64,000 nucleotides of DNA, taken from Nitrosopumilus sp. Lineage in GTDB: Archaea > Thermoproteota > Nitrososphaeria > Nitrososphaerales > Nitrosopumilaceae. Made by a program: the position numbers and the translations under genes. This document shows positions 1 through 64,000 of the stretch, piece by piece. The stretch covers positions 1,504,001 through 1,568,000 of the forward strand of contig OY759726.1 in NCBI GenBank assembly GCA_963662625.1, in the 5' to 3' direction. Every line of letters begins with the position of its first letter. The stretch's first letter is position 1. The notes under the pieces are model-generated. The model worked only from the letters and a program-made list of their open reading frames with translations. It did not search any database and was not told where the DNA came from.

Positions 1-2250
1 AAGAAAAAACAAGAGTCGGAGGGGGTAGTCTACACGCCGGGCGAGGTCATCGACTTTATAATACACAGCGTGGAGCATGTACTGCGTGAGGAGTTCGGAA
101 CTGGATTTAACGACAGGAGGGTCAAGGTGTTTGACCCGTTCACGGGAACTGGGTCGTTTGTGACCGGGCTGCTAGAGTCCGGTCTGATAACGCGGGAGAA
201 CCTCCCCCGCAAGTATTCCAACGACATGTGGGCAAACGAGATAAACCTGCTGGCGTACTATGTGGCGTCTGTAAACATAGAGTCAGTCTTTGAAAAGGTA
301 TCCGGGAAGGGCATGCACGTCCCGTTCCGGAACATCAACTACACCGACACCCTGAACCACAACCCCCGGTACAGGCTGGATGAGAGGCACCGGTATCGGA
401 AGGGGAAACTACACGGGCGGGTGGAGAAGATCGTCGAGAACATCAAGCGGCACAACTATTCCCACATACACGTCATCTTCGGCAACCCCCCGTACTCCGC
501 GGGCCAGAGCGACTTCAACGACCAGAACCAGAACGTGGAGTACCCGGTGATTGACGACCGCATAAAAAAGACCTATCTTGAGAAACTCAATAACAGCAAT
601 CAAAAAATCGGGAACGTCAACTCAATCTATGATTCCTACATCCGCTCGATCCACTGGGCGTCAGACAGGATCGGGAATTCGGGGGTCATAGGGTTCGTCA
701 CGAACGCCGGCTTTTTGCGGGCCGACGCCGCGGCCGGGATGCGCGCCTGCCTGCGGGAAGAGTTCTCCGGCGTGTGGGTCTTCGACCTGAGGGGGAACCA
801 AAGAACCCAAGGTGAAATCTCCAAGAAGGAGGGCGGGAAGATATTCGGTTCAGGTTCCAGGACCCCCGTCGCCATCACGATCCTGGTGAAGAATCCCGAC
901 AGGATGAAGAAGGACAAGAAAGGAAGGCCCAGGGGCACCATACGCTACAAGGACATCGGCGACTACCATTCCAGGGAGGAGAAGATCCGGATCATCAGTG
1001 ACGCCAAGTCCGTCCAAGGAATCACGGGCTGGAAGACCATACGCCCGGACAAGCACCATGACTGGCTGGATCAGAGGGGCGGCGGCTTTGCAAAGTACCT
1101 CCCGATGGGCAGCAAGGAGGCAAAGGCGGGGAGGGGGGACGCGGTATTCGGGGTTTACTTCAGTGGCGTCAAAACACAGCGTGATGCGTGGGCCTACAAT
1201 TCGTCCGAACCTGAACTTTCCAGAAACATGAAGAAGCACATAGACTACTGCAACCAACAGGACTGGGACGACCCGGAAATTGATCCAAAGAAGGCCAAAT
1301 GGGATGAAGAGTTGTCAAAAAAATTAAAAAAAGCAGGAAGGCAAAAGTTTGAAAAATCCAAGATCCGCCGTTCCCTGTATCGGCCGTTTTTCAGGCAATT
1401 CCTCTATTTTGACAAGATGTTCAATGTTCGACAGTACCTCATCCCAAAATTCTTCCCCCGCAACGACTCTGAAAACATGGTGATCTGCGTGCCGCACAAG
1501 GGCAGGAGTGGGATGTTCTCCACACTGGTGACTGACGTCACCCCCGACCTTCACGTAATCGAACAGTCACAGTGCTTCCCGCTCTATACTTACGACGGTG
1601 GGGAGAAAAGGTACAACATCACCGACCACGCGCTCCACTCGTACAGGAAGCACTACGGTGACGATTCCATCAAAAAGATCGACATCTTCCACTACGTCTA
1701 CGGCCTGCTGCACCACCCGGGCTACAGAAAAAAATTCGCAAGCAACCTGTCCCGCGAGCTGCCGCACATCCCGATGGCGCCGGACTTCCGCGCCTTTTCG
1801 AGAACCGGGAGGGAACTGGCGGACCTGCACCTCTCGTGGGAGACATGCGAGAGGCACAACCTGGGAACGCCTAAACACAACCCCAAAAAGTTCAGCAAGC
1901 TCTCGTTTGGCAGGACGACGGTGGAAAAGGACGGCAAGAAGAATCACCACGCCGACCCGTTAGTACTCCTTGCCGACGGCGACATCGTGTTTGACAACCT
2001 TCCCGACGTCAAGTACACGGTCAACGGCCGCGCCCCCGTGGCGCGGGCAGTCGACAGGTACGAGCTATTGAAAGATAAGGGCAGCGGCATAACCAACGAC
2101 GCCACGGGGGTCGACCTCGTCCCACTCATAGAGAGGCTCGTCCACGTCGGGGTGGAGTCTGACAGGCTCATCTCAGGGCTGCCCGAAGAGTTCGAGCCGG
2201 AGGGCTGGGAGCCACGCAAGGTTGGACTGGACGCGCACATGGGGGTGGCC
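1..2250 (+). CDS. Type ISP restriction-modification enzyme, C-terminal part (N6-adenine MTase and target recognition domain); 5'-truncated by the window edge
   Basis: Frame is open from base 1 (KKKQESEGVVYTPGEVIDFI). Motifs DPFTGTGSF (I), GNPPYS (IV), DLRGNQRT, YRPF and YVYGLLH are typical of LlaGI/LlaBIII-like enzymes. No stop follows the expected C-terminus (~EGWEPRKVGLDAHM), so the frame runs on to 3240. Confidence 0.9.
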
Positions 2251-2397
2251 CAGGTACTTTCCAGCGTCATCCCCACACCCTGTTGCACAATTCGATCTTC
2301 AGGTACGAAAAGCACACCAATGAAGACGGGGACGGGCAGGGTTGCGCGACAGCCCCCATCACACACACTTTTATGCCTCTGCGTCGGGCCATTGGCA

Positions 2398-3240
2398 ATG
2401 ACGAAATCAAAGACGATGCTGACCGTGCTGCTGGCCGTCAGCCTGGCCGCCGTGGGGGGTGGGAGCTCGCATGCCGTATCCGATGACTCTCCGCCGCCAG
2501 TGTCCAAACAAGGCCAGATCGGCAGCCCGACGCCAGAAACATCCTCGATAACAAGTTCCACCTACGTCCCCCCGGACGTGGTCTCATACGAAAAGGCAAT
2601 CCATGTCGACAGGTGGGGGACCGCCAATACCGTGGAAATGCCCACCGTTTGCTGGTACGACGTCAACGACACATGCCCCGATCTTTGGATCGGCAGCCTG
2701 TTTTATGACATGGGCGACCTCTTGTATTTCTACATGAATCAAGACTGGAACGCGTCCGTGGCCAATTCTGGCGGGTTCGAAATTTTCGACAGCGAGACAG
2801 GGAATTCCATCTATAGGAACAGTTACCTATCGGGCGCCAGCCATGAGGTTTATGTGAGGCTGTCAGGCGAACTGTTTGAGCCGAAATGCTACGACATCGC
2901 CGTCTGGTACGGCCCGGTCACCGAGATCCAGAAACGGTTCTGCATCGCGGTCGAACCCGACAGTCCGCCGGCACCGACCGTCGGGGTCTCCGGGAAGGTC
3001 TACACGGACGCGAACGGCAACGGAAAACTGGATCCCGGGGAAACCGGACTGTCCGACATGACAGTGGTGGCGTACAGTTACGCGGACCTGGACACCAGAA
3101 AGGCCACCACCGACGCGAACGGCGACTACTCGTTCGGGCTGCCCCCAGGGGGATACATGGTGCAGGTAGAGGGGACCAATGCCATAGCGTACGGCACGAT
3201 CATCGACGGGACCATCTCCGAACAAAATCTTGGGCTCTAG
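2398..3240 (+). CDS. Secreted/surface protein with a C-terminal SdrD-B/Cna-B-like domain, in frame with the upstream R-M gene
   Basis: ATG at 2398 begins a signal-peptide-like segment (MTKSKTMLTVLLAVSLAAVGG). The C-terminus VSGKVYTDANGNGKLDPGETGL...TTDANGDYSF is an SdrD B-like signature. A T-rich tract follows the stop. Confidence 0.7.
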   Translation: MTKSKTMLTVLLAVSLAAVGGGSSHAVSDDSPPPVSKQGQIGSPTPETSSITSSTYVPPDVVSYEKAIHVDRWGTANTVEMPTVCWYDVNDTCPDLWIGSLFYDMGDLLYFYMNQDWNASVANSGGFEIFDSETGNSIYRNSYLSGASHEVYVRLSGELFEPKCYDIAVWYGPVTEIQKRFCIAVEPDSPPAPTVGVSGKVYTDANGNGKLDPGETGLSDMTVVAYSYADLDTRKATTDANGDYSFGLPPGGYMVQVEGTNAIAYGTIIDGTISEQNLGL

Positions 3241-3280
3241 CCCTCCCTTTTTTATTCATCAGGTAAAAACATCACACCTA

Positions 3281-4662
3281 TGTTAACCGCCAGCCGTAGT
3301 TGCCGCAATGCATCCCGCGGCTTTTCCGATCCGTGCACAGGTTGCACCGCATGGGATTCATGACTGGCGCTGGCAAGACGGTCCGGGATGCGGGCAGCGC
3401 GGGGGGCCGCCCCCGGCGCGCCTTCCACGTCCTGGCCAGCTTGCGCCGACACGGCCCACCGTTGCGGGACCCGTGGGGCGTCCTGGTGGCCGGCATGTGC
3501 CACATCACGGTGGCCATCTTGTGGGCCACCGCCGTGATTGCCGGCCCATGCCTGTCCGCGTGCCCCCGGCGCGCGGACGCGTACATGGCCACCATTCCGG
3601 CGTCGTGTCGTGCGGAGGTGTACGCGGCCCCGCGCATGGCCAGGCTGCCGGGGTCGATCTTCTTGATCCGCCCCGCAGCGGCCGGTTCCCCGACTGGCAG
3701 GCCGCCGGGCACGGCCCGGCCCACGACGCCGCCTGCCTTGGCCCCCTGGACCCCGGGGACGTCCCGATCCCGGGGGCCGTCGGCACCGCGGCGAGCGCGC
3801 CGGCGCCGGCCGTGCCGGCCGGCAGCCTCGCGTCACCGTTGCGGGCGGCCCCCGTCCCGGGGAGCCCCCCCGTCACGGAGATCTCCCCCGTCAGGTGCCC
3901 CGCCTGCCGGGCGCGTCGGCCCGGGACCGACCCGTCGTGCCCGGGGCCTGGCCCCGCGGACTCCGGCTGCCCCAGGGCCCTTTCGGGGTGCATGGCGGGG
4001 GCGCCCGTTTGGACGTCGTGGCGGCCCGGGAGGCTGCGGGCGCGGCTTGCCGCGCGCGCCCTGTCCCGGGCCGGCCCCGCCCCCTGCCCGGCCACCGCGC
4101 GCATCCCCCCGGCGTGGCCCGGGGGGACGCAGCGCCCCGGCACCATGCCCGTCCCCGGCACCTGCGCCATCTTCCCTGCGCCAATCCTGTCGGTCTTCTC
4201 GGCGGTCCTGGCCATCAGGGCCATCCTGTGCGTGTTGGCCAGTCTGGTGCCGGTCCCGGCCGCCCCGGAGGCGCCAGGCGCCCTGTCCCGCATGCTGCCA
4301 GTCGTCCCGCGGGCGGCCCTGCAGGGGCCGCCGCCCAGGCACCTGCGCGCCATCGCCCCCGCGAACTTCGCCGCGCCGTCCCGGGCGTCGGGGTACCGCC
4401 CCCTCCCGGGAACCTTCCCGTTCCCGCCCGCCACGCACGCGCCGCGCTTTCCCTGCCCCATGCCTGCCCCCATGCCTGTCTTTCCCGTCCTTTCCTGTCG
4501 CCTCCTTCCGGATGCCTGGCGGATCGGAAGCCGCGCACGCCCATCAGGGCGCGAAGCCCAGTGACGCGGCGGCCCGGGTTGCCCCATTCAACAGAAAGGG
4601 CGCCAGGCCCACGCGCTACCAGGGGCCGGTCCATCGGGGCAACTACGCCTGGGTGGTTATCA
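3281..4662 (-). mobile_element. Degenerate IS110-family element (frameshifted transposase pseudogene)
   Basis: Remnant motifs EKTDRIGAGKMAQ, VPTAPGIG and AITAVAHKMATVMWHM lie in different frames. There is an imperfect ~24-bp inverted repeat at 3281-3304 and 4638-4662, and GC content is very high. Confidence 0.8.
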
Positions 4663-4971
4663 CGTGTTCAACAGATTACTAGCGGACAGACTTTTTATAT
4701 ACTACATCAGCGCTTGGCCATCCAAAATCCTTTATACCCACTGATGAAAAACTGAATCTGGATTTGACTGGCAGCCGATCGGATCATCTTGTACTAGAAT
4801 GGTCATTGCCCCTAGACTGGGGGATCGGGGCCTGGAGGAACTGGGCATGATCAGGCCCACGGTTGGACATTCCAGAAACCAGGCATACGCCTGGAAGGAG
4901 GTGGTGTCGCTCTGGGCATCGCCAGAAATGATCAGAGACGCGCGTGGATGCGTGGTTTCGGGACCGGTTTC

Positions 4972-5895
4972 ATGGCACTGAGCGTCTTGGAACTGTGTTC
5001 CGGAGCAGGCGGCCAGGCGCTGGGGTTTGAGGATGCAGGATACCACCACGAGGCCCTAGTGGATAACAATCAATGGGCGTGCGCCACGATCAGGGAGAAC
5101 CGGCCCAACTGGGACGTGGTGGAAGGTGACATATCGGGGATCGATGCAGTTGGTTGGCGCGGAGTGGATGTGGTGGCAGGGGGTCTCCCCTGCCCCCCGT
5201 TTTCCGCAGCCGGTAGGCAGCTTGGGGAGGACGATGAGCGGAACCTATTTCCTGCCCTGTTCAGGATACTGGAAGAGGTGCGCCCGGAGGCCGTGGTAAT
5301 AGAGAACGTCCGCGGGCTGATGATGCCCAGATTCGTGACGTATCGGGAGGTGATAAATTCTATGCTGGAGTCATTGGGCTTCCGAACATACTGGGGGATG
5401 GCAAACGCGGTCAACTTTGGAGTTCCGCAGAAGCGGACCAGAACGTTCATCATAGGCCTGCGCGACCACGACAGTGAGTTTTTGTGGCCTGCCGGGGACG
5501 GCGCAGTGGGGACCGTTGGGGAAGCCATCGGGGACATGATGGGTGAGGACGGCTGGCACATGGTCGACGAGTGGGTAAGGGGGGCCAACAGACCTGCACC
5601 CACACTAGTGGGGGGTTCCAAAAAACACGGGGGTCCGGATCTGGGACCCACACGAGCAAGGAGGGAGTGGGCGGAGCTGGGGGTGGACGGCATGGGGGTG
5701 GCAGACTCCCCCCCACACCGCGACTTTGAGGGCATGCCGCGCCTCACAACCGAAATGGCTGCCACGTTGCAGGCGTTTCCAAAGGACTGGAAGTTTGCGG
5801 GCGGGAAGACTCAGCGGTACAGGCAGGTGGGCAACGCGCTCCCCCCGAACCTGGCACGCGCGGTGGCATCGGAGGTTGCACGGTGCCTCGCGTAG
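4972..5895 (+). CDS. DNA (cytosine-5)-methyltransferase, NaeI/NgoMIV-like target recognition domain
   Basis: Motifs ELCSGAGG, GGLPCPPFS, ENVRG, PQKRTR and YRQVGNA. The TRD reads APTLVGGSKKHGGPDLGPTRA. Confidence 0.93.
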   Translation: MALSVLELCSGAGGQALGFEDAGYHHEALVDNNQWACATIRENRPNWDVVEGDISGIDAVGWRGVDVVAGGLPCPPFSAAGRQLGEDDERNLFPALFRILEEVRPEAVVIENVRGLMMPRFVTYREVINSMLESLGFRTYWGMANAVNFGVPQKRTRTFIIGLRDHDSEFLWPAGDGAVGTVGEAIGDMMGEDGWHMVDEWVRGANRPAPTLVGGSKKHGGPDLGPTRARREWAELGVDGMGVADSPPHRDFEGMPRLTTEMAATLQAFPKDWKFAGGKTQRYRQVGNALPPNLARAVASEVARCLA

Positions 5896-6452
5896 GCTCG
5901 CGGGCCACGCTTGCGGAATATCTCCGCTCCCGAGTGGGTCAGGTGCTGGACGCCGATGAGCTTCAGGAAGCAGCCGGCGGGGCGACGGAATGGGCCCGCC
6001 GCCTGCGGGAATTGAGGGCCTCCGGCTGGAGCATAAGCTCCAACAACGACAGGAACGACCTCAAGCCAGGACAGTACGTGCTTGAGGCGGAGCCACCAGA
6101 CAAGGGCGAGTACGTCTTTGAGCGCCCAATATCAGGCACTACGCGGGCACGGGTGTTGGAGAGGAACGGATACACCTGTCAGATGTGCGGCGCCTCCGCG
6201 GGAGACGCGGATGAGCTCAACCCTGGTCGCAAGATCCGGTTGCACATAGGCCACATAACGGATCGTAGCCATGGCGGGGACGATTCGGAGCACAACCTGA
6301 GGGCATTGTGTAGCACCTGCAACCAGGGCGCAAAGAATCTCACCATTGAGCCACCAAGACACAGATGGCTTCTAGCACAAGTCCGCCGGGCCAATATGGA
6401 CGACCAGAAAAAGATCCTGAAATGGCTCAAGAAGCGCTTCAATGAAGAATGA
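5883..6452 (+). CDS. HNH endonuclease, probable cognate restriction enzyme
   Basis: CQMCG...LHIGHI...GG...NLRALCSTCN motif with an N-terminal HTH-like segment (EWARRLRELR). The gene overlaps the MTase stop. Confidence 0.85.
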   Translation: MPRVGSRATLAEYLRSRVGQVLDADELQEAAGGATEWARRLRELRASGWSISSNNDRNDLKPGQYVLEAEPPDKGEYVFERPISGTTRARVLERNGYTCQMCGASAGDADELNPGRKIRLHIGHITDRSHGGDDSEHNLRALCSTCNQGAKNLTIEPPRHRWLLAQVRRANMDDQKKILKWLKKRFNEE

Positions 6453-6891
6453 GTACGTTTGAATAATAGGCGAGAAGGGTGGCCTCGCATGAGTCGGTCA
6501 GGAGCAATGGCGGCCGTCGCAGACGACCCTGTCGGCAAACAGGATAATGCCGCCAGAACCTACGACGCCCTTTCCCGTGACGTCAAGGCAGCTCACACCG
6601 GCCATTCCACTGTCGCTACTGCCTGTGGCGGAATGGTTTGCCGCCACGATGCCCGATGTCATACCCAGCGTTGCGACAAGCGCGCCCATCGCTGCGGCTT
6701 TGCCGTCGTCACGCCTTTCAGTATGGGTGGAACCGTGGTGTTTGCCGTAGTTGCCGTGGATCCGGGGTGGGAAAATGAAATGTTTCGAATACTTCAGTGT
6801 AATGAGCGTCACTCTAGCGCGCTTTCCTCCAGCATACGGGCAATCCTAGTGGCAGTGAAATCAAAATAAGAGCGCCAAACTACCAATACAG

Positions 6892-7296
6892 ATGACCGAC
6901 ATCTTCAGCAAAGAGAAAAGGTCTTGGATAATGTCACGCATACGCAGCAGAAACACCAAGATAGATCTCAAAATGGACTGCATGCTCAGAAACATAGGAA
7001 TTACATACGTGATGTACCCAAAGATGTTTGGAAGTCCGGACTTTGCACTGGAGGCCAAAAAGATTGCGATCTTTTGTGATGGTGATTTCTGGCACGGATA
7101 CAACTACGCCAGAAAGAAGCCACTAAAAAAATACTGGAGGGAAAAGATTGAGAGAAACATGAAGCGCGACAGATACGTCTCTAGAAAGCTGAGGCGTGAG
7201 GGGTGGTCGGTTTTGAGGTTCTGGGAGCACGACATTGATAAAAGAGCGACGGCTTGCACGAATCGGATAATTAGAAAAATAATGGAAAAACCATAG
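6892..7296 (+). CDS. vsr: Very short patch repair endonuclease
   Basis: MTDIFSKEKRSWIMSRIRSRNTK, GSPDF, FCDGDFWHG and GWSVLRFWE motifs. Confidence 0.93.
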   Translation: MTDIFSKEKRSWIMSRIRSRNTKIDLKMDCMLRNIGITYVMYPKMFGSPDFALEAKKIAIFCDGDFWHGYNYARKKPLKKYWREKIERNMKRDRYVSRKLRREGWSVLRFWEHDIDKRATACTNRIIRKIMEKP

Positions 7297-7399
7297 CCGG
7301 TGCTCCACGGTTATCCGCCCCCGCAGGATGGTACATCGTCAGGTCCGGGGAACCTGCAGTCGCCGCATGCGCTCGCCATGTGGAACCGTCGCCCCGGCG

Positions 7400-7660
7400 A
7401 AAAATTAAATCTTGCTGATCTTGCGGCTGGGCGCAAAGCACGCCAAGCAGTGCCCCGACAGGGTGTCGTCCTGGGTGGAACGCTTCAAGGAGGGCGCCAG
7501 CACCGCCTTCCCCGGAACGTCCCGCCCATAACGACACTCTGTCGGGGCACCGCATGGGGGAACCTGCGGCGTCCCGGACGCCCCTGTCGCGGTTGCACAC
7601 CGTGGCCGACGTGTTCCGCTCGGAACCCAAGATCCCTTGGCATGCGGCCCTTGCCGCGCC
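7400..7660 (+). pseudogene. Possible transposase HTH remnant
   Basis: One frame reads RVSSWVERFKEG, resembling a transposase N-terminal HTH. The region is GC-rich with no intact ORF. Confidence 0.3.
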
Positions 7661-7665
7661 GACGG

Positions 7666-8889
7666 TCACTTGAGCCCACCGGCCTCGACCCACTCGTCTG
7701 GTGTCAGCACGTGTACGCGTAACTCCTCCAATATCTGGTCGCGGATCAGGAGAAAGTCCGCGTCCTCGGTCATCAGGATCTTGGTCTTGCTATTGTCCCT
7801 GAGCTTGGGATGTGACGCCTTGGCGAGTATCGCCTTGTCTATCGTCAGATCGAACATGCAGACCTCCCAGGTGTATTCTTGCCGTACGCCGCCTCCATCC
7901 ACATTCTTATGGTGCTTCTGCTTGACATGCTTCCTCCAGGTCTCGTCACGGAGGAACGCGTTCCGAAGTAAGGCCGCCACCTCGTCCTTTCGCTTCTCCA
8001 TCCCGTTGCTGTCGCCCACCGTACGGGAATCCGCCCCACTTCCCGGAACCAGCCTGCGCGCCTTCTTCACGCACTTGCTCGCAGTCTTCTCGCTACCGTT
8101 GATCCCCAATACCACCCCACGCAACTCTTCAAGCGTGTTGCTTGCCACATACAACCTCCCGCTTTCCGAGAGGGACTCGACGATCTCCTTAATCCTGGGG
8201 CTTGGCGGATCATCGCCGGGCTTGGGCGCGATTTCCCCTATCGCCACCATGTAATTCACCATCACGTTGGTGTCCGGCATCACGATACATCCCTCCGGGT
8301 CTATCTTCGGGGGCCACCGGAGTTCCTCGTCTGCGGGGACTGCCGACTCCCGGGGACCCCCGCCCACGATCTTTTCTGGGCTCGGCGCGCCGGTGGGGGC
8401 CACGGCGGGCCGGGCAGGCCGCTCCTGCGTATGGGGGGCACGGTGTGACTTTGGGGTTTGTCCGGGTTCTGCAGCCACCGGCTTCTGGCATGCCTGACTT
8501 TTGATCGCGCCTTCTGGGTTTGTGACGGCAGGTTGAGATCCCTGCTTGCGGGTGGCAGCTGGTTTCTTTCCTTCGATCAGGCCATCCAACACGCGCATGA
8601 GATCGGATCTCTGCTCGGAGTTGATCGGCATTAGGTTCAGCTTGTACCCCGTCTTGGTTATGAGAAGGAGCTTTTTACCCGCCAAGGTGTCCCACACGCG
8701 CATTTTTTCATAGGGTTCTGCCCTCTTACCATATGAGCGCATGTGGTTTGCTATGACGGCTTGGGGCCTCTCTTTTGGATACGATTCCAGCAGCGCTTTA
8801 ACCGCTAACAGTCCTGGGGATCCCGTCACCATCGTTTGAATAATGTCCCTAAACACTTCAAACGCAAGGGACTCTTCCAGCCCTTCCAC
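7666..8889 (-). CDS. Multidomain protein with a C-terminal PIN-like domain
   Basis: IVMPDTNVMV...LEEL...DKAILAKA...ILMTEDADF matches the PIN acidic quartet. A Pro/Ala-rich linker joins it to an N-terminal domain of unknown function. Confidence 0.65.
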   Translation of the reverse strand: MEGLEESLAFEVFRDIIQTMVTGSPGLLAVKALLESYPKERPQAVIANHMRSYGKRAEPYEKMRVWDTLAGKKLLLITKTGYKLNLMPINSEQRSDLMRVLDGLIEGKKPAATRKQGSQPAVTNPEGAIKSQACQKPVAAEPGQTPKSHRAPHTQERPARPAVAPTGAPSPEKIVGGGPRESAVPADEELRWPPKIDPEGCIVMPDTNVMVNYMVAIGEIAPKPGDDPPSPRIKEIVESLSESGRLYVASNTLEELRGVVLGINGSEKTASKCVKKARRLVPGSGADSRTVGDSNGMEKRKDEVAALLRNAFLRDETWRKHVKQKHHKNVDGGGVRQEYTWEVCMFDLTIDKAILAKASHPKLRDNSKTKILMTEDADFLLIRDQILEELRVHVLTPDEWVEAGGLK

Positions 8890-9033
8890 GCAGTCTGGCG
8901 TGTGACATTTCTAATTAATTTTTCCTGGCAGCCAGCGTACATCATTAGGTCCGCGGCACGCGGTTGCCACCTACTAGCCGACACGGGCGATGCGGCTGGC
9001 CGGCACCGCCCCGCCCGATCCCAGTAACCATAT

Positions 9034-9359
9034 GTGCCCCGAAAGAAGCCGGTTTCAGATGGTACCTGCCATAAGCGCGCCAGGAAGCAAACAAGCAGAT
9101 TGCCGGCTCCGGCAAGGAAGCGCGTGAAGGCTTCCGGGGCGGGTAACCAGTGCACGGACGACGGAGAGTACGTGGGGACGCCATATTCCGGGAGGACAAA
9201 AAATACGTCGGGGAATGGGCGCTGATTGTCGACGAGAGGGTGGCGTACCACGGGCCTGGCGGGGACGAGCTGCTGGCCTAGGTGAGGAAGGCCCAGAAAC
9301 GCGGCGTCTCCCCGCTGGTGCATTATGTCGGGGACGAGCACGACGCATTCCTGCTGTGA
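9034..9359 (+). pseudogene. DUF5678-like small protein pseudogene
   Basis: An alternative frame reads KYVGEWALIVDERVAYHG...ELLA*VRKAQKRGVSPLVHYVGDE, with an internal TAG and an upstream frameshift. Confidence 0.55.
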
Positions 9360-9369
9360 GGCCCGCGCC

Positions 9370-9782
9370 ATGTCTGCCACATTCAGGTACATTCCTTTGA
9401 ATTACGGCGACCAACGTCTGAGGAGGCCTGCATTGGAGGTCGGCTTACCCACAAGTACAGCATCAACATTCACGCATACGTGGACAGCGGCGCATCGCAC
9501 ACATTTGTCCCACAAAGGCACGCAAAACTTGCCGGGCTTTTAGATGAAGGCAACACAGTGAAGGTTCAACATACTGAAAGATCATACGAGGCCAGGATGA
9601 TAGCTGTCAGGTCAATAGAGATAATGCGGGGCCAGGAAGTGTTTGAGAACATGCGTGGCCAGACGGTGCTGGTTGGAGAGAGCTACATCCAATTCTGCAT
9701 TCTTGGCCGGAATTCGGTCTTTAGGTATTTTGACATCACTTTCTATGAAAAGCGCAGGAGGGTTACGCCGATCCGTGTTTAG
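9370..9782 (+). pseudogene. Retropepsin-like aspartyl protease, frameshifted
   Basis: MSATFRYIP...RRPALEV in one frame continues as VDSGASHTF...ILGRNSVFRYFDITF in another. Confidence 0.65.
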
Positions 9783-9789
9783 TGGAGAC

Positions 9790-10205
9790 GTCAGTATTTG
9801 GCGGAACGGGCTGGCCGCTGGCGGCGCAGGCATTCCGGGGCGCATGAAGTATCCTGCAGGGACGCGTTCCTGCCGTGCTCCAGGGGGCCGCGCCGGTGCT
9901 TCGGGAAGGTGCACGCAATGATGGACGGCGCGTTGCCCCACACGGCCGGGGTCGTGAAAAAACGCGTCCCGCGCATCCCCGGCGCGGGGACCGCGTGCCT
10001 ACCCGCCGCCACACCGGAGCAGGACGCCGGGGGAGTGCCGGCGCAGGCCAGGGTGCGGCGTCCAGGCGCCGGGGATGCGCGGGAAGTTCGGGGGAACGGG
10101 GCGCACCCTGTCCGAATACCTGAGGACGTCCCACGCCAACCTGGACGTCATGAGGTACATCGACAGGAAGTCCTTGGCGCTCAAGAGCTTTTGAGCGTTG
10201 CTATA
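9790..10205 (+). mobile_element. IS630-family 3' remnant
   Basis: FGKVHAMMDGALPHTA...CLPAATPE resembles the IS630 DDE C-terminus. It ends GAGCGTTGCTATA, similar to the IS630 end at 61925. Confidence 0.6.
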
Positions 10206-10599
10206 GAAGGGGTGGATCCTCCGTAACGTACAACTGCACCGAAAATTTGCAGACAAACTTGGCGCCGAGAATAGGCTCGCCTGAAAGCCGGACAATCTGA
10301 TACGGGGGGTTCGACGTGAGATGCGCCCTACACAACGCGTGCATGATCCTGCGGGAGTTCTGGTTCTCCCACGAGGGGAATGTCGCGGGGCTCCCCCGAA
10401 ATCCTATCAGGACGGGGCAAAACGGAAGCATGCCTATGTGGAAGGACGATGGCATGGATTTGCCATCGCCGCAAAGGAGGATCCGCATTCAACATGATGG
10501 GCACGAGCGGGAAGGGCCTGCTTACATACAGAGAACCGGGTAACCCCATGCGCAAAAAGCTTGTCTGCAGGCATGGCCGTGCAGCACCCTCATGATCCT

Positions 10600-10850
10600 G
10601 TGGGAATGGGGTTCAGCTCTAAGAGGCCCATCATCAGATACGCTGCGGCGGCAGACGACGATGCGGTACGGCAGCGGTGAGCCGATTCCACATGCGCGAT
10701 CTTGCGCGTAAAGAGGCGAAAAATGGCGATAGTGGTGCGGGACGGGCCCATGTTCATCTGGAGGGGATCCACTGGATGCGGTAGTGTCCCCGCGTCAGGG
10801 AAGGGGTTGCGGTCGGGAGGCCCGGCAAGAGGGCAGAACCGAGGCATGCG
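10600..10850 (+). mobile_element. IS630-family internal fragment
   Basis: MGFSSKRPIIRYAAAADDDAVRQR*AD...RRKMAIVVRDGP aligns by eye with PGLSPKGPTTGYAAAADDDTVRRRRAD...RRKTATVAQDGP at about 61280-61420. Confidence 0.7.
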
Positions 10851-11177
10851 GCTCAATGGATAACGGGGCAGGACTGGCGTAAAGATATGGCAGGTCTGAC
10901 AGGGGCCTCATGAGTTGGCTAGAAGGTGAGTCCAAGGGCTGCATGCCTGCAAACAAGAGCCGCGACTTGGATACCGTGTTAAGGCAATCCGTGCCCGCAA
11001 GACTGTTTGAATATAACATGTACGGGATACAGTTAAGCAAAAAGTGGCCTAACCCTGGCATCGGGGGGACGCGCTCTGGCATTGCATCAGCATGAACAGT
11101 GTACAGATCATGGCGCCTTTCACTTAACTGGGATACCTGCAAGATTTATTTACGCCAGGTGCAGACTCTAATGACCC

Positions 11178-12689
11178 GTGAGTGAGCTAACCCCGCGCCA
11201 AGCAAAATTAAAAGAAAAGTTAGAAACATTCTGCGACAGGGTAATGTGCTGGCCCCTTCCGCTAAAAATTGAGGAGATATGGGGGTTTGGAAGCTTCTTT
11301 AGACTAAAGGACATCCCCACAGACATTGATCTGGTTTTAAAATACTCAACCCGCAACCCGAGTTACGAGACATTCGAATCAATTTTACACAAATCACTCA
11401 AGCTGGTCAGCACCATCGAATCCCCCAAGGAGGCGTTCACCCATGTCGCAAAACAAGAGCTGGCTAAAGGAGAGTTCGATACACTGATGCCTGCCTTTAC
11501 ACAATGGATCGAGAGATTCACATGGGATATTATATTTGGAGGAATAATGTCCATCCCTCAGGCTGCCATCAATGAAGAGACAATCACGAAGAGGGTTCTG
11601 GTGCACGAGCTCAAGGGACTCCAAATATTTAAAATCGTTTCAATGCAGCAATCCCTGGATTGGCTGAACGCAGAAAGCATCCACAAGGTGTGGGACAGAG
11701 CCTACCCGGATGCACCCGCAAACCTGGGCGCGATATTGTCCCCCGAAACCGTAAGGGCGACTAGGATCAAGGAGGCGAGGAACTTTGCACGGCAAATATC
11801 CAGCCACAGGCAGGAGTATGACATCCTAGCAATGCTGATAAGCCACATAAGGGCGCTCAAAAGCGCAAGCGCAGGGCGTGAAAATTTTGAAAAAATATTG
11901 AGTAAAAAAACCGCGGAAAAACACCCCGACATGCCCAAAAAAACCACCGACCAAATCATCCGCAACATTACTTTGGCACGTCCTAACGAGCGCGCCATCC
12001 CCCCGCTGGAGACGCCTGACGAATACCAGGCGCTCTCAGATCCGAAGATAAAGGAGTGCGTTGAAAAGAAGCGCCTGGAGTTGAAATGCGTATACAAAAG
12101 CGTCATCGTGGCACGAAAGACACTGCACCATCTGTACGATCTCAAAAGCACCCCAAAAACCGAACGACTGCAAAAGTTCGGAGACGACGAGCTTACTGCC
12201 TGGAGAGTCATATCAGACATACCAAAAAAGCAAGTGGACGAGGACGCAATCCGCAAGACCTTGAGGGAATTAAGGTTCCCGGAGGAAAAAGTGCTCGAAA
12301 GGAAAGGGCGTGGAAGATACCGGTATTTCATCCCCGCCACCGAAAAGGAAAGACTGGATGCCATCCGCTGGAACGAGAAAAGCGACGCCGAGGCAAAATA
12401 CCGCCGCATGTTGCGCCCGGCCGCTACGGGATTCGGCAGGCACGTGAGTTTTTTAGTCAATCTTGATCGCAAGCTAAACCCCGCCAGCGTAGATCTGTCG
12501 TTTTACCATTACTGCCATGGCGAGGAAATCCCAGAGTCGGTGAACAAGGAGGTCGAGTTCCTAAAGGGTAGGGGGTTTGCAGTCGACCGCGGCAGGTCGC
12601 ACGTATATGCCAAACTGACAATCGAACTGGCTGAATGCAATACAAACAAAGGGATGCGGGAAAAAATAAGAAACGCGTTACGGCGGTAG
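11178..12689 (+). CDS. Hypothetical 503-aa protein with an N-terminal Pol-beta-type nucleotidyltransferase motif
   Basis: IEEIWGFGSFFRLKDIPTDIDLVL fits hG[GS]x(n)DhD. The ORF is long, intact and of lower GC. Confidence 0.6.
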   Translation: MSELTPRQAKLKEKLETFCDRVMCWPLPLKIEEIWGFGSFFRLKDIPTDIDLVLKYSTRNPSYETFESILHKSLKLVSTIESPKEAFTHVAKQELAKGEFDTLMPAFTQWIERFTWDIIFGGIMSIPQAAINEETITKRVLVHELKGLQIFKIVSMQQSLDWLNAESIHKVWDRAYPDAPANLGAILSPETVRATRIKEARNFARQISSHRQEYDILAMLISHIRALKSASAGRENFEKILSKKTAEKHPDMPKKTTDQIIRNITLARPNERAIPPLETPDEYQALSDPKIKECVEKKRLELKCVYKSVIVARKTLHHLYDLKSTPKTERLQKFGDDELTAWRVISDIPKKQVDEDAIRKTLRELRFPEEKVLERKGRGRYRYFIPATEKERLDAIRWNEKSDAEAKYRRMLRPAATGFGRHVSFLVNLDRKLNPASVDLSFYHYCHGEEIPESVNKEVEFLKGRGFAVDRGRSHVYAKLTIELAECNTNKGMREKIRNALRR

Positions 12690-12806
12690 CGGGCCCCGTG
12701 TGGGCCCGCCCAAAACACGTCCTGCGGTGCCCCCGCCCGCGGCGCGGCTATTTTTTCGGGATCCGGAGACTGCGGGATTCTGGCGCCAGGTTGCCTGCAT
12801 GCAGTT

Positions 12807-13480
12807 TGGTGTGGACCCCGCTAGAAGGAGGCCGATCGCCGATGCACACTTTAACGATGGGAGGCAAGACAGGGCATGAAGGACAAGAAAACCCAATGGA
12901 GCACGGACGAGAAGGCACGCATGGTGCTGCAGACGTTCAGCCCCGGGGCCAGCGTGGCCGGGCCGTGCCGCCAGCACAACCTGGCCCCCAGGACGCTGTA
13001 CAACTGGAAGGAAAGGTTCCTTGCGGGCGGGCGCGGTTCCTTGGAGGGCTCCGACGCGGCAGCACTGGCCAGGAGCCACAGGAGGGGGGCGTCCTCCCTC
13101 AAGCGGATAATAGGCGAGTGCGCCGTGGCAAACGAGGCGTTAAAAAAAACCTTGGGGGGAGAGCGAGAGCGGGCGCGGCGCGCATGATACGTGACGTGGT
13201 CGGGCCCAACGCGTCCCTCAGGCCGTGCGGCGCCTCGAAGAAGGCGTGGCACTGCGTCCCCGGGCCGAGGGACGTCCCGCCGGACCCGGAGGTGCGGGAC
13301 GCGGTGCGCAGGATCGCGCCCGCAAGGCCCACGTACGGCACGCGCCGCATGGCGGCCCAGCTCTCCGGGGACATGGGCCGCCCGGTGAACCGCAAGGCCG
13401 TGCGGCGCGTGTTCCGGGCACTGGGATGGGGTGCCCCCGCACGCACAAAACGGATCATGTCGGGTCCGTTCCCGGCTGAT
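12807..13480 (+). mobile_element. Truncated IS3-family element (orfA plus the start of orfB)
   Basis: Starts with TG. OrfA (12876-13187) reads WSTDEKARMVL...LYNWKERFL. An A8C slippery site lies at 13142-13150, and orfB reads PTYGTRRMAAQL...VNRKAVRR. Confidence 0.85.
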
Positions 13481-13505
13481 CCGTTTGGAACTGTGATGGT
13501 TGCAT

Positions 13506-13542
13506 ATTTGACGTACATTTGACGTACATTTGACGTACATTT
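13506..13542. repeat. Tandem repeat (ATTTGACGTAC) x3 plus a partial copy
   Basis: Three exact 11-bp copies read directly from the sequence. Confidence 0.9.
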
Positions 13543-13589
13543 CGTGTTACTGATTATTACTAAAGCAGTTATGTACCACGGACGCCTAA

Positions 13590-15143
13590 GTGAGGCATGA
13601 TGCGCCCCCACGCGTGCACAAAACCCGCGCCGCCAGGCCCGGCCAGCATTTCGCCAAACCGGGAAAACGGGGCCGGGAGGGCAAGCGGGGGGACGCGCGC
13701 CTGGCGGCCGGGACTTGCAGGGGCCCGCGGCGTTCCCCCGGCCGCCGCCGCGGCCAACGCCGCAAGCGGCCCGCCGCGGGGATCGGCTGCCAAGCGCCGC
13801 AACGCGAGGTGCCGGGAGTGGGCGGCGATCCCGGCCGCGCCCCCCGGACGCGGCGGGGCGCCGGGGGGCATGGCCTGGCGGCGGCGCGGGGATGCCGCGG
13901 TGCAGGCGGGGGGCGCGGGGGATTGAGGGAGACGCCGCCGGTCGAGGGGAAGTTCTTCTGCGTGCACGTGGCAAGGGACGTGTGCGACCTCGTCGAGATC
14001 GCCGTGCGGAAGAGGCGCTTCTACAAGATAGCGCTCTTCAGGGTCACCGGAGCCAGGCACCGCAGCGCCCAGAGGCTGCTGGAATACTATTCGTGCAAAA
14101 AATGCTTCACGTCAGTCGTGGAAAAGGCCGCCGGGCCCAAGAACGCGGAAGGGGGAGCCGGGCACGGATACAAGGTCACGTGGAGCGGAATGCGGTACGC
14201 GGAACGCATGCACCTCCGCGCGAAATACGTGCCGGGCCGCGGCGCGGTAGCGAGCTGGAACGGCCTTACCCTGGGCTCGTACCATGCGGTAAGGGACGGG
14301 GTCGGCTCTACACTGGGATCGGGGTATGACATAGACGCGCGAGGGGCGGGGGCGGCGTGGCGCCGGGCGCTTGGCCTGGCACTTGACGAGTACGGCCGCA
14401 TGGCACGCATGCGGCGCCCCGGCAAGTGGGGGGCGGGCAGGCCGCTGGACGAAAACTGGCTCAGCGGCCAGAAGCGGCCGGTAAGGATCCTGCTGACCAG
14501 GATGGCCAAGGCCAAGCTGGCGTCGCTGGATTACGGGGAAAGCCCCAAGTTTCACCGCGCGTTCGGCACGTTTCCAAGCATCGCGGGGGGCAGAAAGTGC
14601 GCCGGGTGCGGCGTATACCTGGAGAGGAGGGCAAAAGACAGGTGCAGGTTCTGCAGGAAACCCAGAAAAAGCAGGTACGTGGCCGTCCCGAAGGCCGCAA
14701 GGAGGATGGCCGCAAGGACCGCGGGAGCGGAGGGCAGGAAGGAGAGGAGGGCAGAACGGTTCGAGAGCGAAGGCGAGCGCACCGTGATATCTGAGAGCGT
14801 CGAGGCGAAGGGGATCCGCGAGACTGCCTCGGAGTTGTCCGAGGACTACGGCAGGCCAGAGGCCCTGAGGATGCTGAGGGAGACAGGGGTAGGAAAAGAC
14901 GAGCTGGAGGACTATTACGAGGACATGGACCCCTGCGAGAGGGAGGGCGAGCGCCCCGTGGCGTCTGAGAGCGTCGAGGCGAAGGGGATCCGCGAGACTG
15001 CCTCGGAGTTAATCGAGGACTACGGCAGGCCAGAGGCCCTGAGGATGCTGAGGGAGACAGGGGCAGGAAAAGACGAGCTGGAGGACTATTACGAGGACAT
15101 GGACCCCTGCGAGAGGGAGGAGAGCGAGCGGGACTCGCGGTAG
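13590..15143 (+). CDS. Hypothetical protein (true start probably near 13925) with a CxxC-x(n)-CxxC motif and a duplicated acidic C-terminal segment
   Basis: CAGCG...CRFC motif and a 58-aa internal duplication. The first ~110 codons are GC-rich low complexity and probably non-coding. Confidence 0.5.
   Translation: MRHDAPPRVHKTRAARPGQHFAKPGKRGREGKRGDARLAAGTCRGPRRSPGRRRGQRRKRPAAGIGCQAPQREVPGVGGDPGRAPRTRRGAGGHGLAAARGCRGAGGGRGGLRETPPVEGKFFCVHVARDVCDLVEIAVRKRRFYKIALFRVTGARHRSAQRLLEYYSCKKCFTSVVEKAAGPKNAEGGAGHGYKVTWSGMRYAERMHLRAKYVPGRGAVASWNGLTLGSYHAVRDGVGSTLGSGYDIDARGAGAAWRRALGLALDEYGRMARMRRPGKWGAGRPLDENWLSGQKRPVRILLTRMAKAKLASLDYGESPKFHRAFGTFPSIAGGRKCAGCGVYLERRAKDRCRFCRKPRKSRYVAVPKAARRMAARTAGAEGRKERRAERFESEGERTVISESVEAKGIRETASELSEDYGRPEALRMLRETGVGKDELEDYYEDMDPCEREGERPVASESVEAKGIRETASELIEDYGRPEALRMLRETGAGKDELEDYYEDMDPCEREESERDSR
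14772..15119 (+). repeat. 174-bp tandem duplication, two near-identical copies
   Basis: GGCGAGCGC...GACCCCTGCGAGAGGGAG starts at both 14772 and 14946. Confidence 0.92.
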
Positions 15144-15472
15144 TGCCGGACGGGGGACCAAAAAAACCGCCATTTCGGCGGCCTCCCCGCCCATGGCGGC
15201 GATCGAGGATCCCCGCCGGCGCGCCTCCGCCGCGCCGGGCCCGGCGTGGAACTTGCCGTACCGCTCCATCAGGTGCACGCCCACCGCAGCGCCGGGATTC
15301 TAGTCCTCGCCGACCTGCCGCGGCGGCCGCAGGGTGCGCAGCTGCCGCAACACCATGTCCGCCATGCGGCCGCACGCCTCCCGCCGGATGGTCCCGGACG
15401 ACGCGTCCCGCGCCAGCCCGCCGCCCCGGGCGCCGCGCCTGTATTTTTATAACGTTGCCGCGTACCGGCGGC

Positions 15473-16156
15473 GTGGACCGCCTGCACCTTGCGCTCTTGA
15501 TCGTGCTGGCCGGCTGCGCCACGACGGCCGCGTCCCTCGCCCAGGGAGACCCGTACGTGCCGCCGTGGGTCAGGGACGCCGCCCTGTGGTGGGGCCAGGG
15601 GCTCGTCAGCGACTCGGAGTTCCTAGGCCTGGTGCAGTTCCTGGTGGACAGGGACATGATCACGGTGCCACCCGGCGGGCCGCAGGTCCGGGAACTGCAA
15701 GGCGAGGTGGACAGGCTGAAGGCCTCCAACGCGGCTGGGCTCCGGGACGCCTATGACAGGGGGTATGCCGACGGGCTGGCCGCGGCCCCGCCAGACCCGG
15801 GGGTCGTGCACGGCACGGTCACCAGAAACATCGACGGCAACACCATCGAGATATCCGGGCAGAAGATACGGCTCCCGTTCGTAGACGTCGAGGACTCCGG
15901 GAACGCGAGCATGCCCCACGCAAAGTACGCGAGGGAGCTGTGCCCCGTGGGCGCAAAGGCGCACTATGACGTCGACGACGACAAGCCGGTCGGCAAGTAC
16001 GGGAGGACCATCGCGATGGTGTGGTGCGGGGACCACGCCAAGCCGCTTGACCAGCTCATGGTGGAGTCCGGCCTGGGGTGGATCAGCAAGTACTGGTGCG
16101 AGAGATCGGAGTTCCAAAGCCTGGACTGGGTCGACGGCTGCCGCGCGGGCAGGTGA
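15473..16156 (+). CDS. Secreted thermonuclease (SNase)-like protein with a thaumarchaeal peptide motif
   Basis: GTG start about 21 nt after TTTTTATAA, a hydrophobic signal segment, then VPPWVRDAALWWGQGLVSDSEF. The SNase-like part reads VTRNIDGNTI..KIRLPFVD..GKYGRTIA..MVESGLG. Confidence 0.7.
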   Translation: MDRLHLALLIVLAGCATTAASLAQGDPYVPPWVRDAALWWGQGLVSDSEFLGLVQFLVDRDMITVPPGGPQVRELQGEVDRLKASNAAGLRDAYDRGYADGLAAAPPDPGVVHGTVTRNIDGNTIEISGQKIRLPFVDVEDSGNASMPHAKYARELCPVGAKAHYDVDDDKPVGKYGRTIAMVWCGDHAKPLDQLMVESGLGWISKYWCERSEFQSLDWVDGCRAGR

Positions 16157-16854
16157 CGGGCTTGCATTCCTGCCCTTCTTCGGCACCGGGGGGGGGGGGG
16201 CGGCCGGCAGCGGCCATGTGTCAGCAGGCAAAATTGAGGCCGGTTTTCCGATCTATTCCTGCGAATTTCCGGCGTTATCGCACTATAATGTCGATTTAAA
16301 CCTTATAGCATTACGAACAAAACGTGCGAAAACATATAGAATTCCCGCACGCCAACCTGTGAAGGCCAAGGTGGGGGTTCCTTGCCGCCCATCCTTGTCA
16401 CGCCTGTGGGCGCAGCTGCGACCCGGAGTCCTACCGGGGCCGCTCTCCCAAAACGCCCCGCGCGTGACGCCCCGGCACCGCACAGCATGGAGTCCCGGGC
16501 CCCGCGTGTCGGGGGATGGCGCGCAAGCGCGCCTGCTGCCCGCGCCCCGCACGTTCCCGGCGGGCCAGCCAAGACCCGCCGCGCGGCGCCCTTCGGGCAT
16601 GCCTTTTTGGACGCCGACAACGCGGGCGGCGCAATTCCTACGAATGGGAGCTCAGGCCGATGCAGTCCGGGTCCATCTCCTCGCAGCCGTCGAGCGAGGG
16701 CCACCTGCAATATTTTCCAAGGCCGCGCCGCCCTGCCCAATCCGCGCCGTCTGCATGCCTACTATGTTTTGCCATGATAGGGCAAGTTTCCACCGTGCCG
16801 ATAAATACATTCCCTGGACGCCCGTCTTCCCTGAAGTGCCTCACGGATACGTCG

Positions 16855-17013
16855 GGGGCAGGGGTTCCGGCGGCACATATCGGCCACGCTGGCCCCCTGG
16901 ATGAACGCCTGCAGCACCACGCGCACCTTCTCGTCCGTGCTCCGTCGTGCCCTCCCTTGCCCCCATCGCTAAAGCGCGCAGCGGAGATCTGCCTCCTAGC
17001 GGGATCCGCACCG
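16855..17013 (-). mobile_element. IS3-family left-end fragment, an inverted copy of 12807-12980
   Basis: Reverse complement CGGTGCGGATCCCGCTAGGAGG...GAGCACGGACGAGAAGGTGCGCGTGGTGCTGCAGGCGTTC matches TGGTGTGGACCCCGCTAGAAGG...GAGCACGGACGAGAAGGCACGCATGGTGCTGCAGACGTTC. Confidence 0.85.
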
Positions 17014-17102
17014 CATCTCATGCTGAACAAACCCACGACGCTATGCCTCTAGGATGCCGACATGATTTTTTAAGGGCGGCGCCACACGACCGGTGCCGCC
17101 CC

Positions 17103-17519
17103 ATGGTTCCAGACGTCTTCTCGAAGGAAAAAAGATCCGAGGTGATGCGGGGCATAAAGGGCAAGGGCACCAAGCTCGAGCTGGAGACGGCCCGAATGCT
17201 GCGCCGCGCCAAGATCAAGTACAGGTCGCATCCGAAGATCTACGGATCCCCGGACTTTTTGGTGGATGGGAGGCTTCTGCTCTTCTGCGACGGCTCGTTC
17301 TGGCACGGCAGGAATTGGAAGGTGCTGAGGGCGCGGCTAGCCGCCGGCAACGATCCCGGCTATTGGGTCAGGCACATCGAAACCAACAGGAAACGCGACA
17401 GGAAGGTCAACCGGATCCTGGCAGAACGGGGGTACCAGGTGCTCCGGCTCTGGGATACGGACCTGCAGAAGCGACCCGAGAAGTGCGTGGAGAAGATCAA
17501 AAAAGCGCTGCGTTCCTGA
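17103..17519 (+). CDS. vsr: Very short patch repair endonuclease, second copy
   Basis: MVPDVFSKEKRSEVMRGIKGKGTKLE, GSPDF, FCDGSFWHG and GYQVLRLW motifs. Confidence 0.92.
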   Translation: MVPDVFSKEKRSEVMRGIKGKGTKLELETARMLRRAKIKYRSHPKIYGSPDFLVDGRLLLFCDGSFWHGRNWKVLRARLAAGNDPGYWVRHIETNRKRDRKVNRILAERGYQVLRLWDTDLQKRPEKCVEKIKKALRS

Positions 17520-17812
17520 ACGGCGAGCAATGCTGATTTTTGACCGTGGAGCCTGGAATGGTGATCATCGAAAACCTCGCCCCGGGTGTAACGGTACAGA
17601 AATTTGCACAATGCCCAGCTTGATCGGCTGCGCCCTGAAATGCTCTGAAACTGCACGCTTTACCTCCCCCGGCGCCTCGCAGTGCATGGGAGTGGCCGGT
17701 TCGTGCCTTGCCCAATTTCGTACCGCCACCGCCGTGGTGAACTCCGATGTGGCAGTAGGCATGTGCGGCATGTCGATTTCGTGTGTTCCTTGGTATGCTT
17801 ATAACACGCAGC

Positions 17813-17879
17813 CTGGCGATCAACAAGCTTTTCTGCTGTGCTACCCTTTATAGGGGGGTTCTCTGCGAGCGCCATTCTA
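17813..17879 (-). mobile_element. IS630-family left-end remnant
   Basis: Reverse complement TAGAATGGCGCTCGCAGAGAA...GCACAGCAGAAAAGCTTGTTGATCGCC matches TAGAGTGACGCTCACAAATAA...GCACTGCAGAAAAGCCTGTTGATCGCC at 60818-60883. Confidence 0.75.
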
Positions 17880-17900
17880 GCACCCTACTAAAATATCATA

Positions 17901-18887
17901 TTGGAGAGTAAAATGCATATGAAAAAGGAAACCATGGATATGTCTGACGCTGAACGAGGGATATCGGATATTGCCTCATCCGAAGGCGATTTATCTGATT
18001 TCACAGCAATCTGCAGGTTGATTTGTAATAATCGCGCAATCTCAAAAGACAGACTTTTCAAAATCATCAAGAATTCCATTATAAACAAATCAGACGCCGT
18101 GATTGAGCGAAAATTAAACATTATGTGCAAATTAGACCTGTTAGATTTGGCCAACCAAAAATTTGTACTCCGCGCTAATGGTAAAATATTGGTTGAAATA
18201 AGCAACAAACAATCTGTTTTTTCAGAAAAAATAGAAAAGGCATTTTATTTTATAATATTATTCAGTTCGAAAGCAAGACTGCAACTCACCTCGCTCCTTC
18301 AATCTATAAACGAACAAAATGGAGACGATAAAAGGGAAAACATTGCAAGATATTTTAAAGCAAATATAGTCCAGGAGATATGGAATAAAAAAACAATCGA
18401 AAAGAATCTTACCGCTTTAGAAACAACACAAAGATTGCCAAGCATGCTTAACAATAAATTTTCTTGCATGGAAAAATGGTTAGAGTTTATTGATCTAATA
18501 GAAATAAGAAAAAATGGCCTGCACGCAAATTTGACTTCGGGGCTGATTAGCTCGCTGCTAAACCCAGAAAACAAGAAAAACATATTTGGCGAAGCCGCAA
18601 CAAAGTATTACACCGAATCCAAAGAATTCCGCATTAAGCAGCACTATCGAGATTTGTGTACGTATTTTCTTGAGGGCCATGGTAAATTCCTCACCCCTGC
18701 CGGAATCAGTGACGCCGAAGCAGTAGCAAAATTCGTGTGCTTGCAATTACTCAAATCAAACATAATCTTGGAAGAGAACGGTTTTTTCAAACTGACCAAG
18801 AAATTAAAAAAAGACAAAATCCTTCGCTCAGTAATGATGGGCAGGGACGGCACGCCTAAGAATTTCGGCGTGGATTACTATACCTGA
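17901..18887 (+). CDS. Hypothetical protein of the AT-rich island, possibly winged-helix DNA binding
   Basis: Intact AT-rich 328-aa ORF with wHTH-like segments (MCKLDLL...FVLRANGK; WLEFIDLI). It is convergent with the operon and overlaps its last gene. Confidence 0.6.
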   Translation: MESKMHMKKETMDMSDAERGISDIASSEGDLSDFTAICRLICNNRAISKDRLFKIIKNSIINKSDAVIERKLNIMCKLDLLDLANQKFVLRANGKILVEISNKQSVFSEKIEKAFYFIILFSSKARLQLTSLLQSINEQNGDDKRENIARYFKANIVQEIWNKKTIEKNLTALETTQRLPSMLNNKFSCMEKWLEFIDLIEIRKNGLHANLTSGLISSLLNPENKKNIFGEAATKYYTESKEFRIKQHYRDLCTYFLEGHGKFLTPAGISDAEAVAKFVCLQLLKSNIILEENGFFKLTKKLKKDKILRSVMMGRDGTPKNFGVDYYT

Positions 18888-19971
18888 GAATGTTTTTGTT
18901 CCTAGCGACAAATTCCGAATTAATATGATCGAGATCTTTTTCAGCCGCCTCCCGCACCAGCCGTCCACAGTTGGGGAGAAGAAACCCCGGATAGTGGTAT
19001 TCGGGGCCCATCAGCCCGAATAATCCGTCTAAGGCATCATCACAAAAGGGAAGCAGTTTGTCTCTCTGCGTGTCTGATTCCCCCAAATAAAGACTGTGGT
19101 GAACACGCAAAAACTCTGAAACATGCTCAGCGCCAAGACTGTCAAGCGGCACCAAGTAATCAAATCTTCTTGAGAGCTGCTCGGAAAACCCGATGTCATA
19201 CCACTCGTCTTCTTTCTCAGCTGTAAATGATGCGATTAGCGCAAAATTTTCTGAAAAATCGTCCAGGAGGGCTCTTAAACTGTCGCCTATGGCGTTGCTA
19301 ATTCTGATTGGAGTGTTTTCTAATTCGTCAATGACCAGTACTACCGGCCCAAAATTTTTGCAAAGGTGGGCGATTAGCTCCTTTAGCATCGTTAGTCTTT
19401 TGTAATCGCCGTCTAAGGCATAAGTAATGTCCAATTTGTCAAGCTCTGAGACTGAAAGGCGCTCGCCGAACAACCATTTTTTTGCAAGTTCGGGTTCCCT
19501 CAAATTAGTGCTAATCATATAGAGGGCTTTTGCCAATTCGGTGTTTGGAATTAACTTCTCCCAATTCGCGGTAGAGCCGTTACCATATTTTGCCTTAATA
19601 AAATCTGCTATATTTTTAAGGTTGTTTTTCATGAAATATGAAATGGCTTCCCTATACATTACTGAAAAAGATGGTTCTACTGCAGGGATCAGCGTGTAGA
19701 TAAAAATGATGTTCTGGGAACCGTGCGAGCGTCTGACTAGCTCCTTGCTGATGATTTTCGTAAGCCAGGTTTTGCCGCTGCCTGTCTGGCCAAAAATTCT
19801 CATTCCCACGCGAGCCCCCCCCGAAACATCCTCCAAAAACTGATCCAATTTTTTCCTTGCGTCCGCCAAGTCCGGCCTATCCCACTCGAGAAATTTTTCA
19901 TCAATCTTGTAAGGGTTGGTTGATTCGTAGGGATTTTGAACAAAATGGTACTTTTCAAAATATCTGGACAT
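18856..19971 (-). CDS. P-loop AAA+ ATPase (BrxD/Cdc6-like architecture)
   Basis: Walker A GQTGSGKT, Walker B VLVIDELE and a candidate Arg finger QLSRRF. Confidence 0.8.
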   Translation of the reverse strand: MSRYFEKYHFVQNPYESTNPYKIDEKFLEWDRPDLADARKKLDQFLEDVSGGARVGMRIFGQTGSGKTWLTKIISKELVRRSHGSQNIIFIYTLIPAVEPSFSVMYREAISYFMKNNLKNIADFIKAKYGNGSTANWEKLIPNTELAKALYMISTNLREPELAKKWLFGERLSVSELDKLDITYALDGDYKRLTMLKELIAHLCKNFGPVVLVIDELENTPIRISNAIGDSLRALLDDFSENFALIASFTAEKEDEWYDIGFSEQLSRRFDYLVPLDSLGAEHVSEFLRVHHSLYLGESDTQRDKLLPFCDDALDGLFGLMGPEYHYPGFLLPNCGRLVREAAEKDLDHINSEFVARNKNILRYSNPRRNS

Positions 19972-20004
19972 GATTTTACTGATCTCGTATTTTGTACCCT
20001 TGTC

Positions 20005-20475
20005 TTATACTTTTCCTTGTATTTCGCTAATGTATTTCTGGGCATTTGAGATGAGATCGCACCGCTCGTTTTCTATGAATATCCCCGCCTCTTTATTTTC
20101 GTGAATCGCGGTATTACTAATGTTTAAGCTTGAAACTAAAAGGCTGTCAGTAGCGCCTGTTAGCAAAACCATCTTTGCGTGTACTGATCTTCTAAACATA
20201 ATGGTCACTCCTAGGTTTTCAATCAAGTCAGAAACAAATTCCTGCTCAGTAGGATCATTTTTGAGCGTTCTTTTGTTTATTATGATTATGACCTTTACCT
20301 GACTGCGGATCAACTGCTCCAATTTTTTACGAAATGGCACTCCGTTAATTGTGGCGTTGTGAATGTGCTGGCTAACGATTTTAAGTTGCTTCAGGCCCCT
20401 CCTTGCGGTTATCATTTGGTTTAGGCGAAATTCTAGGGAATGGCCGGAAACAAATTCTATCACCATGCATCTCAC
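20005..20475 (-). CDS. Single-domain phospholipase D-family (Nuc/DpdK-like) protein
   Basis: HAKMVL...SSLNIS...ENKEAG matches HxK-x(n)-SxN-x(n)-NxE. Confidence 0.8.
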   Translation of the reverse strand: MRCMVIEFVSGHSLEFRLNQMITARRGLKQLKIVSQHIHNATINGVPFRKKLEQLIRSQVKVIIIINKRTLKNDPTEQEFVSDLIENLGVTIMFRRSVHAKMVLLTGATDSLLVSSLNISNTAIHENKEAGIFIENERCDLISNAQKYISEIQGKV

Positions 20476-20498
20476 CCTGTATTTTTTATCCCACGATC

Positions 20499-21527
20499 TT
20501 ACTGCCTCATGTTTTTTAAGGATTTAAACAGGCTTGCAAAATTCGTTTTTCCCATGATTCTTTCAACGTATTCGTCGTAGCGGTTCTCGTGAATTAGCTT
20601 TCTTGCCTTCTTTAGCTCCTGCTGGTGAGTCCAAGCGTTGTGAATCGCCCTGGCGTAAAAATCATCCTCCAGCCCCTTCATACCATGGCGCCTGCACATG
20701 GGGCACCTGCAGTTTTCCAGCTTTTTCCCCTCTTCTTTAGAAAGCCGCGGGTATAGTTTTTTTCTTGCCACCTTTGAAACCCACCTGTCGCCCATCCCGG
20801 GCATCTGGATTGCGCCAAACGCCGCCTTTGTCCTCCAGGCAGAACTGTCAAGGGAGTCTGCGCCAGCATAGTACATCAAGTGCATCGTGAGCGTGCCGCC
20901 TGTGCCAAAAACGTGCAGTTTTGCCCTAGGAATTTGCTTTCGAACCTCCAAGATCACCTTCATTACGTTGAGGATCCCGCCCACCCCCTTGACGTTATAC
21001 ATGGCAGGAACCAGGCTGCCAATGCCGTAAATTGGGAACCTGTCGATTTTTTTCAGCCTTTTCACATAATCCCGAATTTCTCCTGCGTCATAACCATGAA
21101 TAACCGGCACCAGAACGGGATTTTTTGTAACTTTGTTTTTTAGCATGATCCTTGTATTTTGTAGCGTTTTTGATTTCCGCCTTTCGTTTTCTTCTTTAGG
21201 TAGGGTGGGAAACAGGGGATGGTCCAAAACCACGCCAAAATTTGGTTTAGCCCTTTCGTAGAAACCAATAATTTCTTCTGCAGAAACATCCATGTGTTTT
21301 CTTTTCATGAATAAAAACCCGCCAGAATCCATCATGATCGGACCACGAAATCCCAAAAAGCCATGAATTTTTTCCTCTTGCGCTGTTTTGAATGCGTGTG
21401 GGTGCTGCATAAAGTCATGCGCATTCATTAAAACACCACCCACTCTGAAATAATTCCAAGGCGCGCTCTTTTTATCTGCGACCATTTGGCTAAACCACAG
21501 CATCGGGTATTCTATTTTGTGTTTCAT
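20499..21527 (-). CDS. tRNA-guanine transglycosylase (TGT)/DpdA-like protein lacking a PUA domain
   Basis: MMDSGGF, VLDHP, PVIHG, GIGSLVP, LHVFG, GADSLDSS (catalytic Asp) and a Zn site CRCPMC...H. Confidence 0.88.
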   Translation of the reverse strand: MKHKIEYPMLWFSQMVADKKSAPWNYFRVGGVLMNAHDFMQHPHAFKTAQEEKIHGFLGFRGPIMMDSGGFLFMKRKHMDVSAEEIIGFYERAKPNFGVVLDHPLFPTLPKEENERRKSKTLQNTRIMLKNKVTKNPVLVPVIHGYDAGEIRDYVKRLKKIDRFPIYGIGSLVPAMYNVKGVGGILNVMKVILEVRKQIPRAKLHVFGTGGTLTMHLMYYAGADSLDSSAWRTKAAFGAIQMPGMGDRWVSKVARKKLYPRLSKEEGKKLENCRCPMCRRHGMKGLEDDFYARAIHNAWTHQQELKKARKLIHENRYDEYVERIMGKTNFASLFKSLKNMRQ

Positions 21528-22258
21528 GTCGTCTTTATCTGCCTAAGAAGCGATTTGAGCACCTTTGGGTGGGCCACACCGTACATGTCCCATGCAAATG
21601 TACCGCGCTCGTTGACCAGGTTTTTAATTTGATTTTTTGTTGGTAATATTTCTATGTCTAAATGATATCTCCGAGATGCTAATTCCAACATTCTCCTATG
21701 AGTATGATCGTCTTTTTGATCCAAAGCAGAAGAGTACGTTCTCACACACGCGATTATTTTTTTGTATTCTTGTCCTACTCTTTTTAGTGTCTTTCCAACA
21801 TTGTCAGAAATAATCTCAATGCTTCTATCCAAGTATTCTTTATCGTACTCTTGCTTGTATCGACGGCACCACCATTCAAAAAGCCCTGGGCAATCATACC
21901 ATTCGAACCCAGAAAAATACTGGTCTGGTACTAACCCGAAAGGCTCTGAAATAGTCATCACCTGAATTTGCTCTCTTTTTCCATTAAGCCTATCTAGATA
22001 TTGGTACAGCTGTTGGTATGAGCGTGATCTGTTGTATGGCTTAACTGTAGAGCATGGATAAATCAGCAAAACGTCTTTTCTTTCTGGGACATACGTTTTG
22101 GCCATGAAATTATGCCATTTTTTGATATCCGGGTTGGACGCTAGTCCTTTGTAGACCTCTTCTGGCGAATAGAAGCACAGGGACTTCTTAATTTTGACAC
22201 CTTTGCCAACTCTGGAAGAAACTGTTCGGTATAGTTCTAACTTTGACATTTCCACCAC
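21524..22258 (-). CDS. DUF5591 / archaeosine synthase (ArcS) core-like protein
   Basis: PCSTVKPYNRSRSY, ISEPFGLVP and YDCPG motifs. It overlaps the TGT-like gene by 4 bp. Confidence 0.75.
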   Translation of the reverse strand: MVEMSKLELYRTVSSRVGKGVKIKKSLCFYSPEEVYKGLASNPDIKKWHNFMAKTYVPERKDVLLIYPCSTVKPYNRSRSYQQLYQYLDRLNGKREQIQVMTISEPFGLVPDQYFSGFEWYDCPGLFEWWCRRYKQEYDKEYLDRSIEIISDNVGKTLKRVGQEYKKIIACVRTYSSALDQKDDHTHRRMLELASRRYHLDIEILPTKNQIKNLVNERGTFAWDMYGVAHPKVLKSLLRQIKTT

Positions 22259-22279
22259 GGTTCAATGTGTACGGGGGTT

Positions 22280-25200
22280 CTAGCCATGATCTTCCACCTC
22301 GTCCGAATTCAAGGCAATGCCTAACTTGACAAAGCCTTTCTCATACAATATTTGAACAGATTTTGTAACGGCAGGATCAAATAAATTATTGCCAACTTTG
22401 TTTAGTCCCGGTTCTAGCTTTCCCGGATCCACGTAATCCTTTCCAGATGATACGTCCGAAACGAGTTGTAATAAACCGGCAGATCCTCTGTCGATATCTA
22501 ATTCTTGGATAATTTTTTTCATGAAAACATCTCTCCGCCTATTTAATTCATTGACCATTTTAATCCATGTCATTTTATTCATCCTTTGTAAATGGTCTTT
22601 TAATTTACTTGAAAATTTTTCGAAATCCATTCTTGATTCTATCAAGACAACTTGCTTTGATTCAGGTAAATTTTTTGAACAGATATTTACAAAATTAACG
22701 AGTGTTTTTGTTTTCGCTTCGACAGCTTCGATAAATTTTTTAATAATTTCATGCAACGCTATATTGATCTGCTCTATTTGCTCACTCAAATCCTTCATGT
22801 TAGAATTAATCTCTGTCACGCATTTAACAAATATCACAATTTCTGATAAAGACGTTGGCAGTTCTAAATATTCTTTATTGGCAGAATTCAAAGATTTTTT
22901 CATATCATTAATTTTCTTTTGGATTGCCACAGTGTTGATCGTTGAGTCTGACACATCTTCAGAACCCACTATAAAGTCACTTAAATCCTCTAAACATTTT
23001 TTACATTCCTCATAATGCTTAAGGAAAGTGCATTCATGCTGATCCACTTCTTTTATTTTCTCTAATATTTCGCCCCTGCGTTGATTAAAAGCTGCTAGTT
23101 TTTGGCTAACAGTAGAAAAATACTCTTCAATTTGTTTTAAATCCTTTATTTTTGTGGTTTTTGGAAGTGCCGGTGGTTTGATTTGGGTAGCTGACTTGTG
23201 TAGGCCGCTGGAAATTTTATGTGCACTCGGAAAAACAAAAGTTGCGGTTGCAGCCTTAATTTCTCGGTAGGATTCCTTGATACTTTGTGCAAGGCTATTG
23301 GTTTTGTCAGTTGTGCGCTTCATCGCGTCAAGTTCAGCATCAAAACATTCTACAGCCTTTTTTAGATTATGATAGGGTAAGCTAAAGTAATATGCATCGT
23401 CAGCACTTTTCTCAAAATAAAAGGCGGATTTTTTATGATCTTTTTTAGAGTCTTTCATCCCTATAGATTGAGTTTCTTCTGTGACGAGTCTTCGTTCGTA
23501 AGTTTTTTCATATTCGCTCTGAACTAAATCGACAAATTTCTTTTGGATGCTCTCCAAAATAATTTCAGAAGTGATATGTTGTTCTTTATTGGATACTAGC
23601 TTGTTAAATGTTAAAATAATTTCATCTATTTGATGTTTATAGCTTTCAAATTTAGACATGGTATCCTTGAATAATTTGGCTTTTTGGTTATTTGCCTCGG
23701 TAATTATTGGACGAACATTTTCTTGATAATAATCGTAAATTGCAATTATTAATTTGGAAAGACGAAGCTCTTCGTCACCGTCTGAATCATTTTTTTTATC
23801 AAGTAATCCTTGTAAAACATGAATGTAATCTGATTCACTTATTACCCTACATTCTCTCATTTTTGTTTGCGAAATAAAGTGACCGTTTGAATTATCTTGA
23901 GGATATGATTCATTCATGTATTTTTCAACAGCATTAATTTTTGGTTGAAATACTGCATCGCCCTTCTTTATTATGGCGTAAGTGTTATTGGTTTTTCTAA
24001 TTTTTCCCTTCTGGATCAATGTGTTTAGATAATAATTCTGCAATGCTCCCTCGGCGTTAGACTGGTTTACGAATTCCTGTTCCAGTCCAGCCTGTGAATT
24101 TTTATTTTTTCCTAGTAATCGAATAACCCTTTTTTCTACAGGTGTGTCAACTGACATGATTACGGAGTTAATGTCCTTTAAAAATTGGTTGTTAGTTAAT
24201 CCATATGCCCAAGATTTCCATTCGTCTTTAGTTTCAATATCTATCGGGCAAAATGATCCTTTACTACCAAATAACTTGATTGATTTTAATTTTTTATAAA
24301 ACTCCCATTGCTCATCGATTGGAAAATTGGATGTACTTATAAAAGAAGAGATCGCTTCTCTGATACTGCTCTTACTGTAATCTCCCAATTCTTTGAGTAA
24401 CGGAATTATGATTCCGGAAGCTTCCGCCTTTGGAATCCAAAAATTTTCAATGCGTTGCTTCAGCTTTAATTCATTTATTATTGCAGAAATGCGGGATTTT
24501 TCAGTGATGCGATTAATTTGGATTTTTTCCACTTTTGCACGTTTCCAACAAAGTAACTGCTCGACATTAATTCTGTCTATTGGAATTCGCTGAATCTCAC
24601 CCACACCCTCCAGTAATTCATGAACGGGTTTTTCCAAATGTGTTTGGTAGAATAACAAAGTCAGAACTGCAGGAGTGGCATCAACAAGCTTTCTAATTTT
24701 ATCAATTTTTTCTACAGAAATATTCTCGATGATTCCTTCAATTATAATGGGAATTGGATTGTCCCGTTCATTTAACTTTAAAAGAAAATACTCCTCCTGC
24801 GGCTCACAATTAATATCTGAAAGTTTTATCGCATCAATTAGTGCGTACTTGAGATCATGATGAATCTTATCACGGTTTTTCACATCCCCCAAATCCCTTT
24901 GGATTTTTCTTCTTAACTCTAGCCGTTTACTTCTGTCTTTAATAAAATCAAATTTAATTAAGTTTGGAGATGGAAAGACGTTTTCTAGAAGATTTACTGA
25001 AACACGGTAAAATCTATTCGAGGTATCGAAATTATTTTTCACGGAATGATAGAATTTTCCAGCAATGGTACTATCAATACCTAACAATCTAGATAATTCG
25101 TGTGGGTCTTTTGGAATTACAATCTCTTTATCAAAATAATTCTTTGATAAATTACTGCTTATAACATAGTTTGTAAATGATTCTTTTAATGTAGCGATCA

Positions 25201-26554
25201 GGATAGAATTATAGTCAACAGTTATGTACTGATTCTTGCCTTGTTCGATTTTTGTATAGTTTGATAAAATTGAATCGAAATCCCGCCCTTCTTTCAATTT
25301 ATAATATACCCCAAAAGCAGAATCAAGTTTGTTTTGGTTTTGAAGATTTTCATTAATTTGATTAACCAAATTGCTGATATCTTTTTTAGGAATACTTAAT
25401 CTTTCAGAAATTTCATCGATGGAAAAGGCCTTGTTTTCTCCTGTTAGCAATTCAAAGATTTTAATTAATTTTTCCGAATTTCTCCTTGAATTACTTAATG
25501 ACTTTCTGAAACCATCTAGCATGTTAGCTTCAATTGCGGACGTGGATGATCCATAAACGGAAACTTTGACATCATTTAATTCTTTAAACAGCTGTGTGTA
25601 ATCAATGCAGCATATCGTGGTTTTATCATAAGGGATCGCCTTGCTCATTAGCTTGTAGAGCAGCTGGATTAATGCCCTGGGGTTTCTTTGAGAAATATTT
25701 ACAATAGTTTCAAAAATCCCGGCACTAGCAATTGGCAACTTTTCTAATTTTCCAGCATAGCTAACTTTTACTAGCTCAGATAAAAAGTGGTAGCAATCAA
25801 ATCTCGAGAGGAGAGGTAATTCAATCAAATTGTAGGCGAGTCTTTGTTCAGTGCTCCCCATTACTTGAGAAAAATTAGGATCTTCAGTAATCGTATTCCA
25901 TGCATACGGCGTACACGCAACAAAGATGTGCAACCTTCCCTCGTATTTACCTCCTTCAGATAATGATCCAAATTTTTTGTTGATGACTTCTTTAATTCCT
26001 GAAATCACATCAGCTTTAATATCCTCATTGTAGAGAATTTCTTCAAACTCATCTAAAAATAAATACATTTTTTTTTGATTATTTTCAAACAATTCTGCAA
26101 GTTTTTCATTCAGATATCTTACTGGATCTTTTATCATATCTTTGTAAAACAGTCCTTTATCTCCCTCCTGAGAATATAGATCGTCACCCACTGCAGTTAA
26201 TAATGCTGTTAAAAAATTGGTGGCGGTGTTTGAATGATGCGTATAGCTTTCATTCCTACGTAATTTCTTTGCCAGTGTACTGGTAGATACCGAATAGCAA
26301 TAGTGATGTTTTAGAACCGTTGAGATATAGCGATCAAATGCATCAGTCTTACCTTCCCCCCATTCTGCTTTAATCAGACATATCTGGATGTTCTTATCAT
26401 TACGAGTTTTTTCAATAAAGCCGTCGATTAAATTCGCGACTGATTCGCGCCCAGGAATCTTTGCATTTTTAACTCCTTGGAAAGGAACGCCTTTGGGGTC
26501 TGGTAGATTTCTGAGATCGAAAACTGGTGCAGTGCTAACCATCCTAACCCTCAC
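22280..26554 (-). CDS. Large (1424 aa) P-loop ATPase with HTH-like and long coiled-coil regions, BrxC-like in size and layout
   Basis: Walker A AEWGEGKT, Walker B YLFLDEFE, HTH-like FSIDEISERLSIPKKDI and a heptad-rich C-terminal third. Confidence 0.75.
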   Translation of the reverse strand: MRVRMVSTAPVFDLRNLPDPKGVPFQGVKNAKIPGRESVANLIDGFIEKTRNDKNIQICLIKAEWGEGKTDAFDRYISTVLKHHYCYSVSTSTLAKKLRRNESYTHHSNTATNFLTALLTAVGDDLYSQEGDKGLFYKDMIKDPVRYLNEKLAELFENNQKKMYLFLDEFEEILYNEDIKADVISGIKEVINKKFGSLSEGGKYEGRLHIFVACTPYAWNTITEDPNFSQVMGSTEQRLAYNLIELPLLSRFDCYHFLSELVKVSYAGKLEKLPIASAGIFETIVNISQRNPRALIQLLYKLMSKAIPYDKTTICCIDYTQLFKELNDVKVSVYGSSTSAIEANMLDGFRKSLSNSRRNSEKLIKIFELLTGENKAFSIDEISERLSIPKKDISNLVNQINENLQNQNKLDSAFGVYYKLKEGRDFDSILSNYTKIEQGKNQYITVDYNSILIATLKESFTNYVISSNLSKNYFDKEIVIPKDPHELSRLLGIDSTIAGKFYHSVKNNFDTSNRFYRVSVNLLENVFPSPNLIKFDFIKDRSKRLELRRKIQRDLGDVKNRDKIHHDLKYALIDAIKLSDINCEPQEEYFLLKLNERDNPIPIIIEGIIENISVEKIDKIRKLVDATPAVLTLLFYQTHLEKPVHELLEGVGEIQRIPIDRINVEQLLCWKRAKVEKIQINRITEKSRISAIINELKLKQRIENFWIPKAEASGIIIPLLKELGDYSKSSIREAISSFISTSNFPIDEQWEFYKKLKSIKLFGSKGSFCPIDIETKDEWKSWAYGLTNNQFLKDINSVIMSVDTPVEKRVIRLLGKNKNSQAGLEQEFVNQSNAEGALQNYYLNTLIQKGKIRKTNNTYAIIKKGDAVFQPKINAVEKYMNESYPQDNSNGHFISQTKMRECRVISESDYIHVLQGLLDKKNDSDGDEELRLSKLIIAIYDYYQENVRPIITEANNQKAKLFKDTMSKFESYKHQIDEIILTFNKLVSNKEQHITSEIILESIQKKFVDLVQSEYEKTYERRLVTEETQSIGMKDSKKDHKKSAFYFEKSADDAYYFSLPYHNLKKAVECFDAELDAMKRTTDKTNSLAQSIKESYREIKAATATFVFPSAHKISSGLHKSATQIKPPALPKTTKIKDLKQIEEYFSTVSQKLAAFNQRRGEILEKIKEVDQHECTFLKHYEECKKCLEDLSDFIVGSEDVSDSTINTVAIQKKINDMKKSLNSANKEYLELPTSLSEIVIFVKCVTEINSNMKDLSEQIEQINIALHEIIKKFIEAVEAKTKTLVNFVNICSKNLPESKQVVLIESRMDFEKFSSKLKDHLQRMNKMTWIKMVNELNRRRDVFMKKIIQELDIDRGSAGLLQLVSDVSSGKDYVDPGKLEPGLNKVGNNLFDPAVTKSVQILYEKGFVKLGIALNSDEVEDHG

Positions 26555-28223
26555 CTAGTAAACCCTTCACTACATCAGTAGTTCCAGCAGTGTGTGGGAT
26601 CACCCTGTCATTTGAGCTCACTTTAATCGTTAATGGAATGGGTAATTTTTTGGACATTTGCCCCGTAACAATTACTTGGCCTTGAGAAAGATTCGTTAAT
26701 TTGTTTTCTCGTGATTTAGGCAAACCTCCTGTCACTTTTCTCACAAAACTAATATCACCAAATGCGATTCTATGGATAAAGAATGTATTTACCATGGAAA
26801 CGACCACTTCATCTAAAAATGCAGGTCTTTGAGAGATGAGGCATAACCCAATTCCAAATTTTCTTCCTTGTGTTGCAATAACGTGTAATTTTCTTCTAGC
26901 TAATCCTGCACCTACCTTGTACACGGAATCATTGGGTATATAGTTATGTGCTTCCTCAATTGCAAAAATAATGTATTTCTTTGCTTTATCAGTTTTATAG
27001 CGGGTGAAGGTTTTATAAATTAAAGATGCGAAATACCCCACTACTGCTTGCTTTAACTCTGGGGAAATTCCCGGCGCGCCATCAGATGAAAAATCTATTA
27101 TTGCAATTTCGCGGTTATTTGTAAGTTTGTCAAGGAAATTACGAGTAATTGTGGGATCCTCATCGAAAAGTTTTGATGTTAAAGCTTCGCGTCTAAATTT
27201 TTCTAATGCTCTTCGTATTGCACCTGCAACAGAACTATGAATTTCTGGATTTTTACCAGTTGAGAAATCGTTTAATTTAGTAGTTATGCGTTCGAATTTG
27301 GCTTCATCAGTGAATAACTCACTATAACGGAATTCTGGAGGTTCTTGGTTTGGATTTCCGATATCATTTTGTAGTTCCATATATTCAATCACTCTTTCCA
27401 GTCCCGTAATTTGAAGTTCGGGCAACTCCCCACCCGTATAAAACTGCATTATGATTTCCGCTAATTCAGTTCGTGATAGTGTACCTAGATCAATTCTTAG
27501 TTCAGCGACGTTTGCATCTCCTCGTTGTGTGGATACAGGGAAAACATATCGTGTAATATTTTTACACGCGCCATCTAAACTATCTCCATTAACTGCATAA
27601 TCAGTATAGTCGCCATTAGAATCTATTATCAGCATGGGCATAGCTACTAGTCGGGTTGGTCCTGCAGGGACATTCACAAATTTTTCAATCAGTGCACCCA
27701 CGTTGTAGGATTTCCCACTACCAGTAGTCCCAAAAACTGCCATATGCATCGGTATTTCTTCTATACTCAGCGGAATTGGGGCCTTTTGATATCCAAGTAG
27801 TGTACCATACCACACGTATCCTGGTTCGTTTCTTCCAATCCCAAAAATCGTTTCAGGATCAGACACGTCAACTTCAAAAACAGGGTCGCCTGGCAGCGGA
27901 GGATGGTTAAGCAGGGCCAGATGTGGAATTTCGCCTAAAAGCTCCAGTGTACAGGTTACATATTGCCGGGCTACGTTTGAAGGGATACTGAAATCCTTTC
28001 TTCTGGATTCTGACCACGCATCCCCTTTGGTGTAGAAATCATTGTGAGGTTCTACGCTTTCTACATGAGCAAGAATGTCTTTGCCTCTAGATTCAATTAA
28101 GACTAATTTGCTCTCCGTTATTTTATGCTCAAAGTTTTCAAATAACTGAAATTTTGCTTCAGAAGAAGAACCGGCAGTGAGGATGACTCCTATTTTATCC
28201 CCTTTTGGGTTTCTGGCCATCAA
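26544..28223 (-). CDS. herA: HerA-family ATPase/translocase
   Basis: N-terminal HAS-barrel-like region, HMAVFGTTGSGKS, IEEAH and GRKFGIGLCLISQRP. Confidence 0.92.
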   Translation of the reverse strand: MMARNPKGDKIGVILTAGSSSEAKFQLFENFEHKITESKLVLIESRGKDILAHVESVEPHNDFYTKGDAWSESRRKDFSIPSNVARQYVTCTLELLGEIPHLALLNHPPLPGDPVFEVDVSDPETIFGIGRNEPGYVWYGTLLGYQKAPIPLSIEEIPMHMAVFGTTGSGKSYNVGALIEKFVNVPAGPTRLVAMPMLIIDSNGDYTDYAVNGDSLDGACKNITRYVFPVSTQRGDANVAELRIDLGTLSRTELAEIIMQFYTGGELPELQITGLERVIEYMELQNDIGNPNQEPPEFRYSELFTDEAKFERITTKLNDFSTGKNPEIHSSVAGAIRRALEKFRREALTSKLFDEDPTITRNFLDKLTNNREIAIIDFSSDGAPGISPELKQAVVGYFASLIYKTFTRYKTDKAKKYIIFAIEEAHNYIPNDSVYKVGAGLARRKLHVIATQGRKFGIGLCLISQRPAFLDEVVVSMVNTFFIHRIAFGDISFVRKVTGGLPKSRENKLTNLSQGQVIVTGQMSKKLPIPLTIKVSSNDRVIPHTAGTTDVVKGLLGEG

Positions 28224-29389
28224 TGAACATCTCCCATCATTTTCATTTGAATTATGTTTTCCACATCTTCATTACTCTTAGAACCGGTAATAAATTCCCT
28301 AAATAATATGTCTGCCGCTCCTTGTCCAATATTGCACTTTTCATGTGCTAAAATCACAGGAATAGGGATGTGTCTTCCGGGTGCAGCCCACCTAACGATA
28401 GATTTGATTGCTTCGATTACTAAATCATTTTTAACAAATTTTTTGCTTGGAGACAACGCAATATCTACACGAATAGGGCTGGAGACATAGCCATTTGCCA
28501 TCAGAAATGTTAAAACATCCACACCATTGTTCTGATATTCATTTGCGGCTTTTTTACCAATTTCGCCAGTTTTTCCTTTAGAGTTAATCTCTGAAAGTAA
28601 AATTGGTTCAGTGTAAGCAAGACAGTCTTTATCATTTTTTAGATACTCTGTAAAAATATGTACTGCTAAATTTTTATCTGAAAGCATATTTTCAAATTCA
28701 ACTGATTCGCTTAAAGGAAAAAATGATTTGTAATGGTTGGAGAATAATGTTCCGCTAATTCTTTTTACGATTCCAATTAACTGTGCTCCTCTCGAAAAAC
28801 CCTGTTTGATCGCAAATGTCCTTCCTTCAACGTATTGTTTTTGATTTTCGAACGGAGGATCAATAATTGGACCATCAAGAAAAATAATTCCATCGCTTTC
28901 TTTTTTCCTAGACATCGCCGTAACCTTTAACGCTTCTGTTTCCATATCCATCATGAATTTTTCCGCCGCAGCGCCTGCGCCTTTCTCGTCAATTTGATTT
29001 ATTGTTCGAATTGCTGGAGTTACTAGAACATCAACGTCAGAATCATAACCTTGGGGATACCTTATTCTTGCGACGCTGTAAAAAATCATCCACCCGCCAT
29101 CTGGTCTGGGGTATTTTTGCAGACTTCCATCTACGGCATCTGTAAGCGTTTTGGCATATTCAGAAAGATCTGTTTTTGTCAAATCCATTTTATGAATAAT
29201 GCTTTTCGAAACCATTAGTGAGAGAGCTTTCTTAGCACTTTTGCGATATTCTTTGGCAGATTGCTTCATTGCCTCGGATTGTTTTGATGTTTCCTCAACA
29301 AATTTTACCATGGCTTCTGCAGGAAGCTTGTTGAAGCTAAGCATGTTGAGTTCTCTACGAAGCTGTTCTTCTTTGTATAAATCAGGCAT
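28220..29389 (-). CDS. nurA: NurA-family 5'-3' nuclease
   Basis: AVDGS, FLDGP, GIVKR and PxPVILAHEKC motifs. It overlaps herA by 4 bp. Confidence 0.85.
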   Translation of the reverse strand: MPDLYKEEQLRRELNMLSFNKLPAEAMVKFVEETSKQSEAMKQSAKEYRKSAKKALSLMVSKSIIHKMDLTKTDLSEYAKTLTDAVDGSLQKYPRPDGGWMIFYSVARIRYPQGYDSDVDVLVTPAIRTINQIDEKGAGAAAEKFMMDMETEALKVTAMSRKKESDGIIFLDGPIIDPPFENQKQYVEGRTFAIKQGFSRGAQLIGIVKRISGTLFSNHYKSFFPLSESVEFENMLSDKNLAVHIFTEYLKNDKDCLAYTEPILLSEINSKGKTGEIGKKAANEYQNNGVDVLTFLMANGYVSSPIRVDIALSPSKKFVKNDLVIEAIKSIVRWAAPGRHIPIPVILAHEKCNIGQGAADILFREFITGSKSNEDVENIIQMKMMGDVH

Positions 29390-29410
29390 AAATATAGGAT
29401 GATCTTGCTA

Positions 29411-29425
29411 TGTTTATAATATTTT
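29411..29425 (-). promoter_or_regulatory. Probable archaeal TATA box of the nurA operon
   Basis: TTATAAA on the minus strand 24-30 nt upstream of the ATG at 29389, consistent with a leaderless transcript. Confidence 0.55.
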
Positions 29426-29828
29426 AGTGTGGATAATGCGGCAGTCTGTACACATGATAACCAACCAGACGTATCTGCATCAACGGATCGACTCTTTGCA
29501 TGTGGGCCCAGTGCCCTTGAGCTTGAGTGGGGCAACCGAGCTGGTTGTGTATTGGGCCTAGTGCCTTAACAGGCGTGTGTATATTCCTGCCCGTCAGACA
29601 TTTGAAAGGATGTGATGGGAAAGGATTAGAAAGACAAGCACAGGGATAGACATAGGGGAGGAAAACTGCGACATGTGCATGGTGGATATGCCGGGACGAT
29701 CCTCGAGGGAGGGCATTACCCCAACACCCGGGACGGAGCGTGGAAGTTTGTGAGAGTGATGGCGCGCAGGTGCCTGGGGGCGGCTCCCGGAGCATAGAAA
29801 ATAAAAGTATCATGCGTACCTGAAACCC

Positions 29829-31886
29829 ATGCGCCTGGCAAGCTTTCATATAAAGAAGTACCGCTCCATCGAGGACTCTGGTGAAATACGAGTTGATGAA
29901 AACGTCACGACTTTTGTAGGGATCAATGAAAGCGGCAAGACAAACGTCCTGCGAGCACTAAAGAGGCTAAACCCTATAGAGGACACCTGCTTCAATGATC
30001 TTGCCGAACAGCCCACATGGCACTTTGAAAGCATGGATCCGGAGGAAGTCTTCGTCACCGCAACTTTCAAACTAAGCGGTAAAGAAAGAGACAGGGTTAG
30101 TGAAATCAGCGGCAGGCTGGTGCAACTAGACGAAGTCAAGTTCAGCAGGAGAAAGAATATGAATCTTATTTGTGATCTTGAGGCCGAGCAAGAGGCGATC
30201 CACTTTGATGCGTTTGACAGGAACTACCTGCAACCCATACTCGCCATCCTTAACTCTGTTAATCCGAACGCCTTTGAGCGTGGTCAGGGGCAGAAGGACA
30301 TCATCATAGGAATATTCGAAGACATAGTACATGGTTACGAAGGGAAGTCAAACGTGAGGCAGCCACAAACCCTTGCTTCAATAAAGCAACGCATGAAGTA
30401 TTTCACACACACGTTATCTGTAATTTCGGGCGACCACGCAAAAAAAGCCTCGATTAATTCTGCGATTGAAAGGATATACTCCGAAGTGACGGAGGATCCT
30501 ACAGAAAAAATAAAGGAATACCTTGTCAAAGCTCTGCCCCGGTTCATTTATTTTGCAAACGTTGCCATAATAGACAGCAGGATTCACCTGCCGACGTTTG
30601 TCAAAAAACTTGATGCGAGTGGGCTGAGCGAAGACGAAAAAACTGCAAAGACTCTACTGGATCTGGCAGGTTTGGACGCAAAAGACCTGCACAAGCTAAG
30701 CACGGATGGAAATGACCGCGCAGAGGTTCGAGAAAACCATGACAGGTTGGATAGGTTGCTGAGTGGCGCATCAACGAAGGTCTCCAACGAGATTGACAGT
30801 ATCTGGGATCAAAACGACCACGACATAGAGTTCAGGGTTCAAGGAGAGAATTTCAGGGCATGGGTGATCGACAGGAAAGACAAGACAAAACTCCAACTGG
30901 AGGAGGGAAGCAGGGGATATCGGTGGTATTTTTCCTTCTACGTGATTTTCAGCGCAGAATCAAAGGGGAGACACAAAGACGCGATAATTTTGCTTGACGA
31001 GCCGGCGCTGTACTTGCACCCGAAGGCGCAGTCGGACCTTCTCAAAAACGTGCTTCCAAAGATGGCGGAAAAAAACCAGATCCTATACACCACGCACTCG
31101 CCTTTCATGGTGAACCTGAGTGATCCGGCCAGCATCCACACTGTCACGCTAAAGGACATCGAACTGGAAGGCCGGGCCGCTAGGAAAGTCACGCAGATAT
31201 CTGACAAAGTATGGGACGACGACCGCATGGCACTGTTCCCATTACAATCTGCGCTTCATTACACAATGGCACAATCTATGTTCATCGGCAAAAAAAACCT
31301 CATAGTGGAAGGCGTCACAGATCTTTGGATGCTGGGCGCTGCTTCGGCCCTCTTGGAATCTGCCGGCAAAACTCATTTGAAGCAGGATTTCGTGCTTGTC
31401 CCGGCCGGGGGAGCAACCAAGTCGGTATTCTTTGCGAGCACGTACAAGTCACAGGGATTGGACGTCGCGGTCCTGCTTGACGCCGATCCAGAGGGGGAAA
31501 CTGCACATGACTTGCTTGTTAAGAACAAGGTACTCCGAGGTCAGAAGGTCGTCCTGATCAACGAGATGCTGGGCAAGAATGGCAACATGTCGATTGAAGA
31601 CGTGTTTCCGGAGGATTACTACCTGAAATTCGTAGAATCAGCCTATCAAAATGAACTCAATGAAAAGAAAATCGAAAGAATCACGCTTACGTCGCAAGAT
31701 CCGATGGTGCTGAGGAGAATAGAAGAATTCTTCAGGGAGAAAGGCCTGCCAGAATTCCACAAGGGTAGGCCAGCGCGTGCTATACTGGAAGAGTTTGGTC
31801 AAGCCGATACGAATGCCCTTCCTGAGGTTCTTATCTGCAGGCTTGAGAAACTGTTTGCGGGGATTAACAAACTGATGGGCGGTTGA
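29829..31886 (+). CDS. OLD-family ATP-dependent nuclease (ABC ATPase plus TOPRIM)
   Basis: GINESGKT, SRGYRW, LLDEPALYLHP and TTHSPF, followed by TOPRIM LIVEGVTD...LLDADPEG...SIED. Confidence 0.88.
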   Translation: MRLASFHIKKYRSIEDSGEIRVDENVTTFVGINESGKTNVLRALKRLNPIEDTCFNDLAEQPTWHFESMDPEEVFVTATFKLSGKERDRVSEISGRLVQLDEVKFSRRKNMNLICDLEAEQEAIHFDAFDRNYLQPILAILNSVNPNAFERGQGQKDIIIGIFEDIVHGYEGKSNVRQPQTLASIKQRMKYFTHTLSVISGDHAKKASINSAIERIYSEVTEDPTEKIKEYLVKALPRFIYFANVAIIDSRIHLPTFVKKLDASGLSEDEKTAKTLLDLAGLDAKDLHKLSTDGNDRAEVRENHDRLDRLLSGASTKVSNEIDSIWDQNDHDIEFRVQGENFRAWVIDRKDKTKLQLEEGSRGYRWYFSFYVIFSAESKGRHKDAIILLDEPALYLHPKAQSDLLKNVLPKMAEKNQILYTTHSPFMVNLSDPASIHTVTLKDIELEGRAARKVTQISDKVWDDDRMALFPLQSALHYTMAQSMFIGKKNLIVEGVTDLWMLGAASALLESAGKTHLKQDFVLVPAGGATKSVFFASTYKSQGLDVAVLLDADPEGETAHDLLVKNKVLRGQKVVLINEMLGKNGNMSIEDVFPEDYYLKFVESAYQNELNEKKIERITLTSQDPMVLRRIEEFFREKGLPEFHKGRPARAILEEFGQADTNALPEVLICRLEKLFAGINKLMGG

Positions 31887-32150
31887 GTTGGAGTACAGCA
31901 CAAGTGCACGAGGCGGGATTTCTGCCATGTGATTTACGTGATCAGGATCCGTCCCGAAATACACCGAGATGTCCAAAAACACCCCCGCCACGAGCCCCGT
32001 GCCGCAGGCGCAGGTCAAGACCTGCCCTCGCATACAACATGGTGGCACGGTGCTGTGGATGTTTGCTGGGACGGCGTTTCGCTTGCCTTCCCACAATGGC
32101 AACCTCGCGCAAGAACAAGGCATTTATGCCCGCCGGGCCGAACCCACAGC

Positions 32151-33173
32151 TTGGACGAGGGGGTCCCGGGGGGCCGGGCCTACGAGAGGTTCACGGCGGG
32201 CCCGGGCCTCAGCTACTACAGGCCGCGCAGGGCGGTAACCGAGGGGGAGTTCGCGCGCGAGGTGTCGGCGTCGCTGGGCCGCGACCCGAAGTCGATCCCC
32301 CCGAAGTTCTTCTACGACAGGAGGGGCTCCGGCCTGTTCGAGCGGATATGCTCCCTGCCCGAGTACTACCCCGCCCGCACGGAGATCTCGCTGCTCGGGG
32401 GGCTCGCCGGCGGCCTGCCTGGGCACCTGGACGGGGGGTTCAGGCTGGTGGAGCTCGGCAGCGGCTCGTCCGTGAAGACGAGGCTGCTCATCGACGCGCT
32501 GGGCGGGTCCCAGTGGCCGGTCGAGTACTTTCCCATAGACGTCTCCGAGGTGCTCGAGGAGAGCTCGAGGCGCCTCATCGCCGACTATGACGGCCTGAGC
32601 ATCACGGGGATAGTCGACACGTACGAGGCGGGCATGGAGTTCCTCGGGAAGCTCGACGACAGGCGGAACCTGGTGGCGTTCCTGGGCTCCAGCTACGGCA
32701 ACTTCCTCCCCGCGGACGGCGCGGCGTTCCTCGGGGCGCTGCATTCCGCGATGGGGCCGGGCGACCTGTTCCTCATCGGCCTCGACATGGTCAAGGACGC
32801 GGCGGTCCTGGAGGCCGCCTACGACGACCCCCTCGGGGTGACCGCGGAGTTCAACCTCAACGTCCTGTCCAGGATGAACCGGGAGCTCGGGGCCGACTTT
32901 GACCTGGGGAGGTTCGAGCACCACTCCACGTACAACGCCGCCGAGCGGCGGATCGAGATGTACGTCCGGTCGCTTGCCGACCAGTCGGTCCGCATCCCCG
33001 CGTGCGGCATGACGGTGCGGCTGGGCCGGGGCGAGCTCATCCACACGGAGTACTCTTACAAGTTCACGCCCGGGCAGGTCCGCTCCGTGCTGCGCGGCGC
33101 CGGGTTCGGGGTGAGGCAGACGTGGCGGGACCGCAGGGGCTACTTTTCCCTGACGCTCGCGTCCAGGGACTAG
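32151..33173 (+). CDS. egtD: L-histidine N-alpha-methyltransferase (start uncertain)
   Basis: PKSIPPKFFYD, LPEYYPARTE, ELGSGSSVKT, AYDDPLGVTAEFNLN and IHTEYSYKF. Confidence 0.93.
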   Translation: MDEGVPGGRAYERFTAGPGLSYYRPRRAVTEGEFAREVSASLGRDPKSIPPKFFYDRRGSGLFERICSLPEYYPARTEISLLGGLAGGLPGHLDGGFRLVELGSGSSVKTRLLIDALGGSQWPVEYFPIDVSEVLEESSRRLIADYDGLSITGIVDTYEAGMEFLGKLDDRRNLVAFLGSSYGNFLPADGAAFLGALHSAMGPGDLFLIGLDMVKDAAVLEAAYDDPLGVTAEFNLNVLSRMNRELGADFDLGRFEHHSTYNAAERRIEMYVRSLADQSVRIPACGMTVRLGRGELIHTEYSYKFTPGQVRSVLRGAGFGVRQTWRDRRGYFSLTLASRD

Positions 33174-34480
33174 GCGTCCCCGGCGCACCTGAACCCGGCG
33201 ATCATCCACCGCTCGTCCAGCCTGAAGAAGTTCCTGTAGCTCCCGCGTATCGACGCCGAGGGCGTCCCGAACGAGCCGCCCCTCAGGACCTTCTGGCCGG
33301 TGAACCACTTGTCGTTGTACTCGTCGAACCCGGACCTGAACCCGGGGTACCCGGAAAACTCCGACGACGTCCACTCCCAGGCGTCCCCCACCATCTGCTG
33401 GCACCCGTAGTGGCTCGCGCCGCCCGGGTACGACCCGGCGCCGGAGCACGCCCAGAGGTGCGACTCCAGCAGGTTGCACCTTTCCGGCGAGGGCGGCCCG
33501 TCCCCCCACGGGAACAGCGTCTTCCTCTGCCCGCCCTCGTCCCAGCAGGCGGCCTTCTCCCACTCCGCCTCCGTCGGCAGCCTCTTTCCGGCCCACCTGC
33601 AGTACGCGTCGGCCTCGTAGTAGCTGACGTGGCACACCGGCTCGTCGGGGTCGATCCTCCTAGATCCGAGGAAGTCCCTGGTCGTCCACCCGCCCCCGTC
33701 CCTCTCCCAGTACATCGGCGCCTCCCACCCGTTGGCCTTGACCTTCTCCCACCCGTCGGCCAGCCAGTGCCTGTAGGTGCCGTACCCGCCGTCCTCGACG
33801 AACTCCGCGTACTGCCGGTTCGTCACGGGGAACAGGTCGATCTCATAGTCCTCCAGGTAGACCGCGTGCTCGGGGAGCTCGATGTCGTAGCAGAACCCGT
33901 CCCCGCCGTACCCCATGGTGTACAGCCCGCCGCCGATCCTGGCCGACCCTTCCCCGGGCGCGGCCCGCGCCGGCGGATCGCTCCTCCTGGCCGGCCTGTA
34001 CAGGTCGGCGAGCATGTGCTGCAGGTCGTACACCAGCAGCTCCTGGTGCTGGCACTCGTGGTGGACGCCCATCGTGAGGAGCCCCGCGCCCTCGGCGCCC
34101 AGGGAGCCCGAGCCGATCAGCCCCTCGACCCGCCGGCTGACCTCCCCAAAGTACTCGAATATCTGGCCGGCCGTCGGCCTGGTGGCGGCGCCGCGCAGCC
34201 CCTTGTCGTTTGGAACGCCGAACTGCTGGTAGTACGAGTTGAGGTACCGGGAGTACTCCTCGGAGTAGAACTCGTACCCCTCGGCCACCTTGCTCATTAT
34301 CGCCTCGTACACCCAGCTCACGTGGCCGACGTGCCACTTTGGCGGGCTGGCAAACGCCGCAGTCTGGACGCCGAGGTCGTCGGCCTCCAGCGTGCCGACC
34401 ATCTCCAGCGTCCTCGCCCTGGTCTCCCTGAACAGTTCCAGCAGGGCGCCGGCCCGCGCCCCCGCCGCGCCGTCCCTCAG
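33170..34480 (-). CDS. egtB: Ergothioneine sulfoxide synthase (DinB plus FGE-sulfatase domains; start uncertain)
   Basis: SPPKWHVGH, HHECQHQELL, RLPTEAEWEKAA and EYNDKWF. Confidence 0.92.
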   Translation of the reverse strand: MRDGAAGARAGALLELFRETRARTLEMVGTLEADDLGVQTAAFASPPKWHVGHVSWVYEAIMSKVAEGYEFYSEEYSRYLNSYYQQFGVPNDKGLRGAATRPTAGQIFEYFGEVSRRVEGLIGSGSLGAEGAGLLTMGVHHECQHQELLVYDLQHMLADLYRPARRSDPPARAAPGEGSARIGGGLYTMGYGGDGFCYDIELPEHAVYLEDYEIDLFPVTNRQYAEFVEDGGYGTYRHWLADGWEKVKANGWEAPMYWERDGGGWTTRDFLGSRRIDPDEPVCHVSYYEADAYCRWAGKRLPTEAEWEKAACWDEGGQRKTLFPWGDGPPSPERCNLLESHLWACSGAGSYPGGASHYGCQQMVGDAWEWTSSEFSGYPGFRSGFDEYNDKWFTGQKVLRGGSFGTPSASIRGSYRNFFRLDERWMIAGFRCAGDA

Positions 34481-34502
34481 CGCGGATCGCCGCCCCCCAT
34501 GC

Positions 34503-35942
34503 TCAGTACCCCCGGGCGAACACCGGGACCGACTCGCTTGCCCCCCCGCAGCGCACGCACCTGGAGGAGGCGTCCTCCGAGCCAAACGGTATGACCCTGA
34601 TGTCCGCCCCCGTGTCCTCCTTGATCCCCTCCTCGCACTCCGTCCTGCCGCACCACGGGGCCGAGACGAACCCGCCGGCAGCCACGGCCTCCTTGAGCTC
34701 CCCGTACCCCGACGCGCTCCTCTCCATGCCGGCGGCGCGCTCCCTGGCGGCCCCCAGCATCGCCCCCTGGATCTCCTCGAGCACCCGCGCCACCCCGCCG
34801 ATCCCGGACAGCGGCACGTCCTCCTTCCCGCCGGTCCTCCTCGCCACGACGGCGCTGCCCCTGGCCACGTCCCTGGGGCCTATCTCCACCCTGACCGGGA
34901 CGCCCCTCATCTCCCAGTCGCTGAACTTGTACCCCGGGGTGAGGCCCTCCCTGGAGTCGACGCGGGCCCTGACGCCCGCCGCCTCCAGCGCGGCCCTCGC
35001 CCCCTCGGCCGCCGAGAGGACGCCCTCCCTCATGCTGCCGTCCCCGTGTATCGGTATTATGACGGCCTGGACGGGGGCGACCCTCGGGGGCAGGACCAGC
35101 CCCCTGTCGTCGCCGTGGACCATTATCATCGCGCCTATGAGCCTCCACGACACCCCCCACGACGTCTGCCACGCAAAGTGCTCCACGTTGTCCCTGTCGG
35201 CGAACTTTACCCCGAACGGGACCGAGAAGTTCTGCCCCAAAAAGTGCGACGTGCCCATCTGCAGCGCCCTGCCGTCGGGCATCACGGACTCCATCGTGGT
35301 GGTGTACACCGCGCCGACGAACTTCTCCTTCTCGCTCTTCCTCCCGACGGTCACCGGCACGGCCAGCTCCGACTCGACCGTGTCCCTGTACGCCTCCATG
35401 ATCCCCGCGACCTCGGCCTCGGCCCCCTCGCGGTCGGCGTGGACGGTGTGCCCCTCCTGCCACAGGAACTCCGACGTCCTCAGGAACGGCTTGGTCCCCT
35501 TGATCTCGGCGCGCAGCGCCGTGTTCCAGAAGTTCATCTTCAGCGGCAGGTCCCTCCAGCTCTGGATCCACTTGGAGTACATCGTGTACGCCAGGGTCTC
35601 GGACGTGGGCCGCAGCGCCAGCCTGTCGCCGATCTCGCCCGTCCCGGAGTGCGTCACCCAGAAGACCTCCGGGTTGAACCCCTCGAAGTGGCTCTGCTCC
35701 TTGCCGAGAAGCGACTCGGGTATCAGCACCGGGAGGAACCCGTTCCTGACCCCCCGCCTGGCGAGCCTGGCGTCGAGCGCGGCCCTCAGCGACTCCCATA
35801 CGGCGTACCCGTCGGGCCTCAGCACCATCATGCCCTTGACGGGGGCGTAGTCTGCCAGCTCCGCCTTGAGGACCACCTGCGTGTACCACCCGCTAAAGTC
35901 GCCCTCCTTGGAGGCCGTGACGCCGGCCGCTTCCCTGTTCAA
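34503..35942 (-). CDS. proS: Proline--tRNA ligase, archaeal type
   Basis: FSGWYTQV, LALRPTSET, FLRTSEFLWQEGH, QMGTSHFLGQNF and a C-terminal FARGY. Confidence 0.97.
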   Translation of the reverse strand: MNREAAGVTASKEGDFSGWYTQVVLKAELADYAPVKGMMVLRPDGYAVWESLRAALDARLARRGVRNGFLPVLIPESLLGKEQSHFEGFNPEVFWVTHSGTGEIGDRLALRPTSETLAYTMYSKWIQSWRDLPLKMNFWNTALRAEIKGTKPFLRTSEFLWQEGHTVHADREGAEAEVAGIMEAYRDTVESELAVPVTVGRKSEKEKFVGAVYTTTMESVMPDGRALQMGTSHFLGQNFSVPFGVKFADRDNVEHFAWQTSWGVSWRLIGAMIMVHGDDRGLVLPPRVAPVQAVIIPIHGDGSMREGVLSAAEGARAALEAAGVRARVDSREGLTPGYKFSDWEMRGVPVRVEIGPRDVARGSAVVARRTGGKEDVPLSGIGGVARVLEEIQGAMLGAARERAAGMERSASGYGELKEAVAAGGFVSAPWCGRTECEEGIKEDTGADIRVIPFGSEDASSRCVRCGGASESVPVFARGY

Positions 35943-35996
35943 ACTGGTATCACGACGCGCGGTCAACTAATGAGCCTTTCGTGTGGGGCCTGCCGC

Positions 35997-36284
35997 TCAC
36001 CCCAGCGGGTCGCCCTTGCAGAGGACCTTCCCGGTCACCCTGCTCTGGAAGTTGGAGCAGACGAAGCACTTTATGAACTGCGTCTCCTCGCCCAGCACCG
36101 GGCAGTCCACGAACTCCTGCTTCATCCTCTTGAGCATCTTGGGGCTGACGCCCTTCAGCTTTATCTTCCCCTTGTCGTCCATCATGCCGGCCGCCTTCAG
36201 CTCGTCCTTGATGTCAGCGGGCAGCCTCTGCCTCTTCTCGGTGGCCACCACGTCGACCTCGAACTTGTATTCAAGCTCGCCCAT
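35997..36284 (-). CDS. Conserved thaumarchaeal small Cys-containing protein
   Basis: VDCPV...FIKCFVCSNFQSRVTGKVLC with host-like codon usage. Confidence 0.75.
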   Translation of the reverse strand: MGELEYKFEVDVVATEKRQRLPADIKDELKAAGMMDDKGKIKLKGVSPKMLKRMKQEFVDCPVLGEETQFIKCFVCSNFQSRVTGKVLCKGDPLG

Positions 36285-36377
36285 GCATGTGCCACGATCC
36301 CCCGTGATTTATTGCTAACGCTTGCGGCCCCGTGATACTTTAATATAATTCGCGCATTTCTGCAGATCAGAAAGCTG

Positions 36378-37010
36378 TTGCTGGTAATTTTTGACGTGGA
36401 GGGGGTCCTTTACGACGCCGAGTACCTCCCGATCCTCGCCGAGAGGGTGAACAGGGAGGACGAGATATGGGAGATCACCAAGAAGGGGATCCAGGGGGCC
36501 ATCGACTGGAAGGAGGGCCTGGAGACCCGGGTCGGCCTCCTCAGGGGCCTCGACTACGAGACGTGCCGGGACGTGGCGGACTCGCTCCCCGTAATGACCG
36601 GCGCCAGGGAGGCCTGCCGCAGGCTCAAGGCGGCGGGGTGGAGGCTCATGGCGATCTCCGGCGGCTTCACGATAATGACCGACAGGCTCAGGCGGGAGCT
36701 CTCGCTCGACCACGTCTTCTCCAACGAGCTGGTCTTCCGGGACGGGAGGCTGGACGGCGTGAGGGTCAGCGTCGACTCGGACAAGGCCCGGTCGGCCAGG
36801 GCGAAGATCGAGGAGTGGGGCGAGAGGCGCGAGGACATAGTGTGCGTGGTGGACGGCGCCAACGACGTGAAGCTCTTCGACGTCTGCGGCCTGGGCATAG
36901 CGTACAGGGCGCAGGACCTGGTGAGGGACAGGGCCACGGCCACGCTGGAGACCAAGGACCTCTCCATGGTGCTCGGGATAATATCTGACCACTACGGGCT
37001 GGACCTGTGA
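36378..37010 (+). CDS. serB: Phosphoserine phosphatase (HAD family)
   Basis: IFDVEGVL, ISGGF and DGAND motifs. Confidence 0.9.
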   Translation: MLVIFDVEGVLYDAEYLPILAERVNREDEIWEITKKGIQGAIDWKEGLETRVGLLRGLDYETCRDVADSLPVMTGAREACRRLKAAGWRLMAISGGFTIMTDRLRRELSLDHVFSNELVFRDGRLDGVRVSVDSDKARSARAKIEEWGERREDIVCVVDGANDVKLFDVCGLGIAYRAQDLVRDRATATLETKDLSMVLGIISDHYGLDL

Positions 37011-37060
37011 CCGGCCGGCGCGCGCAACCCATTTTAGTCCCAGGCGCCGACGTACGTTGC

Positions 37061-37786
37061 TTGCAGGTGATCCCGGTTGCGGTTGGAAAGGAGATAGGCC
37101 CCTCGGACGACCTCGCCGGGCTGGTGGCCTCGTCGGCGCGGGTCGAGGACGGCGACGTGCTGGTGGTGGCGCAGAAGGCGGTGTCCAAGGCGGAGGGCAG
37201 GACAGTCGACCTGTCGTCCGTGGAGCCGTCGCTGCTGGCCGAGGGGATCGCCGCCCAGTACGGCAAGGACCCGAGGGTCGTGGAGCTGGTGCTGTCAGAG
37301 TCCGGCAGGATAGTCCGGATGCGCGACGGCGTGCTGATAGTGGAGACGCGCGGGGGGATCGTCTGCGCCAACGCGGGGATCGACGAGAGCAACGTCGCGG
37401 GGGGCCACGCCACGCTGCTCCCCGAGGACCCCGACGCGTCGGCCCGGGGGATCCGGCGCGGCGTGCTGGAGAGGACCGGCATGGACGCGGCCGTGATCGT
37501 GTCGGACACCTTCGGCCGGGCGTTCCGGTCGGGGCAGACCAACTGCGCGATCGGCGTGTCGGGGATGGAGCCCGTCCTCGACTACTCGGGGACGCGCGAC
37601 GCGTTCGGCAGGATCCTGCGCGTGACGGCCATCGCGGTGGCCGACGAGCTCGCGTCGGCGGCCGAGCTGGTCATGCAGAAGACCCTGGGGTGCCCGGCGG
37701 CGCTGGTCCGGGGGTACCGGTACGGCGCCGGCGACGGCACGGCGGCCGGGCTGCTGCGGCCCAGGGGCGAGGACCTCTTCAGGTAG
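37061..37786 (+). CDS. cofE: Coenzyme F420-0:L-glutamate ligase
   Basis: QKAVSKAEGR, ANAGIDESN, LLPEDPDASA and SDTFGR. Confidence 0.93.
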   Translation: MQVIPVAVGKEIGPSDDLAGLVASSARVEDGDVLVVAQKAVSKAEGRTVDLSSVEPSLLAEGIAAQYGKDPRVVELVLSESGRIVRMRDGVLIVETRGGIVCANAGIDESNVAGGHATLLPEDPDASARGIRRGVLERTGMDAAVIVSDTFGRAFRSGQTNCAIGVSGMEPVLDYSGTRDAFGRILRVTAIAVADELASAAELVMQKTLGCPAALVRGYRYGAGDGTAAGLLRPRGEDLFR

Positions 37787-37836
37787 CCGGGCCCGGCTTC
37801 AATAGGATTATATCCGCAGGGGGCCCCCCCTTGGAA

Positions 37837-38751
37837 ATGCGCGTCAGGACGGAGCTGCACTGCCACAACTCGTTCTCGAACTTCCACGTGGGCGATGGCG
37901 AGCCGCCGTACGACTGCGGCGTCCCCGTGAGGGACCAGCTGGAGCGCTCCCGCCTGCTGGGGCTCGACGCCATATTCGTGACCAACCACAACACGCTCGA
38001 CGGGTACGCCCAGCTGCTCGAGTGCCAGAGGGACCACGAGAAGTTCGCCGGGATCGGCGTGTACCCGGCCGAGGAGATCACCACGGACGCGGGCGCGCAC
38101 GTCCTGGCGTACGGGATACGCGAGGCGATCCGGCCGGGGCTGCAGCTCGGGGAGGTGATCGACGAGGTCAGGGCGCAGGGGGGCGTCTCGTCGGCGCCGC
38201 ACCCGTTCAGCCTGCTCGACGCGCTCCGCGACCAGGCGAGGCACTGCGACATGGTCGAGGTGTTCAACAGCAACAACGTCGACGTGCTCTCCAACGCGCG
38301 CGCGGCCCACTTTGCCATGGAGAACGGCATGACCCAGGTGGCCGGCAGCGACTCGCACGTCCTCTCGACCCTGGGCAGGTGCGTCAACGTGATAGAGTCG
38401 GAGGGCGGCCTGGACGGCATCCTGGACTCCATGAGGCGCGGGAGGGTCACGATCTCGCAGACCGGCTACGCGCTGCAGGGCGAGACGCTCGAGCACCTGA
38501 GGTACAAGATAAACAACTCGAGGGAGTACCTCGCCGAGTACATGGCCGAGCACTACCCCAACGCCAGGTGGCTCCTGACGCTGCTGCTGCGCATCTACGA
38601 CATGAACCAGGACAGCCACCTGTGGGGCCTGTTCTACAGGGTCGCGGTCTACCTGATGCGGAGGATATCCCGCAAGATAAACTTCCAGGACCAGGACCCG
38701 GGGTTCATGAGGGACCGCGACCTCTGCACGATGTTCAGGATGGCGATGTAG
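37837..38751 (+). CDS. PHP-domain metal-dependent phosphoesterase
   Basis: ELHCH, TNHN, PHPF, EVFN and GSDSH motifs. Confidence 0.88.
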   Translation: MRVRTELHCHNSFSNFHVGDGEPPYDCGVPVRDQLERSRLLGLDAIFVTNHNTLDGYAQLLECQRDHEKFAGIGVYPAEEITTDAGAHVLAYGIREAIRPGLQLGEVIDEVRAQGGVSSAPHPFSLLDALRDQARHCDMVEVFNSNNVDVLSNARAAHFAMENGMTQVAGSDSHVLSTLGRCVNVIESEGGLDGILDSMRRGRVTISQTGYALQGETLEHLRYKINNSREYLAEYMAEHYPNARWLLTLLLRIYDMNQDSHLWGLFYRVAVYLMRRISRKINFQDQDPGFMRDRDLCTMFRMAM

Positions 38752-38951
38752 GGCCGCGCGGGCACGATGCGCGCGTCCGGCCAGGACGCCGATCAGCCAC
38801 GTGCTTCCGGAAACGGGCAGAATTGCACGAGAATAACCGATAGAACGTACGGGAGGGGCGCACAGCGAGAGTTTGGTCCGGGTCGGGTGGCACTTTCAGG
38901 GCTGGCCAGCCGATGGGACTTGTTTCGTTTGGAAAGCACACGGGTTCCGGT

Positions 38952-39218
38952 TTACTTTCTTTTTAGAATTTTTTTCGCGATCAGTTTTTTCTTGGGATTG
39001 ACCTTGACCTTGTAGACTATGGTGTAGTTGGTTAGGTTGACGTTGTTCCTCATGCTCATTTCGTGCACCGACATGCCTGATTTCTCCAGTTTCTCTAGGT
39101 TCTTGGCCGTCACCTTGATGTTTTGGGCCACGCGTTTGTAAGTGACATGATCCTCTGTCTCTTTGATGTACTCCATTTGTTCGTTAAAAAGTTTGGAAAG
39201 GGAAACCTGAAAACTCAC
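38952..39218 (-). CDS. Hypothetical low-GC protein, possibly a fragment
   Basis: 88-aa ORF in a small low-GC patch between core genes. Confidence 0.4.
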   Translation of the reverse strand: MSFQVSLSKLFNEQMEYIKETEDHVTYKRVAQNIKVTAKNLEKLEKSGMSVHEMSMRNNVNLTNYTIVYKVKVNPKKKLIAKKILKRK

Positions 39219-39734
39219 TTACAGTCTCTTCAGGATTGCTTTCACTGCCTTATCAGCGTTTTGATAGGTGCAGGCAATCTCGTCTTCCCCTTTTTGGTAT
39301 CTGCCTAATCCTGTTCTCGCCACTGTTATAGCCATGGTTACCTTCGCACATGTTGTTATTTATTCTTTAAGTTTGATGCCATTTTGCACCTGTTCTGGAA
39401 TTCTCACTTTCCAGCGCCGCAATTCCATCATGCTGCCTGCCCCGCTTGGTAGCCACCACGGCCAGATCCTTGCGCAGGACTACGGCCTCGGAATCGGCCA
39501 GTATTTGGCCTGGATGTGGCTGGCTCAAGGCACGCCGATCGAGATCTATGGATTACCATATAAATTCGATTAGGCGTGGACCTAGAATGCGCATACTGTA
39601 TGCTAGTTTGCACAATCTGCCTAGATCCGTCTTTATGGGGTTGTTTTTCGCGCCTAAAAACCGAGTTACGCAACAAGCTACGCCGTCCGAATAGGTTATA
39701 ACGCGCCGGGCCGGGATCCAGCACGGTAGGGAAA

Positions 39735-39971
39735 TTGTCGGAACCTGATCAGAAGGTATTGGACGCCACCGGGCTGTTCTGCCCGGAGCCGGTGTTCAGG
39801 ACGAAGATCGAGATCGAGAGGATGCAGGCAGGCCAGGTCCTCGCCGTGTCGGCAGACGATCCCGCGGCCGAGGAGGACATCTCCAGGTGGGTCACGCGGA
39901 GCGGCCACGAGCTGCTGGGCACGGAGAAGGACGGCGCCAGGGTCACGCTTCGCATCAGGAAGGTAAAGTAG
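39735..39971 (+). CDS. tusA: TusA/SirA-family sulfur carrier
   Basis: LDATGLFCPEP...DDPAAEEDI. Confidence 0.9.
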   Translation: MSEPDQKVLDATGLFCPEPVFRTKIEIERMQAGQVLAVSADDPAAEEDISRWVTRSGHELLGTEKDGARVTLRIRKVK

Positions 39972-39983
39972 CCGCCGCGCCGG

Positions 39984-40466
39984 CTAGCCGGAGCCGCCCC
40001 CGTCTCCCAGGGCGCCCCTCAGGCGGCTGTCGTAAAACCCCCTGAACGCCTCGCTCATCGCCTTTTCGTGCCCCAGGCACCTGTTGCTGCAGTCGATGAC
40101 CGCCTCCCTGGCGTCCTTGCTCCACCTGCTCTGCTGCCTGTCCCTTGGCTCCATGACGGTGGGGTTCTGCCTGATCCTCTCGAGGGCCTCCATCTGCTCC
40201 TTTCTCAGCCGGTGGAACTTGCCCAGCATCAGCAGGAACGTCCCGGCCTGCCCCGGGTCGACGAGCCTCATCAGCAGGTGCGCCTGCTCGTAGTACTCCT
40301 GGCTCTTCCCAAAGTACTCCCTGTGCTCCGCCAGGCGCCCCTCCCAGTACCCCGGATCGGTGTCCTTCTTGACCTCGTACGAGAACCCCATCCTTGCGAT
40401 GTCCTCCCCGAGCCCCGCCAGCGCCCTCGCGTGCTGCCTGACCACTTCCGTCCCGCCGTCGGCCAC
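39984..40466 (-). CDS. Hypothetical protein
   Basis: 160-aa ORF with host-like codon usage. Confidence 0.7.
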   Translation of the reverse strand: MADGGTEVVRQHARALAGLGEDIARMGFSYEVKKDTDPGYWEGRLAEHREYFGKSQEYYEQAHLLMRLVDPGQAGTFLLMLGKFHRLRKEQMEALERIRQNPTVMEPRDRQQSRWSKDAREAVIDCSNRCLGHEKAMSEAFRGFYDSRLRGALGDGGGSG

Positions 40467-40499
40467 CCCTTCGCTGCGGCGCCGCGTTCTTAAAACGTT

Positions 40500-40766
40500 T
40501 TACGCCCCGCGCCCGGCCGGCAGCGAGTAGTCCCTCAGCCGGTTGTAGTGGGTCCTCAGAAAGTCCATTATCCTCCTGTCCTCGTCCCTCCCGGCACTCG
40601 AGCCGTTCGCCAGTATGCTGAGGTACTTCAGGTCGGACTCCAGCCGGTGCAGCGACTGCTCGATGCCGTCCAGCCGCCCGGCCCCGATGCGCCGGTCGAG
40701 CTCCTCCTCCGCCCGCGCGATGTCGCTCTCCAGGTCGGCGATCTTCTGGCGGGTCCTGTCCTGCAT
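40500..40766 (-). CDS. Hypothetical coiled-coil protein
   Basis: MQDRTRQKIADLE...LESDLKYLSILANG with host-like codon usage. Confidence 0.7.
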   Translation of the reverse strand: MQDRTRQKIADLESDIARAEEELDRRIGAGRLDGIEQSLHRLESDLKYLSILANGSSAGRDEDRRIMDFLRTHYNRLRDYSLPAGRGA

Positions 40767-41064
40767 GGCTTGCGTCCCGCGCCGTCCAAGATAATCTTGT
40801 CCCGGGCGCCCCTTTACACCCGTTGAGGATCGGCCGGGTTTTCTGGACAACCCTGAGCCGGCAACCGACGCGCGTTCATGCGGCCACGTCCGGCATCCGC
40901 CGCCATGGCCCGCGCCGGCACCCTCCCGGGCCACCGCGCCTCGTGCAAGCCCGGCGGCTCCCCCCCCGGGTCCGCCCGCGCAGCCCGCGCACGCCGTCCC
41001 GACTTGCCGTAACGGCCAGAACCCGCCACGCCAACCAGCACTCTATGGCGCCACAGGGCCCACC

Positions 41065-41967
41065 ATGCCTGTGCTGCCCAAATACTGGCAACTCATGGTG
41101 CCGGTCTTGAGAATCTGCGCAAGCAGGCAAGAATGCCATCGACGCGAACTGCCGGGCATCCTCGCAGATCAATTCGGGCTGACAGACGAGGAACGCGGCC
41201 AGCTCAAACCCAGCGGAGGCCAGACATTGCTTGACAACAGGATCGGCTGGGCCGTATTCTACATGAAAAAGGCGGGCCTCGTGCGCAGCGAGAAGGGGGC
41301 CGTCTCCATAACCGACGAGGGTAGGAAGACGCTGGAAGAAAACCCGGAAGGCATTGACAGGAAATACCTGATGACAGTCCCCCGGTACCGGGAGTACCAC
41401 GACAGCATGACGGGTAGGCGGGGAAAGCGCGCGGACGACGAGGGTGCCGAGATTTCAGAACAGACGCCTGAGGACATGCTCCGGTCCGGCCACGGGATGA
41501 TCAGGCGAACCGTCGAAAGCGAACTGCTGGAGAAAATCAAGAAAAACACGCCCAGCTTCTTTGAGACGCTGGTGCTGGAATTGATCAGAAAGATGGGGTA
41601 CGGGATTGACCACAGGGTGCTGGGCAGAACCCGCGACGGCGGGATCGACGGGGTCATCCGGGAGGACAGGCTCGGCTTCAACGAGATTTACTTTCAGGCA
41701 AAAAGATGGGATTCCACCGTCCCGATTCACCAAGTAAGGGACTTCGCGGGGGCTTTGCTGAGCAAAAAGTCCAAGAAGGGGATATTCATCACGTCGTCTG
41801 ACTTCTCAAAGGACGCGTACGAGTTCGTGAAAACTATCGACTCGAAGATCATCCTAGTCAACGGGGACAAGCTTGCCGAGTACATGTATGAATGCGATCT
41901 GGGGGTCAGCGTGGAGGACGCCTTTGAGATAAAGAAGGTCGACGAGGATTACTTCTCAGACGGCTGA
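41065..41967 (+). CDS. mrr: Mrr-family (type IV) restriction endonuclease
   Basis: N-terminal NRIGWAVFYMKKAGL and C-terminal DGGIDG...YFQAKRW...KGIFITSSDF. Confidence 0.93.
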   Translation: MPVLPKYWQLMVPVLRICASRQECHRRELPGILADQFGLTDEERGQLKPSGGQTLLDNRIGWAVFYMKKAGLVRSEKGAVSITDEGRKTLEENPEGIDRKYLMTVPRYREYHDSMTGRRGKRADDEGAEISEQTPEDMLRSGHGMIRRTVESELLEKIKKNTPSFFETLVLELIRKMGYGIDHRVLGRTRDGGIDGVIREDRLGFNEIYFQAKRWDSTVPIHQVRDFAGALLSKKSKKGIFITSSDFSKDAYEFVKTIDSKIILVNGDKLAEYMYECDLGVSVEDAFEIKKVDEDYFSDG

Positions 41968-42094
41968 CGCAAAGCGGGACTGGCCATCTCCCCGGCGTTC
42001 GGGGCACGCGCCCGGCGCCAGCGCCCCCGGGCTCCGGCCGCCCGCCATCGGGCAGCGGGCCCGGAACGCGCGCCGGGGCCGCGGCGCGCGCGGA

Positions 42095-43087
42095 TCATCC
42101 CCCTTCGGTTAGGTACTTGTCCACGTCTATGGCCGCCATGCAGCCGTACCCCGCGGCGGTGACCGCCTGCCGGTACGTCCTGTCGTGGACGTCCCCGGCC
42201 GCGAACACGCCCTCCACGCTGGTCCTGCTGCCCCCCTTCAGGGAGACGTAGCCGTCGGCGTCGAGGTCTATCTGGTTCCTGAACAGGGCGGTGTTGGGCT
42301 CGTGGCCTATGGCGACGAACAGCCCGCCGACGTCCAGCGTCGCCTCCCGGCCCGTCTTGACGTTCCTGACGGTCGCCTGCCGCACCTTCTGGTCGCCACT
42401 GATCTCCGTCACCTCAGAGTCCCAGTGGAACCTCACCTTCTCGTTGCCAAACGCCCTCTCCTGCATCACCTTGCTGGCGCGCAGCTTGTCCCTCCTGTGC
42501 ACCAGGTGGACCGCGGAGGCGAACTTCGTGAGGAACGTCGCCTCCTCTATGGCCGAGTCGCCGCCGCCCACCACCACCAGCTCCTGGTTCCTGAAGAACG
42601 GCCCGTCGCAGGTGGCGCAGTACGACACGCCCTTCCCGCCGAACTCCCGCTCCCCGTCGAGCCCCAGCTTCCTCGGGTTCGCGCCGGTGGCGATGATCAC
42701 GGCCCTCCCCTCGTACTCCTCGGACGCGGTGAGGACCTTGAACGGCCTCATCCTAAAGTCCACGTTCACGGCCTCGTCGTCGACTATGGCGGCGCCCATC
42801 CTCTGGGTCTGCTTCCTCATCTCGGTCATCAGGTCCGGCCCCATGATCCCGGCCTGGAAGCCCGGGTAGTTCTCGACCTCCGTCGTGTTGACCAGCTGGC
42901 CGCCTGGCAGTATCCCGGAGATTATCGCCGTGTCGTAGCCGGCCCTGGAGCAGTATATCCCGGCCGTGTACCCGGCCGGCCCGGCGCCGATCACCACCAC
43001 GTCGAACCGGGTCTTCTTCTTCTCCGGCATCTTGGGGGGCTCCCCCTTCTCGTCCAGCGCCGACGCCGGCGGGCTAGCTGCCATCAT
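42095..43087 (-). CDS. trxB: Thioredoxin-disulfide reductase
   Basis: GAGPAG, CATCDG, GGGDSA and FAAGDV...YRQA. Confidence 0.96.
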   Translation of the reverse strand: MMAASPPASALDEKGEPPKMPEKKKTRFDVVVIGAGPAGYTAGIYCSRAGYDTAIISGILPGGQLVNTTEVENYPGFQAGIMGPDLMTEMRKQTQRMGAAIVDDEAVNVDFRMRPFKVLTASEEYEGRAVIIATGANPRKLGLDGEREFGGKGVSYCATCDGPFFRNQELVVVGGGDSAIEEATFLTKFASAVHLVHRRDKLRASKVMQERAFGNEKVRFHWDSEVTEISGDQKVRQATVRNVKTGREATLDVGGLFVAIGHEPNTALFRNQIDLDADGYVSLKGGSRTSVEGVFAAGDVHDRTYRQAVTAAGYGCMAAIDVDKYLTEGG

Positions 43088-43114
43088 CCCACGCGATCTC
43101 CGCCGTCCGAGCAT

Positions 43115-43888
43115 TTAAGTCATTGTCAGCTCCCCCAGCTTCGCCCGGTGCCTCGCGCACAGGGCCCCGATCTCGAGCTGGGAGCGCAGCAGGTCCCTCT
43201 GCCAGTGGGAGTTGTACAGCCGGCAGTCGGGGTCGCCGCAGAACGCCTCCTGCGTCTCGTAGTAGAACAGGGCCTGCATGACGTACCCCTGCACCACCCC
43301 GGCAAGCCTCGGGTCGCGGCGCTCCAGGAACTCCCCCCTGAACCTCTCCCTGATCGCCTCCGCGTCCGCGCCGGTCCTGGCGCGCGCGGCCATCCCCAGG
43401 TAGTACGCCCTGGGCTTCGCCGGCGCCTCCACGATCCCCGTGGTGGATATCACCGACGGGTTGGACCCGATGACGGCCCTCCCGTGGTACCTGCCGTCGG
43501 ACTCGTCGTAGGTGCACGTCATCTTTGCCGTGAACACCACGTGGAACACGTCCTGGCCCAGCTCGTCCCGCGGGACGGCGCCCCCCAGCGCGCCCTGCAG
43601 CTCGAACCCGTCGTAGTAGGCGCCGCCGCCGGCCCCGGGATCCGACGCGCAGAGCCTCTCGAACTCGACCTCCCCGGCAGACGGCTCGCGCCTCTCGAAC
43701 GGGGAGCCGAGCCTGGATATCCTGGACGCGGCGACCCGGCGCAGCACGCCCTCGCCGCACCCCCGCAGGATGGGGCCCCTCCTCTCGGCCGGCACCCCGA
43801 ACGTCTCCTCCACGAACGCCGCCGCGCCGTCGAGGCATATCTCCGGGACCGCGGGCTCGTCGTAAAGTATGACCCTGGACGTCTTCAA
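43115..43888 (-). CDS. Archaeal putative metallopeptidase-like protein (DUF6775-like)
   Basis: YDGFEL, TYDESDGRYHGR, GIVEAPAKP and FCxxxxCRLYNSHWQ. Confidence 0.7.
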   Translation of the reverse strand: MKTSRVILYDEPAVPEICLDGAAAFVEETFGVPAERRGPILRGCGEGVLRRVAASRISRLGSPFERREPSAGEVEFERLCASDPGAGGGAYYDGFELQGALGGAVPRDELGQDVFHVVFTAKMTCTYDESDGRYHGRAVIGSNPSVISTTGIVEAPAKPRAYYLGMAARARTGADAEAIRERFRGEFLERRDPRLAGVVQGYVMQALFYYETQEAFCGDPDCRLYNSHWQRDLLRSQLEIGALCARHRAKLGELTMT

Positions 43889-43911
43889 CGGCTGGCGTGC
43901 GGCGCCGCGGC

Positions 43912-44730
43912 TTATCTTTCTAGCTCTCTTACCTTCTCGGCCGCGATCTCCGCGGCCTTCTTGCCGGAGAACAGCATGGAGCCGAACGTCGGCCCCATCC
44001 TGGCCAGCCCGTGGGTCTCGGTGACCGACATGCCCGCGGCCACCAGGCCCGGGTACACCTCGCCCGTCTTCGACACCACGTGCTCCTCGCCCTCGTCGAC
44101 GTACATCGGGTTCATGCCCTTCCACTCCGCCAGGCCCCTGTCCACGAGCCTCTTGACCGCCACCGAGTCGTGCCCCGACGCGTCGATGACCACCTTGGAC
44201 TCGAACGCCACGGGGTCCACGCAGGTGATGTTCCTGGGCAGCGCCGACACCGGCATCCAGTTGACCACGATGCCCCTCACCCTGCCCCCCTTCAGGACCA
44301 GGTCGTCGAACTTCGTCAGGTTGAGGAACTTCACCCCGGCGTCGCAGGCCCCGGCGATGAGCTTCGAGACCGCGTGCGGGCCGGGGGTGAGGTACAGCCC
44401 CTCGCCGGCCTTCTTGTACGGCACGCCGAGCTCGTCCCAGATCTTCTGCGCCGGGTCCCTCACCGTCACCGGGTTCATCATGTACCCGCCGAGCCAGTAG
44501 CCTCCGCCGAGGTAGTTGTTCTGCTCGATCACGAGCACCTTGAAGCCCATGTTGGAGAGCTCCCTGCTCGCGGTCAGGCCGGCGGGGCCCGCCCCGATGA
44601 TTATCACGTCGGACTCGGCCCTGTCCATGAGGACGGCGTGGAACTCGTCGGCTATCGCGCGGGTTATCTCCACCTCGCGGACGTCGGCGAACAGCTTTGC
44701 AGGCTTTTCGGCGACGGCTGCCTCTTGCAT
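43912..44730 (-). CDS. thi4: Thi4-family thiazole synthase
   Basis: GAGPAGL, GGGYWLGG, CVDP, DASGHD and RMGPTFGSM. Confidence 0.93.
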   Translation of the reverse strand: MQEAAVAEKPAKLFADVREVEITRAIADEFHAVLMDRAESDVIIIGAGPAGLTASRELSNMGFKVLVIEQNNYLGGGYWLGGYMMNPVTVRDPAQKIWDELGVPYKKAGEGLYLTPGPHAVSKLIAGACDAGVKFLNLTKFDDLVLKGGRVRGIVVNWMPVSALPRNITCVDPVAFESKVVIDASGHDSVAVKRLVDRGLAEWKGMNPMYVDEGEEHVVSKTGEVYPGLVAAGMSVTETHGLARMGPTFGSMLFSGKKAAEIAAEKVRELER

Positions 44731-44773
44731 GCGTGCCAAGGGCCGCCGAGCCCATTAATACTTTGTCACAAGG

Positions 44774-44816
44774 CGCGGGGGCCGGGGTTAGGATCCCCTA
44801 ACCCGCCGGCCCCGCG
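44774..44816. promoter_or_regulatory. Inverted repeat (core GGGTTAGG-ATCC-CCTAACCC) between the divergent thi4 and sir promoters
   Basis: Perfect 8-bp arms at 44785-44792 and 44797-44804 with an imperfect GC extension. AT-rich TATA-like boxes flank it near 44755 and 44822. Confidence 0.55.
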
Positions 44817-44855
44817 TGAAAAATTTATAACCAAAATCACGCCCCTTTCATTGTA

Positions 44856-46664
44856 TTGACCGTCCCCGATCTCGGGCAGTCCCGCCCCGACCCCGCCATG
44901 CCGAAGACCGACTGGTCCCGGGCCGAGGAGGCCGACAACTTTGCCCGCACCGTGAAGATGTTCCGCCAGGGCGGGTACGACGAGGACAGCTTCCGCAGGT
45001 TCAGGCTGCAGCACGGCGCGTACGGCACCAGGATGACCGGCGACTACGCCATGGTGCGGATAAAGCTTCCCGCCGGCGAGGTGTACCCGCACCAGCTGGA
45101 GAAGATCGCCCAGCTCAGCGAGCAGTTCTCGATAGGCAGCGCCCACGTCTCGACGCGCGAGAACGTCCAGCTGCACTGGGTGGTGCTCGAGGACGTCTCG
45201 GAGGTGTTCCGCGGCCTGGCCGAGGTCGGGCTCACGTCCAGGGAGGCGTGCGGGAACTCCGTGCGCAACGTGATGTGCAGCCCGCTGTCCGGCGTGTGCC
45301 GCGCCGAGGCGTTCGACTCCACGCCCTACGCGCTCGCCACCGCCAGGTTCTTCCTGAGGAACCCGATGGCGCAGAACCTGCCCCGGAAGTTCAAGTTCAA
45401 CTTCACGTGCTGCGAGGAGCACGGCATGGCCAGGATGACCGACGTCGGACTGGTCCCCCACGTCGAGGGCGACGGCGGCGCCGCCCGGAGGGGGTTCAGG
45501 GTGTTCCTCGGCGGGGGGCTCGGGAACAAGTCCTTCGTGGGCCACCAGCTGGAGGACTTTACCAGCGAGGACGACCTGCTGCACACGTCGATCGCCGTGC
45601 TGAGGATATTCGACAGGCTGGGCGACAGGAAGAACATGGCGCGCAACAGGATGCGGTACCTCGTCCACGACATGGGGTGGGACAAGTTCCGGAACCTCGT
45701 GCTCAAGGAGCGGGCCATAGTCAGGGCGACGCAGTCGGTGGTGACGCGGCTGTCCGTGGACCTGGAGCCGGCCGCGATAAGGAGGCCGGTCCGGGTGTCG
45801 GACGGGGGGCCGGCGGCCGCCCCCGACGGCTACGCCAGGTGGCTGCGGTCCAACACCGTCGAGCAGAGGCAGCCGGGCTACCGCTCGGCGTTCGTGGCGC
45901 TGGAGGCCGGCGACGTCACGGCGAGCCAGCTGGTGGCGCTCGCGGGGGCGGTGAGGGACTATTCCCACGAGGGCCGCGCCCGCACGGGCTTCAACCAGAA
46001 CATCGCGCTGCGCCACGTCCACGAGGACGACCTGCCGGGCCTGTACTCGGCGCTGCTGCGGGCCGGCCTGGCAAAGTCCGGCGCGCTGACGATGTCCTCG
46101 CCGATAGGCTGCTCGGGCACCACCTCGTGCAACCTGGCGCTGACCAACTCGCACCGGCTGGCGAAGGAAATCCAGCGCAAGTTCCTGGAGCTGAAGCTCG
46201 ACGAGGACGGCGACCTGGACGGCTCCTCCATAAAGATAAGCGGGTGCCCCAACTCGTGCGGCCAGCACGGGATCGCCACGATCGGGTTCTTCGGCGGCGG
46301 CGCCAGGATGGGCAAGGACATGTACCCCAACTACCAGATGTCGCTCGGCGGGCGCTCCGACGGCGGCACGATGCTGGGCGTCACGTGCATGCGCGTGCCG
46401 GCAAAGAGGGTGATACCCGTGATACTGAAGATCATCGAGACGTTCAGGCAGAACAGGGGGGAGGGCGACACGCTCAGGGACTGGATCCACAGGGTCGTCA
46501 CGGGCCACGAGGGCCCGCCGGTGGCGTCGGTGGCCGACCTCAAGGGGATCCTGGCGCCGCTCGCCGCCCCGCCGGCGATCGACGAGGATCCCGACTTTTA
46601 CGCCGACTACGGCGCCGACACCAGCTACCACACGAAGACCGGAAAGGGCGAATGCGCGGCTTGA
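44856..46664 (+). CDS. sir: Ferredoxin-dependent sulfite/nitrite reductase (siroheme)
   Basis: STRENVQLH, NLPRKFK, CSGTTSC and SGCPNSCGQH. Confidence 0.92.
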   Translation: MTVPDLGQSRPDPAMPKTDWSRAEEADNFARTVKMFRQGGYDEDSFRRFRLQHGAYGTRMTGDYAMVRIKLPAGEVYPHQLEKIAQLSEQFSIGSAHVSTRENVQLHWVVLEDVSEVFRGLAEVGLTSREACGNSVRNVMCSPLSGVCRAEAFDSTPYALATARFFLRNPMAQNLPRKFKFNFTCCEEHGMARMTDVGLVPHVEGDGGAARRGFRVFLGGGLGNKSFVGHQLEDFTSEDDLLHTSIAVLRIFDRLGDRKNMARNRMRYLVHDMGWDKFRNLVLKERAIVRATQSVVTRLSVDLEPAAIRRPVRVSDGGPAAAPDGYARWLRSNTVEQRQPGYRSAFVALEAGDVTASQLVALAGAVRDYSHEGRARTGFNQNIALRHVHEDDLPGLYSALLRAGLAKSGALTMSSPIGCSGTTSCNLALTNSHRLAKEIQRKFLELKLDEDGDLDGSSIKISGCPNSCGQHGIATIGFFGGGARMGKDMYPNYQMSLGGRSDGGTMLGVTCMRVPAKRVIPVILKIIETFRQNRGEGDTLRDWIHRVVTGHEGPPVASVADLKGILAPLAAPPAIDEDPDFYADYGADTSYHTKTGKGECAA

Positions 46665-46672
46665 GCCGGGGA

Positions 46673-47464
46673 ATGACAGCCAAGCCCACCGCGGACGTCG
46701 ACTCCGTGCGCTCCGCCGCGCGGGACGGGAGCGTGCGGGTGGTGGACGTCAGGAGGGAGGATGACTACCGGCGCGGCCACATCCCCACCGCGGTGAACCT
46801 GCCGCTCGCGTCGCTGCTCGCCGACGACAGCACCGACAGCGTCCTGGGGATGGTCAACTCGGCGGGGATCGGCGACGAGACCCCGGTGGTGGTGTACGAC
46901 GACACCTTCGGCGCGCTGGCGTCCAGGATGGCGTGGACGCTGGAGTACCTGGGGCACTCCGACGTCTCCCTGCTGGAGACCACGTACGGCCAGTGGAAGT
47001 CGCTCGGGCTGGAGAGCGACGACGCCGTCCCCGAAGTCAGGGAGGAGCGCCACTCCGTCAGCCTGCGGCCGGGCATACTGGCCACGCACGAGTACCTCGA
47101 CTCGGCGAGGGCCCGGGACGGCGTCGTGCTGCTGGACAACAGGGAGAGGCTGAACTACCTCGAGCAGCACATACCCGGGGCGGTCAGCCTGCCGTACCGG
47201 ACCCTGGCGTCGGCGGGCAGGGTGCTGCGCCCGCGGGCCGACATGAGGCGGCTGCTCGAGAACCGCGGGATAGGGCCGGGCTCCGAGGTGATCACCTACT
47301 GCGGCAGCGTCGGCACCCTGTCGGGGCTGGCGTACTACGCGCTGCGGCAGGCGGGGCTGCGCGACGTGAGGCTCTACGTGAGGTCCTTCAGGGAGTGGAA
47401 GGGCCTGGCAAAGCCCACGGCGAGGCAGGAGGACGCCAGCTACTGGGACCTGTCGGCCGAGTAG
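46673..47464 (+). CDS. Two-domain rhodanese / thiosulfate sulfurtransferase
   Basis: GHIPTAVN, HIPGAVS and ITYCGSVG. Confidence 0.9.
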   Translation: MTAKPTADVDSVRSAARDGSVRVVDVRREDDYRRGHIPTAVNLPLASLLADDSTDSVLGMVNSAGIGDETPVVVYDDTFGALASRMAWTLEYLGHSDVSLLETTYGQWKSLGLESDDAVPEVREERHSVSLRPGILATHEYLDSARARDGVVLLDNRERLNYLEQHIPGAVSLPYRTLASAGRVLRPRADMRRLLENRGIGPGSEVITYCGSVGTLSGLAYYALRQAGLRDVRLYVRSFREWKGLAKPTARQEDASYWDLSAE

Positions 47465-48580
47465 CTAGGATATCTGGCTGCGGAGCTTCTTCGTGATCGT
47501 CGCCTCCACGTCGTCGAAGAGGCCCAGCATCTTCTCCTTGTTCTCGACCAGGTAGTCCCTGCCGCGGTCCTTCAGCCTGATCTTCCACAGCCTGATCTCC
47601 CTGTGCTCGTCGAAGAACTGCTCGATCATCTGCTCGCCGGACCTCTTGGGCTCGATGAACTCGTCGAAGACCTCGATCGTCTTGTCCACGTCCTCCTCGG
47701 AGATGGCCTCCTTGACGGACTGGATCGCGTGGCTTATCTCCTTGAGGTTCTTGACGGGGGCCGGCAGCCTCTTCCGGGTGATCCCGAACAGGCCCTTCTT
47801 CTCCTTGCCGATCTTCTCGGCCACGTCGGGGGCCAGGTCGTACACGGGGATCTTGCTCAGGCCGTCGCGCTTCTCGTTCTTCACGATCAGCCCCTTCTCG
47901 AGCAGCTTGTTCAGGGACCTGTCCACGTCTGCCTTGTCCAGGAACGTGGTCCACACTATCGAGCCGATGCTGTGGTAGCCCTGCCTGACGGACTCCAGCA
48001 CGACCACCTCCACTATCCTCTTGAAGCCCTCCTCGATCCTCACGTTTACAAAGTCCTTGTCCCTGATCGACTTCCTCGCGTTCTTCACGTCGATCTCTAT
48101 GGAGCGCTTGAGCGCCTCGAGGGCCTCGGGCACCTGGTTGAGCAGCGACAGGTAGCAGGCCTTGTTGTACCACGCCATCCCGTAGGTCGGGTCCGACTCT
48201 ATGGCCTTCTCCACTGCGTTGAGCGCCTTGGAGTGGTTCTTCTGCTCGTAGTGGACCAGGCCCTTGAGGTTCCAGGCCTCCGGGTTGGTCACGTCGATGT
48301 CGAGTATCCTGTCGTACACCTTCAGCGCGTCGTTGTGCTCGTCCAGGTGGAACCTCGCGTACCCCAGCTTCATCAGGGTCTCCACGCTGTCCGGGTCTAT
48401 CCTCAGGGCCTGCTCGAAGACGGCCACCGCCTCCTCGAGCTTCTCGTCGGCCATGAGGTTGATGCCCTTCTTGAACAGCTTCTTGCGGTTATAGTCCGAG
48501 TCGACCAGGGACCGCTCTTCCTTCCCCCCCGCGGGCTCGGCCCCGGGTTCCTTTGGTTTTCTCTGAAACGGCTTCCTCAC
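47465..48580 (-). CDS. Tetratricopeptide repeat protein
   Basis: Repeated A..F..AL.IDP, AWNLKG and AWYNKA units. Confidence 0.88.
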   Translation of the reverse strand: MRKPFQRKPKEPGAEPAGGKEERSLVDSDYNRKKLFKKGINLMADEKLEEAVAVFEQALRIDPDSVETLMKLGYARFHLDEHNDALKVYDRILDIDVTNPEAWNLKGLVHYEQKNHSKALNAVEKAIESDPTYGMAWYNKACYLSLLNQVPEALEALKRSIEIDVKNARKSIRDKDFVNVRIEEGFKRIVEVVVLESVRQGYHSIGSIVWTTFLDKADVDRSLNKLLEKGLIVKNEKRDGLSKIPVYDLAPDVAEKIGKEKKGLFGITRKRLPAPVKNLKEISHAIQSVKEAISEEDVDKTIEVFDEFIEPKRSGEQMIEQFFDEHREIRLWKIRLKDRGRDYLVENKEKMLGLFDDVEATITKKLRSQIS

Positions 48581-48729
48581 TAGGTAAAAGCTGACGATTT
48601 ATCTAGATAAATACTATCCCCAACGGGTGCCTGCTGCCCGGGAGGCGGCCGCGCCTGCCCGGGGAGGGGCGGGGCGCCGGGACGGGGGGCGATCTGTTGA
48701 AAATACAGAAATACCTGAAATTTGCATAC

Positions 48730-50790
48730 ATGCTTATGTCCTCGCCACAGCTGCGCGTCAGGGGGCCGGCCCCGTCCAGAAAGTCCGGCGTATACGAGGT
48801 GGAGATCGCCCTTGCGGGCTCCAGGCCGTCAGACGGCGCCATAAAAGCCAAGGGCTTCCGGCCCCTGTGGAAGGGTTCGTTCCACCTGCGCGTGAGCGAC
48901 GGGACGTTCTCCGAGGTCCTCGGGTCAGGCGACAACCCGATCCCGCCTTCCGTCGGGCAGGCGCCGGAGGTCTGGGTGGTGGTGTCAGACGTCCTTTCCC
49001 CGGCATATTCCGTTTTCAGCGCGCCGACGGGCGCCAAGCCAAAGCCCGGGCCTGCAGGCGGGCAGGATGGGCGGGATCGGCCCCCCGCCGCGGAGGTGCG
49101 CCCGCCGGAGCAGGAACGGCCGGCACCGCCGCCCCCCGCCGCGGAGGTGCGCCCGCCGGAGCAGGAACGGCCGGCACCGCCGCCCCCCGCCGCGGAGGTG
49201 CGCCCGCCGGAGCAGGAACGGCCGGCACCGCCGCCCCCCGCCGCGGAGGCGCGCCCGCCGGAGCAGGAACGGCCGGCACCGCCGCCCCCCGCCGCGGAGG
49301 CGCGCCCGCCGGCGGAAGAGCAGGCGCCTGCCCCCAAGCGCGCCCAGGAAGGCGCCGGCGAGGGGCCGCCGAGGCGGCAGTCCGGGCGCGCCACAAAGGC
49401 AGTCTCAGACGGTGCCGCGCGCCAGGGCGAGAAGGGCCTGGCAGGAGAACAGGGCCCGCCGGGCGACCGCGGCCCCACGGGCCAGCCCGGACTGCAGGGC
49501 GCGCCGGGCCCCAAGGGCTCCCCCGGCCCGCAGGGGCCGCCGGGCGACCGCGGCCCCGCGGGCCACCCGGGAATGCAGGGCCAGCAGGGCCCCAAGGGCC
49601 AGCCTGGAGAGCAGGGCCCTCCCGGGGACCGGGGATCGGTGGGGGAGCGCGGGCCGTCCGGCGACAAGGGAGCCCCGGGCCCCACCGGGATTACCGGCGA
49701 CAAGGGGGACAAGGGGGACAAGGGCCTGACCGGCCCGCCCGGAGACAAGGGGGACAAGGGACTCCACGGCGCGCCCGGAGACAAGGGGGACAAGGGGATC
49801 ACCGGCCCCCCGGGAGAGAAGGGCCAGCAGGGCCCGAGGGGCCCGCCCGGCGACAAGGGGATGACGGGCGCCCCGGGAGACAAGGGCCCGGCCGGCGACC
49901 GGGGGCCGGCGGGGGAGAAGGGCCCCACGGGACATGCCGGAGTCCAGGGCGAGAAGGGCATATCGGGCAAGCCCGGCCCGCAGGGCGAGAAGGGCAACCA
50001 GGGCCCCCCCGGCGACAAGGGCCACGCGGGCATGCAGGGCCCCCCCGGCGACAAGGGGCCGGCGGGAGCCAAGGGCCCCCCCGGCGACAAGGGAATGCGC
50101 GGCCCGCAGGGCCAGGTCGGTGAAAAGGGATCCAAGGGCCAGGAGGGCCCGGTGGGAGAGAAGGGCCCGCAGGGACTGCAGGGGCCCGCCGGCGAGAAGG
50201 GCCTGACCGGGGTACCCGGCCCGCAGGGCGAGAAGGGCCCGCAGGGGTCGCAGGGGCCCGCCGGCGAGAAGGGCCTGACCGGGGTGCCCGGCCCGCAGGG
50301 CGAGAAGGGCCCGCAGGGGTCGCAGGGGCCCGCCGGCGAGAAGGGCCTGACCGGGGTCCCGGGACCTTCCGGCGGGAAGGGCGAGACGGGGCCGGTGGGC
50401 CCGCCAGGAAGCAAGGGCCCCGCAGGCCAGGTCGGGCCCGCGGGGGACAAGGGGCCCAAGGGCCCGGCCGGCCCGCAGGGCGAGCGGGGCCCGGCCGGCC
50501 CGGCAGGAGAGAAGGGCCCGCAGGGCCCGCAGGGGATCCAGGGCCCGCAGGGCGAGCGCGGCCCGGTGGGCCCGGCCGGCCCCGCGGGGGAGCAGGGCCT
50601 GCAGGGAAACCAGGGCCCGGTGGGCCCGGCGGGGCCCAGGGGGCCGCCCGGGCCGCCCGGCGAGAAGGGCGCGGGCGGGGGGATGCCCGCGGAGCAGAAG
50701 GCGCTGCTCAAGGACCTGCTGGAGATTCTCACCGACAAGAACGTCATCACGACGGAGGAGCAGATCAAGCTCATGAGCAACCTGTACTAG
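48730..50790 (+). CDS. Collagen-like (Gly-X-Y) protein with a Pro-rich repeat linker
   Basis: Continuous G-X-Y run from about 49425 to 50670 with globular N- and C-termini. Confidence 0.92.
49081..49311 (+). repeat. 51-bp tandem repeat, about 4.5 copies ([17 protein letters not shown])
   Basis: Copies start at 49081, 49132, 49183, 49234 and 49285. Confidence 0.92.
50181..50360 (+). repeat. 72-bp tandem repeat, about 2.5 copies, within the collagen domain
   Basis: GGGGCCCGCCGGCGAGAAGGGCCTGACCGGGGT at 50181, 50253 and 50325. Confidence 0.88.
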
Positions 50791-50803
50791 GAGGGCATGC
50801 GGG

Positions 50804-51088
50804 ATGAGCGAAAACAGGGAAAAGATCGAGTTCGAGATGCTGGACTACAGGAGGCTCGAGAACGACTTCGTGGCATTCGAGCTGGAGGACGGGACGGTGG
50901 TCAAGGTCAAGGTCGACCTGGACAGGGTCGGGAAGGCAGTGAACTTTACGAACCCCGACGGCACGCCGCACTACGCGATCAACACGGCGGTCAAGCTCTC
51001 CATAATGCCGCCCGGCAAGAGGTTCACGGTGCACAAGAACTCCGCCAAGGGTAAGAACCCGCACCCCCCGGACCAGATGTTCAGCTAG
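50804..51088 (+). CDS. Conserved hypothetical protein
   Basis: FELEDGTVVKVK...NPDGTPHY with host-like codon usage. Confidence 0.75.
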   Translation: MSENREKIEFEMLDYRRLENDFVAFELEDGTVVKVKVDLDRVGKAVNFTNPDGTPHYAINTAVKLSIMPPGKRFTVHKNSAKGKNPHPPDQMFS

Positions 51089-51106
51089 CCGCGCGGCCGG
51101 CGCCGG

Positions 51107-52216
51107 TCACACGCCCCGGGTCTTGACTATGGTCAGCACGTCCTCGTCCTGGAGCACGTGGTCCAGGCCGACGCGCTGCCCGCCGAACTTGACGCTCTTC
51201 CCCCAGACCATGCCGTACCTGAACTCCCTCCTCATCCTCCTGTGCAGCTTGTTGCAGATGTCCTCCACGCTGTCGCCCTCGCGCGCTATCAGCGGCTCCT
51301 CGTAGTCCGTCTCCCCCCCCTTGGGCCTCATGTACACCCTGATGAAGTTGAGCTTCTCGTAGATCTTCTCCTTGAGCAGGCCTATGTTGGTGTTGGAGTT
51401 CGCCGAGACCTCCACGACGTCGGTCGCCAGCTTCGACCTCAGGTCCTCTAGGAACCCCTCGTCCACCAGGTCGATCTTGTTGAGGACGGTCAGCGCCTTG
51501 GAGTAGCTCACGTTCCCGGCGATGTGGTCCGCCAGCTGCTCCGAGGTGACGTCCTCCCTGATCACCACCCTGGCGCTCACTATCCCGTAAAGGTGCAGGA
51601 TGTCCTTGAGGTGCTTCTCGGTGATCCTCTCCATCCGCGCCTGCTGGGCCACGGCGATCCCGCCCATCGCGGCCTTCTCGATCGTGATGTTCGGGGGCAG
51701 CTGGTTCAGCCTGATCCCTATGTTTCCCAGCTCGGTCACCAGCACGCCCTCGTGGTACGGCTGGAAGACGTCCAGGACCAGCAGCACCAGGTCCGCGCTC
51801 CTGGCCACCGACAGTATCCTCTTGCCCAGGCCCTTCCCGGTGGAGGCGCCCTTGATTATCCCCGGCAGGTCCAGAACCTGTATCCTGGCCCCCTTGTACT
51901 CCATCATGCCTGGCACCACCGTCAGCGTGGTGAACTGGAACGCCCCCACGGCGGACTTTGCGTCCGTCAGCCTGTTGAGCAGCGTCGACTTGCCGACGCT
52001 CGGGAGGCCGATGAACACGACCGTCGCGTCGCCCGACCGCCTCACGTCGAAGCCGTCCGACTTTGCGCCGCCCTTCTTCGCCTCCCTGTCCTCCTGCTCG
52101 CGCTTGAGCTTCGCGATCTTCGCCTTGAGGAGCCCTATGTGGTGCTCCGTGGCCTTGTTCAGCTGCGTCTTCGCCATCTCGTCCTGGATGGCCTTGATCT
52201 TCTCGGGGATCCCCAT
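51107..52216 (-). CDS. DRG/OBG-family GTPase with a TGS domain
   Basis: NKATEHH, GLPSVGKST, FTT, DLPGII, NKID and WGKSVKF. Confidence 0.95.
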   Translation of the reverse strand: MGIPEKIKAIQDEMAKTQLNKATEHHIGLLKAKIAKLKREQEDREAKKGGAKSDGFDVRRSGDATVVFIGLPSVGKSTLLNRLTDAKSAVGAFQFTTLTVVPGMMEYKGARIQVLDLPGIIKGASTGKGLGKRILSVARSADLVLLVLDVFQPYHEGVLVTELGNIGIRLNQLPPNITIEKAAMGGIAVAQQARMERITEKHLKDILHLYGIVSARVVIREDVTSEQLADHIAGNVSYSKALTVLNKIDLVDEGFLEDLRSKLATDVVEVSANSNTNIGLLKEKIYEKLNFIRVYMRPKGGETDYEEPLIAREGDSVEDICNKLHRRMRREFRYGMVWGKSVKFGGQRVGLDHVLQDEDVLTIVKTRGV

Positions 52217-52615
52217 GTCGTCCTCTCCGTATTCGTTTTCCCGTGCGGTATTATTTTTTTTGATTGCCGCGGCCTTCCCAGGAGCGCCCAGCTGGTGCCC
52301 CGGCGGGGGTTCCCGCGGCACCCCGCAGCCAAACACGCGTGACGTGGCGCCTGGCGCGGAGCGCAGAACCCGTGATCCTGCGCACGAAACCGGCCTTGCC
52401 TGCAAGCCAGCGCGGGCATGCGGGGCCCAGTGTCATGCACCCGTTCGCCACAATGCGCCGGATCGCAACGCATCGCCCAAGGACGCGCGCATCGTTCCTG
52501 TGCCTGGCGCGCGCAGGCTCCCTCCGGCAGAGCCCGCCGTACCGTTCCGTTACGTGCATGTTCGCCGCCACGCAGAGCTTCCGGCCCCGCCGGCCAGCCC
52601 CAGCCGTTACGGGAC

Positions 52616-52723
52616 GCGCAGCTGCCGTATTGCCGCACCAGCCATGTGGCCCGTCCACCAGGCTCTGAATCTGGGGTGCTATCCTAATGCGCAGCTGCCG
52701 TATTGCCGCACCAGCCATGTGGC
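52616..52723. repeat. Exact 35-bp direct repeat separated by 38 bp
   Basis: GCGCAGCTGCCGTATTGCCGCACCAGCCATGTGGC at 52616-52650 and 52689-52723. Confidence 0.88.
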
Positions 52724-52952
52724 AGCATGCCGCCCCGGGAATGGCCTTGGACGCCACGTCCCGCACCAGCTCGTCACAGGGGCGTCCGCGCCCCGCAGTG
52801 CCGCTTATCCCCTTGGCCGATCTGGCGCATCACGTCACCTGGCTGCCGTAGGCGGCAGCTGGGATCTGGCCGCGGCGGTTGGAACGATGCCCGGATCCGG
52901 CGCGGACAGGCGCCTCGGATGGGAGATCCGTCCGGCAGCCGCGCAATCCCGC

Positions 52953-54461
52953 TTACGTCAAAAGCAGGAATGCCGAGGCCGGGACTACGTATTCCTGCCT
53001 TGTCTCTAGGCGTGACTTTGAGATAACCAGCCCGCTTTTGGCGCCGGTCTTGCCAAGGAAGCTGGCCAGCCCTGCCATCTCCCTGGGGTTGATCCTCCCC
53101 CTGTATTTCACCTCGATTGGGACCTCCATGCCGTTTACTTTAGACAGGACAAAGTCCACCTCCCTTTTTTTTCGTCCTTCCAGTAGAATACGTGGTTGGA
53201 ATGGTCAAATGTCTGTTTTTTGTCACTCAGTGCAAAGGCCCACCCGTTCAGGTGATCTGCCATGATGCCCTCCACGATCTTGCCCCGGTTGCCCTCATCG
53301 TGGACGTATTCCAAGCTGGCATCAAAGCTGCCATCCGTGCTTATCAGGCCATTGAATATGTGCAAAAAATAGGGGTCGCTAAAGTAGATTTTTCTGTCGC
53401 TTCTCGCCATCGGTATTTTCCTGCCCCCGCCATACCTGCAAATGGTTGACAAGACAAACAAGTCCTTTAGGGCATGCGCATAACCAAGAGCTGTGTTTGG
53501 GCTACCCAGATCTGCCTCTTTGGAAAGGTTATTCCACGACGTATGGCTTCCCTGGCTTTTGATTACGGCCCCGCAAAACTGCTTTAGCATAGTCTCGCTT
53601 TTTGAAAGTGCGTTCCATTCGCCTGTAATCCCCTCCAAATGACTCGTATACAGGCTTTCGCCTATGGCAGGTGCCTTGATCTTTTCGTCTACCACCCTTG
53701 GAGTTCCCCCGGCCAGCATGTATTCTTCCAAGAGTCCGCCTAGTTCATTTTGGCATGCGCAAAAGGTGTCCAAGGTCTCGCCAATTTCCCCGCTCAGCAG
53801 TTTCATGAATATGTCCTTTCTGTGATCCAAGGCAGGCACGTGATTTTCCATAACTAAATCATTGATGTCGCTACTCGCCACCGATGCATACTCTGCAAAC
53901 TTCATCGGGAGTAAAATCTTGTCGTAATTGTCGGCAACCCTGCCCCTGCGGCCTGGCAGTCTTTCTGCGGCATTTCTTATGTTGATTGCCTGTGATCCAG
54001 TGGCCATGACTGTGCAATTTTTTAACTTGTCGCCGTCAATTAGCCACTTGATGCCTTTCTGCCATTCAGGCACTGATGAAACCCACCCAAGAATAGGCAG
54101 CAACGATTATCCTTGCGCTGCCTGGAACTTATTCTCAGGTAGGTTTCAATAACATCAACCACGTCCTGCCGCGTACTGGCTAGATCCAGTGCATAGTATA
54201 GAACGTTCCACGGAGAGACATTCTTGTCCAACAAATCCCCTATCTGCAATTTAACCAGAGTTGTTTTGCCTACTTGCCTTGGGCCACGAAGTGAATACAC
54301 CACAGTATTGGAGGGTTCAAAATCAAAAGTAACATTGTGTTTGAGCCTGGGAATGTATCTTATTGCCGAGTCTCCCCATCCCTTGATTTTCGGGTCATTT
54401 TTTATGCTTGCAGGATCTTTCCACCAAGGATTCGAATCCCGTACTTCCTTTCTCGAGTCAT
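52953..54461 (-). pseudogene. AAA_14/DUF4143-type ATPase-nuclease pseudogene with several frameshifts
   Basis: NPWW and GPRQVGKTT, then ATGS...LPGR, GGTP and KIYFSDP, then VDF...PIEVKY, spread over three frames with breaks near 54085 and at the poly-T near 53165. Confidence 0.85.
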
Positions 54462-54471
54462 ATTTATGTTG

Positions 54472-54562
54472 ACTGAAAGGTTCTTTATATATTGGGCACA
54501 AAACCACTGAAATGTCCTTTATATATTGGTCGCGAACCCACTGAAAGGTCCTTTGTATAATA
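54472..54562. repeat. Three imperfect repeats with a 34-bp period, each holding a TATA-like element
   Basis: ACTGAAAGGTTCTTTATATA (54472), ACTGAAATGTCCTTTATATA (54506) and ACTGAAAGGTCCTTTGTATA (54540). Confidence 0.8.
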
Positions 54563-54678
54563 CGGCCCAAGCGTCCAGCGCCAGTCCAGTGGACACGACT
54601 GGCGCAAGATCGGCCCCGACATCCTTTCGCCCTGCAGTACTTGTTCGGGGCGCATCCGGCACCTTGGCTGATCCCTTT

Positions 54679-55389
54679 TCACGGCCAAGACCTGCGTGGG
54701 TTTGCAATACGTATGCCCCGAGAAGGGTTCCAGCACCCGCGGATTCCCCGGCCGGCCATCACCGGCACTCGCCCTGACTGTTTTGCCACATCTCGGGTTG
54801 TTCTCTGGTGCTTCTGAATGCTGCCAACTGACCTGCGTGGGAGCCGGCGGCCTTTCCCAAACTGTAGCATACGCAAGAGCCCCGCAAGCAGGTTGGTTGG
54901 CAGATCTAGCCATGAACTGGACTTGAGTGATGCCACAAGCCGCTTAAAACTGGCGTAGCCTTGCAGTTTTTCGCAGTCCAGCCTTTCTGCATATCTGGGC
55001 AACTGGTTCTTTGTGTAGTTCTTATGGTGCCTTAGGGCGTCTGATGGTTTCTGGTCACCAAACCGGATGCCTTCTGAATGGCATATCCATTCTTCTATCT
55101 CGTGGTCCAGCAGTACCACTTTGACGAACTCTTTATCCTCGTCTTTAACATGTTTGAGCACTTTCTTCATCTTCTCTTCAAGGCTTTCGCCATCCGCATC
55201 CGCAATCACTATGGCCCGATCCACCTTTCCCACGTTTGCGCTAATCATCCTGCCCATCTTGCTTCCTATTGGACAGCGAATAACGCGTTCCAGCCTGCCG
55301 CCAAGAACCCCCTCGGAATTCTTTTTATGGAAAAACCTTGGAAAAAACACCTGGCCAAAGCAGTCTTCTACCAGAAAACAGAGTTTCAT
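54679..55389 (-). CDS. TOPRIM-like (DUF4276/RloB-like) partner of the upstream ATPase; the last ~80 aa may be read-through
   Basis: FLVED...IADAD...EIEEWI motifs and a 4-bp overlap with the ATPase gene. Confidence 0.6.
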   Translation of the reverse strand: MKLCFLVEDCFGQVFFPRFFHKKNSEGVLGGRLERVIRCPIGSKMGRMISANVGKVDRAIVIADADGESLEEKMKKVLKHVKDEDKEFVKVVLLDHEIEEWICHSEGIRFGDQKPSDALRHHKNYTKNQLPRYAERLDCEKLQGYASFKRLVASLKSSSWLDLPTNLLAGLLRMLQFGKGRRLPRRSVGSIQKHQRTTRDVAKQSGRVPVMAGRGIRGCWNPSRGIRIANPRRSWP

Positions 55390-56681
55390 AACTCACCATA
55401 CAGCCACGATTCGCTAGCAGTAATGCCCTTGCTTTGTAATTCTTTTCTCAGTTCGCCTGGATTTTCAACCTTGCGGCATGTGCTTTCCTCCTTGTTCGTT
55501 TCCAACAGAACCAAGTCGCCAATATCGACATAATCTACGACAAGTGGCGAATGACTCGTGACTATCACGGTGGATTCTGTGTTTTTTAACAAATCCACAA
55601 CGTATTCTATAATCCTCGCGTGCAGTGATGTCTCTATCTCGTCAATCAGAATAATCCTTGGTTTCAGTTCAATGGCTGCAAGAATTGCCAGTAACTTGTA
55701 AAACCCATCGGGTATGGAGGTTGGGGCAAGTGTCATCGTGCCCACATTTACTTCCATTATTATGTTTCCCTCTTGAGTAATTTGGAATGATATCTGCCAG
55801 TTGGGAAACAACGCTTCAAGTGCAAGTGTGAAGATATCAGGAAGCTTACGTTTTTCGTTAAACCATTTGAACAACAAGTTTACCAAACCGTCTCCGTCCT
55901 CATCTAGCTCGTCAGAATAGTTGACGGGAGTTGATTTACGCAGGTAATCATAGTTTAATTGCCTTAGCAGGATGATGTTTCGTGGATCAACCAGATAGCT
56001 TGCAGCTAGCGCATACAGTGATCTAGCAATCCTGTTATTTTTGATGGGGGGTGACGGAAAACTGTACACTTTCAGCTCGTCGCCATCAAACATGCCAGCT
56101 CGTAGCAGAAAAATGGCAGTTTTCCCCATGCGTTCGTGCCACTTTGTGGCGTTGAGAATAGACACGTCGCTGTCATTATGTGGCACCGTGAAGCCTTTTT
56201 CCAAATCAATCGAATCCCTCTCCAGTATTCGCCTAAGCCGTGTTTTTTCGCCAACGGAGTTGACTTCCTTGATGATGGGAGGCTTGAAGTGATAGCCGAC
56301 CTTGTTAACATCAAGCGCCACGTCTAGGTAATCTTCAATCTGTATTCTCTCTTCGAGTATCCCCAACCGGCCGTTGTTTGAGCCCGTTACCGTAAAGTCA
56401 TAAATGACGTTGCGGCCGTCCACAACATAACTGATCTGCGAGTGGATCGTCTCGGATTCGTCACCTCTCCACACTATGTTTCGGTACCCTCCCCAGTCCG
56501 CAAAAGGATATGCGGGAGTCTTTTGCGGCGACACGCATAAATTCACAAATTTAATCAGCTCAAGCACGTTTGTCTTGCCGGACCCGTTTGGCCCAATCAG
56601 CACGTTGAATTGCTTGAGCGGGATCTCGAAATCCTTCAGGCTCTTGAACCTTTTAACCTTGATCTTGGTGAGCGTCTCCAT
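55386..56681 (-). CDS. ABC-type ATPase (AAA_15/AAA_21)
   Basis: FKSL, GPNGSGKTN, PDG, IDEIETSLH and TSHSP. Confidence 0.88.
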   Translation of the reverse strand: METLTKIKVKRFKSLKDFEIPLKQFNVLIGPNGSGKTNVLELIKFVNLCVSPQKTPAYPFADWGGYRNIVWRGDESETIHSQISYVVDGRNVIYDFTVTGSNNGRLGILEERIQIEDYLDVALDVNKVGYHFKPPIIKEVNSVGEKTRLRRILERDSIDLEKGFTVPHNDSDVSILNATKWHERMGKTAIFLLRAGMFDGDELKVYSFPSPPIKNNRIARSLYALAASYLVDPRNIILLRQLNYDYLRKSTPVNYSDELDEDGDGLVNLLFKWFNEKRKLPDIFTLALEALFPNWQISFQITQEGNIIMEVNVGTMTLAPTSIPDGFYKLLAILAAIELKPRIILIDEIETSLHARIIEYVVDLLKNTESTVIVTSHSPLVVDYVDIGDLVLLETNKEESTCRKVENPGELRKELQSKGITASESWLYGEL

Positions 56682-57065
56682 ATTGACAAGCATCCTGATC
56701 TGTTTTCAATATAAATGGAAAACGTCGTTGCCGGCGTTGTAAAGTTTTGTTGATATAAAAAACGCCAGCGTTGCCGGACCGCGCCGTCCGGCAGGCCGGC
56801 CGTGTGCCCGGAAGCCGAGTCCGTGTGCGTGTGCAGGCTGCCGGGGCCGGACGGGGTTGGCAGCCGCGCGCGGGGCCGCCCGCAGTCATTAAATACCGGC
56901 GCGCGCCACTTAACCCATGCCAAGCATGAAATGTACCGCGTGCGGGATCAGCTTCTTCTCGCCCACGGGCTCGGACAGGTGCTCGAGGTGCGTCCCGAAG
57001 GCGGAGCACGCCGGGCACGGCTCCTGCGGCTGCGGCCACGGGCACTGAGCCGGGCCGCCGCGGGG

Positions 57066-58958
57066 TCACATCCTGTCCGGGGCGGATATGCCGAGCAGGC
57101 CCAGCGCCCCCCCGAGCGTGGCCCTGAACGACCCCACCAGGAACAGCCTGGCGTCCTCCAGCTGCGCGTCGCCGGCCCCCAGGACGCGGACCCCCTCGTA
57201 GAACTCGTTGAACGAGACGGCCAGGCCGTGGCAGTACCTGGCAATGACCTTGGGCGACAGGTTCCTCGCGGCGTCGCCCACGTGCATGCCGAACATCCCT
57301 ATGCCCCTGACCAGCCCCAGCTCCGCGGGTTCGGCCAGCAGGGCAAAGTCGGCGTCCTCCGGGGGCGCGCGGCCGGCCTTTTCCATGATGCGGGCCGCCC
57401 TCGCGTTGGCGTACTGCATGTACGACGCGGTGTCCCCCTCGAGGCTCAGCGACCTGGCCAGGTCGAACGTGATCACCTTGTCGAGGTCCTGCCTCACCAT
57501 CTCGTAGCGCAGGGTCCCGACGGACACCTGGTGGGCTATCTCCTCCACCTCCGCGCCGCCCATCCCCGGGTGGCGCCCCGCGGTCTCCTCGGCGGTCCTG
57601 CCCTTCAGCAGGTCGTAGACGGAGTCGGCGTTGACGTACAGGCCCTTCCTGCCGGACATCTGCGCCTGCCTCCCCCGCGTGTCCAGCCCCAGGGTCCTGG
57701 CGGTGTCGGGGCTGAGGGTGACCGACTCGTAGCCCAGGTGGACGTACGCGCCGCCCGGCCTGAACCTGGACATCAGGTCTGCGATGATCTTCTGGAGGCG
57801 CGCCTGCCTGGAGTCTATCACGGTGATCACCCTGTCGCCAGAAAAGCGCGTCGCGCCCCCGCCGGGCCCGCCGCCCCCGCCGAGCGTGGTCTGCCACAGC
57901 GCGCGGCCCCCGGGCTGCCCGCGCTCGTACGGGGCGTACCCGAACGGGTCGTCCAGGACGCCCATCTTCCACGCCGCGTACGGGATGTCCTTTGCGATGT
58001 ACGTGGCGGTGCCGTTGCTCCGGACTATCACCTTGTCCTCCTCGCCGTCCCGGCCGCGGATCACCCAGCACCCGGCGTTCTTGCCGCCCTCCTCCAGCTC
58101 CGCCAGGCCCATCCCCTTTAGCCTCTCGAAGACGCCGCGCCACAGCCCGGAGCGGACTATCTGCGACTCGAAGTTGAGGCAGTCGTACGTCACGCCGAGG
58201 TTCCAGCACGTCTCCAGCTGGCACGCCAGGACCCTCCCCGTCACCCTGCCTGCGAACCGCGCGGTCTCGGACCCCCCGTCCTCGATCTCCTTGAGGGTGT
58301 CCTTCCTGACTGCCTCCAGGCCCGGGTCCTCCACGTACCTCGCGGACGTCCGGACGTAGACGTCGTCGCCGCAGTAGTGGTCGAACTTCTTCCCGTCCGG
58401 GGGCTCCTCGGGGAACCCCAGGTGCCTGAAGCCGATCACGATGTCGGCCACCTGCAGCCCCGAGTCGTCGACGTAGTTCAGGACCTTCACCCTGTAGTTG
58501 GCCTTCCGCAGGATCCTGGCCACGGTGTCCCCCACCACGATGTTCCTGACGTGGCCTATGTGGAGGGCCTTGTTGGGGTTGACGCTGGTGTGCTCCACCA
58601 CCACGGGTGAGCCGCCCCCCAGGTCGACGTCCCCGAACCCGTCGAGGCGAGACCCCCGCAGGATCAGCCCGCAGAGCCTGCCCCAGTCGGCCCGAAAGTT
58701 GACATAGCCCGAGTCGTGCGGCTCGGCCCCCGCCACCAGGGGGCCGGCGCGCCCGCGGTACCTGGCCGCGATCTCCCGGGCCACCTCCCCGGGGCCCTTC
58801 CCGAGGCGCTTGGCCAGCAGGAACGCCGCGTTGCAGCTCGCGTCGCCGAACCCCGGCCTCGAGGGCGACACCGAGAAGCCGGCGTCCCCGGCCCCCATGC
58901 CTGCCAGGACCTCCCTGACGCCGCCCTCGATCTCGTCGAGGAACGCCTGGAACGTCAC
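57066..58958 (-). CDS. argS: Arginine--tRNA ligase
   Basis: EHTSVNPNKALHIGHVRN, MSGRKG, YMQYANAR and C-terminal APDRM. The GTG start overlaps the upstream stop. Confidence 0.96.
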   Translation of the reverse strand: MTFQAFLDEIEGGVREVLAGMGAGDAGFSVSPSRPGFGDASCNAAFLLAKRLGKGPGEVAREIAARYRGRAGPLVAGAEPHDSGYVNFRADWGRLCGLILRGSRLDGFGDVDLGGGSPVVVEHTSVNPNKALHIGHVRNIVVGDTVARILRKANYRVKVLNYVDDSGLQVADIVIGFRHLGFPEEPPDGKKFDHYCGDDVYVRTSARYVEDPGLEAVRKDTLKEIEDGGSETARFAGRVTGRVLACQLETCWNLGVTYDCLNFESQIVRSGLWRGVFERLKGMGLAELEEGGKNAGCWVIRGRDGEEDKVIVRSNGTATYIAKDIPYAAWKMGVLDDPFGYAPYERGQPGGRALWQTTLGGGGGPGGGATRFSGDRVITVIDSRQARLQKIIADLMSRFRPGGAYVHLGYESVTLSPDTARTLGLDTRGRQAQMSGRKGLYVNADSVYDLLKGRTAEETAGRHPGMGGAEVEEIAHQVSVGTLRYEMVRQDLDKVITFDLARSLSLEGDTASYMQYANARAARIMEKAGRAPPEDADFALLAEPAELGLVRGIGMFGMHVGDAARNLSPKVIARYCHGLAVSFNEFYEGVRVLGAGDAQLEDARLFLVGSFRATLGGALGLLGISAPDRM

Positions 58959-59653
58959 CCCCTGCCGCCCCCGAGCGACGGCGCCAGCTCGTCGAGCGCC
59001 TCGAGCACCCCGTCCCCCGCGCCGGCGGAGACTGCCATGGTGGCCTCGGACCGCACCCCGCCTGGCGCGTTTCCCAGGGCCACGCTGGTGCCCGCCGCCC
59101 TGAACAGCGGGACGTCCGTGGCGCTGTCCCCGATGGCGATGACGTCCTCCTCCCGTATGGACATCCTCCCCATCAGCTCCCTGAGGCCCGCCCCCTTGTC
59201 TATCCCGCGCGAGTTGATGTGGTACGCGTACCGGCTGTCGGACAGCGCGACGTCCAGGCCCCTCTCCCGGGCCAGGTCCCGGGCCAGGTCCAGGTCGAAC
59301 GTGCGCTGCAGCACGACCTCGGTCATCCTGGGGAACACCGGCTTCTCGACGACCCCGTCGATCCCGGCCCGGATGATCTCCAGCGCGTCCCTGCACTCCT
59401 TCATGTCGCCGAGCAGGACGTGCTCGTTGGCGCCCAGCGTGATGCACCCGCCGTTCTCGCCCACGGCGGCCTTGGTCGTGCCCCCGAAGACGGACAGCAG
59501 GAACCCCTCGACCGACGACCGCCCCGTGACGAAGATCACGTTGTGCCCCGAGTCGGCCAGGTGGCGCAGCGCGGCCAGCGCCCCCAGGTGGATGCGCCCC
59601 CCGCCGTTCTCCGTGATCGTCCCGTCGATGTCCACCGCGAACGTCTTTGCCAT
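58955..59653 (-). CDS. Phosphoglycolate phosphatase, archaeal HAD type
   Basis: DIDGTIT, VTGR, ENGG, DKG and GDSATD. Confidence 0.9.
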   Translation of the reverse strand: MAKTFAVDIDGTITENGGGRIHLGALAALRHLADSGHNVIFVTGRSSVEGFLLSVFGGTTKAAVGENGGCITLGANEHVLLGDMKECRDALEIIRAGIDGVVEKPVFPRMTEVVLQRTFDLDLARDLARERGLDVALSDSRYAYHINSRGIDKGAGLRELMGRMSIREEDVIAIGDSATDVPLFRAAGTSVALGNAPGGVRSEATMAVSAGAGDGVLEALDELAPSLGGGRG

Positions 59654-59848
59654 GATCCGGTACCCAGGAGCCGAATAATATTTGCTACGCATGCCGCCGG
59701 CAGCGTGCGCCAGGCGGGCGCGGCGCCGCCCCGGCGCAAACCCAGATCCCAGTTGGATTCATGCCTACTGGGGCAACGGCCACGCTGATTTTGTGCCTAT
59801 GGCGCCATGGGATCTGAGCATGCACGTAGGGCCTACCCATTAAATTTT

Positions 59849-62258
59849 TTAAGCGTTACTTGGTTGAGGCGGTCCGACATAATCGGCGACGAATTTTTCA
59901 ACTTCTGCGAGGTGGCTTAAACAGAACACGCGGCCGTTGCCTGGGACATCATAAAACTGCTCCTGCCTGTCAGAAGTAAAATACATTAATTTATCGTATG
60001 GGATATTTGCCGCTTGCAAATTTTTGATTTTGCGATTAATTACTTCAAGAATGTTAGAGCTGTCTCCCTGCTTGGTGACTTCTGCAAGAATTAAGCGTTT
60101 ATCTGTAGTTACGGCGATCACATCAATTTCTAAACCGGGTCGAATTTCGCCGTTTTCGTACATTTGAATTTTTTTATGAACATATATCTTTTCAATAAAA
60201 TCTAATTTTGCTAACGCAAACCCAATGAACACTTCATAAATCCAACTGCTGTCAAAAACTAATAGCCCTTCTAATATCTTGGGATAATTAACATCGATTT
60301 TATGTATAACGCCCTTGCCTCCGCACAGCTTACATTCAGAAATCAAGTCCAATTTCTGAATACGGGACACCTGGTAGCTAAACGGCAGTTGGTTATGTTC
60401 GTACCAGCAATCAAGGCACTTGGATTCGATAGATAAAGTAACATGTTTGGCTAACTTACCCAGCGCCGTCGAAATTTGTTGCTTCTGATCAGGCAATTTC
60501 AAGAATTTGTTGCTCATGGAAATGGAGTTTTGTCTTGCTTTTTTGGATAAACTCGCATATTTTTCCACATCAGCTAGGATCTGATGTTCGTAGGCATATT
60601 CACTAAATGTCTGATACGTATCGGTGTTAATGTCTTCTAATTTTTGATTATCTTTCAGAGCTTTTTGAACACTATCTGTAAAATCATCAAAAGTGGACGT
60701 TCTTGATTTTAACACGCGTGAAACTTCAGAATTTGAAGATATGGTATCAAAAGTGGCAGAAAAGATATTTTTCCATACTTCAAAAATTTCCTTTTGGTGT
60801 ATGCTCATTCGTTTCTCTAGAGTGACGCTCACAAATAATTTCTCCCCTGGGAGGTCGCACTGCAGAAAAGCCTGTTGATCGCCGGATCGCCGAACCATCC
60901 ATGGACGAGACCGACAGGAAACTACGGGACCTGACGGAGGCCATGCGCGCAGGGAGGGACGCCAGGATCCGCAACAGGACGGTGGCAGTGCGCGGGGTGC
61001 CCGGCGGATACCCCGCGAGTGACGCCGCGTACTTTGCGGACGCGGGACAGCGCACCGTCCGCCTGCGGGCGGGACGGCCCGGCGACGGCGGCGCCGGCGG
61101 CCTCCGGGACATTCCCGGCAGGGGAAGGAACCCGCGCGTCCGGTACGGCCCCATGGGCGGGCCTGCAGGCAGGCCCGGCCGCACGGGCATGCCCGCGCCG
61201 GGGAGGCCCCGCGACGGGACGCGCCGGAAGCCCGGGCGCGCGCACGGCCCGCGCGGCGCGCGCGGGATCACGGGGGAACCGGGGCTCTCCCCCAAGGGGC
61301 CCACGACAGGTTACGCCGCGGCCGCAGACGACGACACGGTGCGGCGGCGGCGGGCCGACGCGGCAGGCGCGGTTGCGTGCGCAAGGAGGCGCAAGACGGC
61401 GACAGTCGCGCAGGACGGGCCCGCCTCCGCCGGGACGGGAACCGACGGCAGGAGGCTCTGGTCCCGCGCAGGGGAGGGGGCCGCCGCCGGCAGGCCCGGC
61501 AGGAGGGACAGGGCAGCCGCGTGCGGCTCCCCCGCGGCCGACGGGACGGGGCCGGTGCGGCCGTGCGGCAGGTCCGGCGGGGACACCTTCCTGACGTACC
61601 CCAGGGAGATCCGGCGCGAGCGGGGGCGCGCGCTGGTGATAACGGGCAACGCGGGGCAGCACAGGGCGGCGGACGTGAGGGAATACCTGCGGGACCACCG
61701 AGAGATCGGGGTGCCGTGCCTTCCCACCGCCACGCCGAAGCCCAGCGCGGTCGAGGCCGTGTGGAAGGAGGCAAAGTACGGGCTGGTCACGTCAAGGCAC
61801 TACGAGACGCTGGATGGACTGAAGCGTGCGGTCTCGGAGTATTTCAGGACGTGCCCGATCAGGGTGGACATCTACAAGTTCCTATACCGTTCCATCTGAA
61901 GGGAAATTTTCAATGATCGTCACTATAGTTTCTCGTTTTGTTGTTTGTAGTCAGCTCTTTCTTCCAGGCTTTGCGCAAAATTGTAAGAAGGATCTAAACA
62001 GAAAGGATAGCTCATAACAATGCCAGAAGGCCCATAACCTGTCAAGTTAGAATCGGACTCAAGAAATAAAAATTTCAGCAATATTGGATTATCTGCTACT
62101 TCGAGAACAATTTTAGAACTAATACTTTCTAAACCTTTAAACGATTCAAAAAGAACCTCCTTTTTTGTTTTAACCACGCGTACTCTTTCATTATTTTGTA
62201 GAGTAATGTCAACTTCGGTTAAGAGGTGTGGGATGACCTTTTCATAAGACAATGTCAT
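59849..62258 (-). pseudogene. PD-(D/E)XK-like nuclease gene (about 433 aa) split by an IS630 element
   Basis: Removing 60820-61927 joins ...QQNEKL to EKRMSIHQ... in frame. It has CxxC...CxxC and EIDVIAV...LAEVT motifs. Confidence 0.8.
60820..61925 (+). mobile_element. Full-length but degenerate IS630-family element with a TA target duplication
   Basis: TA at 60818-60819 and 61926-61927. Imperfect terminal inverted repeats GAGTGACGCTCACAAATAATTTC and (reverse complement) TAGTGACGATCATTGAAAATTTC. ORF 60901-61899 has ITGNAGQH and LPTATPKPSAVEAVWKEAK. Confidence 0.88.
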
Positions 62259-62521
62259 CTGTGAGGATTTTTAAGAATAGATTTTCCTCGTTTTGTTAAA
62301 GTCAATTTAAAATCATCGCCCTCTTCATCACTATACACCTTGTTTGATTCAATAATTTTCAGTACCAATAACTTTCTGATCTCGGTTGAAATATTATTTA
62401 CATCTCCATACCTTTCAACAAGCTTAGCGTTATTAATCAGCGTGGAATATGAAACCCCATGGTCAGAAATATACTCCATAATTTGATAAGATAGCAATGG
62501 CGGCTCGCTAATTTCACTCAT
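62255..62521 (-). CDS. Small winged-helix-like protein
   Basis: AT-rich 88-aa ORF (IRKLLVLKII...LTLTKRGK) overlapping the downstream gene by 4 bp. Confidence 0.6.
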   Translation of the reverse strand: MSEISEPPLLSYQIMEYISDHGVSYSTLINNAKLVERYGDVNNISTEIRKLLVLKIIESNKVYSDEEGDDFKLTLTKRGKSILKNPHR

Positions 62522-62683
62522 GTTGAATATTCAAAAAATTACTAATTAAATCTTCGGTAACTGTATGCTAGCCTAATAAACATTGTGTCAATTCTAGTCT
62601 TCTCTATTGTACATAAATTAGGTCGCACTAACTTGAGGAGGCTTGCAAAGGATTACTTTACACTTTACCGATCAAGAAAACCG

Positions 62684-62870
62684 ATGGTAACCAGGCTGAC
62701 CGGAAGGCAGATCAGGTACGCCGTAGCCCAGAGGCAGGAGGGGAGACCGGCTGCGGACATTGCGGCGGAGATCGGGGTGACCGTGAGGCACGCCCGGAGG
62801 CCGTACGCAGAATTCGTCATGACTGGCGCCCCCCACGCGCCGCGCAGGGCCGGGAGGAGGGCGCGCGACA
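62684..62870 (+). mobile_element. Transposase N-terminal HTH remnant (IS481/ISNCY-like)
   Basis: MVTRLTGRQIRY...IAAEIGVTVRHARRPY, then truncated. Confidence 0.55.
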
Positions 62871-63170
62871 TGCCGTTCTCGCTCGTGAACCCGGACGGCG
62901 CCAGGTACAGCGTGTCTGGCGCGCCGGGCCCGTTGCCGGGGACGCCCTGCCAGGTGGCCGCCCTTCCCGCACCGCCTGCAGTGCCCGCTCTCCCTGCCGC
63001 TGCTGCATGAGGGCCAGGCGGGTCGGGACGGCGTCAGCCCGCTACTCACCCGTGTTGACCACCCAGGCGTGGTTGCCACGTGCACTGGATCTGATGATGT
63101 ACTCAGTTGAGGGCGGCGCGGCGGATCCTCGTAGGGCCGCCGGTTGCCGACTCTCGCTAGGCGTCCGCGC

Positions 63171-63449
63171 TCACCCTACCCCGTCCCAGTCTACCTCGGG
63201 GAACATCCCCTCTATCCTCCTCTTGTCCCTGTTCACCGCGTCGATCCTGTCCCTGAGGTGCCTGGCCAGCCTCCCGTCGGCCTCGGCGGCCAGCTCCTCC
63301 TCGGCGCCCGCGATTACCGCGTTCAGCGACCTGTAGTACCTGACGTGCTCCTCCCTCGACGCGGCGGACCTGTCCTCGTCCCTCCCGCCGTCCGTGCCGC
63401 CCGCGGCGCCCCCGCCCCCGCCAGTATCGGCCGCCGTGGCGCGCCTCAC
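63171..63449 (-). CDS. Small hypothetical protein downstream of EF-2
   Basis: SREEHVRYYRSLN...DKRRIEGMFPE, with a GTG start overlapping the EF-2 stop. Confidence 0.65.
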   Translation of the reverse strand: MRRATAADTGGGGGAAGGTDGGRDEDRSAASREEHVRYYRSLNAVIAGAEEELAAEADGRLARHLRDRIDAVNRDKRRIEGMFPEVDWDGVG

Positions 63450-64000
63450 TCCTTGTCTATGAACTCGCCGGCGCCCGGGACCTCGGGGGCCAGCCCCTTC
63501 CTCTTCCTGATGTCCGCTATGGCGGCGGCGTGGATGGACTTTGGGACCTCGGTCCACTCCTTGAACGAGGTGTTCCACGTGGCGCGGCCGGCAGTCTGCC
63601 CCCTCATCTCCTCGGACAGGGTGAACGTCTCGGACGCCGGGATCTCGCCGGTCACTATGCTGGCGGCGCCCTTCTGGACCATGTCCATGACCTTCCCGCG
63701 CTTGCCTGAGAGGACAGTCGCGACGCTGCCCACGAGGTCGGTGGGGACGCGCACCTCTATGGCGAGCATGGGCTCCAGCACGGTGGTGCCCGCCGTCAGC
63801 AGGGCCCCCATGCACGCGCGCCTCGAGGCAGGCCCCAGCTGGGACAGCCCCCTGTGGGCGGTGTCCTCGTGGGGGACGAAGTGCGTGAAGACGAACTTGC
63901 AGTCCCTCATCTGCTCCCTGCACAGCGGCCCCTCCTTCATGACCTCGTCAAAGCCGGAGTTTATCGAGTCGGTGGACTCTTGCACGAACTGGACGCCCTT
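63446..64000 (-). CDS. fusA: Translation elongation factor 2 (aEF-2), C-terminal part; truncated by the window edge
   Basis: EGPLCRE, PHEDTAHRG (diphthamide His), LEPM and MRGQTAGRA. Confidence 0.96.
   Translation of the reverse strand, partial: KGVQFVQESTDSINSGFDEVMKEGPLCREQMRDCKFVFTHFVPHEDTAHRGLSQLGPASRRACMGALLTAGTTVLEPMLAIEVRVPTDLVGSVATVLSGKRGKVMDMVQKGAASIVTGEIPASETFTLSEEMRGQTAGRATWNTSFKEWTEVPKSIHAAAIADIRKRKGLAPEVPGAGEFIDKE

Follow-up and report, generated by a model that had tools for sequence, protein, structure and literature searches.

What is the role of a compact block of foreign DNA in a Nitrosopumilus genome that brings together a nuclease, a translocase, a giant NTPase, an ArcS-like protein and a guanine transglycosylase?

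An AT-rich block of foreign origin

In the window (the whole stretch of DNA analysed, 64,000 nucleotides), positions 17901-29389 form a block of 38% GC within a surrounding archaeal genome of 63-70% GC. The GC content per kb is 0.34-0.45 between 18 and 29 kb and 0.65-0.72 in most of the flanking kb, with means of 0.38 for the cassette and 0.63 for the window flanks. As the preliminary description of this DNA had stated, the block carries seven co-oriented minus-strand genes and an eighth, convergent gene on the plus strand; the genes are intact, as the length of each lies within the range of its homologues. The ORF coordinates likewise give the 4-bp overlaps claimed for nurA/herA (28220-28223) and DUF5591/TGT (21524-21527), and the TATA box described before nurA corresponds to a TATA-like element, AAAATATTATAAA, approximately 30 nt upstream of the nurA ATG.

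Features of the window, with coordinates, strand (where assigned) and description:
70-3240, Type ISP specificity domain
4948-5895, C5 methylase
16947-17519, Vsr, defence neighbour
17901-18887, plus strand, convergent gene, 328 aa, accessory, no known family
18856-19971, minus strand, P-loop ATPase (AAA_22; BrxC-BrxD-like), 371 aa, accessory
20005-20475, minus strand, single-HKD PLD-family nuclease (PLDc_2), 156 aa, accessory
20499-21527, minus strand, TGT-superfamily transglycosylase, catalytic domain only (PF01702), 342 aa
21524-22258, minus strand, standalone ArcS core (DUF5591, PF17884), ArcS2-like, 244 aa
22280-26554, minus strand, Giant, N-terminal P-loop NTPase, 1424 aa, no described family
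26544-28223, minus strand, HerA-family hexameric-type ATPase/translocase (DUF87), 559 aa
28220-29389, minus strand, NurA-family nuclease (PF09376), 389 aa, first cassette gene
29425-29413, minus strand, TATA-like element AAAATATTATAAA, by direct sequence reading
29829-31886, OLD-family gene, defence neighbour

The block was horizontally acquired. Elsewhere in the host genome lie a TgtA gene with a full model score (464 bits, cut-off 350) and a gene of the QueC family (130.5 bits, slightly under the model cut-off of 150.3). No preQ0 synthesis gene lies within the window cassette, a point against the reading that we favour below. The Giant gene was not found in any of 40 relatives; among 400 other genomes of the phylum, matches at E<=1e-5 were obtained in 16 and are mostly weak or partial. 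Since the host has TgtA elsewhere, Giant was not found in the relatives and the GC content is deviant, the cassette is not a housekeeping locus. It is therefore hardly credible that the split ArcS and TGT genes form an alternative tRNA archaeosine pathway accompanied by NurA-HerA for ordinary double-strand-break end resection, even though the best model score of the TGT is to TgtA, the PUA domain of ArcTGT has been reported not to be needed for activity, and the cassette encodes the sole DUF5591 protein and the sole Pfam NurA match of the genome. The sporadic occurrence of Giant also speaks against such a role, as does the composition of the block, among whose eight genes neither Mre11 nor Rad50 was found and which is flanked by OLD and Vsr genes.

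Domains and conserved residues of the cassette proteins

The Pfam matches underlying the original domain calls hold, with Giant giving a sub-threshold P-loop match only. NurA matched PF09376 (E 4.4e-10, 39.9 bits, cut-off 21), and its residues D87-G88, E150 and D172-G173-P174 are invariant among 12 cassette homologues; the cassette NurA has diverged to the point where its profile found no PDB sequence at E 0.01, solved NurA structures included, which speaks against the reading that we favour below. HerA, with conserved Walker motifs, matched DUF87 (E 3.5e-26) and the PADLOC HerA model (3.8e-35), and among PDB sequences it is matched best by S. solfataricus HerA 4d2i (4.2e-19). Its scores to every NCBIfam HerA equivalog are far under the cut-offs, with 73.7 bits for the anti-phage equivalog NF042944 (cut-off 850) and 56.5 bits for NF042943 (cut-off 800).

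Giant has an N-terminal P-loop with Walker A GEWGEGKT and Walker B FLDEFEE. Weak winged-helix matches follow at approximately residues 360-410 and 837-869, and the stretch from about 1060 to 1360 is helical or coiled-coil. The P-loop match is to nSTAND5, at 22.9 bits (cut-off 34); no match above cut-off was found in 11 of 11 members or in 32 of 32, the precomputed Pfam field of all 40 database homologues reads “-”, and the search of the PDB returned coiled-coil matches only. The family is closed, with 271 representatives in a set of 1.84 billion, and most members are 1390-1600 aa long. Look-alikes in the Atlas are nSTAND1+Mrr proteins, which we note as a lead only.

The TGT matched PF01702 with E 1.2e-25 and scored 105.8 bits against the TgtA model (cut-off 350) and 57.4 bits against DpdA NF041059 (cut-off 200). 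The profile score places it nearer the tRNA-type TgtA than the bacterial DpdA, which speaks against the reading that we favour below. The PADLOC DpdA model was matched over part of its length (1.3e-15) and the PADLOC “TGT” model, which we take to belong to CBASS, at 5.9e-4. As judged from these profiles, the protein is a member of the TGT superfamily and not a DpdA equivalog, and it may be DpdA-like in role. It aligns only to residues 43-333 of ArcTGT 1iq8 (a 582-aa chain), lacking both a full-length TgtA score and the C-terminal C1-C3/PUA domains. Residues D67, D102 and D227 align with D95, D130 and D249 of 1iq8 and are presumably the catalytic aspartates, while C273, C275, C278 and H296 make up a C-x-C-x2-C...H site, presumably binding zinc; all of these are conserved in 21 of 21 family members without exception, apart from C273, which is nearly invariant. 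The missing C-terminal domains are not decisive, because the A1 profile also finds short TGT genes (frames of 300-386 aa) in five Thermoproteota genomes, and these may be tRNA enzymes.

The DUF5591 protein matched PF17884 (E 2.4e-13) and the NCBIfam ArcS model (2.9e-13, well under the cut-off). C69, K73, P74, S78, E105, P106, Y121, D122, P124 and H187 are invariant, STSV2 ArcS2 included. The C1 motif of ArcS is given as PC-x3-KPY-x2-S-x2-H (PMC10516641); in the window protein it reads PCSTVKPYNRSRSY, and among 12 sequences its C, K, P and S do not vary and its Y hardly does. The final H is a Y in the long DUF5591 form (approximately 245-280 aa), which has an extra C-terminal region missing from the viral and short forms, and an H in the short forms.

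Both proteins have their best viral matches in the adjacent STSV1/STSV2 genes (STSV2_15, STSV2_16), at 29-31% identity, named DpdA and ArcS2 by Cui et al. 2023 (PMC10516641). The same paper reports dCDG in STSV2 DNA and the formation of dG+ upon co-expression of DpdA2 and ArcS2 of Vibrio phage nt-1. The two families are homologous and adjacent in these viruses, as in the cassette, where the TGT gene adjoins a standalone DUF5591 gene and the ArcS core motif C-x3-KPY-x2-S is kept. The suggestion that this pair is writer-like thus gains from its resemblance to viral DNA-modifying pairs. While the viral pairs are described as stand-alone anti-restriction devices (PMC10516641), the cassette pair is joined to a nuclease-translocase module and resides in cellular genomes.

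Five core genes in two modules

Synteny searches confirmed the earlier expectation that these genes recur as a system in other genomes. In a metagenome set of 80 loci located via the TGT, DUF5591 (or its short form) lies beside the TGT in 61 of the 63 loci with at least 800 nt upstream, and NurA, HerA and Giant are all present in 22 of the 25 loci with at least 9 kb upstream (16 of 19 after dereplication at 90% TGT identity). Among species-representative genomes, NurA, HerA, Giant and TGT occur together in 10 of 14 loci with usable context, eight of which also have DUF5591. The source MAGs are labelled Methanodesulfokora, Bathyarchaeia/Bathyarchaeota, Thermoproteota, Thermoplasmata, Methanobacteriaceae and Archaeoglobales, with one labelled as a bacterium; the five-gene cassette is best read as mobile and mostly archaeal.

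The core unit consists of five genes (NurA, HerA, Giant, DUF5591 and TGT), and the seven-gene operon initially proposed as the unit has to be revised. The PLD, the 371-aa ATPase and the convergent gene are a rare add-on to this core, found in five loci only (the window, L004, L010, L112 and L132). The PLD protein matched PLDc_2 (4.1e-9), PADLOC DrmC (4.9e-9) and the MkoC model, and its H99, K101, S115 and N118 are invariant in four homologues. The ATPase matched AAA_22 (E 5e-6) and belongs to a family of only 23 proteins in a database of 5.8 billion; eight of the 22 other members lie on contigs equal in size to contigs with TGT/Giant matches. The convergent gene product, whose true start is probably near residue 14-19, had no match in Pfam, NCBIfam, PADLOC or PHROG, and its homologues adjoin the ATPase in L004 (65% identity) and L010 (31%).

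The core is composed of two modules, the putative writer pair DUF5591-TGT and the NurA-HerA-Giant block. Spearman correlations of pairwise identities across 25 dereplicated loci were 0.92 for NurA-HerA, 0.80 for HerA-Giant, 0.76 for NurA-Giant and 0.80 for DUF5591-TGT, against 0.25-0.53 between the modules, and both gene blocks remain whole in every gene-order variant. Since the divergence of Giant tracks NurA-HerA and not the writer pair (0.25-0.34), Giant apparently belongs to the restriction side, contrary to the idea of an ATPase scaffold for the writer; it is the small ATPase that repeatedly accompanies TGT paralogues outside the cassette, namely on haloarchaeal plasmids.

The weak cross-module co-divergence would also suit two independent systems travelling together, a NurA-HerA-Giant defence with another mode of sensing and an uncoupled deazaguanine module acting on DNA or RNA. 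The modules do occur apart. In L004, L086 and L122 the writer pair is present without the restriction block, and in L008 and L063 the TGT stands alone; these may be orphan modification modules or may have an independent function, and the data fit both. Giant-like proteins without NurA, HerA or an adjoining TGT (G150, G281, G205) were found, as well as Giant-like proteins in five of five sampled genomes of one family, so that Giant is not exclusive to the five-gene cassette. In L055, approximately 5 kb separate a Giant-like gene from HerA and NurA, and no TGT was found within the 20 kb examined. However, in 22 of 25 loci with enough DNA the modules lie side by side, in four different gene orders and in more than one phylum, mostly as co-oriented genes that overlap or are narrowly spaced; this linkage is much tighter than is usual for neighbours in defence islands. 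We therefore regard two uncoupled systems as very unlikely.

The surroundings of the loci bear on a further possibility, namely that the writer pair guards an integrated element or a virus against restriction of its DNA by the host. NurA-HerA-Giant would then serve the element, e.g. in its replication or packaging, in the processing of ends or in keeping rivals out, instead of restricting unmarked DNA. In favour of this, the viral DpdA/ArcS2 homologues are reported to be anti-restriction devices (PMC10516641), integrases occur near the cassettes in L004, L011, L014 and L015, the TGT and QueT of L008 lie beside a primase-polymerase/D5 helicase gene, and HerA matches a PHROG terminase family (5e-11). 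On the other hand, 2.9 million viral contigs yielded a single distant relative (27% identity), no capsid, portal or replication genes recur across the loci, and no integrase, tRNA gene or flanking direct repeats were found at the window block. The neighbours are mostly defence genes: the Vsr, OLD, Type ISP and C5 methylase genes of the window bear out the defence surroundings noted before, and other loci are accompanied by TIR proteins, PIN, AAA_15/21, NERD and KAP besides integrases. Service to a mobile element is thus improbable. Genes for the deazaguanine precursor adjoin several cassettes, in favour of the reading proposed below: QueC in L004, QueT in L008 and L010, and QueC or QueT in L083, L089, L090, L106, L123 and L134.

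Relation to known systems and a proposed mechanism

Our literature searches found no description of the five-gene set, and in the PADLOC run no system was matched as a set, in agreement with the earlier statement that it is neither Dpd nor BREX. The likeness to Dpd lies in a TGT paralogue tied to a multi-gene island, host supply of preQ0 and a proposed restriction-modification logic (Gedara 2023), and in the presence of a PLD-type protein and ATPases. The eight cassette proteins gave no match to the PADLOC models DpdB-DpdK (assuming that the library includes all of them), nor did DpdB (ParB-like ATPase) or DpdC (DUF328), which serve insertion and conversion to dADG in Dpd, appear in Pfam; DpdA was the only Dpd match, the PLD matching DrmC/MkoC models instead of the restriction genes DpdD-K. 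The second enzyme of the cassette is an ArcS core where Dpd has DpdC, its restriction side is NurA-HerA-Giant in place of SF2 helicases, and its hosts are almost all archaea. By its sequences, the cassette appears analogous to Dpd and not a member of it.

The BREX-related capture system, BRC (NAR 2026, PMC12839542), shares with the cassette a HerA/FtsK translocase, a STAND-type NTPase and a sparse distribution in archaea and bacteria, and a subset of its loci has a TGT with a proposed role in marking self DNA. Its defining components are PglZ, DUF6079 (BrxC-like) and DUF4007 (BrxA-like), with GNAT in a subset; Pfam showed none of the three in the cassette proteins and two scanned neighbours, and no GNAT in the cassette proteins. 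Conversely, the text of PMC12839542 contains no NurA, and no ArcS/DUF5591 component was noted in the passages considered. The archaeal HerA-NurA end-resection complex involves the same two families, to which the cassette adds a deazaguanine writer and Giant. In the anti-phage systems SIR2-HerA and DUF4297-HerA, HerA is likewise paired with an effector enzyme, although neither SIR2 nor DUF4297 was found by Pfam among the cassette proteins. On all three haloarchaeal plasmids examined, a TGT paralogue (26-28% identity), a hypothetical protein and a “BREX system ATP-binding” ATPase lie by QueE and/or QueD. The ATPase is homologous to the 371-aa ATPase of the window (full-length hhalign with the TGT-adjacent ATPase of a Halobaculum plasmid, probability 97.3%, E 1.8e-11), whereas the middle gene is unrelated to the convergent gene. 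Neither NurA nor HerA is annotated on these plasmids or detected by tblastn of the first, which gave a weak 70-residue P-loop match to Giant only, and DUF5591 was not detected in the module.

Type IV CBASS, with Cap9 and Cap10, also places a TGT-family enzyme within an immune operon (bioRxiv 10.1101/2025.04.06.647259); the core cassette has neither CD-NTase nor QueC-family Cap9. Nucleobase-protein conjugation is reported there to be needed for immunity, Cap10 being of the TGT family, and a 2026 ParA preprint makes the same statement. By analogy, the target of TGT and DUF5591 might be one of the system's own proteins, e.g. Giant or HerA, on which a 7-deazaguanine is placed or processed; DNA would then stay unmarked, and the conjugation would act as a regulatory switch for the NurA-HerA effector, comparable to Cap9/Cap10 acting on the cyclase. 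The weak match to the PADLOC “TGT” model and the tight linkage of the TGT to an effector module would suit this. Yet PADLOC DpdA far outscores that model, a QueC-family partner is missing from the core cassette, all ArcTGT catalytic and zinc residues are retained, the known homologues of the ArcS-core partner are described as acting on preQ0 in nucleic acid, and the nearest viral relatives come from a virus with modified DNA (PMC10516641). We consider protein deazaguanylation unlikely.

The reading that we favour, with slightly better than even confidence, is that the cassette is a mobile restriction-modification-like system based on 7-deazaguanine, in which DNA would be modified and the cell defended. 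The TGT would replace guanine in DNA with a preQ0-type base supplied by the host QueC pathway, and the ArcS2-like DUF5591 protein would turn its nitrile into an archaeosine-type or related derivative. Giant, as a STAND-like NTPase with winged-helix domains, may sense DNA and control the HerA translocase and the NurA nuclease, which would break down DNA without the mark. The small ATPase may assist the TGT in acting on DNA, as DpdB does for DpdA, and the PLD may be a second nuclease. More tentatively, and just short of an even chance, we propose a chiefly archaeal immune system in which the chromosome bears an archaeosine-type mark and HerA-NurA, repurposed from end resection, is steered by Giant against unmarked DNA.

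In a 2025 review of restriction-modification, ADG is the one 7-deazaguanine mark noted as encoded by the host; it stems from the Dpd island (Thiaville 2016), whose restriction side, according to the review, “has not been further explored” (PMC12707154). The island is described as bacterial (Gedara 2023). With its recognisable effector enzymes, the cassette provides a second and compact example in which the marking half and the restriction half could both be analysed. If our proposal is right, this would be the first 7-deazaguanine DNA mark of archaea that is cellular and not viral, and such marks would extend to archaeal chromosomes. It would likewise be the first case of a restriction module based on NurA-HerA, and would give a concrete role to the widespread NurA-HerA pairs outside repair and a context to a closed family of approximately 270 giant NTPase clusters unnamed in databases. 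Moreover, the annotation “tRNA-guanine transglycosylase” on archaeal islands and plasmids may conceal DNA-modifying enzymes.

Organisation of the block and its surroundings

The host is an archaeon: its genome is a single contig of 1.86 Mb, and its SSU rRNA scored 1456 bits with the archaeal model versus 1085 bits with the bacterial one. The AT-rich block, described beforehand from the sequence alone as seven co-oriented genes with a convergent eighth and 4-bp overlaps at nurA/herA and DUF5591/TGT, was borne out by the ORF coordinates and by GC content per kb.

Genes of the block (from the ORF list; "confirmed" refers to the family assignment by Pfam, NCBIfam and PADLOC)
28220-29389, minus strand: NurA, confirmed
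26544-28223, minus strand: HerA, confirmed
22280-26554, minus strand: Giant, a 1424-aa protein with a sub-threshold P-loop match and nothing else
21524-22258, minus strand: DUF5591/ArcS core, confirmed
20499-21527, minus strand: TGT, confirmed
20005-20475, minus strand: PLD, confirmed
18856-19971, minus strand: P-loop ATPase of 371 aa, confirmed
17901-18887, plus strand: convergent gene, no family match in Pfam, NCBIfam or PADLOC

The remaining gaps measure 21-33 bp, save at herA/Giant, where herA runs 11 bp into Giant as listed (GTG start). GC per kb at 18-29 kb is 0.34-0.45, compared with about 0.65-0.72 in most of the host sequence. The TATA box proposed in front of nurA corresponds to a TATA-like element, AAAATATTATAAA, read from the sequence approximately 30 nt 5' of the ATG. 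A 141-aa ORF (29424-29849) within the GC-richer spacer had no family match and probably does not represent a gene.

The window is a defence island, and the restriction-modification, Vsr and OLD surroundings of the preliminary description are found in it.

Other genes of the window
70-3240: Type ISP restriction-modification specificity domain fused to SdrD-like repeats
4948-5895: C5 cytosine methylase
16947-17519: Vsr endonuclease fused to a DUF559/MTES_1575 domain
29829-31886: OLD/Gabija-like ATPase-TOPRIM gene
55386-56693: AAA_21/AAA_15 ATPase

The OLD-family gene was rejected as a component of the system because it recurs near only 1 of 80 metagenome loci (L128). Directly past it lie an EgtD-like histidine methyltransferase gene (31929-33173, plus strand, 3.5e-101) and, beside that, a gene for an EgtB-like FGE-sulfatase/DinB protein (33170-34585, minus strand); these ergothioneine synthesis genes are at host GC and show where the island gives way to host sequence.

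The five-gene cassette (NurA, HerA, Giant, DUF5591 and TGT) is of foreign origin in the window. Its mean GC is 0.38 versus 0.63 for the flanks, 25 points lower, while at loci elsewhere cassette and flank GC agree, and Giant was found in none of the 40 relatives examined (2 at genus level, 22 at family level and 16 at order level). Neither a tRNA gene nor flanking direct repeats were found at the island borders. The nearest full cassette, the homologous locus L062, shares 68% identity in TGT and 59% in DUF5591 with the window, compared with 36% in NurA and 32% in Giant, and the best match of the window HerA among the loci (50% identity) is in another one, L072; since the identities to the nearest cassettes differ in this way, the writer half (DUF5591 and TGT) has much closer relatives than the nuclease half (NurA, HerA and Giant).

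Conserved cassette and accessory genes

The TGT family comprises proteins of 335-356 aa with 237 matches at E<=1e-5, the few named ones coming from diverse archaea. Scanning species-representative genomes with the family alignment yielded 22 loci, 14 of them with usable context; NurA, HerA, Giant and TGT occur together in 10 of the 14 and DUF5591 joins them in 8 of these 10. Two of the loci lacking the long DUF5591 have instead a 175-186-aa protein that aligns with ArcS2 of the Sulfolobus virus STSV2 and keeps the ArcS motif. The cassette loci lie in MAGs bearing the labels Methanodesulfokora, Bathyarchaeia/Bathyarchaeota, Thermoproteota, Thermoplasmata, Methanobacteriaceae and Archaeoglobales, and one species-representative cassette locus is from a MAG labelled Crocinitomicaceae, a bacterium. 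A metagenome scan with TGT gave 80 loci, where DUF5591 or its short form adjoins TGT in 61 of the 63 with at least 800 nt upstream, and NurA, HerA and Giant are all present in 22 of the 25 with at least 9 kb upstream (16/19 after dereplication at 90% TGT identity; the exceptions are L063, L086 and L122). Synteny across other genomes, proposed earlier as a check, is therefore conserved, and the cassette is real, conserved and mobile.

Four gene orders were observed (co-linear, divergent, and two in which the nuclease block lies downstream), and in every one of them DUF5591-TGT and NurA-HerA-Giant each stay whole. Among 25 dereplicated loci, pairwise identities correlate within the blocks (NurA-HerA 0.92, HerA-Giant 0.80, NurA-Giant 0.76, DUF5591-TGT 0.80), with lower values of 0.25-0.53 between them; shared ancestry confounds these values, which serve for description only. 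The weak cross-block correlation and the existence of orphan blocks would fit two independent systems travelling together, an explanation that we consider quite improbable as the blocks are adjacent in 22 of 25 loci. Hypermodification benefiting a mobile element itself is also unlikely: integrases and a primase-polymerase context are found at some loci, but viral contigs gave a single distant match and virion or replication genes do not recur. In the metagenome loci, a DUF5591 match in L131 (9232-10011) crosses two stop codons and a PLD match in L112 (13254-13766) crosses one, each being either a decayed copy or a tblastn range overrunning the gene.

Of the operon of seven genes initially put forward, the five cassette genes recur, while PLD and the 371-aa ATPase, like the convergent gene, accompany TGT in only five places: the window, L004, L010, L112 and L132. 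L004 contains QueC, DUF5591, TGT, PLD, the ATPase and the convergent gene, with 64-72% identity to the window over the five shared genes, DUF5591 and TGT among them, and no NurA-HerA-Giant within its 9 kb upstream or 7.4 kb downstream. The ATPase family numbers 23 proteins in a 5.8-billion database, 8 of the 22 others being on contigs equal in size to those of TGT or Giant matches. In 400 genomes of the phylum it gave one marginal match, and because it is nearly absent there, the trio is an add-on specific to the cassette system and no general neighbour.

The three haloarchaeal plasmids examined (NZ_CP119991.1, NZ_CP073372.1 and NZ_CP106970.1) all show the same order: first a TGT paralogue, next a hypothetical gene, then an ATPase. 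The module encodes a protein of roughly 968 aa (by annotation a queuine tRNA-ribosyltransferase on two of the plasmids and hypothetical on the third), the TGT paralogue (344 aa), a hypothetical protein (about 295 aa) and a "BREX system ATP-binding" ATPase (385 aa). Genes annotated as QueE and QueD adjoin the module on two plasmids; the third lists only a QueD-family gene. The ATPase of the first plasmid (Halobaculum) matched the window ATPase family over its full length in hhalign (probability 97.3%, E 1.8e-11). Since a homologous ATPase thus accompanies a TGT paralogue, the small ATPase may serve the transglycosylase, by analogy with DpdB for DpdA, and the plasmid module looks like another candidate archaeal DNA deazaguanine module. 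The 968-aa and 299-aa haloarchaeal proteins are unrelated to Giant, DUF5591 and the convergent gene.

Nuclease block and putative writer pair

The NurA motifs D-G-S, E and D-G-P are invariant in 12 cassette proteins, and the cassette NurA profile, being too divergent, matched no solved NurA in the PDB. HerA carries Walker A and B motifs, as read from its sequence, and its best match is Sulfolobus solfataricus HerA (4.2e-19). By sequence comparison, Giant is a closed family: out of 1.84 billion, 271 representative clusters match at E<=1e-3, most of them 1390-1600 aa long. Its invariant residues include a Walker A W-G-x-G-K and a Walker B D-E-x-E-E. No Pfam domain exceeded the cut-off in 11/11 and 32/32 members, the only recurrent signal being weak N-terminal AAA_16, AAA_22, KAP and nSTAND matches, and one member bears an NYN RNase domain. 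When the 1.84 billion representatives were searched with the N-terminal profile, none of the 150 matches listed linked Giant to a named family, and the Giant profile gave coiled-coil or low-complexity matches only against PDB sequences. Atlas comparison of a Giant homologue returned only nSTAND1/Mrr look-alikes at 0.89-0.94, which is a lead only. The 371-aa ATPase was considered as a paralogue of the Giant N-terminus and rejected, the hhalign match (probability 22.7%, E 9e-4) being too weak.

Giant is not exclusive to the cassette. At E<=1e-5 its profile matched 16 of 400 other genomes of the phylum, most matches being weak or partial. Among the seven genomes with the strongest matches, three (G420, G234 and G372) have the cassette or its remains, three of one genus (G150, G281 and G205) have a Giant-like gene alone, and in G257 some 5 kb separate Giant from a HerA-NurA pair; a search of 20 kb there detected no TGT, and a short TGT paralogue lies on a different contig. 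The G372 locus (L056, C33, 6584-12359) holds fragmentary HerA, Giant (about 560 aa), TGT and DUF5591 together and looks like a degraded cassette. Standalone Giant-like genes of 1388-1507 aa were seen in several Thermoproteota (L051, L052, L053, L057-L060; L051-L053 are those of G150, G281 and G205, where the ORFs flanking the gene are similar in size), and a distant homologue in 5/5 sampled genomes of one family. There are hints that the Giant family has a function beyond the cassette.

TGT aligns to the catalytic domain of Pyrococcus horikoshii ArcTGT (1iq8 residues 43-333, E 1.7e-19) and is without the ArcTGT C-terminal domains. Its D67, D102 and D227 stand opposite D95, D130 and D249 of 1iq8, and the Cys/His zinc site is retained. 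All 21 of 21 family members share the three aspartates as well as C275, C278 and H296, and C273 is nearly invariant. Because it scores below both the TgtA (105.8 of 350) and the DpdA (57.4 of 200) cut-offs, TGT belongs to a clade of its own. The best matches of TGT and DUF5591 in the phage collection are adjacent genes of Sulfolobus viruses STSV1, STSV2 and STSV4. The STSV2 pair, STSV2_15 and STSV2_16, is thus homologous to the writer pair; the STSV2 genes have been named DpdA and ArcS2, and dCDG was reported in STSV2 DNA (Cui et al. 2023, PMC10516641). The same work reports that DpdA2 of phage nt-1 alone yields dPreQ0 in plasmid DNA and, together with ArcS2, dG+ (PMC10516641).

Precursor genes are linked to cassettes, with QueC in L004, QueT in L008 and L010 and further cases in six metagenome loci. 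A TgtA with a full score is encoded elsewhere in the host genome, as is a QueC-family protein at 130.5 of 150.3 bits, just under the cut-off. The cell can therefore probably supply a preQ0-type substrate, and tRNA modification is already provided for. Housekeeping tRNA modification plus repair is accordingly a highly improbable role, since the cassette is foreign and occurs sporadically and the host owns this separate TgtA. The QueC-like ORF of the host (366 aa) carries a 145-aa N-terminal extension, and the island holds the sole Pfam-detectable NurA and the sole DUF5591 of the genome. In L008 (7498-11705) a family TGT lies between a primase-polymerase/D5-helicase gene and the QueT transporter gene, with no DUF5591 or nuclease block, a context suggesting that a mobile element employs the transglycosylase.

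Relation to known systems and predicted function

The cassette resembles Dpd in its proposed working but does not belong to it, as had been claimed: PADLOC finds no DpdB-K and TGT stays under the DpdA cut-off. Among published architectures, that of the BRC system (PMC12839542) comes closest, since it too joins HerA with a STAND NTPase and, in some cases, a TGT. Its defining components, however, are PglZ, DUF6079 and DUF4007, all three absent from the cassette. NurA is nowhere in the text of the BRC paper (PMC12839542) and no ArcS-like component was seen in it. Within the mainly open-access article texts searched, we found no publication uniting TGT or deazaguanine with NurA-HerA in one system; supplements and figures of the BRC and Cui papers may list loci bearing on novelty. 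The DndFGH/HerA capture paper mentions none of NurA, TGT, transglycosylase, deazaguanine and ArcS; HerA is unmentioned in a 2026 deazapurine-mining preprint and in a QueC-family preprint, the latter also without NurA. For the terms looked for, a 2026 NurA review mentions defence just in general, for bacterial NurA-HerA.

Other TGT-containing loci were seen. An Aulosira laxa plasmid locus (AP018313.1, 3790-11008) has a TGT-like gene (29% identity, 93% coverage) preceded by a 584-aa gene, a "putative exonuclease" and a 1041-aa P-loop protein; it was rejected as a bacterial copy of the cassette, the neighbours failing the NurA and Giant profiles, and may be an analogue in which TGT is paired with another kind of DNA-end-processing machine. 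An uncultured archaeon contig (22-15198) is another TGT-containing defence-type locus, with two tandem TGT paralogues (33% identity to the window TGT), a helicase C-terminal fragment with an MrfA Zn-binding domain, a 985-aa STAND-like NTPase, a PLD/NgoFVII-type endonuclease, an N6/N4 DNA methylase and an AIPR protein.

Protein deazaguanylation has a reported precedent in type IV CBASS, but here the partner is ArcS-like, the DpdA score is better and the core is without a QueC-family gene, so that we regard it as a doubtful explanation. Somewhat probable, in our view, is that TGT and DUF5591 mark DNA and that Giant-HerA-NurA degrade unmarked DNA. TGT would insert a preQ0-type base into DNA, assisted by the 371-aa ATPase, and DUF5591 would convert the inserted base; Giant would sense the DNA status and license HerA-NurA to degrade unmarked DNA, with PLD as a putative back-up nuclease. 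Judged from its genes, the cassette thus most likely represents deazaguanine-based restriction-modification with a novel restriction module.

Follow-up and report, generated by a model that had tools for sequence, protein, structure and literature searches.

A short TGT-fold protein and an ArcS-core protein encoded with NurA, HerA and a large ATPase in Nitrosopumilus sp.: a possible Dpd-like restriction-modification system

To our knowledge, 7-deazaguanine marks in cellular DNA have so far been documented for the bacterial Dpd island, and otherwise for viruses. The Dpd island (dpdA-K), as described for Salmonella Montevideo, combines a TGT-fold DNA transglycosylase that uses host preQ0 with a second, nitrile-acting enzyme of the DUF328 type, and joins these modification enzymes to ATPase and nuclease-type restriction genes (PMC10164549, PMC5699537). 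Bacterial DpdA relies on four named active-site residues (Asp95, Asp130, His181 and Asp256) and requires the ParB-like ATPase DpdB (PMC10164549). The pairing of DpdA with ArcS2 is itself already published for viruses: the Sulfolobus viruses STSV1, STSV2 and STSV4 and Vibrio phage nt-1 encode a short PUA-less TGT and a core-only DUF5591 protein in adjacent, overlapping genes (PMC10516641). In E. coli, the nt-1 DpdA2 alone inserts dPreQ0, and the addition of the core-only ArcS2 leads to dG+ in DNA (PMC10516641). Furthermore, the ArcS of T. kodakarensis accepts preQ0 nucleoside derivatives without tRNA structure (PMC11298593). A third system, BREX-related capture (BRC), has been proposed as a composite defense of archaea and bacteria in which a TGT would mark self DNA, encoded with a HerA/FtsK translocase, large ORC/BrxC-like and STAND ATPases and a wHTH protein (PMC12839542).

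In the window analyzed here, a stretch of 64,000 nucleotides from Nitrosopumilus sp., the viral pairing has a cellular counterpart composed of a 342-aa TGT-fold protein and a stand-alone 244-aa DUF5591 protein. The ORF listing places both genes exactly at the coordinates and on the strand given by an earlier reading of the sequence alone, and the stop of the DUF5591 gene overlaps the start of the TGT gene by 4 nt (ATGA). The pair closes a conserved array of five genes, NurA-HerA-1424-aa P-loop ATPase-DUF5591-TGT, in which nurA and herA overlap by 4 nt according to their coordinates. In this genome the array is extended by three further genes, for a 328-aa protein, an AAA ATPase and a PLD nuclease (Table 1). 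The sequence-only reading of the pair did not include this five-gene array. The window contains no tRNA gene, and the island borders show no convincing flanking direct repeats.

Table 1. Coordinates of the island and its genes within the window.
Feature	Position	Strand	Evidence
Low-GC island	17900..29500	.	30-47% GC per 300 nt vs 65-70% GC genome
328-aa protein, optional accessory, convergent with the 371-aa ATPase gene	17901..18887	+	no known family
AAA/ORC-BrxD-like ATPase, 371 aa, optional accessory	18856..19971	-	AAA_22 27.3 bits; weak BrxC_BrxD 15.7 bits
PLD-family nuclease-like protein, 156 aa, optional accessory	20005..20475	-	PLDc_2 36.8 bits; DrmC-like 34.2 bits
PUA-less TGT-fold transglycosylase, DpdA-like, 342 aa	20499..21527	-	ATG start; PF01702 90.8 bits
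Stand-alone DUF5591/ArcS-core protein, ArcS2-like, 244 aa	21524..22258	-	GTG start; PF17884 50.6 bits
P-loop NTPase, 1424 aa, long helical C-terminal part	22280..26554	-	weak nSTAND_NTPase5, 22.9 bits, residues 28-81
HerA-type hexameric translocase ATPase, 559 aa	26544..28223	-	DUF87/HerA PF01935 93.1 bits; PADLOC HerA 119.5 bits
NurA-type nuclease, 389 aa, first gene of the array	28220..29389	-	PF09376 39.9 bits

The TGT domain (PF01702, E 1.2e-25) is the sole Pfam domain of the 342-aa protein and occupies residues 30-327, so that the protein lacks a PUA or C-terminal region; the C1/C2/PUA extension of arcTGT is missing, in agreement with the sequence-only reading. The features which that reading had listed for the TGT are likewise all present: MDSGGF (D67), GADSLDS (D227), an arcTGT-type Zn site (C273-x-C275-x2-C278...H296) and H144-G145. 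These motif residues are invariant across a 19-member family alignment, with the exception of C273, which is conserved at 90% or above. Residues D67, D102, H144 and D227 align to Asp95, Asp130, His181 and Asp256 of DpdA (S. Montevideo numbering) and are invariant in the family alignment, meaning that all four DpdA active-site residues are kept, whereas the large DpdA insertion is missing from the island TGT. A 9-residue family-specific segment follows the nucleophile Asp, and the AF2 model has a pLDDT of 88.6. The position of H144 is occupied by Gln in four housekeeping arcTGTs and one bacterial TGT, and by His in S. Montevideo DpdA, STSV2 DpdA, haloarchaeal plasmid TGTs and one ArcS. We considered His144 as a DpdA signature and rejected it, as four plasmid bDpdA proteins carry Gln at this position.

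To place the island TGT among its relatives, we compared it to profile models, structures and viral families. By raw similarity the protein is closer to arcTGT than to bacterial DpdA, which counts against a DNA substrate. It scores 105.8 bits on the arcTGT/TgtA model TIGR00432, below the equivalog cut-off of 350, and 57.4 bits on the DpdA model NF041059, below the equivalog cut-off of 200 (a 969-aa Haloarcula plasmid protein, used as a control, scores 263.7 bits); the PADLOC DpdA model gives 55.1 bits. The best fold match is arcTGT, and a PDB profile search returned 111.9 bits for 1iq8 (arcTGT) versus 35.3 bits for DpdA 7ui4. Among viral families, the island TGT matches phrog_887 (42.4 bits), while the housekeeping arcTGT matches no PHROG. 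Phylogenetic inference groups the island TGT with DpdA enzymes rather than with the arcTGT orthologs. The ML tree comprised 43 rows, with one long-branched bTGT as the only outgroup and with the DpdA1, DpdA2, DpdA3 and DpdA4 reference sequences left out; in it, a branch with 100/95 support separates four housekeeping arcTGTs and the outgroup from all other sequences, namely four annotated bDpdA proteins, STSV2 DpdA, plasmid TGTs and the island TGT family. Within this second group, a 97/87 branch joins the island family with STSV2 DpdA. Among viral sequences, the two island proteins come closest to DpdA (28-29% identity) and ArcS2 (31-32% identity), which neighbor each other in STSV1, STSV2 and STSV4.

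The similarity to arcTGT bears on whether the pair could instead be an accessory tRNA module, in which a split, PUA-less arcTGT/ArcS would act on host or viral tRNA to supply or boost archaeosine and the vicinity of NurA and HerA would be incidental or regulatory. The pair shares its two folds and its precursor with arcTGT and ArcS-RaSEA; the higher scores on arcTGT than on DpdA models and the retained arcTGT-type Zn site speak for such a module, and the PUA domain has been reported as dispensable for G15 exchange, so a PUA-less TGT may still use tRNA. Furthermore, no ArcS or QueF-L is recognizable in the host genome, where the island DUF5591 is the only one, and the protein could thus in principle serve tRNA. 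However, the island TGT is not the only TGT of the genome, and the pair is not the tRNA housekeeping enzyme: a separate tgtA of 505 aa (464.4 bits versus the TIGR00432 cut-off of 350) lies ~0.9 Mb from the pair. Four other carrier genomes also encode a separate high-scoring TGT (265-535 bits) and a fifth has a fragment only; every complete carrier genome checked has a full tgtA, and in one carrier a canonical ArcS is encoded as well (467.7 bits versus a cut-off of 440). A second TGT was found in none of 40 relatives, which neither need nor have the pair. The His in place of Gln at the base-reading position departs from arcTGT, and, as the sequence-only reading had noted, the locus lacks a RaSEA-type radical-SAM partner, with no radical-SAM family detected by Pfam among the ten island-region proteins scanned. 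The position of the TGT outside the arcTGT group, the DNA-modifying pairs that are its nearest viral relatives, and the tight and wide linkage of the pair to NurA, HerA and integrases argue against a tRNA module, which we regard as quite improbable. Gene context and nearest relatives point to DNA as the likely substrate of the pair.

The second protein of the pair carries PCSTVKPYNRSRS, and DUF5591 (PF17884, residues 45-173) is its only Pfam domain, bearing out the proposal that it consists of the ArcS core alone. On the ArcS model NF040592 (cut-off 440 bits) it reaches 49.3 bits, through profile positions 275-342 alone, compared to 467.7 bits for the canonical ArcS of the carrier genome noted above, used as a control. 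The full ArcS layout, composed of an N-terminal TGT-like domain, C1, C2 and PUA, is thus not present, and the protein instead shows ArcS2-type features, being a core-only DUF5591 encoded beside a DpdA-type TGT. Its AF2 model has a pLDDT of 95.7, and the only match of a fold search at E<=0.001 is 2q07 (AF0587; E 8.7e-6). Prediction of the TGT and DUF5591 complex scored 0.00, which gives no answer on binding. The published ArcS motif is PC-x3-KPY-x2-S-x2-H (PMC10516641, PMC5699537), and its His is kept in seven canonical ArcS, in STSV2 ArcS2 and in the short forms of two related loci. In contrast, the island protein has PC-x3-KPY-x2-S-x2-Y, and its Y81 is shared by all 18 subfamily sequences. 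The chemistry of the subfamily may therefore differ. The subfamily also has 110 extra C-terminal residues.

The Tyr for His replacement, the 110 additional residues and the lack of a RaSEA partner together give rise to a more far-reaching proposal, namely that the array is a distinct archaeal immune system with an uncatalogued self-mark, an amino-acid-type amidine adduct of dPreQ0, in place of dG+, that would be read by the large ATPase to license or block HerA-NurA. A product escaping detection would fit the published result for nt-1 ArcS2 in E. coli, in which dPreQ0 falls from 926 to 0 per 10^6 nt with the appearance of only 4 dG+ (PMC10516641, Table 3). We consider this proposal unlikely, and the "unusual adduct" that the sequence-only reading had put forward as the final base is speculation.

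Comparison with related loci reveals that the linkage of these genes extends well beyond the present genome. We identified 237 TGT homologs with E<=1e-3, spanning many archaeal lineages and a few bacterial MAGs among the matches listed, one of which bears the name of a cultured Thermococcus species, with lengths of 304-369 aa among the 120 matches listed. In metagenome loci with at least 800 bp of upstream sequence, DUF5591 lies directly upstream of TGT in 59 of 61 cases (41/43 after 95% de-duplication), and the features of the pair are thus far beyond chance. NurA, HerA and the ATPase are found together in 29 of the 32 metagenome loci with at least 8.2 kb upstream (24/27 de-duplicated, counting either flank), and of 13 genome loci that span 16 kb or more, 9 contain the complete set of five genes. 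A single order, with its overlaps, is kept across distant lineages. QueC or QueT adjoin the module in nine loci, which links it to the supply of 7-deazaguanine. Departures from this pattern are found in two loci with TGT but no DUF5591, and in three (L010, L086 and L120) with the pair but no NurA-HerA-ATPase.

Taken together, these data suggest that the pair provides the modification arm of a Dpd-like restriction-modification system, in which a preQ0-derived DNA mark would be coupled to restriction by NurA, HerA and the ATPase; we hold this reading with moderate confidence. The gene order suggests a restriction role for these three proteins. Colinear homologs of the 1424-aa ATPase (1394-1456 aa) are present in nine other genome loci, and its protein-atlas neighbors are ATPase clusters, some with AAA_16 or BrxC_BrxD. 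It is a candidate for the sensing or scaffolding part of the restriction arm. The island HerA matches anti-phage models in PADLOC and is 39-50% identical to its homologs in related loci. The accessory genes have a narrower distribution: homologs of the PLD nuclease-like protein adjoin the pair in L010 and L016, and homologs of the 371-aa ATPase and of the 328-aa protein occur in L010, L016 and L110. The 371-aa ATPase resembles a BrxC/D ATPase encoded beside a haloarchaeal plasmid TGT (E 2e-6). The 328-aa protein has no match in Pfam, NCBIfam, PADLOC or PHROG and no similarity to a 299-aa protein beside a haloarchaeal plasmid TGT; its L016 copy shows a weak wHTH match (HTH_45, 20.7 bits). An assignment of the 328-aa protein to DpdG was discarded, being a sub-threshold atlas lead (0.88) without Pfam support.

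No protein of the genome other than the island NurA matches PF09376, which counts against a restriction role and would be expected if NurA and HerA were the repair genes of the cell, dedicated to double-strand-break resection, with the TGT pair as an unrelated passenger. This explanation is, in our assessment, exceedingly improbable. The overlapping nurA-herA genes do resemble those of HerA-NurA resection; nevertheless, they lie in an island low in GC, they keep their order relative to the TGT pair from one lineage to another, and no homolog of the 1424-aa ATPase was found in 56 genomes of the same family. Moreover, Pfam detected neither Mre11 nor Rad50 among the ten island-region proteins. 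The array also differs from HerA-based systems in that it has no Sir2 or DUF4297 partner and contains a base-modification pair instead.

The distribution of the large ATPase is equally patchy at a broader scale. Of 401 genomes surveyed across the phylum, 8 carry a homolog, counting the present one. Of the seven others, two have all five genes and one a decayed locus, one has HerA-NurA and a distant ATPase homolog without a second TGT, and three genomes of a single genus carry a distant homolog among housekeeping genes. Tyrosine integrases are present in five related loci. The low GC content, the patchy spread and the neighboring integrases indicate that the gene cluster has been horizontally acquired.

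Such mobility could also mean that the mark serves a mobile element, integrative or plasmid, helping it to evade the restriction systems of new hosts as phages do, while NurA, HerA and the ATPase function in its replication, transfer or exclusion. The known role of viral DpdA is anti-restriction (PMC6884629), members of the TGT family lie beside integrases and a primase-polymerase/D5 helicase, and the three loci with the pair but without NurA-HerA-ATPase are also compatible with such self-protection. It is nonetheless decidedly unlikely, given that the five-gene order and overlaps are kept across distant lineages, that the patterns used retrieved no family member from 2.9 million viral contigs, and that no integrase, replication gene or att repeat was found within the window.

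The plasmid-borne relatives raise a further alternative. In plasmid clusters of Haloarcula and Paenibacillus, a short TGT coupled to a P-loop ATPase is encoded as a second paralog beside a bona fide DpdA, which hints at a function distinct from primary marking. Because TGT chemistry reportedly proceeds through a covalent enzyme-nucleic acid intermediate, the TGT might remove guanines from invading DNA and so leave covalent or abasic lesions, or tag it, for processing by HerA-NurA, in a glycosylase-type immunity independent of modification. We assign little probability to this scenario. The locus holds nothing that would protect self DNA, the TGT retains every base-recognition residue, and the linkage of DUF5591, QueC and QueT to the module implies that synthesis of a 7-deazaguanine base is carried to completion.

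A Dpd-like restriction-modification system thus remains our preferred reading, with several departures from the described systems. The island shares with Dpd the association of a transglycosylase, here predicted to use host preQ0, and a putative nitrile-acting enzyme with ATPase and nuclease genes. In contrast to Dpd, it lacks DpdB, DpdC and DpdD-K: among the Dpd components, only DpdA models were matched in PADLOC, and no island protein matches DpdB in PADLOC, Pfam or NCBIfam. Its second enzyme is an ArcS-core protein rather than DUF328, and its restriction arm consists of NurA-HerA and a giant P-loop protein. With respect to the viral DpdA-ArcS2 pairs, the gene order is reversed, with DUF5591 coming first in the array; STSV2 DpdA is without the Cys motif of the Zn site; Tyr replaces the His shared by ArcS and ArcS2; and the setting is cellular and nuclease-linked. 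With BRC the island has in common a TGT, a HerA-type translocase and large ATPases, whereas the defining PglZ, DUF6079, DUF4007 and GNAT components were not found by Pfam in the island proteins, and the main text of PMC12839542, with which the comparison was made, mentions neither NurA nor ArcS.

Under the preferred reading, preQ0 would be supplied by the host. The pathway assumed by the sequence-only reading does exist in the genome, with QueE-like, FolE and QueC genes clustered and QueD elsewhere. By homology and context, the island TGT is predicted to exchange guanine for preQ0 in double-stranded DNA through the double-displacement chemistry of TGT and DpdA, with D227 as the putative nucleophile, D67 as the acid/base and D102 and H144 probably reading the base. 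The translationally coupled DUF5591 protein, by analogy to ArcS and ArcS2, is predicted to modify the nitrile of the inserted preQ0, adding an amine across it to yield dG+ or a related amidine adduct. Finally, conserved gene order suggests that the giant ATPase may check DNA for the mark and recruit HerA and NurA, such that unmarked incoming DNA would be degraded.

A literature search, with subscription journals outside its coverage, returned, among the papers listed, no description of a NurA-HerA-ATPase-DUF5591-TGT system and nothing joining TGT or deazaguanine with HerA and NurA; within the same coverage, DUF5591 appeared in PMC10516641 only. If the proposed reading is correct, deazaguanine chemistry would define a second, differently built system of the restriction-modification type, carried by mobile elements into many lineages of archaea and a few bacteria. 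NurA-HerA would gain a defense role tied to base modification, the orphan core-only ArcS proteins of archaea would gain a function, and a new DNA base may be added to those known. Furthermore, two small genes and a supply of preQ0 should then alter the nucleoside content of DNA.

Both genes of the pair lie exactly where the sequence-only reading had placed them, on the same strand, and every motif it had named was found in the two proteins by sequence and family alignment. The stop of the DUF5591 gene and the start of the TGT gene share an ATGA, an overlap that usually signals translational coupling. The island TGT presents MDSGGF (with D67), GADSLDS (with D227), HG at 144-145 and a Cys-x-Cys-x2-Cys...His site, and its DUF5591 partner carries PCSTVKPYNRSRS. 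The TGT active site is intact, with D67, D102, H144, G145, D227, C275, C278 and H296 invariant in the family alignment (n=19 sequences).

Genes of the low-GC island and its flanks (window positions)
Feature	Coordinates	Strand	Description
OLD-family gene	29829-31886	+	685 aa
NurA	28220-29389	-	
HerA	26544-28223	-	
1424-aa P-loop protein	22280-26554	-	
DUF5591 gene	21524-22258	-	244 aa; Pfam DUF5591 sole match, 50.6 bits
TGT gene	20499-21527	-	342 aa; Pfam TGT residues 30-327, 90.8 bits, sole Pfam match
PLD-family nuclease-like protein	20005-20475	-	
AAA ATPase	18856-19971	-	
328-aa protein	17901-18887	convergent with the minus-strand genes	no known family
Vsr-type mismatch endonuclease	16947-17519	+	

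The host genome (1.86 Mb, single contig, SSU matching the archaeal SSU model with 1456 bits) has a GC content of 65-70%, which falls to 30-47% over ~17.9-29.5 kb of the window. This island, which is of foreign origin, holds seven co-directional, tightly packed minus-strand genes and the convergent 328-aa gene as an eighth, and is flanked by an OLD-family ATPase-TOPRIM gene and a Vsr-like gene; neither a tRNA gene nor flanking repeats were found around it. The OLD-family gene (AAA_15 91.1 bits, PADLOC Old 95.3 bits, weak OLD-like TOPRIM) is divergent from NurA, has an intermediate GC content (46-52%) and is probably a separate defence gene of the same island. The Vsr-type gene (Vsr 66.3 bits, DUF559/MTES_1575-like C-terminal part) lies just outside the low-GC stretch, and a scan of the three ORFs upstream of it recognised no methyltransferase. 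Two other GC dips in the window, at 54001-56000 (0.475) and 1-2000 (0.545), may also represent inserted foreign DNA. PF09376 matches nowhere in the genome except in the island NurA, and HerA-type DUF87 domains occur at five further places.

A second TGT-family gene, ~0.9 Mb from the island copy, encodes a 505-aa protein that passes the NCBI TgtA equivalog cut-off of 350 with a score of 464.4, as against 105.8 for the island TGT. This housekeeping TgtA (G000:C1 ~598.4-599.9 kb; positions 1471-2988 of locus L001) is only 505 aa long and has no PUA domain seen by Pfam, and most TGT matches in relatives are likewise in open frames of comparable size (500-580 aa). In four other module-carrying genomes the island copy scores 57-99 Pfam bits and a further TGT, encoded separately, 265-535 bits; a fifth, fragmentary genome contains only a piece of one. 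None of 40 relatives had a second TGT; two of them belong to the genus, 22 to the family and 16 to the order. Each gave at most one match (25-33% identical, open frames of ~380-580 aa, mostly 500-580 aa), and one genome, 89% complete, gave none. The sequence-only reading would have been refuted by the island copy being the genome's only TGT and clustering with arcTGT; neither is the case. The island TGT is not the cell's tRNA enzyme.

For preQ0 supply, a QueE-like gene, FolE and QueC are clustered at ~768-770.5 kb, with QueD elsewhere. The QueC ORF (238 aa) matches QueC-type models only; the QueE-like gene, at 43.8 bits, falls under its equivalog cut-off, a shortfall shared by most archaeal controls, and a weak QueF match proved to be FolE itself. 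Neither ArcS nor QueF-L was detected in the whole genome. This gap in the route from preQ0-tRNA to archaeosine is the strongest point in favour of the rival reading, in which the pair would be an accessory archaeosine module acting on tRNA; the separate TgtA of this host counts against it. One module carrier encodes a canonical ArcS (467.7 bits; cut-off 440).

By raw similarity, the island TGT is nearest to arcTGT. It scores 105.8 bits with TIGR00432 versus 57.4 with the DpdA model NF041059; the family profile matches PDB 1iq8 with 111.9 bits versus 35.3 for S. Montevideo DpdA (7ui4) and ~33 for bacterial TGTs; and the best structural match of the AlphaFold model (pLDDT 88.6) is again 1iq8 (TM 0.74). 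The island TGT does not cluster with arcTGT in phylogeny: in an ML tree of 43 rows (LG+C20; a single bacterial TGT as outgroup; one barely matching ArcS row omitted), in which several rows have long branches and the DpdA1-4 reference sequences are not included, four housekeeping arcTGT are set apart by a 100/95 branch. Across that branch lie four annotated bacterial DpdA with a short Paenibacillus TGT, as well as two haloarchaeal plasmid TGTs and a protein of a Xanthomonas phage. On that side, too, the island family groups (97/87) with STSV2 DpdA and with TGTs of an Aulosira plasmid and a Methanofastidiosa virus, the window TGT falling within a 99/96 clade of 21 rows.

The pair is related to DNA-modifying pairs. 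In the phage collection, the best matches to both window proteins are adjacent genes of the Sulfolobus viruses STSV1, STSV2 and STSV4 (28-29% identity for TGT, 31-32% for DUF5591), which are treated as DpdA and ArcS2 in the published analysis (PMC10516641) and provide a precedent for the pair itself. The island TGT also matches the viral phrog_887; the housekeeping TGT matches no PHROG. In the 7ui4 alignment (20-residue tag offset, checked against Asp95), D67, D102, H144 and D227 correspond to Asp95, Asp130, His181 and Asp256 of DpdA, described as the acid/base (Asp95), base-reading (Asp130 and His181) and nucleophilic (Asp256) residues (PMC10164549). The HG singled out in the sequence-only reading is therefore the counterpart of His181. 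A His at this position as a universal DpdA trait was ruled out, four plasmid bDpdA having Gln.

The DUF5591 protein has 212 matches at E<=1e-3 among 1.84 billion representatives, of which only 8 reach E<=1e-30. Stand-alone proteins of 230-280 aa rank highest, and proteins of ArcS length appear only at 1e-13 or weaker. The sole fold match of its model (pLDDT 95.7) with E<=0.001 is AF0587 (2q07), which we regard as the C-terminal portion of an ArcS that is split. The last residue of the reported ArcS motif, PC-x3-KPY-x2-S-x2-H (PMC10516641, PMC5699537), is an invariant Tyr in the window subfamily (n=18 sequences); His is kept there in seven full-length ArcS, in STSV2 ArcS2 and in a short form from two module loci (L019 and L020). 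T. kodakarensis ArcS is reported to add lysine to preQ0 nucleoside derivatives with no need for tRNA architecture (PMC11298593), and ArcS2 of Vibrio phage nt-1, with DpdA2, to yield dG+ in E. coli DNA (PMC10516641).

The module is conserved. A search with the TGT finds 237 homologues at E<=1e-3 (304-369 aa among the 120 listed); those that are named come from Methanodesulfokora, Methanomethylicia, Bathyarchaeia, Aenigmatarchaeota, Thermococcus and Asgard records. A genome scan yielded 23 loci, 13 of at least 16 kb; nine of these 13 encode NurA, HerA, a 1394-1456-aa ATPase, DUF5591 and TGT, colinear in that order in seven. The three putative restriction genes (NurA, HerA, ATPase) are inverted in L016, and the order differs in L020; two of the nine (L019, L020) have the short DUF5591 form (175-186 aa; 65.7 and 74.7 Pfam bits). 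In L010 the pair is accompanied by the PLD, ATPase and 328-aa genes, with NurA, HerA and the big ATPase missing, and in L014, L021 and L030 TGT occurs without the remaining module genes. The TGTs of L021 (8669-11083) are two tandem paralogues of 389 and 392 aa from a sister lineage, with DUF5591, NurA and HerA not detected within 10 kb.

In metagenomes (tblastn with window proteins, E<=1e-5; best 80 of 128 relatives kept), DUF5591 lies directly upstream of TGT in 59 of the 61 loci that have 800 bp or more on that side and is partly visible in 12 of 13 with 150-799 bp; NurA, HerA and ATPase are present in 29/32 loci whose upstream flank reaches 8.2 kb or more. Merging TGT genes at least 95% identical gives 41/43 and, counting a long flank on either side, 24/27. 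The exceptions lack DUF5591 (L063, L137) or consist of the pair only (L086, L120). Metagenome and genome loci overlap in part, L065 being the same contig as L011. Neighbouring tyrosine integrases (L010, L017, L019, L020, L029), QueC (L017, L023; weaker tblastn matches in L089, L090, L105) and the QueT transporter (L014, L016, L083, L090, L124) point to mobility and 7-deazaguanine metabolism; a primase-polymerase/D5 helicase adjoins the L014 TGT. Loci L010, L016 and L110 also combine the pair with the PLD, ATPase and 328-aa genes, which therefore look like a second, optional arm. Distant giant-ATPase homologues (1388-1400 aa, ~23% identity) occur in three genomes of one genus (L151, L152, L155), in L151 amid the housekeeping genes ThiC, Rpb7-like and DUF359; tblastn finds no HerA, NurA or TGT near them, so this ATPase family is not confined to the module.

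Short TGTs recur beside large P-loop proteins elsewhere. Haloarcula (L052) and Halobaculum (L046) plasmids carry a Dpd-like cluster of QueE, QueD, a 969-aa DpdA (263.7 bits, passing the DpdA cut-off, with a DUF6884 region), an EVE-domain protein and a wHTH regulator, followed by a 344-aa short TGT, a protein of no assigned family and a BrxC/D-type ATPase. On a Paenibacillus plasmid (L053, 5869-10672), an annotated dpd cluster (queCDE, VUT transporter, dpdA, dpdJ) contains a second TGT (307 aa), after which come a 246-aa protein assigned to no family and a 1055-aa KAP-type NTPase. On an Aulosira mobilizable plasmid (L047, 1671-10008), HerA-like, Mre11-like (Metallophos) and Rad50/SbcC-like genes precede a 353-aa TGT, which is 28.7% identical to the window TGT across 93% of its length. 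The combination is therefore a wider theme, and a short TGT beside a true DpdA may have a role different from primary marking.

A 2026 paper proposes BREX-related capture systems (BRC) combining HerA/FtsK, BrxC-like and STAND ATPases and TGT (PMC12839542). Their defining components there, PglZ, DUF6079, DUF4007 and GNAT, have no Pfam match in the island, and the text of that paper makes no mention of NurA or ArcS (PMC12839542). In the literature searched, outside of which lay subscription journals and supplements, we found no published description of NurA-HerA with TGT and DUF5591.

The sequence-only reading thus stands as an observation, and its interpretation is supported in part. We lean slightly towards the locus being a Dpd-like restriction-modification system, in which TGT would put preQ0 into DNA, the DUF5591 protein would turn the nitrile into an amidine-type base, and unmarked DNA would be degraded by the giant ATPase with HerA and NurA. 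The bacterial Dpd island follows the same logic, but every module part except the TGT fold differs. The locus is best filed with the 7-deazaguanine kind of restriction-modification, as a variant that may make a putative new DNA base.
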